In this document: piece after piece, positions 1-64,000 of the stretch | Layout: each line of letters opens with the position of its first letter | Position numbering within the stretch: the first letter of the stretch is position 1 | Assembly: GCF_021869535.1 (NCBI RefSeq) | Contig: NW_026262615.1 | Span: 12,896,001-12,960,000 of the forward strand | Source: Mytilus californianus | Lineage: Eukaryota | Direction: 5' to 3' | Length of the DNA: 64,000 bases | Position numbers and translations under genes: made by a program | Notes under the pieces: generated by a model | Seen by the model: only the letters and a program-made list of their open reading frames with translations | Databases searched by the model: none | What the model was told of the DNA's origin: nothing

Positions 1-715
1 AATAGAATTAAACTTAGCCACACTTTTCAATAGGGTATCTTTATTGAAAAACGTATCAAATGACCTTGTCATCAAATCGACATGGCCGTAATGGCTAAAA
101 AAAGAACATAGACTAATTGAAATAGGTACACCGATACATACTTACACACAAGTTTAACAGTTAACTGATTACTTGAAAGTGACGAATTTAAATCTTCAAA
201 CAATTTAGCCACCACAGATCTATCTTGGCTATTTACCACCTATTAAATAAAACAAATGATAATTAGATTACTGATAGTATATTCGATTGACCTGTTTCAT
301 TTTATGTCATTAAGGGGCTTTTTGTACCTATAGACGACAGCGATTGATAGAGGCAGAAAGGTGACCTTTGGTTTTTTAAAACATTTTTGGATTCTTTGTT
401 ATAGTTGTCATACCGCATCTCTTTATTTTTATATATATACACCAGTCTAAATTTGTTTGGGAAAATCTGCCTACTCAGAAAAGAAACATCCAGTTTAATT
501 TCAAACTTGTTTTTCTTTGCATGTCTAAACAAAGCACATGCAACAACAAGAGGAAACAAGAACTGAAAACTCCCGAACCATTTAAAGTATGTGAAATATG
601 AATATAAATAATAACATGAATAAAAAAAAAACATAGCTAATAGTAAACTATTGCTGAAAAATATTAAGGACAGCCAATATAAAATACGAGTTTTCATGCT
701 TGCATTTTAATCATG

Positions 716-839
716 TTAAAATCTTATTTTTTCCTTATAAACAGTACAACTTGCATCTATCAGAAGTGAACTCTGTGATCTCTTCTTCAGAATATAATTT
801 ACATCTTGCATTTCGAGTTTAAATGATGACCAGTGCAAT
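716..839 (-). CDS. Putative last exon of scramblase-like gene (R-LHWSSFKLEMQDVNYILKKRSQSSLLIDASCTVYKEKIRF*)
   Basis: Acceptor ctctttttcag; phase 2 start matches the upstream exon end AG|gtgtgt; open to TAA at 716-718. An internal donor and further exons cannot be excluded. Confidence 0.45.
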
Positions 840-1332
840 CTGAAAAAGAGGTAAATATAACACAACTAACGGTAGTGATGCTATGCCAAATCATTTGACA
901 TAGCTTATAAACTATGCTGTATGAGTAACATGATGGGTTATACATGTGGAGCAGGACCTGCTATCTCTTCTGGAACAACTGAGATAATTTTGCATAGTTC
1001 TTAGTTTTGTATGTTGTGTTTTGTACACTTTTCTTTTTTTTTGTACTTTTTTCATTGTTTGCCACGACGTCAGTTTGTCGTCGACTTTTTTATGAGTTTA
1101 AATGTCCGTTTGGTTTTTTCCGCTTATATTTAAAAATAATGTGATGTCCCCAGTTATAAATTGGTTGGTTCAACTTATACATTTCAATGTTTTTGTGGTG
1201 ATCTTTTACCTCATTCAAATTGACTTAACTATGTTTATTACCACCCGCCTAGTATGTTATGAACCCTGTTCTTTTTATAATTTATTTAATTAACTTCCAC
1301 TGGCATTGCCAACACCATTCACATGTACACAC

Positions 1333-1483
1333 CTTCTTCTGGCGGACGCAATAGTATACCCACTAGGACTCAATATTTCACACTTTTGCAAACCACATCT
1401 TTTTTCGAACCTGATGTCTGCCAATAATGCATCATTGCAGTCTTTGCACTGAATTTCAATTGAGTTCTGAACATCTCTTTCAC
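1333..1483 (-). CDS. Internal exon of scramblase-like gene (GERDVQNSIEIQCKDCNDALLADIRFEKRCGLQKCEILSPSGYTIASARR)
   Basis: Acceptor ttttttaattcacag, donor gtgtgt, 151 nt, phase 1 to 2, open frame. LQKCEILSPSGYTI resembles phospholipid scramblase LQEIEIQAPPGVPIG (similarity judged by eye). Confidence 0.6.
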
Positions 1484-1519
1484 CTGTGAATTAAAAAAAC
1501 ATCGTTTCTCACAAAAAAA

Positions 1520-1877
1520 AACAGACTATTATAAATTGATAGTTAATAAATAAAAGAACTAAAAAAGCAAAAAAAAAAAAAAAATGAAGGATCCGTGTGC
1601 TTGTTTTCGAGATATAAGCCATTAAAAATTTGGCGTCAAATAATTCTCTCTAGACTGTTCATGTATTTAACATTTGCACCCTTTTTCTTTCAAAAAATGC
1701 GAAAAATAACAAGAATTTTATATGATTTTCAATTACGCCTTTTTGAACTGTATGTAATAAAATTATAAAAAGAAAAGTAAGGGTTAGCGAGGAAATTTTT
1801 TTAATGGCACATCATGGATTAAACCAGAGGAGTCCAAATATCTGGCAGAAATTCAAAAATAAGAGAAGCGAACATCC
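1520..1877. mobile_element. MITE, same family, left TIR lost
   Basis: Internal match to the 51030 copy (gtccgtgtgcttgttttcgag...); right end agcgaacatcc|ttaa. Confidence 0.65.
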
Positions 1878-3061
1878 TTAATTCTCGAAACGTGTTCATT
1901 GATTCTTAAAGTTGACACACATATCATCAGATGCATCTAATATGTTAAGTATCATGAGCATTTGCCTATATAAATTCACCTCTTTATAACCCGTTTTAAT
2001 AAGCAATGGCCGTTAAGACAACACACAAGAACCAACGTGTACATTTTATCGGTTGTATTCACAATATGATATATGATGGAAATTTTGTTTTAACTGCCAA
2101 TATTTCATTTGTCTGTCCAACGCAAGAAACAACATTCAGTCATTGTATATCCATATGTATGTGATTTGATGTTCGATAGTGTCTGTTAGATTTCATCAAA
2201 GGTTTCAAGTGTTACTGCAATTTAGTTCTTCACGTACCGAATAGCTAATGCTGATCTTGTAACGCGGACGCTTGCCTGTTTTTATATGCTTTTGATTCAT
2301 TTACCAAATAAGTTGCTTCCTCGGTGAATTATAGCTGTTATTTTTTACAAAGAAGTTTAAGACGAATGTTCTCATAACACCATGGTGACTTCCTGTTGCT
2401 TGGTAAATTATTGTGCTTAGCGCAAAAACCGTGATCACAAATACTGCTCTTTACATTTTTTTTTTAATTTTCTATTGTTGTGTCATGATAATTTTGCCTC
2501 CGGTTTATGTTTTAAAATATGAAATGTTTATGTCGTCTTGAAAAAGCAAAACATTCTAATTTATTATTTTCGTTAATTATTTTTAACGCGATGGCTATTT
2601 AAAAAAAAAAAACATATATCGCAATACAAATTACCTTGTTCATATGAAAATGTTATTGAATTCTGTCGACCACTGTTAGGTCCAATATCACATTTTCCTA
2701 AAATAAAAAAAAAAAAAAAAAAAATAATAAATTTAACCTCATACATTTCCCCATATTTTATTCTTGTTAATATTTCTCTACAATACCTTGACAATAAATG
2801 TGTTGCTTTATTATATCTAGACTATGCACTTTCAAGACCGTTTTAATGTCCGTCATAAAACGCCATAAATAAACTTTATGCCTTCTAATTTCCAGTAGGT
2901 TTTATTATTGAACGATAAAATCGGCACAGAGAGTATCCGACTAAACCATTGATATACAACCTACACCTTTAAAAATGTTGTATTTCAAATTATTGCGAGT
3001 ATTGATATACTCATTTCGGTACGTCTGCCTAAAGTTAAATCATTTAAAGAAAATATTCTGC

Positions 3062-3312
3062 TGGCTGGCCTTTGTTAGTCTTGTATGTTTTTTTTTTTAA
3101 TTTTTGATCATTTTTATGTTTTGGAGTTTAGTATGACGTCCATTTTCACTGAACTGGTACACGTATTTGTTTAGGGGCAAGTTGAGGTCCGCCTCCGGGT
3201 GCCGGATTTTCTTGCTGTGTTGAAGACCCATTGGTGGCCTTCGGTTGTTTTTGTACTCTTTGGTCGGGTTTTTGTCTCTTTGACACATTCACCATTTCCA
3301 TTCTCAATTTTA
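3062..3312 (+). repeat. Abundant short interspersed repeat, family A (other copies 34599-34861 -, 41604-41706 -, 54173-54430 +)
   Basis: Shared ctttgttagtcttg...gaagacccattggtggccttc...ttgacacattccccatttccattctcaatttta. Confidence 0.8.
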
Positions 3313-3599
3313 TAATAAAGTTAGATAAAGTTATGTTTACAGAAATAAATAGCATGGTAAATATATTTACCAGACAATAGATGTCCTGAGTTATCTGAAA
3401 AAAAAATGCAAAATACAAAAGTTAAATCCCAATAAGACTAGTTAAAATAATTCATACCATCACATTTTGATATACATAAATTGAGAAAAATGACATGGCG
3501 ATCAGATCAGTACCTCGCGTATTTCCTTATGTCTGTTTGTAATCATTTTTTGTAAACTGTCCTATATGGGTGTATACTTGGTTAACTTTTTCGTATTGT

Positions 3600-4110
3600 A
3601 GAAAAGGCAAATACAAGATGAATGTGTCCATGGGACACAGAAACACCGACTTGTAAATATGCAAGAGTCAATGTACTAATTCAAAGACGTGTTGTTATCT
3701 TTAGATCTTAAGAGTATTAATTTCTTGCATTTAATTTTGCAATGTTTCATTTATAAAGGGACATAACACAAGAAACGTGAAAGTGACAACATCCAAAATT
3801 CGAAAGTGAATAATGTTTGGTGGTAAAAAGCATCTTTATAAGTTACAGAACATTTTGTGGCAAAGCAAAATTATAGTGTGGACACCGCAAATTCAGCATC
3901 TTTATTTATTTATAAAGGAACATAAATCAAGAACGATTATAGAAATGCCAAATTTCAACTTGGTCTGAGTAAGTTTTATAACATTTCGTAAAGGCAAAAT
4001 AAATTTCAAGGGCGGAAACGTCAAATTCAGCAAATCACTTTAGTATCTGTTTATAAAGGATAACAACTCAAGCTGTGAGAGTCACGCATCCATAAATGGT
4101 AGTTTTCATG
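3600..4110 (-). mobile_element. HINE-like element with internal tandem subrepeats
   Basis: gaatgtgtccatgggacac terminus and three tttataaagg(g)a(c)ataa subrepeats about 150 bp apart. Confidence 0.45.
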
Positions 4111-6348
4111 TTTCAACGGCTTTCAGTTTCCCATTCGTGCAATTTCCCGTAAAATCATTACATTCTTACGTCATCGTTCAATGAAGTCATTTACATCATC
4201 TGACGTGAGGTAAATCATTCATGAAAAGCATACGAAGTGGGAGTAGGATTCGAACAGCCCGAACAAATCATGACGTTGCCTATCATCTAACATATGAATA
4301 TATTCGAGTTTTACCACGGGTTTGTACTCAAAGCGTTTGAAGAACGTCATATCAAAATTATAAATACTCTTACTTTCTCTGGTGTATGTCATCTTGACAG
4401 TGTTCGTTTTCCCCAGATCTTTGAATGCTTTCGGTTGTCTCTGGGTCCTCGACATCGATATACAAGTATATCATATACTTTAATGTCTGCCCTAGTGGTT
4501 ATTATCAATTACATAGATATATTAGGATTTAAATACATGGCATGATGTTATAAAACATTGAATATAGATATTTATCTTAATATGTTCGTTGCCATTGTTG
4601 AGTTTAAATATAGGACCAATCTCTGCCAAAACTTCCTGATTGATGTATCCAATGAAATCTTTAATTCACATGTTTAATTTTAAAAGGTGTTAGTACATGT
4701 TTAAATAATAGGATATAAACCATGATCTTTCATTACTTTATTGTAATTGACACAATTTTGAACAAGTCGTAAGCTGTATGTCAATGATTTTTGCATGTTA
4801 TGGTATCTTTTTTTTTTATTATTTTATTTTGATGCTGATCGATATAGTTTCTTAGAACTAAAAACAACAGGATTGACATATATGTTTCTATCATTGAGCT
4901 TGGCTGAGTTTTACTATTCAAGTGCAAAACGTGCAAAAAACAAAGACACCAAATGAGTGTTTATAGAAGCATTACTGTGAGGTCAAATGCAAATACATCC
5001 CAATTTTTATTTCACGAAATATTTTTACACTCAGATACAATATATGTCCGGACGATTCTATGTAAAATGGTGTATATAGATCCACGATACTGCACGATCA
5101 GATAGTTTTTTTAATGAAAGTTTCCATTAGGCCACATTGTATCGTTTACAGGTTTTGTTCATATATCAGAAGATCTACAATAGGCTGTTTTGTGCATTAG
5201 TTTTCAAATGCATCTGAGTACAAAAATGTATGTAGACAGTGTGCAATTAATAAATGTACGCTATCCTTCAGTTCTTAAACTACAAATAAACTACGCATCT
5301 TTTACTCTTAAACATCGTCTAAAAAGAGACGGCAATAGTGACATTCTTTAATTGTGAATTAATACTCTTCAATCTACAAAATTTTGTGTAATCGTAAAAA
5401 AATATTTGCCTCTTGAGGATCGAAAACTTCATGTTGTCTTTGTGTTAAAATCAGATTATCTAAAGATAACATGATGGTTTTCAATATATTTAATTTGGGC
5501 AACTGATGTTCACAAATCATAAATCAATTAGTAAAGGTTAAAACAAAATTCGAGTGAATTGCATGAACTCCAAAAGGCGTCATCTTTCATATTAAGGTTA
5601 TCGTATAATGAATTCAAATTTCAAACATCTTCCGGTTTGCCTCTTAAGCAAATTTTAATTAGTTTAGCAAAAACTACTGGATCTCTGGAGCGACGAAACC
5701 AATTCGTACTTTTATTTAAAGACATTTTGGATACACGGAGATGTATCATGTTATGAATAAAACATAGTCACTTAAATACTTGTATATTAGACAAATCGCT
5801 TGTCTTGATAAGAACTTAAAATATCAATCCGTTATATCCGTAGATGGTGTCAAGGTTATTTATTCAGAAAGATTTCTTCTCAATTTATATATGCCCCCGG
5901 ATGAATTACTTTGTTCTGATGTTTTGTTTAATTTATGTACATTGTATGTCGTTGTTGTTAGTGCCATTCTTTAAGTTTTACAAGTTTTGATTGAATACAA
6001 GACGTGTCTGTATATACTGTGTTATTCTTTTACGGAAATAAAGCATGATGTTCTCGAACATTTCTTGTTTCATATCACTGATTCACTATTGAAACATTGA
6101 CATCTTTTTTTATATATACAAAATGAAGAAGAATATGTGGAATGAAGTCGTTCTAGCTGTTTGAATCGTGTGTTCAGTTTTATATACTAATACAAATACT
6201 GGATGATAAGCTGTGTAGAATTAATGCGCAACTAGAGTTTACCAGATGGAGCTAACAAAGAAAAGACGTGGCTTAGTGCAGTGTTGTTTAAAATATTAGT
6301 ATGTAATTTTATTTTTCTAAGTACACAGTTCCTTGAGAATAGATATAC

Positions 6349-6424
6349 CGATATGAAAATAACGGTTAGTGGAATTATTCCCAAAAACGAAACTATCCCT
6401 GAACGTCATGACAAATATATATAT
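6349..6424 (-). CDS. Putative internal exon of scramblase-like gene (IYIFVMTFRDSFVFGNNSTNRYFHI)
   Basis: Acceptor ttcaattttaacag, donor gtatat, 76 nt, phase 0 to 1; bridges exons 7414-7581 and 1333-1483 in frame. Confidence 0.35.
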
Positions 6425-6489
6425 CTGTTAAAATTGAAGGTCACCGTACGGCATCCAACAATAAGAAAAACCAATATCGTATATCATGA

Positions 6490-7365
6490 TATACATTGAG
6501 GAAACATTTGTTTTAGTCTCATAACTGTATTAAGAAAACGAATTAAAGTAACAAACACAAACTGAGGGAATCGCATGAACACCAAAAGGAGCGAAAACGG
6601 GTGCATCGATTATGGGGTGCGCAATACATGCACCATCCGATAAATAAATCCTCTCACAGTTAAATATTTCAAAAAGACACAATCGGCAATATTACAGACT
6701 ATACTATACTTAGACTACGGGAACTTGTCACCAATGAGTTGCGACACGGACATAGCGTATCGGCTATTGTTTGGTTTTTAGAGGAAACCTCTAGAAAAAG
6801 AAGTCTGTAAAGTGTGGACAAAGGCTTGAGATAAATAATCGCAATATTGTGTTTACAGGGGACAGGGTACTGCTGAGAAATGGTTATTTGACGATTAAAA
6901 AGTTAAAACCATAACGTGTTTTTAAGGTTCAAGGGTCGTCAATTTGAGTCAATATCGAGGAAAAGATAGAAAGATAGGAAGCAGACCTTCTAATTTCGAA
7001 AGTACACCAGTGTATTGGATATATTGGACAAAATAACTCATTGAAATGTTTTGTAGTGATTGACAGGAAATAACTAATTTATGTGAAAGTGAAAATGAAG
7101 AACTTGGGAATCTTTGTTTTGTTTTTTAAAATGAAATAAATTATGTGCGCACGGAGAGCTTTTCTCGATTTACCTTCGGCTGGAACGCTAAAAACTAAAC
7201 GTTTAAAGTGAAGTATTTGTAACTACGTGGAAACGTTAGGAGCTAAATTACCAAAACAGAACTTAAACATAAAGCCAAAATGCGATCAACTTCGCTTTCT
7301 GGAATTGGAACCTTAGTTGTTTTTTTTCTTAAATAATGTTTTCATTTTTGAACAGGGACTTAAAA
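6490..7365. repeat. Interspersed repeat (about 0.9 kb), class unresolved
   Basis: Distinct composition, ends gaacagggacttaa; resembles a common bivalve repeat from memory only. Confidence 0.3.
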
Positions 7366-7413
7366 TACGTACATGTTAGAATGCATATCAGTATCAACGC
7401 ACTGACTACTGAC

Positions 7414-7581
7414 CTGAAAGTACCCTCGGGTATAATTGTCAACCAGTAGCTGTATAGACCAAGTTACAGAAAATGAAATACGTACTTCATTAATATTGTG
7501 TGTCATAACCGCTTCTCCGGATTTACCTTCATCAAAAATTCTCAAACATAAAGATTGTGAAGCTTGTGATGCGCAAATACC
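7414..7581 (-). CDS. Putative internal exon of scramblase-like gene (GICASQASQSLCLRIFDEGKSGEAV...RGYFQ)
   Basis: Acceptor atatttcag, donor gtcagt; an alternative phase-1 donor gtaaat follows 7527. LRIFDEG resembles scramblase LRIIDNMG. Confidence 0.5.
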
Positions 7582-7751
7582 CTGAAATATATACGACTTT
7601 GTATGACCTTTGCATCATGTGAGTACAAACACGGTAAGTATCGGTATACAGTTTGTACCCATTTGAATACCAACTATGTTTAAATTTCATTCAACCAAGA
7701 TTCAACAATAATATTGTTGATTAAAAAGTCAAGAATTGTGATGGTATTTAC

Positions 7752-7807
7752 CTTGGTGCATTTCTCTTTTAACTCAGCAATGTTCTTGCCTATAAAAAGG
7801 TTCCCAG
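7752..7807 (-). CDS. Putative internal exon of scramblase-like gene (AGNLFIGKNIAELKEKCTK)
   Basis: Acceptor cccctatttcag, donor gtaaat, 56 nt, phase 1 to 0, in frame with the next exon. Confidence 0.5.
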
Positions 7808-7892
7808 CTGAAATAGGGGAAACAAAAAAAAACTAACGACAATGATCAAAACAATTATTGGAGAAGGCAACAACTGACAACCTCTTAATTAC

Positions 7893-7929
7893 CATTTCCT
7901 CGATTGTGACAAGCAAATAACGAAAACAT
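7893..7929 (-). CDS. Candidate first coding exon of scramblase-like gene (MFSLFACHNRGN)
   Basis: ATG at 7929, donor gtaatt, phase 1 matches the 7807 acceptor across an 85-nt intron. It abuts a repeat, so support is weak. Confidence 0.3.
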
Positions 7930-8488
7930 CGGGGTTGAGCATTTTTGTGACCACGGAACCCTTACCCTAACGTGGAACAGTAGTGTAGAAAAACAACACA
8001 AAGGCAAGCTAAAATTCAAATGGACAAGAATTTACGCATCTGGTCGTTATTTAACACAAACCAAAATGACACAAAAGTATCCAGTACAGATCTCTAACAA
8101 CTTGCAGCGACCTTTGCGTAGCTCAAAGACAATTGTTAATTGATATACCACAAACTTCTTCCAACACAAAAATTGTAATGCTAAAAGGATAGATTTGTTT
8201 GCGGTGTACATTTATTAACATCTAAATGATCTACCCGCAATTAGTTTTAACCGTGGATTAAATTCTGTTAGAAAAGACGTAATACATTATATAATTAAAA
8301 AGAGAATAACGCATCAATGACATGATCAGATAGTAAATGAATGCTAGAGAAAAGGACTAAAAGAAAAAAGATATATAATAATAGCAAATAGAAGCAAACC
8401 AACTAACTTAGTTTTCCTCTTATATTTAACATAATTAGCGTATGTCATCATAGTACACATATCTGAATAATTATTTAAAAGTGATTGT

Positions 8489-8775
8489 TTAATCTAAGTA
8501 TTCCATGGTGCTCGAAAACGCTTCCTCGACATTATCTGCCTCTTCGTCTTTATCGATTGCTCTTAAAGCTTCTACAAGATTGTGAACTAATCTTTCGTTG
8601 GGCCGATTTGGTCTCCATGTCGGAAGAAGTCTTTCCCTAATTGTTCCTTCATTTCTTAATCTGTCCATCCTGTTTGTAGAAATATTTAAATGTTGTCCAA
8701 GATTGTAGCAGTTCTCTTCACTCAAGGTACTTACAATTCGCCGAAGAGATTTCTTTCTGAGTACTGGAATGGTAC
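8489..8775 (-). CDS. Terminal exon, death domain, of ANK-ZU5-ZU5-UPA-DD protein
   Basis: Acceptor ctttctgttattcag, phase 1. GTIPVLRKKSLRRIVSTLSEENCYNLGQHLNIS...LLPTW...LVEALRAIDKDEEADNVEEAF has the death-domain helical pattern. AATAAA on the minus strand at 8211-8216. Confidence 0.85.
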
Positions 8776-10228
8776 CTGAATAACAGAAAGACCAAGTTAT
8801 CCAGATGCAATAATTCTTTTTCTATCATTCATAAAAATATGAAGATGTGGTATGAGTGCCAATGAGACATCTTTGTCAATGAAATAAGCCTTATTACAAG
8901 TGTTGACATATTCCTAGATAAACGTTTGATTTGAAATATAGATATGGAATCAAATTATATCAGATGCATTAATTACAAGCACAACATGTTATCTTTAAAA
9001 CAAGCATAGTTTAATAATGTTGTATCATTGAAGATGATTGAAGCAATGAGTTAACACATAAGGAACACCAAAACAGAATTACATGTTTTTTGTTTTTTGT
9101 TTTTTGTTTGTTTTATCAGACAAAGATTAGGCAAATGATACACATACATTGTATATGTGATTAACCCATTTAAAAACAAACATAACACTAAAAACACGCT
9201 ACTCTTTACTGCTAATCAGTTACAATTAATACAGATTATTACTTACACTGAGGATCATCAGGGTCAACCATTACATTAAACGAATGATCTGAAATTAGGA
9301 AATTAGTTGATTTTGTATAAAAATGTGACATGCTTTCATAAACAAGATGTCTACAATTTGACAAACCATGATATATTCTGGAATCTTTCTGTTGTTTCAC
9401 GCAAATCATTGTATAAAAAAAACCCCGTAGTCATGTCATTAAGCTACTTTTATTTGTCCTTATTCAATGTCCAAATGCCTGTGGATTCTCCATTCTTGGT
9501 TTTGAATAATATTTAAATAAAGTGAAGTGTTTTTTTATTTATACTTGTTCTGTATTGATATAACCAACCTAACTAATCACGTGCTACACTACATGTTTAT
9601 TGAATTCAAACTTGTCCTATTCATTGCTCATTGTCTAATCTTTGTATGCTCAAGCATAATAAACATAAATACCATGTCCATTTAGCACAGAGAGCAACGT
9701 ATATGTTTTGCTTCTATGTGTCCATTTCCACAAAGAACATGATAATCAGAATAATCCAAATCAATGAAAATGCCTTGGCTTCTTGATATTATATTTGACG
9801 AAAGGGAACGATCAGTGATGCTTCAGGGAACATGGCACCTAAATAAATTGCAACGACATAGTTCCAAACACGGTATTTGTCTTGTTCTATTGAGATCAAT
9901 TTAAAATTAAGGAGTGTTTCTCCCTTAGGCATAGTTTTAATTTACTGTTGGTCCTTTTCAAATCTATCAACTCTTCAACGTTTTTGTATTTTCAAATATA
10001 TTGGCCTACATACTGATACATTTCATTGATACCGTTTTGTTGGACAGAAAATGATGGAGTCAAAAGTTTGAATCAAGATATTTCAACAGCGGCTAACTCA
10101 GATCAGAAATTTTGTTTTATTATTGTTGTGTCCGATGTTTGACTTTCTTTCTGTCACTACTAAACAACACGATAAATGAAAGTTTATTTCTTGGTTACGT
10201 TCTTAAGAAAATTTCTAAAAAAAATTAC

Positions 10229-10574
10229 CTGAAATTTGTTTGTCTACAGGAAGGACTAGTTCTGATTTGAACTGTTTGTCATATGAAACCTGTGTTTCGG
10301 CTTCAAAGTGATCTATGGAATTGTGACAAAGATTTCCAAAAAAGCCAGACTTCACATTTACTGTCGGAACAGTGGCTGTTTGATGCTCATCGTTTTGTCT
10401 AACTACAACCTGTAACTCAATGTTAACCTCGCCTTGAATTGTAGATGTGTTTGTGTCATTAGTTAAATGAAAAGTGCGATGATTTCCGCTGTTTCTCGTT
10501 TTGTTTGGATTAAATGTAACAATGTGATCCCGATCTGTAAGACTGTCAGTTTCAATATTACCAGTGAATTTAAT
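10229..10574 (-). CDS. Exon, UPA domain C-terminal part (IKFTGNIETD...LPVDKQIS)
   Basis: Acceptor ttttcaactctag, donor gtaatt, 346 nt, phase 0 to 1, fully open. Absent from the ORF track. Confidence 0.85.
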
Positions 10575-10998
10575 CTAGAGTTGAAAAGACAAGAACGTTT
10601 GAAAACAATACTAAGTTTATACAGGAACATGAAAAAAAAACATCATTTACATCTAAAAGAATGTAGTACAGATATATGATATTAAAGCTTCAAAGAAAGC
10701 AAACATTTGGTAAAAGTCTCCTCGGTTAAACAATTAACGAAACTCGTATGTGTATGATATAAACCTAATAGCTTCATGAAGAATAATGTAAATGCTTTTG
10801 AATAGAATGTTCTTTCGTTAAATATGTTCAGTGATGACTTTGGATTAGTGCATGCAGTGTATTTGCATGATTTCATACTAATGTATTATTAAGACACTAA
10901 CTAATATTACTACGGGATTACGGTTTGTATGTCTGCTTATCATATGTTTATACAAAATATTTTGGGGAATCAAATATTACGCCTAGACACATATTTAC

Positions 10999-11248
10999 CC
11001 TAAATGACTGATGTTCTCTCATAATACAATCTTTATATTCAACAGATTGTGTAATAAATCGTTTTCGTTTCCAATATTTCCTTCTGTTTTTTCCTTGACT
11101 TTTTAATGCACATTCTACAACCATTGATAATTTCCCGTTCAAGTCATTCTTGAGCATCACAAAAAATTCCACTTGTCTTTCTTTCTTTACCGCTTTAGTC
11201 GCAAGCAGTCTTGCTTTTCTGTGGCTTCTCCTCGATGTAGCAACATAT
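10999..11248 (-). CDS. Exon, ZU5/UPA boundary and UPA N-terminal part (YVATSRRSHRK...HQSFR)
   Basis: Acceptor cttgcttttcag, donor gtaaat, 250 nt, phase 2 to 0. Confidence 0.85.
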
Positions 11249-12252
11249 CTGAAAAGCAAGGCAATTTTACAGTTACTATATTGGTAATCATGTATCGTGA
11301 ATTAAAGAATGAATTAAGAACCACAGGGTGCAATAGTTAAATGCGATTACCAATAAAATAAAAAAGAATGGCAACACTATCAATATAGAAAATTAAAAAA
11401 AAAAGAAAAAAAAAAGATATATACTCAACTACTAGGTATAGAAAATACTATACAAAAGCGAAAGACATACCAACGTTATTATGAAAATGAACCCCTGATC
11501 AACCTAATATGATATATGCTGATATGTCAATTGCGCAAGTAATATCGGTTGTATGTTGTGAGCAGCAAAATAGGAGAAGAGAATCATTGACAACAACACA
11601 AGGAACACGTCTAAACTATGCATTGAAACCCCTTTCTGCATACCTTTCGCCAAACGCTGCTTGGTCCAAAGTGTGAAATGCATAAGCATGTCACACTTTA
11701 GAAATAAGCAGTCACTGATAATGGTCCTTTTTTGATAGATATACCAGACTAGATTCATACAATGTGGTCTTTGTACAGAAATCTCTTAACTTTCAACGAT
11801 AACCGCACAACATATAATAAGCGATGTTATGCACTTATCTTAGAATATAGTTAACACTATATATCTGTTAAAAAAACCTTGATATTCCCAATATCTGTAC
11901 GTTTTTTTGGTGTTTTATTTTTACGAAATACGATGACGAAATGTATAAGGAGACGTTTTGAACACTGGTTTAGTATCACCACCGCGTGTGCTTATACCAA
12001 GACCGGCTATTATCCTAACGCATTGCTTCTATTTATTCTGTTCAGTGTGTTGCACTGTCTTATAATTTTAATAATTCATGTTCTCCTTTTTCTATGTAAT
12101 TATAATATGTTTTATTGGCAAATTTGGCCTGTGTTTTGCTGTGTTATAAATGGAGTTAATACATATCCTTGGTCCTGAAAAGTCTGAACTTGCACTATCA
12201 TATCAAAATTGAAATGAAATTAGAAAGACCTGAACAGTGTTTCGATATTAAG

Positions 12253-12876
12253 GTGGCTGGAGTGTCTTCCTAGATCTTGGATTTTGAAGTAGCAGATAAC
12301 AATTGGTCTAGATCTTTAATGAATGTGCACATTTTGAGAGTAGTATGTAATTCATGTGTAAGAATGTTCATGTTAATACAGAAAATTATATGTTTAATCA
12401 TATTTACGGCTTATTTTCTAAAAAACACAATATTTTTGTTTGATTCATTTTTTTCAACTTTCTCACATAAGGGTAGATAACTCAAATAGTAGGGGAGATA
12501 ACTCAGATAAAGTAATTTTTATAATAGAAAGTGTTGTGTATTTACCTATTTTAATATGTAACAAGACAACAAGTCCGGTGACCCCATTTTTTCTTTTCCT
12601 TATCTGAAAGCATGTTATAAGAGCTATCTTCTCACATTTTATCTAAAAAAATTCTTTGGTGTAGTTTTTTTTTTATCACACTAAATTGGATTTTCCATGC
12701 ATACACTTTACAGAATCTGACAATTTTGCACAACCTGCAGCGTGAAAAAAAAAGTCCGGTGACCCATACTTTTTATTATATTTTGGAAAAAAGTATGATA
12801 AAAACTACATTTTGACAAATTATTAAAAAGGTGCATGGATTTTAGTTACCCCCCCCCCCCTCCCCCCCCCCCCCCC
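12253..12876. mobile_element. Possible TTAA-flanked non-autonomous DNA element ending in a poly-C tract
   Basis: ttaa|ggtggctgg ... ccccc|ttaa, with an internal repeated aagtccggtgaccc; the TIR match is weak. Confidence 0.35.
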
Positions 12877-13017
12877 TTAAGCAATAAGCAAATAAGGATT
12901 TTTTTTTGTTATTATTAAACTGCCTTGCCATATCATCTTAACATTTGCAGATTGATGTGATTCTTTTTTTAAAAATCCCTATTAATATGTACACATGCAA
13001 CAAAATTTAAATCTAAC

Positions 13018-13289
13018 ATTGAAAAATGGCTTGCGTCAAACATAACGAAATGTCGTTCCCTTTTCATAATTTCGCAAATTTTCCAGTCGTTTTCATCCGG
13101 AGATTCTTTGTGAGAAGACAGGATCATAATATCGTCGTCTCTAGGAATGGAAGAATGTATTGGCATTTTCATCTTGACAGGTTTATTTGGTTGACTTTTA
13201 TTGACCATTGTTATGTCCATGGCATTTGTGAACAATACTGGTATAACATCATCTATGTTTTCAAGGTTCCAATCTTTTGTTTCGGAAAT
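13018..13289 (-). CDS. Exon, second ZU5 domain ending in HFS (ISETKDW...DWKICE...FDASHFS)
   Basis: Acceptor atttgattctag, donor gttaga, 272 nt, phase 0 to 2; ZU5 pattern with V-x-M-x-M-P, W and terminal HFS. Confidence 0.85.
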
Positions 13290-14293
13290 CTAGAATCAAA
13301 TTATGAATTTTGCTGAACTAGTCAATCGTTGAATTAAAATGAACATTACTTAATATGCATTTTTTTAAACAACGTCTAACAACATTTATGAAACATATGA
13401 TTGCATTTTCTAAATTTTAAGATTACAACGATAGACACATTTCTAGAATTATAGCCTGAAACATATCCGTTAAAACGAGGTTATATAAAATGATGAACAG
13501 ATATCAAGTGTGTAAGCCAGATCCGCATTTCCTCTACACAATACCTGTCATTGGCGCGCGAATTAAAACATTTAAAGTCAAACTCAAATATGAAGTTGGA
13601 GAATATTAAAACCCGAAAGTTCCGAAATTTTTTTCGAAGGAATCTATGCATGGAGGCAAAAAACTTAAGGGTTTCCGATAAAAAATAAAGGTTTTATAAA
13701 CAGAACGTGTACTAAAATCTACTTATTGTTTATATTTTTTTTCAAGACAAAAGTGCTGTCTACTAAACAGGTGATAATCTTGGAAACGAATCGATCCCGT
13801 TAAAAAAAAATAATGAAAAATACATTGTAACAGCCTTATAATTTTGTAAAACAAATAGACGCATATAATTGGATTGAAATCTTGTCGATTTGTGTATTAA
13901 TTTTATTAAGATGCACAATAAAACATCCTGACATGCTTTTCCTTTTTACATGACAACTGCAACCACGTAAATTGATATGGAAACATTTCCGCTTGTATTA
14001 CGAACTAAATATTTACCTTATACAAATGTTATGTGATATTTTGTGGAGCTTTCCTATGAAATATGAAGTGATATTTTAAAGTACAATGAAACTGACTTTT
14101 ATTGAAAAACACTGAAAAATTATATACTTGATCATTTGATACCTACAAAAACCAATTAGAATAACCCGGCCCGTGCAATTAGTTGGAAAAATAAAGTACA
14201 TATTAATTTCCTGCATAAGATGATATATGTATGATTTCAGGTTAATTAATATTTTACTGTTTACTTTTTTTCATTTTCTCCTTGCATACTTAC

Positions 14294-14479
14294 ATTCACT
14301 TTTAATTTATCAGCAGAGGCAAATGCACCTTCTGGTATTTCTATTTTGGCATCTGGTTCCATTTCTGGTTGGATGCTTGCAGATCCACGAGAAACACTAA
14401 ATACCTCTGGTACCTCTTTTACTATAATGGTAAACTTGGAAGCTGTTTTCAAATTGACTACTACCGACACATTTGTAGT
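14294..14479 (-). CDS. Exon, end of first ZU5 and start of second ZU5 (TTNVSVVVNLKTASKF...KIEIPEGAF...KVN)
   Basis: Acceptor tttaatttaag, donor gtaagt, 186 nt, phase 0 to 0; IEIPEGAF is the ZU5 hallmark. Confidence 0.85.
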
Positions 14480-15524
14480 CTTAAATTAAAAGTTGAAAAT
14501 AGTTCACGTAATCTGACAAGAAAAGAGTCTTAAAAGCAAAGTTTCAAAAATTACCTGTACAATAAACACCAATGGAATAGATGCAAATAGAGTATGCTAA
14601 TGAAACATATCATCATAGTACATCATAGTTGTATGTATTGATAACTCCAATATATGATAATATTAATTGAATGTGCTAACGTCTTCCATCAAAGATAATT
14701 TTTAATTTAGTCAATCACTTTAACATCAGTCTCTCCATATAAGTATGAACTAATATACCGGAACTATTAATTTATTGTAGTTTGACGTATGAATTTAAAA
14801 GAAAGAGCTATTCAAATGATTATAATTAAAATTGAAATAATATGACTCAAAATCATACAAATTTTTGAAGACATACTAATTATGAAAATATTTTAGCTTA
14901 CAGCTTTATTAACCATGTTAACGTTTTTGAGTTTTTTTTGTGCTGTTAATGCAAGGTTGAAACATATATATGATTCATAGTATAAATCATGGATTTTGGA
15001 TCAATATGAAACCATTCTGATTAATAGTTAATAGTATCAATGTGAGTATAAAATGTATTAACAAAATAGCGATCTTCAAGATAAATGAAAAAAGAGGGAA
15101 GTCCATATAACACGAGAAAACTAAACGCCCAAATATATCTACCAACAGAACGGGTCGAATACAACTGACAGGTTCTTACTTGGTACACACAAATTTTACG
15201 ACGAAAAAGGAAGTCAAATCAGGTTTTATAGTTAATGGTAGCCAAACCTCTCATTTCTATGACAGTTGTTTATTTTTTTGTTTTAGTGACAACATTATGT
15301 GAGCAAACAAAACTGACAAAATTGTTAACGTGGCAATAATTGGGATCCAGCAGCCACAATTGTGTTAACAAATATACCACACTACTGACTTCACAAAATC
15401 CAATAATAATATAATAAATAATTCACGTGACATTACCCATGTAATTGACGCGTATGTATCTAAACGACGACTTGACCAACTATGCTTAACAGATAATGTT
15501 CTATATTGTCAAAAAAATATATAC

Positions 15525-15879
15525 CTCAATTATCTCATCGGTGATCGTCTCATCAATCTGACTAATGATATCAACTTGAACATCACCTTCTATCGGCAAT
15601 ATCATGACCTGTTCATTACATCTGGGTTTGCCTTCAACCTTTATATTTAACGCAATTTTATCTGGTTTCGAACCCCATGCTATTACCTCAAAAAGATCGC
15701 TAAATATATGTTCATTTGGCTTTAACATGAAATGAACATTTGTATATTCTGTGGATTCTTTAGCAATATACAGGAAAAAACTATCAGTAATGGTAACTGT
15801 ATTCAGTGTAATACCTAGCCTTGAATAATATTGAATATTGCCTTGAGCTTTGATATGCTTAAGCTTGTACATAATTGAC
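15525..15879 (-). CDS. Exon, first ZU5-like domain (SIMYKLKH...LKPNEHIFSDLFE...DEIIE)
   Basis: Acceptor tattatgtttcag, donor gtatat, 355 nt, phase 2 to 0; joins exon 16635 in frame. Confidence 0.8.
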
Positions 15880-16634
15880 CTGAAACATAATAGTTACATA
15901 AAGTAATATGATTTCAAAATACATACAAAAAAACTAACCAGTTCGATTCAGGAAAACATGTTTTGTAAATATGCTGGTTCTTTTTTTTCCACGGAAGGTT
16001 AGGTCATATTTGGTTCTGTCAACAATGCAAACGACAAAACTAGTTCTACAATATTGTTTTTTTTTCATAATGATGACCACAATGTCTATTCTAACCTGTA
16101 CATTACATAGATCATATTTTGTTCGAACGTCACTGGTGAGAAAATCATCGTACTAATTATACATGTTGTCAACCTGGTAACTTTGTTGACGTTTTGAGTG
16201 TGCCAATTTTGTTGATACGGAACACTTTTTTGGTTTAAATGTCACCAAGCCTTCATCATTCGAAAAACAAGGATATAAAAATATAATTGCGTTAGCATAC
16301 ATGTATTGTATAAATATATTACTACAACAGCCGAATGAACAATTCATTTCAAGTGAAATTGAAATTTGTTTGCTTGTCCTACCGATCTTTTTTCTATTAA
16401 AGTTATAGTCCTGATTATACATGACATTTTTTAGTCGCAAATTATCAATTAAAATATAAGGACCTTTCATTTATTCGCGAGTAATAACTAGAAACAACTA
16501 AAAAGCAATTGTCCCATCAAGCCATTTAATACCAATGAACTTCTTTAAAAAAAGATGATCATGAAGAAACAATATAAAAAGATGAAGCCAACAACATGAA
16601 TAAATACCTTTCTGTGTAAAAGTAACAAACTCAC

Positions 16635-16834
16635 CCGAATTCCATTGCTGCTAATCTGTCATTTTGATCCAGGACTAGCTTTATAGTTGGTCGTTCTTTT
16701 TTATCAAATGAGTCCAAATCAACCGTAAAAAAAGTCCAATCTTGTACCAAAACCTCGGTTCCGAAATAACATAATAACCTGATTAAACTTGACTCTTTAT
16801 TTATAAGTGCAAAATCTAAAGCGCTCCGACCATT
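16635..16834 (-). CDS. Exon, ankyrin repeat and linker (NGRSALDFALINK...AAMEFG)
   Basis: Acceptor tttcatttttctttag, donor gtgagt, 200 nt, phase 0 to 2; GRSAL-x-x-A ankyrin motif. Confidence 0.85.
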
Positions 16835-18999
16835 CTAAAGAAAAATGAAACATGAACAATAATACTAAGTGCATTTCATTCATTCTGAAATGTAATAATA
16901 TACTGTGTGCATTGAACATTAATGTAGTTCAATTTCTACTTAACAATTTGTGAACTTTAGATTTTATCTTAAGGCGATTATTAAATTACAAAATCACGTG
17001 TGCTAAAACTTCTGCATAGTTCGTTAAAAAGCAATGTAGAAAAATGAATAACACTAGCATAAACTTTTTTGTTATACTAACACATTTGTTGGTAAAAATT
17101 ATCTACGTTTTCGCACACAATAGATATACAATACAAAAATATTCTGTCATAAATTATATTTATGAATACGAACACTTAATTGGTCTTACGATAACTGAAA
17201 ATATATGTTTTTTTAACGCATTTAGGAAAATTAATGTCTACCTTTTGATATCTTTAGATGTCAGGAAAACAAATATCATCAGTCGATTGTCTCGATAATA
17301 CAAATGATTTTGTCCTATTTCAAGTTTTTGATAAACACATACCGTTGAACTGTGAAAACCTTGCGGATGTGCTATAGATAATTTTGTGGGCTAACGTTGC
17401 TAAAATCATTCACATTTTCATATCCGCAGTATTAGTATGCATTCAAGGTCATTCATATATTTCCTCCGAAATAATATATGGAGAAAAAACGGAAGAAATA
17501 TCCGTTTTGTTGTCCGAAGTATCATCAAGATAATAATTATTATCACAGGTTTGTAGAAAGAGGAGCCTTCCGATTTTTTGATTTGCAGATTTGAATCGCA
17601 TTGTAGTTGGTGTTTTGTAAACGATGATACTTATTTGGAAATTTAAAATGTATGTTTTCAAAAGCACAATAGTAAAATACCATACCAATTGTGTACTTCA
17701 AAATTACTAGAAATAAATGCATTTTTAACACCAAAGACATTTATTTAGAACCATGATTTTAGTAAAAGTCTAGGCTTACACAAAAATACTCCTAAAATGG
17801 CACAATAGTCGAAGACAAACTCACAAATGAATATCGAAAACCAAAAAAATGTACTAAACATTTTAATGAATATTTATAAATTAATGTTAACTTAATCATA
17901 CATAAATAGTTTGCTTTTTTAGCATTTTGCATTGTATAAAATTCAAGTTAGCCTACATAGCTAATAATTAACGGAATCATTTCATACCACAAATGTGGCA
18001 ATGCTCAGAATTATTAATAAAAATAATAACCCACCTTATCAATAATATTGATATTGGCACCATATGTTACTAGTGCAACCAAAGCTTCTATATTTTTATT
18101 AATAACTGCAAAATGAACTGCTGTTTTTCCATCCTGTTGAAAATAACGTCTATACATCATTTAAGAGGTATACATAGATTGATCAATAAAACATGTAAAA
18201 GGAGATGATGGGCATATGCTTTAGAAAAAGACAAAGTGTTAAAAAGATATTTTATATTAAAATGGTATGTGTCACATCATACCAAATTGTGTTAGGTAGT
18301 TCAACTGGAGGATTTACATTTTACAAAGAACTGTTACAATTCGTTTAAGGTCGTCTCCTTCAAATGCTGGTGAGTGTTTATTATTTCCAACACTCTCAAA
18401 TTTAATATGAACTGTCATTGCGCAAACTTATCGTTTGCCTTTTTAAATGCTCGATCCTTAATATTGAATAAATTCAATTTCAAATTCTTGTGTAAAATGT
18501 CAGAGCAAAACGTATTGCCTTCAAACTGCTTAGTTTATATTTATTACTATCCTTCTACCTTGAATCGACATAATTTTGGAAAATTCCTCTCGACTGTAAC
18601 TAGAAGAATCAATATCTCCATCTGTACTTATAGCAAACGCATTGAAGCACAGTAACGCAACTTTTTTAGACTGCTTAGTGATTTGTGAGTCTTTTTGTCG
18701 CAAAATCTGCTAAATGTTGAGGTGGCCGCCATATTTTCCAGACGTCAACAAACGATATGACATAACTAGCTATTTATTATTTTGACTTGGAAATATGCGC
18801 CTATTTAAACAAGTTAGTTTTACTACACGGATACATGGAGTCCAGAATAATTTATTTGCCTACACGCATATTCCCAAACAGTTATTTAGACTACGCGTAA
18901 CCTGCCAAGGACAAAATGGGTTATTAACCTTGACGGAATAAAAAAAAACGTACAGTTATATCTTTATAATGTCATAAGTGGTTACTATAGTAAAGTTAA

Positions 19000-19388
19000 G
19001 GATGTTTGCTTCTCTTGTTTTTCATTTTTTGCCAGATATTCAGAATCCTCTGGTTGTATTCATGTAGTGTCATTAAAAAAGGTTGCCCACTAACTCCTAC
19101 TTTTCTTTCACTAATTTGATTGCATTTAGTTTAAAATGTTATCTGTGAAAATCTTATAAAGTCCTTGTTATTTTTTCATGGTTTTTGAAAGAAAAAAGGT
19201 GCCAATGTTAAATGTATGAAAAATCTAGAGAGAAGTATTTCCCGCCAAATTTTCAATGACTTATATCTCGTAAACATGCACACGGACCCTTAATTTTTTC
19301 TGCTTTTTTAGTTTCAATATTTATATACTATCAATTTATAACAGTGTTTTAAAAAGCTTGTCATTTTGAAAAAGAGTAGCGAACATCC
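19000..19388. mobile_element. MITE with TIR GGATGTT(C/T)GCT and TTAA TSD (Kolobok-like)
   Basis: ttaa|ggatgtttgct ... agcgaacatcc|ttaa. Confidence 0.75.
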
Positions 19389-20064
19389 TTAAATGATATG
19401 AATTAATGGATTTGAGGAATATATAGACATTAACACAACGTAATAAAAGCAAATAAGCATAAAGTTGAACATAAAGAATGAATGTGTAAAAGACATCAGG
19501 ATTTACAACATAACTTAAACTTTACATAAATATCTAACCTATATCACATACATATAATGTATTAGTACTATTTATTGATTTCTCAATTCTCAACGTTGAT
19601 AAACACATATTTTTGAATTGAGAACAAATTTTCATTCCGATGACAAGTTAATGTGCATCTTAAATATTTATTAAGGCTATTCGTGGCACTGAAACAATTT
19701 CAAAACCCTGTTTTCTCGTCACTCGAATGACTTCTATGGAAGTTGATGACATTTTGTGTGCATACGACGACATTTTGTCAGAAGATAACTTGAGTATAAA
19801 CCGAAAGGCTAATGGTTATTCACCTGATCATGCTGATGAATGAAAGGATAATTCATATCAAATTGTAAATTTTAGATTTGATCGCCATTCCTTGCATTTA
19901 ATTGAAGATTAACTTTATTACATCATGTTATTCGATAATTGCTTATTACACGTGAGGTATAAAAATCATGTTTGTTTCATCCTGTTTTGTTTTTACATTT
20001 TTAAAGGACCAAAACACCAAAACTTCTTCCTGTATCTACTAATATATGTTGTTATGGTACCAAC

Positions 20065-20166
20065 CTTTCCACCATTGTCTAAAGTTATCACACTTTCTTC
20101 AAGTATGCTAACTATTACATTCACAAGTCCCGCTGCACTGGCATAATGGAGAGCGGTATTATTATG
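20065..20166 (-). CDS. Exon, ankyrin repeat (HNNTALHYASAAGLVNVIVSILEESVITLDNGGK)
   Basis: Acceptor cttttcttttctttctacag, donor gttggt, 102 nt, phase 0 to 0; TALHYA ankyrin motif. Confidence 0.9.
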
Positions 20167-21177
20167 CTGTAGAAAGAAAAGAAAAGTTTAATAATAATTA
20201 TCTCATAAACTTAAAACAATATCGTTTTGTAAAACTGAGTCATGTTTTTTTTTTATTATTATTTCTGTCTAGGAATTTTCTCGAGACTTTCCTTAAAAAA
20301 AAACAATGTTTTAAACAGTTTGAAATATTTTCTATTGAACTAAAGTTATAACATCACATGCTAAAATGGCGATTATTTTTAAGACACTTTATGGATGTGC
20401 AACATACCTATCTTAAGCTATATATATAGATGCGTGTAGGGCAATTGAAAAAGTAAGGTTGGAACTCCATGAGGCTGTTAACCTAAAGTTGATATGGATT
20501 TTTTCTAACGGATCCTTTTTTCATTCTTCTCCTCCAGCATTCAAATATATACAGCTTTTTCATCATTATTTTTAACTTATTTTGGTATAAAAGTGTAGGA
20601 TGAAGGAAACATTCATTTAAGCGTTAGGCTAATAATGTTATTTATAACGTACCTGTCTCGAATTTTCCGTCGAGGAAATTTAGTAATTATGCAGAAACTA
20701 ATGTTCCATCATATTGATGAGTGTTAATTAAAAAAATGAGGTTAAGAGGAATCAAACTCATAAAATTTTATAAACGTTCCCAAATATTCATAGTCGTTTC
20801 GACGATTGTTCTTTTTCAAACAAAACGTTAATTTTAGATTACGAATGTTTAGTTAATTCCATTCTATTATTCTATTATCCTATCAAAGTATTAATAGTTT
20901 GACTCTTCTGAGTTAACAATTCGTCCATTTAGAACATACGATATATGTAACGAACATGGCCTGTTTGTCGAGTTTATGTTTGAAAACATATGATGTAGCC
21001 GTAAAATAGAGTATAAGATACTCATATAATTACAAATTTTGATCGGCAATATTTAATACTTACTGCTACCCTTGCTATTCAAAGGTCTTTTATGAACTAC
21101 ATAAGCGTTTTTCGTGATATAATTTGAGAGTTGCTTACACATTTTTAGAACTGTTACGACCTATTGATAAATATTAC

Positions 21178-21276
21178 CTCATCAACACAAGATGTGTCTA
21201 TTCCATTTTCTATGAGATTGATGGCATTTGATTCTTTCTTACTTTTCACAAGAGATATGAGTTCCATCGATTGATC
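21178..21276 (-). CDS. Exon, N-terminal capping ankyrin repeat (DQSMELISLVKSKKESNAINLIENGIDTSCVDE)
   Basis: Acceptor tttactgcag, donor gtaata, 99 nt (33 codons, typical ankyrin exon length), phase 0 to 0. Confidence 0.8.
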
Positions 21277-23288
21277 CTGCAGTAAATTTTCATCTTTTTT
21301 ATAACAAACTTTTGTTTATACCCATGACAGATAGCTTAAGAACCAAGTCAGTTCATAAAGAATTAAAAATCAATAGAAACTATATTTAATAAATAAGATT
21401 CCCGAAATCAGCGTTGAATATAATAATCATTCAAATGCACAATATGTAAAGGATTTTCTACAAAAATGCCCCAAATCATCAAGAATGGCGAGTAAAGCAT
21501 TTTAAAAAGTAATATAATTCGTCACAGAGCTTTCCCGAATATTCAACAATATCAAATTATATTTATATCAAATTTAGAGTAATAACGTAACGTTTATCAG
21601 AAATGTTTGCTATTTATGGCTTTTTCAGACTACTACAGTCCTCATCACGCTTTCCTTAAAATAATGTTTTTTATCTACAGCTATTTTTTGTTTCATATTT
21701 ATAAACTTAATATCAATTGCATAACACAAACCCGCAGACGCTCATATAACTTGGTTTACCCTTATACCGGAAAAAATAACACACAAGTTAACAAAATAAT
21801 TTTGTCTGCCAAACACATATCATATTTCGACTATGATGACTGCAAACAGATATATTTATCTGCAAACGATACAACATTATCGCCTTTTTTCTAACTTGTT
21901 CCGATTGAAAGGTCAGCAACAAACCTTAAAATTATGAAATTGGAAAATAATACAGTGTGATACTTAAAAACCGAGTAAATCATAATACCGGCTGAAAATT
22001 ACAATCAATTACTGATGTATGAAGTCACAGTTGATATTTTAAACGCCTTTTCTAATACTGAGTATGACTTCATTTCAAATGTCAATCAGGTAATTTATAC
22101 TATCGATAAACCGATACAATTCGGGTTTTTCACAAATAAGAACTAGCCAACTAATCAAAGTTACTGTAGTAAAGCTGGGATATAAAATCTGAATATTTGT
22201 GACTGTTTTATTCACAACACAATAACAAAAAACCCCTATCGATCTGATCTGTCATGATTAAAAATCCTTAATAATTTATACAATTTAAAGATCCTCCAAT
22301 ACAAGAGACAAATTATGGAATATATGTATACAGGTACACGCTTTTTAAATACATGTAATTACGGCTATCAGTCAAATTGGGTTAATACATATATTAACGA
22401 AAACACATGTTGTTGTAAATACGTTTGTTCAAACATTTATATATGAAAAAAGCAAACATAAAATGGGGTCTATATGAATAAACAAATGTAAACTTATTAT
22501 ATAGAAAAGGCTGTAAAACGCAGAGACGTTTGTATAAAATAATATTTGTGAAGTTTTAAATCGGAATGATATTTATGATGTCTCGCATGCTAGTTTATAT
22601 TTCTAAGGAATAACTGCTAGTGTGTGAATACCTCTTAAGGACAAGAATTATTAAGGGTTTTATATTAAACATGTATGATGATCAATAAATGAAATGTACA
22701 AATACATGAAATAGTGTGGGTATTTTCAACTCGTTCTCAATTAAATTTGAAAGTGGTTTTTATTTAATATATGAGCATAATAGGTTAATATATCAACTGT
22801 TGTACATTCATGGTGATAATTCCGAAATCTAGTTTAACAAATCGAATCCTGTTTCTTAGCTGGTTGCATATTTGATCGAGTAACGGTCGTTTTATGCCAA
22901 GCAATAAATACAACATGCAAATGAGGAAGATATGATCGAAAATGAGTCAGGCATTTCCCTAATTTGGACAAAATCGATAAGATAAGTCATATTTTGAAAT
23001 TATAGATCACAGCATAAAATACGTCATCAACGACGCTACAACGTCTTCATATCTATACTTGTATATTTCGTATCTTGCACATCGATGCCGAAAAGGAAAT
23101 CCATTTAAGAGTCTCTGGTTTTCTTGATCAGGAAAGATTAGAAAAATTAATATAAATTTGGCAAAATGTTTTTTTCTTTATTTTTCCTGATTATAAACCT
23201 AATAATCTGATATGCTTTACACTGTCAATAATACTTTCAGGTTACATAAGCGCAAACATGTTAATCGTTATATAACTAAATGTATTAC

Positions 23289-23291
23289 CAT
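23289..23291 (-). CDS. Candidate initiator ATG of ANK-ZU5-DD gene (ATG then intron)
   Basis: cctacATG|gtaata gives a phase-0 join to 21276; the total CDS would be 2100 nt (699 aa). Other upstream exons are possible. Confidence 0.35.
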
Positions 23292-24316
23292 GTAGGTTCC
23301 GCTAACAGTTTACTTTTTGTTTTCATAGATGATATCATCACGATACCAAGTGCTCAGACCCTAGTAATCTGTCGTTAATTATGCAGTTTTATTGAACATA
23401 TATGAAGTACGTGTATTCTTACTCTCCAAAAAATTGTTTAACTCGTCAAAATGTTGTATTGTAATGCTAACAAAACAATTTGAATGAAAGGTTTCAGAAT
23501 TACGTCGAATAAATAGTTTTACCATAATCATACTCTATCATTTCACCATAATCGCACCAACAAAATTTACAGCTGTTCTGCATTACTATAATAGCATCAC
23601 TTGTTTGTATGTAAGATAAGAATTGACTCTAATAATTTACAAAACTTGTAAGTAGTTATTAGTTTCAGAATTGATTAAGAAACAAAACCTTACCACTTAA
23701 CCTTCGATCCAGACTGTTAACAGTAAATGATAATCCAAAGGTAAACAATGTTGTTACGTTGTTTTGTCTCCCGCTGATTTTATTTATATCTAGCGATTTA
23801 ATTAAATGATCAAGTGTATATGCCAAACATGTATATTGTACCTCTAATATATATTTTAAACTGATTAAACTATGGTCAATCAACAAATTACTATGGACTA
23901 CTTAACATGAAATGTAAAGAATGAACTTGTGTTATCACAAGTATGCGTCATTTATAATTGTACATTCTTCCATTTTTTAAAATTTTTTTTTTAACTGCTT
24001 TACTCCTGAATTTCCGATTGCTTCAATTACAACTTCGTATTTATGTAAGAATGTATTTCTCAATAATCGTAATGGAAAATAATGAATTAGAGATACGTTT
24101 AAAATATTACTTATCAAAACTACATGCGGTATACATGGTATATACTTATAAAATTTTAAATCCTTCCCCTCCCCTCTTTCAAAAAAATGTTAATAATACT
24201 GACAAAACCAAACTAACATCTGTAAACATATCAAACGAACTATGACGGAACTGGGGTAGAACTACTGACTACGAAAGACTGGTAGCGACATTGTATTGTT
24301 GTTTAAAAATTCAATT

Positions 24317-24405
24317 CAAACTTGATATTTTACAGTTCCAACTTGACATTTTTCAGTTTTATCTTGACATTTGTCAGCTCCAACCTGACATTTTCCAATT
24401 TCAAC
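24317..24405. repeat. Minisatellite, about 21 bp x 4
   Basis: Repeated caacttgacatttttcagtt-like units. Confidence 0.6.
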
Positions 24406-24843
24406 TGCCCAAATAGAAAAGAGAAATTAAAAAGCAATGTTCCATCTAGTGATTCTCAGTTATATATATAGCGGAATCATTCTAGTGTAATTTAGTCCTA
24501 AGCATTTGCCTTTTTTAATAACATGCATAACACGCGTAAAATGCAAACATAAACAAAAACCAACTGTTCGTATTACCTGAATAAATCTGTTTTTATAATA
24601 ATAATGATAATGTTTGCTGTAAAAATAAAAAAATAAAAAACATAATACATGTAATGTTGATGTTATAGTTGTCCTTGTATCGTAACAAAATAACACTTAT
24701 TCATTCAGATATCATACAAACAGCCGTCTGGAAAACATCATTCGTTAGTCGTTTCCTTCATTGTAAAAGTTACTTGGTCGATTAGACTATATAAATAACG
24801 TAAAATCAAAATTTAAATCACCACTATCCGATAAATAAGTGAT

Positions 24844-25000
24844 AGTAAAAGTTCAATGATAGTTAATATTGATATTGAAAGACCTTCGAACAAAAAAGGA
24901 TGTTGAGATCCCCGAGCCCGAAGGGCTAGGGGATTTGAACAGCCCTTTTTGTGAGGAGGCGTTTTAATGTTAATATTAACTCAATTATTGAACTTTTACT
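24844..25000. repeat. 157-bp imperfect palindrome with central GCCC-GAA-GGGC hairpin
   Basis: Arms agtaaaagttcaat / attgaacttttact; centre at 24916-24926. Confidence 0.75.
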
Positions 25001-26639
25001 GACTTACAAACCGCCAAAAACATAAGAAAAACACACAAAAACCACTTGCAGAAGCCTAATTCTCCCTGAATTGGACGAGTCTAAATATATTCAACTTAAA
25101 TGATAGTTAAACAGTGCTCAGACTGATATATACAAATAACAGTTACCTAATTGCATTGGAAACGAACCGATTAAATGGCATTTTATCATTTATTTATTTT
25201 AATTTGTTTTACCATTAAAATAACACCATAGAATACTTTTATAAAATTAAGGGGTAAATTTATATTTTTGAATTTCAACTTTTCAAAATAACGATTTTTT
25301 ATTGTATAAATGAGTAAATCAAAACCCTATACAGACCTCATTTACAACTGACTAATGAATGTTCTGCACAAAAACTTCTTGTTATATATATTTAAGGTTT
25401 TTTATCTGTCAGTAATCATCAAATAGATTAGTAAAGACCAAACCATATGAACACAGTAAGTAGACTCTTCCAACAATTAGTTATTTAAACAGCTTGTTTC
25501 ACAACTTCTAATCGAACAGACCTAGATGCAAAAGGTCCTTCACAATATTCAGGTAAATGTTCATTTTGGTTTTGATTCTGTAATTTTCCTACATTACGTT
25601 ACATGCAAATGCAACATAATTAGTGTTGTCTGTTCAGTCCAATTAATTAATGAATTTTGTTTTGTTTGGTTTTTTTTTTAAATAAATAAACTATGCCTGT
25701 AAACTTTAATGAATAAAATCGTATTAAATAGCCTAAATGTAACATCTTTAGCATCAAGTTATGTAGGTTTGAGTGGCTCTATATATATATATCAAAACGT
25801 GTATAGATGAGATATTTTCGCAAGGTTGATCATCATTCTTAAATTAAAAAAACAATGTATTTTATGAAAACAAATACTTTTATTTTAGACATTCGTCATT
25901 CCTTTTTCACGTCTAAATGAAGCATAAACACCTTGAAAAAAATCGTTTACCTTTCTTAGTTTTATAATCGCCTGACATAATCATATATTATAAATTGTAA
26001 TAAAAAAAAAAGAGATAAGAACCATGATAGTAAAGAAATATTTAGGAAAATAAAATTAAAAGCGTTCAGTTATGTAGTAAATTGCAAAACAAACATAACA
26101 AAATAATAAGAAACTTTAAACAATTTGCATTAGTATTGAGTGGTTTAAATGGAAATTTAACATTATAGCATTTAACAAGATCTTGTCTTCGTGTACTATG
26201 AACATGGAATAATTTATGAAGTTGATTGATTGTTGTTTGATTTACGTCCAGTGGCAAATATCCAATGCATGTTCACGACGAGAACACATACATTTTAAAT
26301 ACATTAGGTTGGTCTTGCAATTGGAGGTGGACAGTGAGGTTGGACGTGAATGAAACTTGGAATACCATTGGTAAGTGAGGGTATATTGAATAAGGACAGA
26401 AATTTAGCCTTGCAACAGCTGACTACATCCAGACCCCTCAAAATTGTGTGAGAGTTTTTAATTTGCTGAGAGCGTTGGTCCATGAAATCTACTCTGAAGT
26501 GGGCCATCGATATTTACGTGTAGTTTCCAATATCATTTAACTCATCTAATTTAGGTTAGATACTTTTAGCTCGCTTTAGTAACTGTAAGAATTCTGTGAA
26601 ACTGTATTCATTTGGTTTATTGTACTTGAGATTTTGGTC

Positions 26640-26925
26640 TCCTGGTTGGTCTCGTGGGAGTGTGTTTGCCTCGAGAGCGGGAGGTTGTTGGTTGGAATCC
26701 CGACCGGGTCAAACAATGAAGTTAAAATTGGTATTTGCTGTTTCAACGCCAAACGCGCGTCATTTAAGAGTAAGAGCACAGACTGGTAAGCTCGTAGTCA
26801 GAAATGTGTCCGGGTTTGGTGTCTTTTCTTCCTGCGAACTGTTAGCCTGTGAAGTTACACGTTAAAAATCCGACTCAGCCTGTCGGTCTAGTACAAAACA
26901 GGGTTAATGTTCATATCATACTTAC
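26640..26925 (+). mobile_element. tRNA-derived SINE (second, headless copy at 61625-61825)
   Basis: A box TGGTCTCGTGG at 26647-26657, B box GGTTGGAATCC at 26690-26700, then ggtcaaac...aaaattggtatttgctg central domain shared with the 61.6-kb copy. Confidence 0.7.
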
Positions 26926-26965
26926 ATGTTTTTGTTCTGAATATTCATTTAATTTGCCGGTAAAT

Positions 26966-28083
26966 GATATAAAATCAAATGTGCTTGTTGGGATATCTTT
27001 GACGGTAAATATTATTAAATTAACTCCGTATTTTTTAGTCATGGGGCGGTTTTGAGTTGATTGTTCTGTATATAGGCATCTTTCCATGACAAAAGACTGT
27101 ATGTTGAATCTTAATGTTTTGATTTGTCTGTGTCGTTGGGTTGCTGTCGCATTAATGTATACTTTTATCTCCTTTTATTCAAAACCAAAGGATTGACTTG
27201 GGTATAGAAATATTGACGTCTCTGGACTTCTACCGTCCGACAGTATACCCTTGCTAAAGTTGTGCGTCCGTTTGGCTGTTCGGATGTATAAATACGCAGC
27301 TTCATCCGGTCGAAATAGAAATGTCTTATATCCGATGCCTGGTGTAGTGAGAGTTTCACGCTATCTTTACTTTAAAGAACCATTTGAATAACTCTTTGAG
27401 GGAGGAAAAACGATCTGCGCACAAGTTCAATGATTGAAATCTGTAAAAATCTTCAAATAAGTCGCATGGCTGAATTTAACTCATTTGTTTGCGCCTTTTG
27501 GGATATCTATGACGGTAAATAATATAAAATCAAATGTGCCTATTGGGATATCTTTGACGGTAGATATTATTTAATTAACTCCGTATTTTTAAGTCATGGG
27601 GCGGTTTTGAGTTTATTGTTCCGTATATAGGCATCTTTCTATTACAAAAGACTGTATGTTGACTCTTAATGTTTTGATTTGTCTGTGTCGTTGGGTTGCT
27701 GTCGCATTAATGTATACCTTTATATCCTTTTATTCAAAACCAAAGGATTGACTTGAGTATAGCAATATTGACGTCTCTGGACTTCTTCCTTTAACAGTAT
27801 ACCCTTGCTAAAGGGGTGCGTCCGTTTGACTGTTCGGATGTATAAATACGCATCTTCATCCGGTCGAAATAGAAATGTCTTATATCCGATGCCTGGTGTA
27901 ATGAGGTGTAATGAGAGTTTCACGCTAACTTTACTTTAAAGAATTATTTGAATAACTCTTTGAAGGGAAAATACGATCTACGCACAAGTTAAATGATTAA
28001 AATCTGTAAACAAAAACAAAGGTCAGCTTAATCTTCAAATAAGTCGCATGGCTGAGTTTAACTCATTCTTTTTGCGCCTTTTG
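26966..28083. repeat. Diverged tandem duplication, about 555-bp unit x 2
   Basis: Units 26966-27499 and 27521-28083 are colinear, with scattered substitutions and small indels. Confidence 0.85.
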
Positions 28084-30607
28084 CAAGGACAATTGTAGAT
28101 GAAAAAAAATTAAATAACAAAAACGATCACTAAGACAATATCTAAAAAAATAAATGAAACGGCCAAACTAAGTTGAATTCTTATATAAATTGTTGCCATC
28201 ATTTTTTTATCCATTTTTGCTTTTATGACAACTATTCCAGATATAAAACAAAACTTGACACAGCAAATGTTGTCACCTAGACAAAGACTGCAGTCGTTGT
28301 ACACTTCTATATATGAGTAATTGCCACTCAATGAAAATTTATTTTCTGTTCTACTCCCCTCCTAGTTTGGCTGGATAGAACACAATGTAACCCCTGATGT
28401 GGACTACGTTATTTAATGTTAAACAAAAAAAAAAATGCACAGAGAAAGATGAGGAAAGAAATGCTAAAATCTAATCTTAAAAATAAAATATAAAAAATAA
28501 AATTCAAATATATAAACATGGGAAACTGACTGATTGAGACAATTATCAACTGAAAATTAATGATTATACATCACTATCTGATTAATTGGTTGCTCCTGTA
28601 ATCTCCAGTGGCAAATATATCATGCATATTCACGACAAGATGCAAAATGGATCGACCTGAAGCAAATGATAACAGTTTTAGAGTGACACTTTAATAAAAC
28701 AGCGTAAAACGTTTGACGTACTAGACTGAAGTTGAACCATCATCAAAATCGTAAGTTAGGCCATTATCATTACCCCCTCTTTTTCTCCACGGTAGACGAA
28801 TGCCAAAAACAAAACGACATGAATTAACATCAATTACGCCCACTATAAGTAAATGAGATATGGACTTTTTTTGTAAATAAATTCCTATTGCTGCAAACAT
28901 TTCCAGATTTCGTACAGGTGTGTATTTCCACTCAAATGACTGGTTATTGACCGGAGATATTAAATCAGCCAAAAGCACTTTGATTCTCTGAAATTGTCAA
29001 TTTTAATATTTTGCTGGCTGTTTTTTCCCGATCCTATTTTGGACCCCCTGATTCTAAGAGGGCGTGTCTAATTAGTCATGCCCGATTAACTTTTAGTAAA
29101 TTGAACCTCAACTTAAAGACCTACACCGGGTTAATAAGTTCGAGTTACAAAAAGTAAACGAACAGGTTTGTAATATACAGTTTTGAATCAGAATGAATAC
29201 ATAAGTCCTGATGAGGATTTGTTTCCATATATATTTATTTAAGCTTAAACTAAACCTCAAAGTCTGTCAGAACCTTGCTCCTCAATCGTTTTTCATGTTA
29301 ACACTGACTCATTGCAATCAATTATAAAAGTGACATTTTTTTTTCCAATATGTACTGATATCATCTTTATACTGACCTATAAATACAGTTTTCTCAATTG
29401 CACGTAAACGTTTGGTAGCATTTAATTCATATTTAACAATGTATTGATATAGTTCAAATTTCCTTACAAAAGCAACTTTTAAATTATTTCGGTGTCGCAG
29501 CATAGACACAAGAACGATTTATCGTTTTTGATCTATTACATAGATTGCCAATAAGACAACCTTCCACCAGAAACCGCATGACGTACTATTGAGCCAATTT
29601 CGAACTGAAAGTGTCATTTCGAAATGAACAACTCTCAAAAGACTGACAAATACTAGTGAATCAGCCAATTTACAGACTGATCGATTGCTATACATTCAGT
29701 ATTGTTCAGATCAAGATCAAAACTAATACTGTATTGTAAGCTATCCAAAACTCTAAGGTTTTGTTTACTACATTTAACTTGTTTTTGATAACAAACATTT
29801 GATATGGCTAATAAAGTACTTTTTCTGTTTTTGTCGTACTTGATATTCGTACTATAAAGTGTTTTTTAACTAACCTATATTGTCTTCCTTTATACAGCTT
29901 TTTCTAATCCTTCTGTTTGAGTATTCAGACTCGTAAAAACCGTTATGATGAAGTGATCTATGTATAGTATTAACCCTCGACTATTGTTGAAGACCATGTG
30001 TTGTCCTCAATGCGTCTTTTGTTTTTGTCTTTAATCAATCTGCCATGTTATCGCCATTTGTCATGTCTTTTGTGTGTAATACATGGATTTGATCATCAAT
30101 TCTTATTGTGTGATATATGTATTTAAAAGTCATATAGAGGGATGTTTTGATCTTGACAACAAAAGAAATACCATTTAAATGTTCTACTCGTACAATAACA
30201 GATTTGAAATATTAGAATATAAGACAATTTGTTTTATCATCATAATCATCTCTTCACAATAATATGACTAAAAAATACAACCAAGTTCATCTTAAAGAAC
30301 ATTTTTCGATTATTTTTTCAAAATTAAATATGCCTGTGTCACTGTAGCGTGCATTAATAATCAACGACCATTTCTAACTTACAAGAAAACTCTATTTGTA
30401 TATATATTTTTTGTACCTTCTTTATTGTGAACAGTTCTAAATATTTTATTGAAGCTGAAAGCAAAATAGAGAGTAATGTGAATTTAGCTTTACTTTCATA
30501 AGCATGATAAGTTCAATGAATAAATACATATTTTAAACGTTCCTAAATTTGTGTTTTAAATTAACTCGTTATAAGCTCTTATCAACTGATTTTGATAGTT
30601 TGTTTAT

Positions 30608-30975
30608 ATGTTGTACTGTTACACCGCTATCCCAGGTTAGAGGGAGGGTTAGGCGCCCGCTATCATGTTTAACCCCACAACATTCTGTATATACCTGTTC
30701 CAAGTCAGGAGTCTGCAATTCAGTGGTTGTCGTTTGTTGCTGTATATAATATCTGTGTTTCGTTCATTGTTTTTTTTTTACATAAATCAGGCCGTTAGTT
30801 TTCACGTTTGAATTGTTTTACATTTGTCATTTCGGGGGTTTTATAGCTGACTATTTGGTATGGGTTTTCTCATTGTTGAAGGCCGTACGGAGACCTATAG
30901 TTGTTAACTTCTATGTCATTTGGTCTTTTGTGGAGAGTTGTTTCATTGGTAATTATACCACATTTTCTTATTTTT
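30608..30975 (+). repeat. Short interspersed repeat, family B (other copies about 37975-38185, 38395-38580 -, 44215-44475, 45290-45425, 46880-47150, 47905-48150, 63315-63590)
   Basis: Shared ccaagtcagga...gtggttgtcg...ggccgttagtttt...tatgggtttt...gttgtctcattg...cacat. Confidence 0.75.
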
Positions 30976-31006
30976 ATCATTATAGATACCAGTATGAAAA
31001 TGTTGT

Positions 31007-31050
31007 ACACCAGACGTGCGTTTCGTCTACAAAAGACTCATCAGTGACGC
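31007..31050 (-). ncRNA. Minimal type I hammerhead ribozyme in a retrozyme-type repeat (about 30984-31230)
   Basis: GCGTCA-CTGATGA-GTC ttttgta GAC-GAAAC-GCAC-GTC-TGGTGT: complete catalytic core with stems I-III. Confidence 0.8.
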
Positions 31051-33984
31051 TCGAATAAAAAAAGTTAAAATGTCAAAAAAAGTACGAAGTTGCAAAGCTT
31101 TTGAGGACCCAGAATTCCGAAAGGTTTTGCCAAATACTGCTTAGGTTATGTATTCCTGGGTAGAAAAATCCCTAGTATTTCGAAAAAAAGTTTGTTGTAA
31201 ACAAGTTATTTATAATAACGACCAAATCTGTTGTTTTTTTTTTTTTTTACAATAAGCATTAGCCCTCATACAAAATTAATGAATGTTTACATTATTACAT
31301 TGAAATAATGTGTTGATTATGATTAATCAAATGAATATAAGTAGTATTTCTTTGCGTGGACGTAGCGATCAAATTAAATACACAACGATTAGAGACCCGT
31401 CATAATGTGTTGACCAGAGTAATTTTTTTTTGTCCATTGACGATTTATACATGTTATAAGAGTCGAAACAATTTGTTTAGCTCAAGCTCTAATGAATTCA
31501 AATTGTACACATGCTTTAACTAGATCCAACGACGACGAAAAAAATACCATAAACTGAAACAGGAATGCAGTAGACAAAAGCAAAACGAGGCATTAGTATT
31601 TTATAGAACTTACACTTAAACATATGAAAATACTTGTGGTTAATCGTCAAACAATAATAGGATAGAATGTTTTAAAACTGATTGGCTAAGTCTCAAGCTT
31701 GTCGGGTAATTTACAAAGAAAAATGAAGATCGGAATCTATAAGTTACATATAAGAAGTACATAACAGGACACACAAACACTCATTCGATGCTTTCAACAT
31801 CAGCAATATCTTAGGGCATCAGTTAATAGTGCAAAATTAAACCAAAGACACACTAGATCTAGTCATCACGTATCCGCTATTAAGGTGTTTGAACTGCTTT
31901 TAAAAGGAGAATGAATGTGTTGGATATTAAATAAAATTAAAAATTAAAACTTGACTAACCAGTCTTAGAATCAAAGGGTATGAGACTACAAGTAACTGTA
32001 TGGCATTTAACAACGAGTAAAGTAAGCTATATGATATATTACGGTTCTTTAAGCACATTTCTGTTTTTTTGTCGTCTTTGACATACTTTTAGTCGTATAC
32101 TCAATAAGGAATATCTTGAAAACAGTAACACAAAAGTTAAGTTTAAATTAAGTTATTATTTTTTGAAACCAAATTGAAAAGAAGGATCTGTCGGTACGAC
32201 ACAACGGCCCTTGTCTGCAGCTTTACTACGAAACGTCTATCAACCGGCACTTATCTTTAAATCATTAATATGCATTTATGTATAAAAACTAGTTCAAGAG
32301 TTGTAGCTATAATCACATTTCTGAAGAATGAAATTTTCATATTTTTTTTTTAATTCTATAAAAAAATCTGCCATGCCGCCACAAAACAAATTTGATCTGT
32401 AAGTTATCATTACAAACTAGTGTTAAATCAGATTAATATAAAAAAAAAGGTCAGGACAACTTTGAATTCATATTATGCCAAAAGGACGGAAAACGAACAT
32501 GTTAACTACTTGTCCGACTACACTTATGTCTGAGCCATAACAGATACAAAACTATCTTAAAAGTGACATTTGCTGTTTTGTTCATGCTTTCTGTGTCAAG
32601 TATTTATCTTCAGCGAATAAGAACAAGAATATCAGGCTGATATCCGGCTTCATGTCGCCTTTTTTCTCCTCATTGCAGAGTTCATTGTCAAAAGAATTTT
32701 TTACGACCTAATATTCAAATTGAAATATTGTCTGCTTAATTATCCAACTCAACCTTTCATTGGTGTTAATTAGTGTAGTGTTTAAGTATCGTCTACTTAA
32801 AAATGATCTAGTATTACTATTTGTATAAATCATTGACTGATTCGTATATGCATTCTATGTATAATGAAAAAGATCATATATGTATTAATACATTGTTGTT
32901 TATAAATCGTCATGTGTTTCGCTAGAACAAAAGAAATGTCATTTAAATACTCTACATGAAGTCCGATTATAATTGAATTGACAGAATATTATAATACTAT
33001 TTTGTAAACTAGAATGCATGTTATCATAGACACACTATTCTATAATTGAATAAACAAAATACAATTATGTGCATTTAATGAACCCTCAGTCCCATCTTTT
33101 TACAAATGCATGAAACACCAAACATTGTGAATATAATAAATCCAATATAATGTAACTGTTGCGTAATCAGTGCATATAGTATTATGATAAATGACATGTA
33201 TCAATCAATATAGGATAATTATTCGTTTAAAAGGGTATAACACGAACATCCTCAGTGAAAAAGAAGAAAAGACAGCTGGTGCTATTGATTATATTCAAAA
33301 CGTATGTATTTTTAAAAAAATATACTAAATTGTGAATGAAATGGTTAATTTCAATTAATTGTGATATATGAATAAAAACAAAAATAGTAATAAAATATAT
33401 GAGTTATGCTTGTTAAAACTTCATCTTGTGCGTCTTATTTTTGTAAAACAAAAACAAAATGAAATATTGGATAAAAGAGAAGCGACAGATACCAAACTGC
33501 CAAAGGAACATTTAAACTCGTAAGTCGAAAATAAACTGACAACGCCATGGCTATAGGTAAGTGTCAATAAATAAGAGGTAACAGTAGATTGACGATAAGA
33601 GAATGCAATGGAAAACAAACGGACAAAATATAGGGTCCACAGGATGGTAAATGTGTTATGGTTAATATGCATTATCCGCCAGCCCAATTCAGATTCCGTC
33701 AAATGTAATAACATGGAAAAATTAAACACTCGGAAAATATGGCAAGAGGATTATAGCGATGTCTTATAATCTAATATCGCAACAACATGTCGCACGTAAA
33801 TACTCGTGGATCCGTCCTATAAATTCAAAGCATATATTATGAAGTAAGATTTTTTCCAATATTTATAAATAGAATCATGCAGGATGAACATATAGTATTA
33901 TTAATCAAAAATCAATAGTGCAACTTTTTAGAACAACATTGATATATATATTGTGCATGATAAATTGTTCTTTCAGTCAGACCC

Positions 33985-34048
33985 ATGTTACATCTCGCTG
34001 TCACAACTGTTTTACTATTCCAATACTCAATCCATGGACAATCTTCTG
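33985..34048 (+). CDS. SRCR-TSP1 receptor, signal peptide exon (MLHLAVTTVLLFQYSIHGQSS)
   Basis: Hydrophobic N-terminus, donor gtatgt, phase 1; acceptor tcag at 33980. An upstream ATGAA|gtaag at 33839-33843 would add MKP in frame. Confidence 0.75.
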
Positions 34049-34432
34049 GTATGTTTTAAATATAAAATAAGGAAAACATGTGACTATGACAGTAGACATT
34101 GTTATATTTTTTTTATCATCCTCAAGACAAGCATATCAAACTTAATCAAATCGAATTTGCTGTGTTCAACACCACCTGTTTTATTTTCCACCATTAGCAA
34201 GGATAAAAATTGATTGTTCCTAAACTCTCACATTAAAAACATTACTTGCATAATCATCAAATTTGAAAGAAAAGCCTAATTGAAAAGACATTACTCTAGT
34301 CATTATCCTTTAGAAAGATTATGAAGTATTGTATAAGCAACACAAATAAAACAGATAGATTTTGATCAGTCCTAAACCGGTTAATATTTAATAACATAAT
34401 ATGTGTAAGTATGTAAAGCATTGTTTTTGAAG

Positions 34433-34553
34433 GTGACATTCGTCTTGTGAAAAGAAGGCTTGAGATTTTCTACAATTTTGAATGGGGAACAGTATGTGAT
34501 GATAGCTTTGGTGACATTGACGCTGTAGTTGCATGTAAACAACTCAGTTACAG
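34433..34553 (+). CDS. SRCR domain exon 1 ([40 protein letters not shown])
   Basis: WGTVCDD and VACKQL are SRCR signatures; phase 1 to 2, donor gtgtgt. Confidence 0.9.
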
Positions 34554-36129
34554 GTGTGTGCATGCTATTTTCATTTTGAAATGACTAAACAATGGTCGAA
34601 ATAGAAATTGGAAACATGGAATGCGTTAAAAAGTCAACAACCAGACATAAGAGCAGATAAGATTTCAAAACCACCAATGGGTCTTCAGCAAAAAAATCCC
34701 GCAACCAGAGTTGAGCTACAGCTGGCTCTTGAAAAATAATGTATACTAGTTGAGCTAAATGGACGCCACACTGATCTCCGAAACATACATAGGAACCAAA
34801 ATTATAAAAAAAAAAAAAAAAACACACACGACTAACTTAGGTTAGAGGTTTCTGATTTGATAAATGGTATTCATTTGGGTTGTTTTGGTAGGATGTCTTA
34901 AACATCTTTGAAGTAAAAAAAAAAAGATATATCTTTAAGACACCTTAAAAGTTTGACGCATGAAGACAGAGTATCTAGATGGAAAATAGAATACATTTGA
35001 AATATGCTTTTCTTTTTTGTTCATCGAATTAATTTCATTATATATAATTCTAGAACTGAATACAGTTTGATTAACACTTAGTAGATACACAAATTTTCTG
35101 TATAGACAGAGGACGTCTTTCTGCTCTTTTTAAAGAATTAAACTATTGATGTATAGCCGAAATGCTTTTTATGTTACAGTTTGCAATTACAAGCATTCAT
35201 AACTATTTTGTCTTAAGTTCAAATAAAGTTACAGTCATTTCCTGTCAAAACTACATCTTATCCTGACTTTTGCTGAAATACTCAACGTACCTTAAATTGC
35301 ATATTAGAGCGTTCTGGTTACTGGAAGTCTGGAAGTACAAAAGCAGGTACTTCTGCTCTGAACAACGGGAAAAATATGCCCTCCTATTTTAATTTAATAT
35401 ATTATGCTATTACTCATAAGAAACTTTCAACAAGAGTTCGATAGTGTTTCAAAGTCCTTAAGCTTTCATTTTATGTACAAAATAAAGGATATTGTACTTT
35501 TTGACAAATTTAACATATGTACTTCTTTCTTGAATGTTATTTCAGCCCTCTTTTATTTAAATGAACTTGCATTGCATCATTTCTGGACTGTCTTACTCAT
35601 ACCACATCTTCTTATTTATATTTGTGTCATATAATAAACACATATAAACGACTTTTCGATCACTTACTTGTACAAGATTTATCAAGACAAAATGCTTTAT
35701 AGCAAAATACATCAATTAAAGAGAAACTGGTTCCGACAAACACAATGTTTTTCAAGTTTCTAGTCTTAGATCCCTGTTCTTCGAATACTTATTTCAGCGA
35801 ACATTCTCACTGAATATGAATATCTGTTGATGATATGAAGGAGAGTTTCACGGAAAAAAGACCAATGTGTGTAAGAAGGATGACCTCTTGTAAAAGTTTT
35901 CCAAATTGCTTGATTTAATCTAAATTTGTATTAGCTTTTTTTTGTCTGGTTTACTTCTCAATGTCAGATGCGCAACCTTAATTAAACCGCTTCCTTGATG
36001 CATAATGTTGAAGGAATAGTATCATGTTGTGCTAAACATAAGCGAATAAACCTGTTATATCTTGCTGATAGTTGACAAAATGCATCAATATATAATAGAA
36101 ATAAGGAATACAACTTTCTTTATTTATAG

Positions 36130-36305
36130 TACTGGAATTTCATTAGGTAGTGATGTCGATGATGGTTCTGGAAGAATTTGGCTCGACGATGTTAACTGTT
36201 TCGGAAATGAACGCAAATTGATTTATTGTGCACACCCAGGTTTTGGAGTCGGAAACTGTAACCATAATGAAGATGTAGGACTTTATTGTTTTAATATGAC
36301 TGAAG
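36130..36305 (+). CDS. SRCR domain exon 2 (TGISLG...IWLDDVNCFGNERKLIYCAH...NCNHNEDVGLYCFNMTE)
   Basis: IWLDDVNC and CxHxEDVG signatures; six Cys across the domain (group A type); phase 2 to 1, donor gtatgc. Confidence 0.92.
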
Positions 36306-36339
36306 GTATGCAATTAAATTGACTGTTTTTATGATAGTA

Positions 36340-36590
36340 GAGGGGCTTTATGTTTTCCGGTCCGTTCGTCCGTCCGTCTGTCCCGCTTCAGGTGAAAGTT
36401 TTTGGTCAAGGTAGTTTTTGATGAAGTTGAAGTCCGATCAATTTGAAACTTAGTACACATGTTCCCTATGATATGATCTTTCTAATTTTAATGCCAAATT
36501 AGAGTTTTGACCCCAATTGCAAGGTTCACTGAACATAGAAAATGAAAGTGCGAGTGGGGCATTCGTGTACTATGGACACATTCTTGTTTT
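36340..36590 (+). mobile_element. HINE/DINE-1-like non-autonomous Helentron
   Basis: (GTCC/GTTC)n microsatellite after the 5' end and 3' gggcattcgtgtactatggacacattcttgt. Confidence 0.6.
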
Positions 36591-37199
36591 TTATAATTTG
36601 CCAAATTATAACTTAACGCGTGTGAATTTAGATTGTGACACTTAGAATGGCGACATTTGATATCAATTGAATTAGAAAACTACAAATCTGACTTTTAAAC
36701 AATCAAACAAAAGTTATATGATACTGATATTAAGTCAATATATTTGAACTTATATTGAAAACATGTTTGCTTGGCTACACGAATATGACTTACAAAATAC
36801 AAGCATCATCTTATGGCAAACAGTCGTGTTTTTCTCTCCGACGATCTTATTCTGTATTCGAATAAGACTGGATTTATATTGGATCATCTCAAAAACAATG
36901 AACATAATATCCTCCTTATTTCATGCCGTGAAAACTATACAATATATAGTTGAGTCTACTTCTTCAATTGAATATGTCATTACCTAATTTTTAAAGATTT
37001 TTCATATGTCATGGTACACAAAACGGATATCATGCAAACCAATTTGAAACGCTGATTTCACATCTGATGTTGCAATTTTCTGTTTATTGTTAGTGAAAGT
37101 TTGACACTTTCATATTAATGTGAATTTATAATTTAATTTGAAGCTCACATGGTCAAAACGGCCAGTTTTAGCAAATACAATCTCCCAGCATTAGTGATA

Positions 37200-37975
37200 C
37201 ATGTACGTTCACCGTTAAATATATTTTCAAAATCTTCTTTTCTGATATATCCTGCAGAACTAGAAATTAAAGAAACAATAAACACGGCTTCCTCCGCGTC
37301 ATTTTTAGACTTATACCTTGAATTTGACACAAGCGGTCATCTCAGTACCAGAATCTATAACAAGAGAGACGATTTTAATTTTGAAATTTCCCCCATCTTA
37401 GTAGCACGACACCAACTTCACTTGCATATGGGATATACATTTCCCAACTCAATCAGTATCCAAGAGCTTTCAGCTGCTACCCAGACTTTATAAAACGTCA
37501 TCAGTATCAGAGCAGAAAGTTGAGGAATCAGGGTTATGTCAAAGAACGTCTCGTCCTTTTTTTTAAAAAAATCATCGGAAGATACCAAGACCTTGTTGAT
37601 AAATATTCCGTATAAACTTCACAAATGATACACGCTGGTCTTGAAGTATAGATTCTAGGTACTGACGTTTTTTATCATCTTTATTACGTGTTATAGTGTT
37701 TTTTTTTTTATTTCTCTTTGTAAATTATTAACCTTAACTGTTTAGTCCATTTTTGGTGATATCCTTTTGGCGTGGCTCGGTACTTATGCATCCCACTAAT
37801 GTATTGTTGGTACTCTTTGTCTTTCACTTTTTTGCATATGTACTCATGCATATGTTAAGATTATAACACAATGTTGATTAGTGTACCCCTTTTTTGACAT
37901 TTTTACCTATTATGTCTGTTTGTTTTGTTCACACATTGTTGTCAATATAATGGAATTTTATGCGACTGTCATACA
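37200..37975 (+). mobile_element. Penelope-like retroelement, 5'-truncated RT C-terminus and 3' UTR
   Basis: IYPAELEIKETINTASSASFLDLYLEFD...IYNKRDDFNFEI, then frameshifted FFKKIIGRYQDLVDKY. Confidence 0.8.
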
Positions 37976-39567
37976 AGTGAGAGGATTAGCTAATTATAAA
38001 ACCAGGCTTAATCCACATTTTCTACATATGGAAATGCCTATACCAAGTCGGGAATATGACAGTTGATTTCCATTCGTTTGATGTGTTTGAGCTTTTGATT
38101 TTGCCATTTGATAAGGGACTTTCCGATTTGAATTTGCCTTGGCGTTCGGTATTTTTGTTATTCTACTTTTTTCCAATATCATTCAAACTGTTGACAATCA
38201 TACTTTAAAAATTGTGTTTTATGAACAAGCTGGTTTACTAACTTGCTAAAAATAGAACACAGCGGATTATAACAAGCATTATCTATAATCGTTACATATA
38301 AAGAAGACTTGACTGGGGAAAAATGTCAAGAATATAAACTCGAGACAGATATGGCCAATAAAACACCTACATGTATCAAAATGCTTTGAAAGTAAGCATG
38401 CAGCTATAAGTCACCGTATGACCTCCAACCATGAACAAAACTCATATTGCACACTTAGCTACATACAGCCCCGACATGACAAATGTAAAATAATTCAAAC
38501 GAGAAAACTATTGCCCTGATGTATTTACAAAGCTATCAACGAAAAACAAATTAATATGATAAAAATCAACAAACGATAACCACATAGATCTGTTAGTGGG
38601 CGACCAACCACCCCCTTACCTAAGACAATGGTGTTAATGCACAACGTAAAGTAAAACAAGGAAAATCATATGAAAACAGATTGACCAATCAGACCGATAC
38701 AAAGCACATAAAATCAACTTACAAAAAGATTTAAGACATAGAGTAGATTTCTGAGAAATCAGCAAGTTACTGAAAGCTATTTGAAAGCCAATAACAACTT
38801 ATGAAACAATCATGAACAGCAACTAATATATCTATAAGTGAGTAAACAAATGAGACACTCATTTGTCGAAAACGAACTGACAATGAGGTGACAAAAATGA
38901 AAAAATGATTAAAACCCGTCGTAGTATTGATCGTGTACATGTTAGTACACACACGATAATAGTACTAAATCGGTTTGTCGCATTTGACGAAAAGATGACG
39001 GATTATAGTTTATAACTTGGTTTAAAAGATCCCCTGTATGCAGCAAAACTCTATAAAAGATATCAACATTTGTTAAACCGTTCTTGAACTCTTCAAATGA
39101 ATTGTCGTTCTTGAATGACGATGCTTACACATTTTGAGCGTTTCGGGTTAAAATCTTGATAACTATAAAACATAAAGAATAATTGTCGAACTGATAATTG
39201 GTCAACATATCAAAATATATAAGTAAGTGTACATGGTCAAAATTGTAACTCAACTCCTTTGATGTCATTAAATTACAATTTTTTCCCATTTTCTAACTTC
39301 TTTATGGAAACTGGTTACCAGGAAAAATGATAGTAATTGCCAAACATCATAATGAGAAGAATTTAGTTTATATATTAACATGATACACGGAACACATAAC
39401 AATATTAAAAATAGGACGTAAGCCTGATCTCCTGTAACAGTATGCGATTCCAAATGACATTCGTTGAATGACTCATGGCTTACAATATTGGTTACTTTTA
39501 GTAGATGATAGTAATGCATCCGGGCTTTTAACTTTTTGATAAACGTCGTACTTTGTTTTCCTATCAG

Positions 39568-39741
39568 TACAGGGTGAATGGTCTCCCTGGACAACATGGT
39601 CGGTTTGTAGTGATTATAGATGCAATGGTGGACTTCAGAGTAGATCACGTAAATGCGATGGGCCTCTTCCATCTGACAGTAGCTTATATTGTAAGGGAAC
39701 ATCAATGGAAATAAAACCTTGTAATACAACCTTATGTCCAG
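39568..39741 (+). CDS. Thrombospondin type 1 (TSP1) repeat exon (VQGEWSPWTTWSVCSDYRCNGGLQSRSRKCDGP...CKGTSMEIKPCNTTLCP)
   Basis: WxxWxxW, RSRxC and six Cys; acceptor tttgttttcctatcag, donor gtaaat, 174 nt, phase 1 to 1. Not in the ORF track; the 163-aa minus ORF here is its antisense shadow. Confidence 0.92.
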
Positions 39742-41080
39742 GTAAATACTTAGAGACATTATATAGTTACCTCTGAATATTATATTTTATACACAGTTCA
39801 ATGTCAAAATGACATCATGCAAATGTTATTGCCTAATCTTACAAAAGCAAACATCATACACCCTGAATTGGTAGTAATGCATTATAATCACAAGTTTAAT
39901 TTTACTCGGAATATTATCTGCTGTACATTCGGAGGCTAACACATACAATATAATTTTATAAAGACGTCCAAGATATGTTAAATCTTTGATTTATGTTTCT
40001 GAACTCTGATTTTTAAGTACATTTTTGCATACATTTACTAACTATGGTAATGAAATCAATAATACAAGGTTCACTGAGATAGTTATAGCAAAGCAAACAT
40101 GACATTTAAAGGTCAAAATGAGTGGTTTTATCAAGAATAAGATAGCATGGCATGTATAAGTATATAAATGAATCACATGTAAACAAGATATGAACTCAAA
40201 GCACCGCTTAAGGTTTTATTTTCAAAAACTCCAGTTAAATTAGTGTCTACATTGATTATCTATACAAGGACAGCAAAGCCTTATGCTTTCATCATGCTTC
40301 ATTTTAGTGTCAATACTTTTGAAATTAAAATGAAGATTTCAGTGTACAACATTTAAACCATTTGTGAAACCTTAATCTGGACTGTGTAAATGTGGCATGA
40401 TGCCAAAATTCAAGATGAAACAAGTCATTTCAGCAACCTTCAACAGGCCTATGATTGTGCAAAATTTATATATGATTTTCTTCAAAACAAAAAAATGAAT
40501 AATAAAAACATACTTACTACTTACATTATTATTACCTTGCATAGAGCACTATATCAGATAATTAGGTTGATTTTAATACTTTTCTTAATTTGTATTACCT
40601 GAAGAACAGTTTTACTATTCTGCTACCGCTAATTCATGAAGACATATTGCTGAAATAATTGAAATGAATTAATTTGTTAGTCTAAGAGCATAAACAATAA
40701 ATGGCCTACTTAAAGCATATACATGTAGAACAACACAAAATATATTTTTATACAAATTAGGAGATGTATGATTGCCAATGAGAAAATTATCCACCAGAGT
40801 TCAAATTAGGAGGACTTCATTTGTGTCAACTTTATGTTAGGTAGTTTAAAACTTACATTGAACAAAATTATATAATTTGATGAGCTTGAAATTTACAAAC
40901 ATGCGCATATTAGCCTTGAATTGCCCCATTCGTTAAAACACATTTCGTTATTGTTTCGTTTGGATGACTTAAAAGTAAACACATTTGTTATAGAATAAAA
41001 GGAGAAAATAAATTGTTATAATGAAATCTGTTCAATGTAAATAAACTCATCATAGATACCAGGATTCAAATTTTGTATTT

Positions 41081-41124
41081 GCGCCAGACGCGCGTTTCGT
41101 GTACAAAAGACTCATCAGTAACGC
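41081..41124 (-). ncRNA. Minimal type I hammerhead ribozyme in a retrozyme-type repeat (about 41044-41245)
   Basis: GCGTTA-CTGATGA-GTC ttttgta CAC-GAAAC-GCGC-GTC-TGGCGC; one stem II mismatch. Confidence 0.75.
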
Positions 41125-41267
41125 TCGAATAAAAAAAAAATTAAAAGGGCAAAAGAAAGTACGAAGTTGAAGAGCATTGAGGACCAAAATTTCCTAAAAG
41201 TTTTCCAAAATACAGCTAAGGTAATCTTTTCCTGAGGTAAAACAGCTATTGAATACACATTTTACAG

Positions 41268-41411
41268 GTTCAAGTTCAATAACAAATTCTGATCCAGGTA
41301 ATTATTCACTTGGAGTAGTTGGCGGAGTAGGTGTAAGCTGCATCATTATTACAATTGTTTTGGTTTTACTGAGTCAGTCCGCTTTTTCACGTTGGAGAAC
41401 ATATAAAAGGG
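41268..41411 (+). CDS. Stalk and transmembrane exon (SSSITNSDPGNYSLGVVGGVGVSCIIITIVLVLLSQSAFSRWRTYKR)
   Basis: Hydrophobic run followed by basic residues; acceptor ttttacag, donor gtaagt, 144 nt, phase 1 to 1. Confidence 0.85.
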
Positions 41412-43244
41412 GTAAGTATTTACTTCAAACGTATAAATTTAAGACTTTCATGAAAAACAAAAATAAAACTGTGCTCAACGTCCTAAACATGTCAGGTCCC
41501 TCTATAGAATACACTTTATAGTTGACAGTTGTTATTTTTCATCAATATGTTTTCAGTTCACTTGATCAAACATCTGACAAAATAATTAAAACAATATATT
41601 ACATAAAATTGAGAATGGAAATGGGGAATGTGTCAAAGAGACAACAACCCGACCACAGAACAGACAACAGCAGAAGGCCACCAACAGGTCTTCAATGCAG
41701 CGAGAACGTATTTTCAGTATACATTTTTTTCAAATACATGGTGAATCGATCTCTATTGGTAAATACTAGTATCGTAATCTTCATATATCCATTAGGTATA
41801 GATTAGTTAAGACGTTTCTGTCGTAATGGTTTACCAACTGCTTACCTTTCCGATGAATTCAGATAATGTTTGAAGGGTTCTTGTTAGTGAATCCCAAGTT
41901 GTAGCCGTGCTGTTTTGTGGGTTCTTGTTTGTATTTTGTTGTGTTTTTGGGCGTGGTGTCATTTTTTGATTGACATTATATGACTTTTTATTTTGGTTAC
42001 CCTTTTGGTATATTTTCCTTTTGTTCTTTTGAGTTTTCCTTGGATACATATATCTGTTTATAGATTGCATCTCTGAATGTATTTGGTGGAAGGAAAACAG
42101 AACAGAACTGTAATACAACACATAAGATTTATATATATCTGAACATTTAGCTCTCCTTTTTGACATGTTAAAAATGGAGAATTTTAAAAGTGTCTTTGTA
42201 TTCCAAATTAAGAAGAGAATAGTTCAGCCGAACTCAGACAACCTTACAAATATATTAATCAGACAGGCGGACTGACAAATTATGAAATTATTCTTGATCC
42301 TACTTTTATAAGAAGTAATTGCGTCTGCCTTATCTATAATTTTAGATATGGTATACACAATTTTTTTCTCCATTTGCATGTCAGATTAAATGTGAACTAA
42401 TTCATATTTGTCCAACTGCCAACTTAAATTTAATTCAGAATGAGCCAGTTTATTTGTTCCTCTCAAAATTTGTTATATATTAATCGTTCATCTGAACAAG
42501 CTAATAATATGATACATATAGCATTTTAACATGCTTATGTATGTTTGTTTAATGGTGAAGACCTGTTATTTATGTCCCGATTGAAAAAATAGTTCTCGTA
42601 TCACACTGAACGAAGTACGATATCAATAAGTGATTAAAACAAAAACGCGTTAATTATGGTTTACATAACCTGCATTGTGATGACAAATTACGACATTTGT
42701 ATTGGCTCTCAATAAGGTCAAATATGATTTTCAGAGGTCACAACGTACTACTTCTACACTAGCGCAGATATATGATTTTTTTCAATAATTTAAAACACTC
42801 ACATTTTTCATTTGAAAATCTTCGTTTTGACAAATTTGAATCCATTCTGAAGCAAATAATAAGCTTTACTACAAGTTTGTCGCAGGGAGCATAATAACTT
42901 ATATTTGAATTTTTAACTATTCTTCTTACTGTGAGTATTTTTACATGTTATTCTGGTTTGACAGAATAGAGTACTGTATATGGACATTTTGAGTCTGAAA
43001 TATCTCAATAGTTAGAATTTGATGTTGATTGGTATCAACCCTTGTTACTTAGTATCAACAAACGATCGTTTGTTATTATATTGAAATCCTGCAGTTGATA
43101 TCAAGTCGATATCCAATTATTACTTGTAATGAAACCTATTATCAAGGCTATTTAAGCTGTAGAGTTGGGTCGTCAGGAATTGAAAAATGTTTGTTAAGGT
43201 TTGACTATGATGCACAATATTGAATTAATATTATATGTTTGCAG

Positions 43245-43266
43245 GTGACACCCACAACAATAATAT
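43245..43266 (+). CDS. 22-nt micro-exon (GDTHNNNM)
   Basis: tgtttgcag and gtaagt sites; supplies exactly the phase 1 to 2 shift needed between the TM exon and the last exon. Confidence 0.65.
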
Positions 43267-43462
43267 GTAAGTGTTCATATTAATTTTCTCCTTTGATATA
43301 TTTCTAGGAGCCTTTAATGAATATAGTATATTATACGGTATAAGTTTTGTTCATTGTTTAATAATGTACAGTGACCTGTAGTTGTTTAAACCTTTTGACT
43401 TTTGGTGTGGAGTTGTGTGAAATTTGCAAACAGATCATATATCCTTAACTGTTTTAATTTGA

Positions 43463-43506
43463 TCGCAACTGATGAATTGTATTCAGATGAAACGCGTGTC
43501 TAGTGT
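43463..43506 (+). ncRNA. Degenerate type I hammerhead ribozyme, sense strand, in the SRCR gene intron
   Basis: CTGATGA-ATT gtattca GAT-GAAAC-GCGT-GTC-TAGTGT; core intact, stem I weakened. Confidence 0.55.
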
Positions 43507-46016
43507 GCCTGGTAGTATCTTGGATGGGAGTTCATTTGTCTAAATCCCAGATAGTAAAAGTGACCAATAACGTAATTACAGTGAGCATGCAACGTACACT
43601 TTTGTGAATAAACTATATAACATTTTTTAAATCTACAATGGATTATTTAAATGGCATTTAAAACATACTAGACCAGCCCCAACCACCTTTACTTATTTTT
43701 TTTTTTATTTACTTGACTGTATTTATTTTATAGTATAACTATTTTGTCATCTATCTTTTTTCGTGTTTTAAATGATCCGTAAATTTATTTGGAATTTTTA
43801 GCGCAAAGAACCTAGAAAAAAAAAAAAAGAATTCGTGTATGCCAAGGGAAATAATTCTGTCTTGTCTTTTTATATAAGTTGAATTATTTTAGTATATTTG
43901 TTACTGTCCATGTTCAGTTTTTTTTTTTCATGAAACGTTACATTATAATAGCTACTGCCCTATGATTATTCAAATAAACTATAGTAACAGATTGGCAACA
44001 ATTCTTCACTGGTATATAAGTCTTATTATAATATGCTTTTCAAATTATTTAAAAGTATGTTTTCACCTACATTTTGAAATAAATATATATAAAAAAGACT
44101 TTATATTGAAAGATTAAACACCGAAGTTAAGATATTGTGATCGTTTAAAAATTTTCAGAATCGTAATAAAACAATCGTAATTGCATGAAGTCGAAGTAGA
44201 TTGAGCTTCGACAGTGTTAGCAGGTTCAACGCACCATTTTTTCGTAAAATGTCCTATGCCAAGTCAGGATTATGGCAGTTGTTATCAAATAGTTTGTTTC
44301 TATGTACATGATGTATGTTGGCGTTTGGTTTTGTTGCAGTTCAGTGTTGTTGTTCCGTTGTTTTCTTTTTATAGTTGATGTGTTTCCCTCGGTTTTAGTT
44401 TGTAACCCGGATTTGTTTTCGCTTAATCGATGTATGGCTATTGAACAGCGGTAAAATACTGTTGCCTTTATTTAGCATAACGAGCATTACTGAAGAGACA
44501 TAATGCAGTAAAATTTGTCTCGTTAATACTATTGTATTCATCACTTTCATACAATTTAAATGTCAATTCCAGTGATAAGAGTTAAAACAAGGAATGTTAA
44601 AATTTACATAGACGGGCATTTGGGAGTTAGAAATGAGTATAAATGATTTAGGTTAGTTAAGAAATAAGATTAGATAACCGATATCAAACATACGTACATA
44701 CATTTTTATAAACACACCATAAAAAAAAAACAAATCAGAAGGAATAGTATTAACTTCACACATAGAGAACTAATACAGTGTAGAGATCAAACAACACATA
44801 ATTGAAAACGCAAAACTTTTTTTGAATACTAGTAAGTAACATAACTCTGTTTCGAAAATTACTATAATGACACGCTGTAACGTATTTTATCAATTGGCGC
44901 CGGTGTGCCGTGGCCGAAAAGGTTAATTACAATCATCACATATATGTCAAAACTGAGGTTGTCATTTATAACCCATTTAGTGACGAGATTTATTCCAAAA
45001 AGATCTGAATAGGCAAATATTGCCAGTGTCCATTTTGAAGGTCGGTAATTGTCTCGGGGACTCCTGCAATACAAACTGGCAGACATTATACAATCAAGAT
45101 ATTTGAAAGTGGCGTTGTACACCACCAAACAAACATGCACACACATGTTATCAATGACATGTGTATTCACTGTAACGGTTAACGTTTTGTTACCATCTGT
45201 CATATCTGTTTTTCGTTGATTGGTTAGGCATAAATGAGGTCGCTTATTTTTTTCGTTCGGTTTGAGTTGTTGTCATGTCAAGGTCTTCTTTATCAACCTG
45301 TACGGCATAGATTTTGATCATTTTGGAAGGCTGTACAGTAACATATAATTGCTTACATCTACGTTATTTGGTCTTTGATGGATAATTGTTTACTTGACAG
45401 TAAATACACTTCTCCTTATTTTTATATGTTCTATTGGATGGTAGATAGTATATAACTGCTTTAAACATAAACAATTAAGGCTGAAGATGATGATTAGCAA
45501 ATAAAGCACCGATATTTGGTGGCGAACATATATTTGGACATGAAGGGAAACCTAGCACTTTGATTTAAATTGTTAACTTGGTGGTTCGCAGGGTTATAAG
45601 GATAGGCTTAAATACCCGTCACTAAAAAAGTATGCATCATTCCTAACACCATACAGTATGCTTAGCTGAGAAGCTGTACATAGCAATTTTCACGTTTGTG
45701 GTTTGAACTGGAAATGACGAGAACCGACAACCATCTACACTCAAATAAGGCACGATACAACTATTAAGCAGTTACATATAGACATATACAAATATACATA
45801 GACAATTAAACTTTGGAAATACAAACAGTCAAATTCAGGGCTATTCAATGAACTATAAAAACACTTTCTACAAGAGGTTCCACAGTAGAAAGTCAACATA
45901 CAAATATATCATTTGACAAAAGCGGATTTAATCGATACAACGGTTCAAGGTGATACCATCAGATGCAATTTAGTTGGTCAGGTATTCTTAAAAGTTTTCA
46001 TTTCATTTTTTTTCAG

Positions 46017-46176
46017 GGAGGAATCCTACGATGACTTAAGGATAAATCAATCAACTTCAGATTATTCTGTTTATACCAATCAGAACAATGAAACCAACAG
46101 CGCTAAAAGGGAAAGTAATGTACCATTTGAAACGTACGACAACTTAGGACAAGATTTCTACGAGAATTCATTTTGA
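46017..46176 (+). CDS. Terminal exon, cytoplasmic tail with Tyr motifs (EESYDDL...DYSVY...ETYDNL...FYENSF*)
   Basis: Acceptor tttcattttttttcag, phase 2, TGA at 46174-46176, AATAAA at 46205-46210. Confidence 0.8.
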
Positions 46177-46499
46177 CATTTTGATATCTGCCTATAACGG
46201 ATTAAATAAATCAGATAAACAAACTCATCAAATATACCAGGCTTATACAAATTACTTTGTTTAGTTTTAGCATATTTGTTTGCAAAAAGGATTAGACACA
46301 CGTAAGTCCAACTTAGATCGTCTTCTCCTAAGATACAATATAAGTCAATATAATTTCATACATGTAGCATGCAAATATCAAATGTATCGTTGCACAATAT
46401 ATAATTTAACATTTGACAACATATTAACAGACAATATAGAAAAAGGAAAGATAGGAAAAAAGGAAGAAAAAACATGCATGTGTGTGTGTGGATCAATAC

Positions 46500-46765
46500 A
46501 TTCATATTATACACATGATTAAACAAAGAACATTTTGGTAATTTTAATATATTCAAAAACATTTCTAAAAATTTCTTCATTTTGCTCATTTGTCAGATTT
46601 ATACTACCAGATGTTATAATCTCTAGATCCAACACAATGTCGTCTGGTAACCAACTAAGACTATTCTTAAGAATGTGACATGAATTTGTATATAAAGGAC
46701 ATTTAAAGAAGAAATGATTAGTATCTCCACGGATATCCACAGCAACCAGATTGATCTGATACAAT
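46500..46765 (-). mobile_element. LINE (CR1/L2-like) 3' end fragment
   Basis: DTNHFFFKCPLY...NEEIFRNVFEYIKITK is the typical C-terminal HxxxxC region of non-LTR ORF2. Confidence 0.65.
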
Positions 46766-46962
46766 GTTTATTTTAAAGAGACCAAAATAAAGGAATGAAG
46801 CTGAACATCTTAATTGCGTTAAAATACTATTGACCCTGCCACGTCCGGTCTGTGTTTTCGTCAGATATTTTCTGCTGTGTATCGATCGGAGTAGTTAAGA
46901 CCGTCTTAACTGATTGTTAATTTTTGTTCTGGTGTTGTACTTTATGACTACTGTCCCAGGTT

Positions 46963-46996
46963 AGGGGGGGGGGGGGGGTGGGGGGGGGGGAGGGGG
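46963..46996 (+). repeat. Poly-G tract within a family B repeat head
   Basis: Long G runs seen directly; a comparable poly-C tract lies at 12849-12876. Confidence 0.85.
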
Positions 46997-47159
46997 TTTC
47001 CGACAGCAAACTAGTTCTATATGTGCCTGTCACAAGTCAGGAGCTCAGGTCTGTCAAATTGGAGTTTCGTAAATTGTTTTATCATAAATTAAATCCACTT
47101 TATTTGAACCTGAATGGATAGTTGTCTTCTTGGCAATCATATCACATCTCCTTCTCTTT

Positions 47160-47902
47160 AAGTTAAGGGTTTTGTTGTAGATTAGAAATAAAGACGTCGA
47201 ACGAACGTGTGAAGTAGGTTTGGGGAAATATTGCATGCAAATATGCTTAGATGTTTATTCTTTGGGTAATAGTCAACCTGGATTTTATAAATAACGAAGT
47301 CGTATTATTAAATTTCAAATACTTTATCACTATCTTCAGAGACTGGATTTCAGAACTTCATCGTTTTCCTCTTGCAACATTTAAACTTCAAACACTTGAC
47401 TTGTCTACCCTCTATACAAGTATTCCAAAATCTTAACTAAACGACAAATTGAAAATTTGGTCCTGCTTTGTTTCCTAAAAAAGAATGACAAACGTATATA
47501 CCAATGTCTTGTTTTAGGGAGGGATAAATCATACTTTGTAAAAAAAAGGGAATTTAATGACAAACTCTCAAAAAACGAAATTATCAAGATGCTTGATTTC
47601 ATAATCAATACACGATTTGTAATGTTTGGAGGACGTATTTTTCACAAATAAATAACATTCCCATGGAAACCAAATTAGCTCTTCTTCTTGTCGACTTGTG
47701 TCTTTATTCATATGAAAGAGACTTCATACAGGAGTGCCTACGGAAGAATGAAAACACTAGCATCATCCTTAAACTTCACGTTCCATTATATAGATTGATT
47801 GATTGTTGTTTGCTTTACGCCGCATTAGCACAGAAAGGCTATATCGCGGCGATCCATTATATAGATGTCCTCCCACTGAATATTTCAAAGTTTGGTGACT
47901 AA
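47160..47902 (+). mobile_element. Penelope-like RT core fragment, degenerate
   Basis: DLSTLYTSIP, KMLDFIINT.FVMFGG.IF, PMETKLALLLVDLCLYSYE (from GIPMGTNCAPLLADLFLYSYE) and HYIDV (from YIDDV). Confidence 0.8.
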
Positions 47903-48683
47903 TCCAGTGGTTGTCGTTGGTTCATGTCTGTCATTTTTCGTAAATTGTTTTATTATAAATCAGTCCGTTAGTTTTCTCAATTGAATTGTTTCATATTTTT
48001 CATGTCGGGGCCTTTTATAGCCAACTATACGGTATGGGTTTTCTCATTGTTGACTACGTACAGTTGCCTTTAATGGCTTACATCCATTTCATTTGAACTT
48101 TGGTGGATATTTGTCTCATTGTCAATTATATCACATCTCCTTATGTTTATGTTTATATTAAAATGTGTTCTGAAGAAATATGTTTTGGCATTTAAATAAA
48201 AAATTATCGAATTCAAAGACCATAATCAATCAAATAAATCCATACTCTTTATTATAAGTTTTTGTTTATTTTACTTGTTATGTATGTTCTTTTAATTTAA
48301 GTTATACGCCCTTTAAATTTTACTATGAGTTCACAGTAACAGTTATTTTAAAATGAAACACATTATAATAAGTGTTATCAATAATGTAACACATGTGAAG
48401 ACAATAACAAAATGTCGTTGTTCTTTTATTTATCAATATTTCTATTTGAGCAAAACTAAAATGCCGTTCATAACAAAAATACTAAGATCTAAAAAAAGCA
48501 ATTCATGTATCTTAATTTTTTAATTACACTGATAATATGCATTGATAACTGCACCATAGTTTCCATCTAAAACAAAGGAAATAAAAATAAAAATTAACAA
48601 GCATCTATCCCCTCTTAAAAGAGAAACATCTTGTAATTTGCGTAAAAGGTCATGCGTAGTTTGCCGTAGTGTTTATGTATCAT

Positions 48684-49046
48684 TTAACTATCAAAACTGT
48701 CCCATATTCTCATTTCAGTTGTTCGACTAAGTTTTTTACCTCTTTTAACCGATTCTGTTAGACCATTTCGCTTAAGCAGTTGAACTATCAATGTTGATCC
48801 TGAGTGAATAGCATACATAAGTGCAGTCCTTCCCGCAGAGTCTGTTGCATTTATTTCAACATTATTGTCAAACAGACACCTTATTATGTCCAATTTCCTT
48901 TTCTCGTCAGCATTAACCTGGCAAGCAATCATAAGTGGTGTCAGTCCATTTGAATTCGTACAGTTACAATTCACCCCGCCTGTTGTTAAAATTTTAGCAA
49001 GTTTTAGATTCCCTGTTGACAGTGCTGTAATGAGCATTTCCTCCAT
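48684..49046 (-). CDS. Single-exon ankyrin repeat protein, ANKRD34-like N-terminal module (120 aa from the first ATG)
   Basis: GNLKLAKILTTGG, GLTPLMIAC and GRTALMYA follow the ANKRD34 repeat order and spacing by eye. The ORF extends upstream without an ATG; possible UTR acceptor at 49200. Confidence 0.75.
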   Translation of the reverse strand: MEEMLITALSTGNLKLAKILTTGGVNCNCTNSNGLTPLMIACQVNADEKRKLDIIRCLFDNNVEINATDSAGRTALMYAIHSGSTLIVQLLKRNGLTESVKRGKKLSRTTEMRIWDSFDS

Positions 49047-49889
49047 GTCCAGTTTTGAATTTTCAATTTGTGTCCTTACATGTGAAATATATTCTACTGG
49101 TGTATTCTCAATTACTTCGGATCTTATAGCTATTTTAAAGGTCAATTCCCTAATTTGACATCTTCCCACTGTAACTATACCCACACATTATATTGTTAAT
49201 CTGTTACAAATGTCCAAATTTGTAAAAAGCTGGATTGTTGAACCTTAAGATGAAAGTATTAAAGAATATTGACCTTTTGTTTGAAACAAATTGATTCAAA
49301 CGTGTCAAGATTAACTTCGTCATATACATTGACGTTGAATTTGCCACTTTGCACATAGAAGAAATAGTAAATGTATTCGATTGTCTAAAATTGAATTTAT
49401 AAAACAAGTCCAATATTTAAAATAGCCGACTGCTAATGTTATATACACACCCTGAAAGTATATCCCATAGTACTATATCAAAATTATAATAATCCGAACT
49501 TCTATTTAAGACCAGTATTCATTTATTCTAAACAAAATTTTATTGAAGAAACTAGCATAACATTTTACAAAAGTGTATCTCTTTTGAAAGTATTTGAATT
49601 TAACAAACGTTTCTCCTCAATAAAATCAACATACAACGTTTTGCTTTTCAAGGAGATGATATTTTAAATGGTTAAAATAAGAAGAAAAAAAAACCTTTAA
49701 AGAGGTGTATATTTTTTCTTTTTAATTTTTATTATTGATATTATTCAATTCGGTTAACACAGGTACATTTTTTTTAGTTGAACAGAAGAGAAATAATACG
49801 AATTGGAAAGTAACCGTTTTACCCGCTGGGATACTATCTGTGTCAGAAATTTAACTCGGAAAATAAAGTTTTGATGATAGAAATGTTTT

Positions 49890-50640
49890 AAAAGAGAGGC
49901 GAGAGATACGAAAGGGACTATCATACTCATAAGTCGAAATAAACTGACAATACCATGGCTAGATTAGAAATAAACAAACAGACAAACAACAGTTCACAAA
50001 ACACTACATAGAAAACAACAGACTGAGAAGGACGAACCACATCACAAACTTGGGGGTGATCTCAGGTGCTCCGGAAGGGAAGCAGATTCTGCTCCACACG
50101 TGGCACCCGTCGTGTTGCTCATGTTAGTAAAAATCCGGTTATAAGTCTAATTCGGTAGGTCACATTCGGGAAAGGGGGACGGGATTGTAGTTACGACAAT
50201 TAGAACATATCCGCTATCATCTGTGAAACGGATATTCCATAACGGTCAACAAACTCGTGATGGCGTCCGTAAAATTAATAAAGGGATGATTTCAACTTCA
50301 CCGCTTGGAACTCTTGGTTCAATAGATTCCTTGTGAGCAACAACCTTCTATGAAAAAAACATGTTAGCAATATACAAGCCCTGGAATATCGTATCAATTG
50401 GGAGATATGAACTCCGTATGAAGGCGCTGCTGGCATGTTGCTACATATAAATGGAAAGTTCACAATTGGGAATCTGAAATCATCTCTTCTGTCGTAAAGT
50501 TTTGTTTTCAATCGACCATATCTGTCAATTTTAAGATGTAAGTCAAGATATGAGGCAGACTTAACTGTATATGTTGTAGCCTCAAGTTCGAGAGGATAGA
50601 TACGTTCAACACAATCACAATTATCATTAATTATCATTCA
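49890..50640 (-). mobile_element. Penelope-like retroelement, 5'-truncated RT C-terminus and 3' UTR
   Basis: IYPLELE...SASYLDLHL...KLYDRRDDFRFPIVNFPF..SN.PAAP.YGV.ISQLIRYSRAC; the 3' UTR gtggagcag...gagcacctgagatcacccc also occurs as solo fragments at about 930-1115 and 33475-33640. Confidence 0.85.
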
Positions 50641-51029
50641 AATAATCTTAGGGGTACTGTCTACCGTTGACTCTGCACAATGATGTTGAATATTGGTGAA
50701 TATGGTACTTTATTTTCTAAAAAGTCAAAAGCTTTATTTATAAACGAATCTTGATACACAGAAAACATAAGCTCGCCCGGATTATCCCAACTTAGCTCCT
50801 ATATCAGCCATTGTAGTAAGTTTTTCATCTTCATTCATTATCGGCTATGGTCGTTTAGAAATATTTCCAGTTTTAAGCGAACACTTTGAATGAAAGCGTC
50901 AATGGAATATATCTAAAGGGTAACAACATGTCAAGCTGAGTGCAAACGAACAATAAAAAATAAATTTCATTTCTGAAAACAAATGGAGTGTTGAAAGAAA
51001 ATATTATCGTCCCAGGTGTTTAAGTGTAA

Positions 51030-51418
51030 GGATGTTCGCTTCTCTGTTTCAAAATAACAAGCTTTTTAAAAGGCTGTTATAAATTGATAGAATATAAATG
51101 AAGAAACTAAAACAGCAGAAAAAAATTAAGGGTCCGTGTGCTTGTTTTCGAGCTATTGCCATTGAAAATTTGGCGGGAAATGATTCCCTCTAGATTTTTC
51201 ATACATTTAACATTGGTACCTTTTTTTCTTTCAAAAACAATGAAAAAATAACAGGATTTTATAAGATTTTCAAATATGGCTTTTTAAACTATATGTAATA
51301 AAATTATGAAAGGAAAAGTAGGGGTTAGCAGGCAAAATTTTCAGTGGCACTACATGGATAAAAACAGAGGGTTTCCGAATATCTGGCAAAAAATTCAAAC
51401 CAGGAGGAGCGAACATCC
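51030..51418. mobile_element. MITE, same family, opposite orientation
   Basis: gtaa|ggatgttcgct ... agcgaacatcc|ttaa; 389 bp, the same length as the 19000 copy. Confidence 0.75.
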
Positions 51419-53417
51419 TTAAATAATGATCAATTTAAAAACTATGTGACCGGACAAACAATCCGATGATAAGAAAAAAATGGTCACTTCAGATAATTAC
51501 TGGATCAACAAACATGCAAGTTACTAATCCAATGCAGTATTTTTTCAGGGGCCTACCCAATAACTGTCATGCTATTTAAACGTTTCCTCGTTCTAGCGGA
51601 CATGGAATATACAGGTTTTAATGTTTTAGTCGAAGACTTCCGATGGCATGAGTTATATGATATGTTTTATATGTTACTTTTTTAATAACAAATGTACATG
51701 ACTACAAAAATGGATACAATAAGTTGTGCTGAGACAATAGCTTCACCAACGCCATTTTAGAATTTTATGAGCAACAGAACAGAACAGAACAGTTTAAGTT
51801 TGATTAGCCTAAACTATATAAAAAAGACTAATATATTTTTGATATTTCAAAAACCAAAATGAATATCAAAAGTGTTTTTGTTATTCGTTTTTGATTTCTC
51901 TAAACAAGAAAAGACTCGACATTTGCATTCAATTTCTGCGTTTTGCTCTATTTGATTCTCATTTTACGTTATACAATGTTTTCCTACCCTTTTTGATAGC
52001 CATTGAAAACCCCGGTGTATATACTACTTAATGTAGACAGAATAGACCGCCTGTCTTATGATTTGAACAAAGGTAATTAATGAATCAAAGACTTTAAAAT
52101 TTCCTTGTACTAGTATTTATCTAAAATACAATATAAAAATTATTATATTTAAATATTAAATGAATCACAAACTTAAATGATACAATGAAATATTATATAA
52201 AGATGGTAAAAATACGATTGATTACAACATAACATTAACAAGGGAGGTTACTACTTATCTGATAAGAAAACTAGCCCTGTCGTTAAGTATACACAGCGGT
52301 TATCAGATCAATAGTATTTAAATCGGATATAATGCCGACGAATGGAAAATACTTTATCAATCTGAACAAAAAGGATGCATGATCTTTACTTTTTCAGTTC
52401 TGAAAGGTTAGTAATCTAAGATGATTAGAACTGATGACCAAGGTCCATCTGTCAGTATTAATACTATTACACGAACATTCAGGACAATAATCTGTTTTTA
52501 CATCGAGATGACCGTGAGGTTTTCAACAGATCTTTAAAAAAAATATAGATCCGCGGACATTATCTAGTGCAAAATAGCATTCCTTATCTGTTGTTTTAAA
52601 TTCATTTTTTTCAATGGATGTTCCTATAAATATTTTTTGTAAACACAAATTAATAATATGAAAATGTTTTGTCGTTAGATATATATATATAAAAGTAAAA
52701 AAATAATTGATAATATCTATGCACACGTACCGAAAAATTGTGTTAAAGCTTGTGGAAGAATATCTCAAGAACGTTTTGTGACACTCGCGGCAAGGACCGG
52801 TAACTCTGTAATTGTTTTTGCGGGAAAATATGATTGGCTTCTCATATCCAATCTTTTAGAAAAATGGATTTTTTACCATGGGTCCACGATGCACTTGCAC
52901 TGCACTATTATTAGAATAGTACAATAGAATGATATACAAATGGATGAAAATTACATATACATGTAACTGTTATATTAATATAATATATAACAACAAACCA
53001 GTGTATACATACTCTGGGACTATTATTATATTAGTATAATAGTCCCAGGTATACTGATTTGTATCACTACAATATAATAGTTATTACGGTGTGGTTGAAT
53101 TTCCTGTCAGTTATTCATCATCCACGCACGAACTTGTCTCAGAAAAAAAATATATCTGTACATTATCCTCAGTTTCAGGTATAGAGATGAGATCTTTTTC
53201 TGCGACATGTGCTTTTGACCATCCACAAGAACTTGCGGTCATCCGATGTTCAGTACTTCAGTACTTTGATTTTTTATTATTAAGATCGTTTGATTGAAAA
53301 AAATTTCCGAAAGTTTACAATTCAAAATGGTGATTAGCATTAAATCATTTTGCCATTTGGGGCCTATTCGTAATGACTTTGACTCATTTGTGAAGGCTAT
53401 ATGGTGACATATACTAG

Positions 53418-53625
53418 AGGGTGTGGAAGGGGGGGGTTACGGAATAGAGAATAATGGGTGGAAATATAAAGAATAGGCAAAATGGGCCAAAAAATAAAGA
53501 AAAGAAAATAATGCAGTGTTAGAATATAAAGAATAGAGAATAACTGGCAAAAAGTATAATGATTAGAAAAAAATGGCCTAAAACTTTAAAGAATACAGAA
53601 ATGAATGACCCTAATCCAGACCCCC
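53418..53625. mobile_element. Small MITE-like insertion flanked by atactag direct repeats, inside a family B remnant
   Basis: atactag at 53411-53417 and 53626-53632; weak G-rich/C-rich TIRs; internal agaata repeats. Confidence 0.45.
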
Positions 53626-54172
53626 ATACTAGTAGTTAGTTGCATATACCGACGTTTTTTGTCTCCAATAGATTGTTTTTAATAATCATACTTTTTCTCT
53701 TTACTTTAATGACTATCAAATAAAACGTGAGCTTCAATTCAATAATTTGTCAGCATATGATTACTTAACTTCTTTGCTTCCTGGTGACAAAATGTAAACG
53801 TTTTATTAATTTATTGCGTCTAAAGCACTTTTCTGGTTTTATCTTTATCAGGAGGGTTAGGCGGGGGAAAACAGCAGTGCATTTCACCTGTTGGTACTGT
53901 AGCGTCACTCTTCTTTCATTTTCTTGTGCCTGGTTTTGTAAACGTTGTGTGGCGTTTGTTATCGTTTGCTAAACGCTACAAAAGTAGAAACAAATAAATC
54001 GTTTAATTTAACAATTAAACGAGTCTTACCTTGGTTAAAGGCGAAATTTAATTGTAATTTTATGAGTTGTGTAAACACTGAAGGGATTAAATGAGATTGT
54101 GTTGCGCATGTGTGAACTTCAGTCTTCAAAGTAAAGTTTTATCAGTATGACATACAACGAAATATATACATA

Positions 54173-54430
54173 TCAGGTCAGGAGCCTCTAGCCTTTGTTA
54201 GTCTTGTATTATTTTTAATTTTAGTTTCTTGTGTACAATTTGGAGTTTAGTATGGCGTTCATTATCACTGAACTAGTATATATATTTGTTTAGGGGCCAG
54301 CTGAAGGACGCCTCCGGGTGCGGGAATTTCTCGCTGCATTGAAGACCTATTGGTGGCCTTCTGCTGTTGTCTGTTCTGTGGTCGGGTTGTTGTCTCTTTG
54401 ACACATTCCCCATTTCCATTCTCAATTTTA
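54173..54430 (+). mobile_element. Family A repeat nested between the DIRS ICR and right ITR, TA-flanked
   Basis: ta|tcaggtcaggagcc ... caatttta|ta inside the DIRS 3' region. Confidence 0.75.
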
Positions 54431-54676
54431 TATGTAAACCACAATAGCTACATAATGGTCTCCGTTAACTAGGGAGGGAGGGTGTGGCATTTAATCCCTT
54501 CAGTGTTTACACAACTCATAGAATTACAATTAAACTTCGCCTTTTACCAAGGTAATACTCGTTCAATTGTTATATTTTATTTCGTTGTAACACTTCCGGG
54601 ACCAAATGCGACTTTAAAGCCATAATGATAAAACTGAATACTAAGGATAAGAATTATATAATGTCTTACCTTCTGA

Positions 54677-55866
54677 TTAATTCTTCAACACAATAAAGCT
54701 GAAAGAATTTTCATCTTTTTCAATCTTTTTATTATAAAATTTCGCAAATGTTTTTGCATCTGACCATCCTGCTTTTTGTAAAATACGAGAAATAGGTACT
54801 GCATTCATCTTTGCTTTAGAAACTGATGCTGATCTAACACTGTGAGCTTTGAAAATTGTTGTGTCAATATTAGCTTTTGCCATTACTATTTTTATCCATC
54901 TACAAATTGTATCTCTTGAAACAGGCTGATGTGGTTTCACATAACTTAAAAGTAACGGTTAATGTTTCCCTCTAAACAATTTGGTACGAAATACATATTC
55001 TTTATACACAGTATATACACAAAGTCTCCTATCTGGAGGGTAAGCCTTTATATTTACAGTTGGCTCCTTATAACCAGGTCGGCTTTGTTAAATAAATTCA
55101 TTCAAAACAAAAATAAATTCTCCCTTCACTTTATGTACATGATTAATATTCATTAAATGAATTGATTGAGCTCGAGCTGCATTTGTCAAAGCTATTAACA
55201 TAGTAAATTTTAATGTTAAATCTTTCAATTTTAAAAATTTCACTGGTGATAGGCTACGCAAAAATTGAACTACTTCACTAACGTCCCATGTAGATTTATA
55301 TCTAGGTCTGGGTGGACGAAGATTAAAAATTCCTTTCATGTATCGTATCACCATTGAATGACGTCCAACTGGAATGCTGTCAATAGTAAGTCCTAAAGAC
55401 GAAAGTGCTCCTCGAGCCAGATTTAAACTACTATAACCAAGATTACCTTTCTTAAATAAAGCAAAAATTCAAGCACTGTTCCTACAGAAATTCGAAAGTA
55501 ATTAATTTGTTTTTTGTTACAGTTTCTTTGTACTTGATTTCCAAGACGACATGAGTATGTGGGTTGTTTCATTAGAAAATCTCGTTCTCTGAAGCTACTC
55601 CTGACACTTGACATGCAATTCGTTTCATTTTCTTGTGTAAAGGATGAACAGACTGCGGATCGTGAGGAAGACTCAAAATTTTCTTGCTCTTTGAAAGAAC
55701 GATTGGATTGTCTGTTTACAACTGCATAAGTCTCGGGAACCAAGTTTGTGTCTGCCAACATTGAGCTATTACTATTCCTCTTGCACCGTCTTCTCTGATT
55801 TTGAAAATGCACCGGCTCAATAAACTGAAAGGAGGAAACAAATAGACAAACTGAACATTGGACCAA
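54677..55866 (-). pseudogene. DIRS tyrosine recombinase (integrase), disrupted
   Basis: AARAQSI (catalytic R), KAHSVRSAS (HxxR), AGWS and FAKFY (catalytic Y); split into several ORFs by frameshifts. Confidence 0.9.
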
Positions 55867-57850
55867 TTTATACTAAATGCATTAATGAATACAGATAATG
55901 GATCTGGTCATCAAGAACAGTAATTTCCTAATTGGAAATGTAATCTAGATGCAAACAAATCAATGTCTTGCCTTTGCCACAAAGTACATAATTGGTCAAA
56001 AACAGACCTATCCAATTTCCATTCTAATTTGTCATCAAATTCTCTAGATTTTTTGTCCGCTAGATTTTCTTTGCCTGCTATATGAGTGCATGTCAACCAG
56101 ATATCATTATCTTTACAAAACAACCAAATCTGTTTTGAAATTGTATTGCAATCTATGGACTTTGTGCCGCCTATATTTGATATGTAGGCCAATGCCGTAG
56201 TATTGTCTGTAAGAAACTTAACATGCTTATTTCTGATCAGATGAGAAAGAATTTTAATGTAAAATATATAGCTAATATTTCTAAATAATAATGATTTTTA
56301 GATTCTTCATCTGTCCATCTACCTCCAATTTCGTTATCACTTAATATGCCACCCCATCCTAATAATGAGGCATCTGTCTAAATCACAATTTGTGGACTGT
56401 TGTGACTTATTTGTCTTACTTCAGTTGACACATTAGCAACCCACCATTCTAAATCTCCTTTCATCGGATTTGAAATAAGCATGCTTTGTTCAAAATCTCC
56501 TTTTGAGTTTTTTAATGCTATAATTTTTTCCCTTTCAAGATTACGATAAAACAATTTACCGAATTCAACTGCAGACAAAGAGGGTACTATAAGTCTAATA
56601 ACTTTTGCTGCATCTCTAATTTTAGCTAAGTTTCTCTGCAGTAACCATTTACATTCTTTTACTAGGTTTTGTTTTTTGTCTTCAGTAAGAGTTATAATCA
56701 TATTTTCTGAATCAATAATGTTACCCAAGAATATAATTTGTTTTGATGGTTGAAAAACAGATTTGTCTTTATGTATGACAAATCCTAATTTTGACATTAA
56801 TTCAATTGTGTCATTTACATTTTGATTGCATTCTTCTACAGTCTCTCCTAATAAAAGACTATCGTCTATGTAACCAACATTCACATGACCTAAAACTCTA
56901 AGACTAGAGTATACAGGTTTTAATAATTTAGTAAATATTCTAGGTGAGCAGGAAATCCCATTTGGTAAGCATGTGTATTGAAAAAGTTTTCCGTTCCAAT
57001 AAAACCGTAAAAACTTTTGATGTTCCTCTGCAATTGAAACACTATAGTATAGTCTCAAATCAATAGAAGCCATATATGATTTGTTAGTTACAAGTTTAAT
57101 GGCACTTTCAAAAGTGTCCATTTTAAAATGATGATACTCAATGTATTCATTTAACTTTTTAAGATTCGAAATCATTCTATATTCTTCATTCTTTTTTGGC
57201 CTTAAAAAATATAGGCGATAGAAACTGGTTTTTCATTGACTGAACTTTTTGATAACATCAATTGCCAGTAGACTAGAGTATACAGGTTTTAATAATTTAG
57301 TAAATATTCTAGGTGAGCAGGAAATCCCATTTGGTAAGCATGTGTATTGAAAAAGTTTTCCGTTCCAATAAAACCGTAAAAACTTTTGATGTTCCTCTGC
57401 AATTGAAACACTATAGTATAGTCTCAAATCAATAGAAGCCATATATGATTTGTTAGTTACAAGTTTAATGGCACTTTCAAAAGTGTCCATTTTAAAATGA
57501 TGATACTCAATGTATTCATTTAACTTTTTAAGATTCGAAATCATTCTATATTCTTCATTCTTTTTTGGCCTTAAAAAATATAGGCGATAGAAACTGGTTT
57601 TTCATTGACTGAACTTTTTGATAACATCAATTGCCAGTAACTTTTGAATTTCATTTGAAACATTATCACTTTCTTTTGAGTTAAAGACGGATTTTACATT
57701 GAAATTGTCTTGCTTAGGTTATCTATGAACTCTATATGACAATGGCTTACTATGTCTAAAATAAATTTGTCAGAGGTAATTTTTTCCCATTCATTGGATA
57801 ACTTTTTCAATACAGCAGCTTTAAAACAATGACTTACTTCATTTGATGTA
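55572..57850 (-). pseudogene. DIRS pol: reverse transcriptase, RNase H and adenine methyltransferase-like domain, disrupted
   Basis: YQ/FQYTCLPNG, GYIDDSLL, TDASLLGWG, WLTCTHIAGKENLADKKSR, DLFASRL and FPPFSLL motifs; frameshifts, stops and a 369-bp duplication. Confidence 0.9.
56901..57638. repeat. Exact tandem duplication, 2 x 369 bp, inside DIRS RT
   Basis: Unit agactagagtatacagg...attgccagt at 56901-57269 and 57270-57638; no differences seen by eye. Confidence 0.92.
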
Positions 57851-57851
57851 T

Positions 57852-59084
57852 CTAATACTTTTGTGGATTTCCTCCTCTCTGGGAGTTTTTTGGAACAGGG
57901 CCGGAACCTCGACCTCTTCCTCCTCGGAAGCCACCTCTTCCTCCACGGTAGCCACCTCTGCTTCCTCTATGGCCTCCTCTACCACCTCTGTAGAAGCCTC
58001 CGCCTCTGCCATTTCCAAACTTCAACTTGTTTCCCACCTTGGAACAATCTTCAATGTCCTTAGAAACATTGGAGACGTCGTCTCCAAAAAAGTTGTTTGT
58101 GTAAGGAACAGAGTGAGAGCACAGTTGCACATATTCTGCTATCATTTCGGGCTTTAAAAAATCCCTTCTTGTCATGTTTACTTGACGGTTTGCATGGCCC
58201 AACAAAGCCAATACGTCATTACATTTGTCAAGGTATTCTCCGCCACCGGAGTTATCATTGTTGTTTTCATCAAGAGCCATTTTGTTGACAGTTTTTGTTA
58301 GAATTGTTGCTGCTTTTACAATAGTTTTTTCAAGAAATTGTAATATTTTTTTCGGCAGTTTGTGCTCCTGGTGAAATTATATTCCATATGAACTGGTTCA
58401 TTCTTACAACCGACAAACCTTCACAATTTTCAGGTCTGGTATTGTTCTCATCTTTTGTTAAATCATAGTACTGCTCCTTATTCATACCATTCCTGAACAA
58501 CTCATTGACGTTATTTGCCAAGACCTCATCGATTTTGTCATCACAAAATTCTTGAACCCTTCATCTCTTAGACATAGAAGAGAACCTACTATCATCTTTT
58601 TTCTGCTTCTTTGCAGGTGTTTCACTTTCAATTTCTACATTTTCCCCATCATCATGGGGATTTTCTTCACCTTCATCATAATTATCATCATAATTATAAT
58701 TCCCCTCATCACATTCCTCAATCTCTTGTACACGGTCTTTTAAAGACCTGATATCGTCAGACTGTTTTTTCTGACCATCTTGAATGGATTTCAACATTGT
58801 CATGATTGCATCGTGATTTTCTTCATTTGAGCCAGAAGTAGAGAGGCCAGGGGTTTGAGTTTCAATAACCTGCTTCGCTGATTTTTTACCTTTTACACTT
58901 GAAGTGTTGGCTCCGCCACTCGCGGTAGCCTTTGACTTTTCAGAGTCATATTTCCTTTTTCCAGCCGCGCTGGAAACGGAAGGAACCTGTTCTGAAAGAA
59001 GAAGTTCATCTTCATCAGTTATGTCTTCATGCGAAGACTTTCTTTTCTTGCGGCGGACCCCTTTTCAATCATTTTCTCTGCCAT
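57852..59084 (-). pseudogene. DIRS ORF1 (gag-like) with an in-frame stop and a frameshift; RGG-rich C-terminus
   Basis: ATG at 59084 (MAEKMIEK...), stop after SSMSKR, frameshift near 58330, ends GRGGHRGSRGGYRGGRGGFRGGRGRG. Confidence 0.75.
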
Positions 59085-60184
59085 GTTTTCTTGAATAACC
59101 GGTTTACGGCAATATGCCGAAAACAGGTAAAAGTCATAAATTTTTACCGAATTACGTCCGGTAAATACTAACTTTTATTTATTTAAATATCAAATTTTAT
59201 TAATAATAAAATGTAAATCAACTTCGTTGATTCAATTTAAATTGAAGTTAGGACAATTCAAACCACGTCCGAACTGCCCAAGAACTATCAGCACACTGAA
59301 AGTTCACACATGCGCAGCACAATCTCATTTGGTCCCGAAGTGTTACAACGAAATAAAATCAGTGTTTACTGACCCTGTTTTGAAATTCCAATAATGCATG
59401 CACATGTTGTTGGTAAAAAGACTTATTACGCGGCTATAATTAAATGCGGTTCCTTCAACCAATAAAATAATAAATCTCAAGACTACATCGTTTTTTCTAT
59501 TTCATATGTATGAAAGTTTGTTGCCTATAATTAAGATTATTACTAACAGTGTTTCGGGATTTTTTGCTTAGACTGTTAAAGCATTGGTTCCTTTTCAAAA
59601 GTCTCCCAACTATTGCCTTGATTTAGAAAGTTATTCTTTTATATTTTTGTTACATTTATACGATATGATAGGCACTAGGGCGACGATTTCACTGCATTGT
59701 TTGTCTTTTTGCAGATTGTTCCAATGTTTTCTTATAATTTTACTTATATTCAAGGTTGTAGTTAGAAACAAATGTAGCATTCGTACAAACAAACGATGAA
59801 CGACAAACTGTAGACGCACTTTTAGCGAGTGCATAGTTTGTCAAAGTTTATGTAAACTTTGCAAACGTATGTTAGAAACAAACGATCAAAACATGTGCGC
59901 GCTTAGCCGTTTGTATCGTTTGTGTTAGAAGGAAATGCACTCTAAATATGTAAACAAACTAAATGTTTTTTAATAATTCGAATGACTAAACAACTTTTTC
60001 TTTGAAAATTGTAATTTCATTTTAATGATTCAAATGGTTCTTACATTTATTAAGTGTTACATGCCCAAAGACTTAGAGGAAAATGGGGATCCGGTGAAAT
60101 ACCTTTGCAATTATTTACGATGCATCTCTATGAAATACCCCCTGACTTAGGTTTTCTGTCTATACGGAAAGTAATTCCATCGTA

Positions 60185-60262
60185 CACAACCTTTTGAAAC
60201 TCGCCAAAGATGTTGCTGAAATTAGTTCAGTTGACAAGCTCTTCCAGTCTCTAATCGTAGCT
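60185..60262 (-). mobile_element. LINE ORF2 extreme C-terminal remnant
   Basis: TIRDWKSLSTELISATSLASFKRL resembles the TIRDWNSLP...SL..FK end of CR1/L2-type RTs. Confidence 0.45.
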
Positions 60263-61195
60263 AGAAGAAAATAATTATAGTATGCTACTGTTCTTGACCT
60301 GATAAGTATCAAGTTGGCATGTCGTCTAAAGTTATAGTTTTCGGTGTTACATTTGATTGATTGTTGGTTGCTTAACGTTCAGTGGCAAATATTTCATGCA
60401 TGTTCAGGACGATGTTATGATTGAATAATGGATGAAAATTACATAGATAATCTGGGACAAGATGATTTTTTATTTTGTACAGATATGTACTAAGTCTATG
60501 AACTTTACGGCGTGTTTTAAGAAGCTCAAGACCAACTTAAAGCTAGGAACGGTTTCAATGAAAAAAAACTTTTATTTTACTGTATTATCAGTCACACCAA
60601 AGATTAAGTTTCAAATATATCATTATATAATCATTATATGTACAACACGTGTTCTTTTTTTAATAAATCCCATAGACTTCATTTTGTGTAGCGCCTTTTG
60701 TGTTTTCACATAAAGTACAGCATATTTTATTTATCTTATTGCACAGTTTTATTGAGAAAGTTGAATCATTTTGACATACATTATTTTTTAAGGACTTGTT
60801 CCGCATTTTTAAAATACAACAGATTTTTCACAGATTTTGAATTAGAATTTCAAGTAATTACATTCACGATCCTATACTAGATCTTTCAGGATCCGATCGC
60901 AATGCTTGACCACCGTAAGGTATTCTTTCACGATCATTTCTCTCGATATACCAATAGACAGCCGTGAGAATAAAAGCTCACTTCAAACAGGCCAATATAT
61001 TCATTATACTCCCAAACTCGGTAGGTGGTGTAAAAATCAGTTCATAAGAACACAAATGTCTTTCACCACGTAAAACAATGGTAAATACATGTAGTTACTT
61101 CGGTATAAATGATCGAGAAAATAAGAAGGTAAAAAACAAAACAAATATTAAAATTAAGACAGTATTCATGCAATAACTACAAATTGGATACAGTC

Positions 61196-61252
<57 letters not shown>
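61196..61252. repeat. (ATTG)n microsatellite, about 14 units
   Basis: Direct reading. Confidence 0.95.
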
Positions 61253-61253
<1 letters not shown>

Positions 61254-61949
61254 AAGGGATTTGCTCATTTCACTCCGAACGAAAGTCGTGACCATTTGAG
61301 AATTGTTTGTTTGTAACTCTGTTGTTGTTATCATGATAATTATTTGTATTGCAGCCTTAATTTCACCAATGAAATTTTTTATTAGAGTTTGCCTTTGTAT
61401 TAAATTAATTTATAAACTTTTTGGAACTTTACAATGGCCGTCTGATTTCACTTCAAGAATGTGATATATGCAAATTTATTTGGCCTTCAATGCATCAACT
61501 CTTTTAAGATGGGAATCCTATGGGAAAACACATTGACATAATTTTCTAAACATTTTTTTTGGAACCCAATGACATTGTATAGTGTTGCAAACTGTAATGT
61601 GGAGATTTGCAGTATTGGAACTTAGGTCTGGTCAAACCAAAGATTTTAAAATTGGGTTTTGCTGCTTCTCTTTAAGCACGTGGCATTAATAAGTAAAATC
61701 AGAGACTGGTTGCCTCGAAGTCAGTCAAAATAATGAATCCGTGTAGGATGACATGTCTTCTTGTGACCTATAGCATCGCGAACTAGCACGTCAGGCTCAG
61801 TGTGTCGGTCTAATACAAAGCAGATTAATAATTCATATATAAATAACATGATATCGTCCTGAATATGCATTTAATTTTGCCACTGGACATTAAAAAGCCA
61901 TCCATTGTTACCACCGCAGGCACAGCCTTGCATAAAAGAGTGATTATGC

Positions 61950-62840
61950 GGTCGTATAATGGTATGACGTTTGTTGTCGTCTTCATTTGGTTTCCAAGTG
62001 GAAATAATAACTTGAGTATACATGTAAGTGTATGGATCTTTATGAAATTGTACCACAAGGTTTTGTACCACATAAGGAAGGCTGGAATTAATTTTGAGGG
62101 TTATTGTCCCATCTTTGTAGGAATTAAGGACAAATAACAAGCGTTTTTCTTGTTTCGGGACAATAACTTAATTTTAAGTGTATGAATCTCTATGAATTTG
62201 TACCACATGGTTCCATACTTCATGAGGAATGTTGTGACTGATTTTAGGGGTTATGACCCAAAACTTTCAAGAATTACGGACAACAAAAAAGATTTTCTGG
62301 TTTCCGGACAATAACTTAAGTATAAGGCTAAAATGAATCGTTTTAGGAAAAGGGCTCAAAACAATACTTTTATTATACTTTGCATACTTGCTCATTTCTT
62401 GACCAATTTCAAAGGGGTTTAATTCAAAGTCTTAAATTCTTGAGGTTTTTTTATATGCATAATCTAACCGTGTATTTATAGATTCTTATTTTTGGGGTCC
62501 GTTTTCAATTTGGTCCACATGAATGTCCAAAGGGTCAAAACTTAAACTTTGCTTGATTTTAACAAAAAAAAGAGACTATTAATGTTCTTTGCAATGGTGA
62601 ATATAAACGTGAAATTTGATATTGGATTTTCGGCCCGGTTTTCAATTGGTTCACATCAGTTCCAACGTGTTCATAATCAATTTTAGTTTGATTTTAACAA
62701 AAAATGAATTCAAGGGGTCTTTTAATCGCTTAATCTACACATGTATTTGTATGTTAAGTTTTGGATCATGATAGGCAAATATCCAATTTTATTTTTTTAA
62801 GTTCTTAGACCACATTCATTCTGTGTCAGAAACCTATGAT
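61950..62840 (+). mobile_element. HINE-like element with tandem subrepeats
   Basis: Repeated atgaa(a/t)ttgtaccaca(a/t)ggtt...caataactt units (about 150 bp) and repeated ttttcaattggt(c/t)cacat units. Confidence 0.45.
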
Positions 62841-64000
62841 ATGTCAAATATTTGATCACAATCAAAATTCAGAGTTGCATTACACAGTTAATAGAAAGTT
62901 TAAGTAGATTCACAGTTAAAAATAGATTCCGCATTAAATTTTAATTATATATAAGAAATTATGTATAAGTATAGTTTGATATTTTCTATTCAATATTAGA
63001 TATTTTTAAAAAATAATTAAAGGTACTAAGTTTTTTGAATTTTAGATATTGTATTCAATATAATGATGAATGATATTTTGTTAATTGTCTTTTTTTTCAT
63101 TTCCTTTCTAAAGAATTTTGAGAACTTGGTGGTAGGTTTGTTTTTATTCTATATAAATTGATTTTCAGAATGCTATATATATATAATAATTTTTTTATGA
63201 AGCTAACCCCTTGACAAACGTAGCTGTTATTGTCCATTGATAAATACTAGTAGATTAAATTCTTGGTCCTGAATCTAACCTTGTACTAATATTTAGATTT
63301 TGGATATTGGACCACATTCTGTATGTGCCTGTCTCAAGTCAGGAGCCTGGGTAGTACAGTGGTTGTCGTTGGTTCTTGTCTGTCATGTTTGTTTTTCGTT
63401 AATTTTTTTGTTAAAAGTTAGGCCGTTAGTTTTCTCATCCAAATTGTTTCACATTTTTCAGGTTTGGGCTTTTTATAGCCTACTATATGGTATGGGTTTT
63501 TCTTACTGTTGAAGGACTTACGGTTACATTTAATTGCTTATATCAACTTTTATTGAACCTTGGTGGATAGTTGTCTCATTGGCAATTATATCAAATCAAA
63601 TCAAATCAAATATTTTATTATTCCAATCAGGTTCCCACAGGGGGCATTTACAATATCATGATAATATAAGTAACAAACATGAGACGTTGCACAGTATATA
63701 ACGTGACAGATATTATAATAGACAATTGAAAATAGCATTTATAATCCCCAAAAAATACATTACTAGTACTCTTGAGTATTTTTATTCCTTCCTTCCTTAT
63801 TACTATTATTATTTTTGTGTTCAGCAGTCTACAAATAAAAAATATAAATAAAATAAAAATTAAAAATTAAATATAAAAAATAATTATAAAGTTTGAACAT
63901 ACTTAAATTCTTATTTATAAAGATGGGAAATGTGTTCATCTGCAGGAGACACCAAGGGACGGTGCTCTAGGATATATTGTTGATTGCGATAGGCAATAAT

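Follow-up and report, generated by a model that had tools for sequence, protein, structure and literature searches.

What kind of protein is encoded by a mussel locus in which a few ankyrin (ANK) repeats appear to precede a ZU5-ZU5-UPA-death domain (DD) module: a PIDD that has exchanged its sensor, an abbreviated ankyrin, or something else? The question was raised by the initial annotation of a 64,000-nucleotide stretch of Mytilus californianus DNA (contig NW_026262615.1; hereafter "the window"), which placed such an adaptor at positions 8489–23291. The minus strand of the window between 8489 and 23777 corresponds to LOC127723197 in RefSeq, a real, expressed gene with a coding part of 11 exons (21267..8489; Table 1), all joined at GT-AG junctions. 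Its cytosolic product (742 aa, 84.6 kDa) agrees residue for residue with RefSeq isoforms X2 and X3, which carry the name "uncharacterized protein", except for one skipped segment in each: isoform X2 lacks exon 3, i.e. exactly one ANK repeat, which leaves three, and isoform X3 uses an acceptor inside exon 9 and loses aa 519–573. The ten exons and about 699 aa originally proposed have to be revised. A conserved 42-nt exon encoding DHSFNVMVDPDDPQ is easily overlooked and came to light solely through the family alignment.

The 5' part of the gene model is documented by spliced RNA contigs from three runs, which contain the junctions UTR/1, 1/2 and 2/3. The joint 21275/23693 between the UTR exon and exon 1 (RNA run X1) skips 2417 nucleotides, with GT..AG on the minus strand; the joint 20166/21178 (exons 1/2) is present in RNA runs X1 and X4, and the joint 18132/20064 (exons 2/3) in three runs. 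At junction 3/4, the loose end of a contig at 18035 runs into the start of exon 4. The 5'UTR exon holds an in-frame TAA three codons ahead of the junction (...WIEG*VDQSMELISL across it), so the protein begins at MELISLV and includes four ankyrin repeats. The span proposed earlier was right in describing a minus-strand multi-exon gene, but its start has to be moved: no support was found for an exon at 23291, and RNA contigs join the acceptor at 21276 to the UTR exon ending at 23694. The depth of the contigs is low (about 10–25) and the raw reads of RNA run X21 give zero coverage over the exons, hence expression may be low or tissue-specific.

Table 1. Features of LOC127723197 (positions in the window)
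Feature	Position	Strand	Description
5'UTR exon	23694..23777	-	reaches at least 23777, where the RNA contig stops; holds in-frame TAA
Exon 1	21178..21276	-	9 nt UTR + ATG at 21267; aa 1-30, N-terminal capping ANK repeat 1
Exon 2	20065..20166	-	aa 31-64, ANK repeat 2; RNA joints at both ends
Exon 3	18035..18133	-	aa 65-97, ANK repeat 3; Pfam Ank E 6e-6; absent from isoform X2
Exon 4	16635..16834	-	aa 98-164, ANK repeat 4 + helical linker (long helix aa 145-162)
Exon 5	15525..15879	-	aa 164-282, most of ZU5-1
Exon 6	14294..14479	-	aa 283-344, end of ZU5-1 (KFT, without His, at first-site equivalent) + start of ZU5-2
Exon 7	13018..13289	-	aa 345-435, remaining ZU5-2, HFS motif at its end
H432-F433-S434 codons	13020..13028	-	candidate autoproteolysis site, loop right before next beta strand
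Exon 8	10999..11248	-	aa 435-518, strand + helix past HFS, then first half of UPA
Exon 9	10229..10574	-	aa 519-634, second half of UPA incl. low-confidence loop
Exon 10	9247..9288	-	42 nt, aa 634-648, conserved linker DHSFNVMVDPDDPQ(C)
Exon 11	8489..8775	-	aa 648-742, death domain + TAA stop (8491-8489)

The N-terminal part (aa 1–130) is matched by Pfam Ank and forms four helix pairs in the AlphaFold model (pLDDT 86), which superposes on DARPin-like structures (rmsd 1.3–2.0) and also on the N-terminal repeats of ankyrin-1. It therefore has four repeats, not the initially counted three or so. No LRR was found in the product, whose N-terminus is ANK. Among the ORFs of the window no further ANK-like ones belong to the transcript, and an ANK ORF at 48687–49184 lies 25 kb past the UTR exon, outside it. 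With four repeats against about 24 in the ankyrin membrane-binding domain, the product is not a canonical ankyrin, in agreement with the initial annotation: there is an in-frame stop upstream, the transcript contains no further ANK exons, the N-terminus is conserved (10 of 18 aligned relatives have MEL(I/L)xLVK), and full-length relatives measure 670–854 aa.

Profile searches recover only the two ends of the protein. Pfam identifies Ank and Death (the latter on exon 11, 27.3 bits, cutoff 22.6), whereas ZU5 (PF00791) and UPA (PF17217/PF17809) give zero matches on the exons, zero on the whole protein even at E<=10, and zero at E<=0.01 when ten relatives of full length are scanned; the relatives' precomputed Pfam lists lack them too. 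A family profile compared with PDB sequences matched death domains only (FADD DD, E-value 1.8e-4; PIDD DD, 0.02). Of the profile hits expected from the initial annotation, Death was thus recovered and ZU5 and UPA were not.

The fold comparisons reach further. The AlphaFold model of the ZU5-ZU5-UPA-DD part (pLDDT 81, pTM 0.70) matches, across its length, the crystal structure of ankyrin-B ZU5-ZU5-UPA-DD (4D8O: Foldseek E-value 6.3e-17; VIA-align Z 15.3, 380 residues). It also matches AnkR ZU5A-ZU5B (3UD1: Foldseek 1e-8; VIA-align Z 15.2, 277 residues), on whose ZU5A part model residues 14–152 superpose, as well as UNC5b (Foldseek 1.5e-9) and the NLRP1 FIIND (2e-4). Taken separately, ZU5-2 (model residues 154–289) resembles an ankyrin ZU5 (3KBT_C: Z 11.6, rmsd 2.8), UPA (model residues 305–481) the UPA of NLRP1 (Z 12.1, rmsd 2.9) and CARD8 (Z 11.9, rmsd 2.8), and UPA-DD the corresponding part of UNC5b (3G5B: Z 12.2), while the best structural match of the DD is that of PIDD (2OF5_H: Z 11.0, rmsd 2.1), with the FADD DD at Z 10.4. 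Against clusters of predicted models, whole-module shape is closest to LRR+ZU5(+Death) clusters, which we read as PIDD1-like (TM 0.51 and 0.47), and to DTHD1 (0.51, 389 residues), with Ank3 at 0.35 and UNC5 at most 0.27; language-model features point to a ZU5/Death/UPA cluster (0.94) and to DTHD1 clusters (0.93, 0.91 and 0.89). The initially proposed order, four ANK repeats followed by ZU5-ZU5-UPA-DD, is thereby confirmed at the level of modelled folds, with strong matches for ZU5-ZU5-UPA. As neither Pfam nor the family profile yielded a ZU5 or UPA match, homology rests on predicted structure, at 12–14% identity to solved ZU5 proteins, which is too low for a sequence tree. The models show the family as a strongly diverged branch of the ZU5-UPA-DD supramodule superfamily (ankyrin, PIDD1, UNC5, DTHD1, FIIND); it has diverged so far that standard domain scans overlook its middle part.

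Among 1.84 billion representatives we obtained 25 matches, and every named one is from Mytilus or Saccostrea; the family is present in five species of the former and two of the latter. Mussels have at least seven lineages of paralogues, and the M. edulis orthologues are 86% identical. These sequence searches, which found members in pteriomorph bivalves only, support the earlier suggestion of a lineage-specific bivalve family. Canonical PIDD1, CRADD and caspase-2 are already annotated in oysters (PMC8917759); the product is therefore not a PIDD1 orthologue, and this assignment was rejected. Nor do these results establish a PIDD with a swapped sensor: ANK directly before ZU5-ZU5-UPA-DD is the layout of ankyrins as well, so that truncation of an ankyrin-like ancestor is an equally possible origin.

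Judged from the alignment, the product retains one PIDD-like candidate self-cleavage motif, HFS (aa 432–434), at the ZU5-2/UPA border, where model residues 280–282 form a loop between strands 273–278 and 283–288 (DSSP). The pattern H-[FL]-[ST] is kept in 22 of 22 aligned relatives (23–85% identity), with an invariant His, then F or L, then S or T; one paralogue clade has H-L-S instead of H-F-S. PIDD1 carries two HFS sites, one after each ZU5, and is cleaved at F445/S446 and S588 into 48-, 51- and 37-kDa pieces (PMC9162469). Here the second site alone is found: the equivalent of the first is K-F-T, without His throughout the family, and only one cleavage is therefore predicted. In PIDD1, UNC5CL, NLRP1 and CARD8, [HS]-F-S occurs on the loop that leads into the last strand associated with ZU5, and the motif was described in the same position, on a loop ahead of a strand, in CARD8, PIDD and Nup98 (PMC3210808). 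HFS-like motifs can persist for structural reasons, which counts against cleavage; their Phe lies in the hydrophobic core, and uncleaved UNC5b has Leu at that place (PMC3210808).

The best explanation, in our view slightly better than an even bet, is that LOC127723197 encodes a diverged bivalve ANK-ZU5-ZU5-UPA-DD protein that cuts itself at HFS and signals through its DD. Self-cleavage between F433 and S434, as in the autoprocessing proteins named above, would split the protein into ANK-ZU5-ZU5 (48.6 kDa) and UPA-DD (36.0 kDa), and the two would stay together. A regulator or target would dock on the small ANK domain; stress or an immune signal would then release UPA-DD, which would oligomerise, attract a partner with a DD of its own (CRADD-, FADD-, MyD88/IRAK- or RIPK-like) and so set off caspase or NF-kB signalling. 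Purely by analogy, we infer that the product could be an NF-kB or caspase activator with a PIDDosome-like role, a view favoured by the conserved second HFS site, the PIDD DD as best DD match and the LRR+ZU5(+Death) clusters as best whole-module shape. Against this explanation counts that ankyrins, which to our knowledge do not autoprocess, are the best matches among solved structures, and that the family profile prefers the FADD DD to the PIDD DD by sequence.

According to the models, the product is the known ZU5-ZU5-UPA-DD module joined to four ANK repeats in a diverged bivalve form. PIDD1, the PIDDosome scaffold, shares its C-terminal domain order, and its S588 corresponds to the HFS site described here; the predicted fragments of 48.6 and 36.0 kDa compare with 48 (PIDD1-N) and 37 kDa (PIDD1-CC) (PMC9162469). 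PIDD1 differs in having LRRs in place of the ANK repeats and in its first HFS site, and beyond the DD no sequence similarity to it was detectable with the family profile against PDB sequences. DTHD1 and mollusc "DTHD1-like" clusters, for which ANK repeats are not recorded, are among the nearest by language-model features and shape, not by alignment; DTHD1 is likewise a poorly characterised protein with a DD at its end.

UNC5CL, a ZU5-DD protein that autoprocesses at HFS, activates inflammatory signalling. The UPA-DD part of the product matches that of UNC5b; UNC5 and UNC5CL (ZU5-UPA-DD) have a single ZU5, UNC5 adds a transmembrane or ectodomain part, and similarity in whole-module shape is weak. 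The product could instead work uncleaved, like UNC5b, as an autoinhibited adaptor: a closed ZU5-UPA-DD supramodule would hide the DD until a ligand on ANK opened it, and HFS would only stabilise the core. We regard this as unlikely, with an appreciable residual chance. It agrees with the UNC5b match and with the pTM, which suggests defined inter-domain packing, and the H-L-S clade recalls UNC5b, which has Leu at the Phe position and stays uncut (PMC3210808); the product itself, however, has the complete H-F-S including the nucleophile, the family retains His and Ser/Thr even where F is replaced by L, and the motif lies on the loop before a strand as in cleaving ZU5 domains (PMC3210808).

The ankyrin matches could also be taken at face value, the protein being a truncated descendant of canonical ankyrins and an uncleaved membrane-cytoskeleton linker, in which ZU5-1 would bind spectrin and ANK a membrane protein, with DD and HFS as structural leftovers. 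Such a descent would suit the ankyrin layout, the lead of ankyrin-B, -G and -R among the matches to solved structures and the alignment of the ANK model with ankyrin-1, but we consider it improbable. Canonical ankyrins (ANK1-3) have 24 repeats and exceed 1800 aa, whereas the product lacks a long linker and a C-terminal regulatory region; identity is low, the ankyrin-type Pfam ZU5 and UPA_2 do not match, and PIDD1-like and DTHD1 clusters outdo Ank3 in whole-module shape. The His-x-Ser/Thr motif is moreover invariant across deep paralogues of this bivalve-restricted family, and at least seven fast-diverging paralogue lineages are more to be expected of adaptors in immunity or cell death than of a housekeeping component of the cytoskeleton. 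That the gene is decaying or functionless, a by-product of domain shuffling without a selected role, seems to us very improbable indeed: the "uncharacterized" annotation, the low RNA depth (none in sampled raw reads) and the divergent sequence would suit it, but the 742-aa ORF is intact across 11 exons, M. edulis keeps close orthologues, N-terminus, motifs and length are conserved across the seven species, and the predicted fold is confident.

One further possibility, by analogy and a long shot, is that the family acts in bivalves as NLRP1/CARD8 do, as a "functional degradation" sensor. The small, fast-evolving ANK part would lure pathogen effectors or proteases; once the N-terminal piece was lost after constitutive autocleavage at HFS, UPA-DD would be free, and UPA-driven polymerisation would seed a death-domain signalosome. 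If true, this would be a previously unrecognised non-NLR path by which molluscs activate caspases or NF-kB. The autoproteolytic FIIND proteins NLRP1 and CARD8 differ from the product in having one ZU5 rather than two, a CARD rather than a DD and SFS rather than HFS, and the product has no NACHT or LRR; alike are the x-F-S on a loop just ahead of the final ZU5-associated strand, the death-fold effector domain after UPA, and the UPA itself, which superposes best on theirs.

The Mytilus californianus gene LOC127723197, which carries only the RefSeq annotation "uncharacterized protein", is encoded on the minus strand in 11 coding exons and yields a product of 742 aa (see table). Our first model, built from stop-to-stop ORFs and splice-site scoring, comprised ten GT-AG exons and 728 aa; it was replaced after alignment with relatives revealed a conserved block, xVxVDPDDPQC, which is encoded by a missing 42-nt exon with good AG and GT sites (coding exon 10). 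Removal of aa 65–97 (exon 3) from the final model gives exactly the RefSeq isoform X2 (P0027, 709 aa), while removal of aa 519–573 gives exactly the isoform X3 (P0028, 687 aa). The ten exons and ~699 aa of the initial annotation are thus corrected by both the family alignment and the RefSeq isoforms, which are identical to our model apart from the skipped segments. Isoform X2 skips, in phase, exactly one ankyrin repeat of 33 aa, and isoform X3 uses an acceptor inside exon 9 and loses 10410-10574, i.e. 55 aa of UPA, a loss that would probably disrupt this domain. As each isoform equals the 742-aa model minus one segment, the two served in our searches as proxies for the whole protein. The 64-kb window contains no assembly gaps and no second copy of the gene.

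Coding exons of LOC127723197 and domains of its product
Feature	Window position	Strand	Residues of the 742-aa model
Coding exon 1	21267-21178	minus	
Coding exon 2	20166-20065	minus	
Coding exon 3	18133-18035	minus	
Coding exon 4	16834-16635	minus	
Coding exon 5	15879-15525	minus	
Coding exon 6	14479-14294	minus	
Coding exon 7	13289-13018	minus	
Coding exon 8	11248-10999	minus	
Coding exon 9	10574-10229	minus	
Coding exon 10	9288-9247	minus	
Coding exon 11	8775-8489	minus	
ANK x4			1-130
Linker helix			145-162
ZU5-1			~166-304
ZU5-2			~306-441
UPA			~457-633
DD			~645-737

The gene is real and expressed. RNA contigs from three M. californianus runs, placed on window 18000-23990, are spliced at 18132/20064 in three runs, at 20166/21178 in two and at 21275/23693 in one, each joint having GT..AG ends, and a contig with a loose end at 18035 carries the first bases of exon 4; the form seen in these contigs includes exon 3. 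An upstream exon (23694-23777) is joined to exon 1, and the reading frame across this UTR/exon 1 junction (...WIEG*VDQS-M) contains an in-frame stop three codons ahead of the junction, which identifies the ATG at 21267 as the start. The start had originally been placed near 23291, where the sequence reads ATG|GTAATA and no RNA joint lends it support; the real upstream exon is the one joined in the contigs. The N-terminus MEL(I/L)xLVK is common to 10 of the 18 aligned relatives.

The protein is not a canonical ankyrin, a reading that would call for many ankyrin exons further upstream and that the initial annotation had set against its own. It fails because of the stop codon in the UTR and the N-terminus conserved among the relatives, and when the window was scanned with an ANK HMM of our own making, no other ANK-like ORF scored significantly. 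One minus-strand ORF (48687-49184) scored weakly with this HMM and matched Pfam Ank_2 with an E-value of 1.8e-15; it encodes 166 aa with three to four ankyrin repeats and is located on the gene's strand, upstream of the UTR exon at a distance of 25 kb. As a 5' part of the gene it is ruled out by the in-frame stop of the UTR exon, by the position of the RefSeq start and by the conservation of the N-terminus, and since it cannot be in frame with the CDS, we regard it as separate, either a gene or a fragment.

At the level of sequence profiles only the two ends of the protein were recognized: exon 3 matches Pfam Ank (E 6e-6) and exon 11 matches Pfam Death (27.3 bits, cutoff 22.6). Pfam ZU5 and UPA gave no match to single exons, to the whole RefSeq protein (E up to 10) or to ten full-length relatives, an outcome that the initial annotation had itself named as speaking against its reading. 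Likewise, a profile of 22 family sequences (A1) compared with all PDB sequences retrieved death domains only (FADD 1.8e-4, PIDD 0.02, ankyrin-1 1.2) and neither ZU5 nor UPA, and phmmer searches of PDB sequences with exon 7 and the death-domain exon returned chance matches only. A Pfam MAM match (18 bits vs cutoff 26.4) was dismissed as sub-threshold beta-sandwich noise. Domain scans thus miss ~470 residues of the family proteins, which is why the family carries only anonymous labels ("uncharacterized", "ANK" or "Death domain-containing protein").

The predicted fold fills this gap. An AlphaFold2 model of P0027:120-709, identical to aa 153–742 of the 742-aa model, was obtained with alignment A1 (mean pLDDT 81, pTM 0.70). 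Foldseek against the PDB matched it across the whole query to the ankyrin-B ZU5-ZU5-UPA-DD tandem (4D8O, E 6.3e-17), followed by AnkB/AnkG ZU5-ZU5-UPA (E 1e-14 to 1e-10), the UNC5b cytoplasmic domain (E 1.5e-9), AnkR ZU5A-ZU5B (E 1e-8) and the NLRP1 FIIND (E 2e-4); unrelated folds begin at ~1e-3, with low probability. Superposition by VIA-align assigned the individual domains: ZU5-ZU5 to AnkR ZU5A-ZU5B (3UD1: Z 15.2, rmsd 5.2, 277 aligned), ZU5-2 alone to an ankyrin ZU5 (3KBT_C: Z 11.6, rmsd 2.8, 120 aligned), UPA to the UPA domains of NLRP1 and CARD8 (Z 12.1 and 11.9, rmsd 2.8–2.9, 121 and 124 aligned), and DD to the death domains of PIDD (2OF5_H: Z 11.0, rmsd 2.1, 90 aligned) and FADD (3OQ9_H: Z 10.4, rmsd 2.3, 85 aligned). 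A second model, of aa 1–180 (pLDDT 86), comprises four helix pairs, i.e. four ankyrin repeats rather than the approximately three counted initially, followed by a long helix, and resembles DARPins of three to five repeats (rmsd 1.3–2.0). The predicted models therefore confirm the order ANK-ZU5-ZU5-UPA-DD at the fold level, although ZU5 and UPA are visible by fold only.

Whole-module shape comparison in the ESM-Atlas ranked clusters with LRR + ZU5 (+ Death), which we read as PIDD1-like, best (TM 0.51 and 0.47) together with DTHD1 (0.51); Ank3 reached 0.35 and UNC5 no more than 0.27. Language-model features agree with this ranking of the PIDD1-like and DTHD1 clusters. The protein is not a PIDD1 orthologue. 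PIDD1, CRADD and caspase-2 are annotated in oysters (PMC8917759), and a RAIDD homologue has been reported in M. coruscus (PMC7836458). Identity to ZU5 proteins of solved structure is 12–14%, too low for alignment or a meaningful tree; the family may have originated from an ankyrin via repeat loss, or from a PIDD-like protein via exchange of the N-terminus. The initial observation is partly confirmed: the gene itself and its architecture, by fold, stand, while the start, the length and the numbers of exons and repeats had to be revised. The interpretation offered with it is partly supported.

The family appears to be confined to few lineages. A phmmer search with exon 7 against 1.84 billion cluster representatives yielded 25 hits only, and those with a source name (taken from word search and cluster look-ups) come from five Mytilus species (M. 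edulis, M. galloprovincialis, M. coruscus, M. trossulus, M. californianus) and two Saccostrea species; a word search with the family profile added one new relative only. Full-length members have 670–854 aa. In a maximum-likelihood tree (midpoint rooting) the mussel proteins fall into at least seven well-supported paralogue lineages, and the two oyster proteins are nested in one of two main clades. In this tree LOC127723197 pairs with the M. edulis model P0026 (86% identity). P0026 and another M. edulis orthologue, P0001, are both missing 19 aa within exon 4 (VLVQDWTFFTVDLDSFDKK), and in P0001 most of exon 8 is absent as well. The segments absent from P0001 are kept in six other relatives, and more distant paralogues keep both, so the gaps are probably gene-prediction errors and not real differences; P0001 was dropped as a guide for our model. 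We found no paper describing the family in the literature on bivalve ZU5/death-domain, DTHD1/ZU5 and amphioxus ZU5 proteins.

The motif H432-F433-S434 (window 13028-13020) is found where ZU5-2 meets UPA, on a loop that joins two strands. The autocleaving HFS/SFS motifs of PIDD, Nup98, CARD8 and NLRP1 have been described at such a loop position (PMC3210808). Across 22 relatives (23–85% identity) the His is invariant and is followed by F or L and then by S or T. The equivalent spot after ZU5-1 reads K/S/Q/R-F-x and never contains His, hence only one cleavage is predicted. The protein would self-cleave at F433/S434 into pieces of 48.6 kDa (ANK-ZU5-ZU5) and 36.0 kDa (UPA-DD), and the released UPA-DD could then recruit a death-fold partner. 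The predicted 36.0-kDa piece resembles PIDD1-CC, the 37-kDa fragment that assembles the caspase-2 PIDDosome (PMC9162469).

Once ZU5-ZU5-UPA and its conserved self-cleavage motif are recognized, an anonymous gene family becomes a candidate signalling switch. Death-fold protein repertoires of bivalves are very large and poorly understood, and little is known about the activation of initiator caspases and NF-kB in these animals. The family also provides a compact natural case of the ankyrin/PIDD supramodule placed on a four-repeat ANK domain, which helps to ask how this module came to be shuffled between proteins that serve as scaffolds (ankyrin) and those that signal death (PIDD1, FIIND).

Several other features of the window deserve mention. 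Window 19000-19400 (intron 2) reaches a very high summed contig depth (~900–3000) in three RNA-type runs, and raw RNA reads cover it too. Contigs here come in many variants, with loose ends at either side, and the stretch has the look of an abundant interspersed repeat that is transcribed. Its Rfam match to Corona_pk3 (27.3 bits vs gathering score 35.6) was rejected as a sub-threshold chance match. At 18273-18290 (intron 3), one low-depth contig from run X2 swaps 16 bases for 100 other letters, which may reflect a polymorphic insertion or a variant of a repeat. On the minus strand, a reverse-transcriptase ORF (Pfam RVT_1 E 1.3e-14) and an ORF just upstream of it, ending in a Gly/Arg-rich tail (56381-57175 and 57855-58280), are probably a retrotransposon remnant. 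The ORFs 50278-50637 (minus; no Pfam match) and 37149-37493 (plus) share the motif LDL.L..D..G.L.T..Y.(K/R)RDDF.F and probably represent copies of a protein encoded by a repeat.
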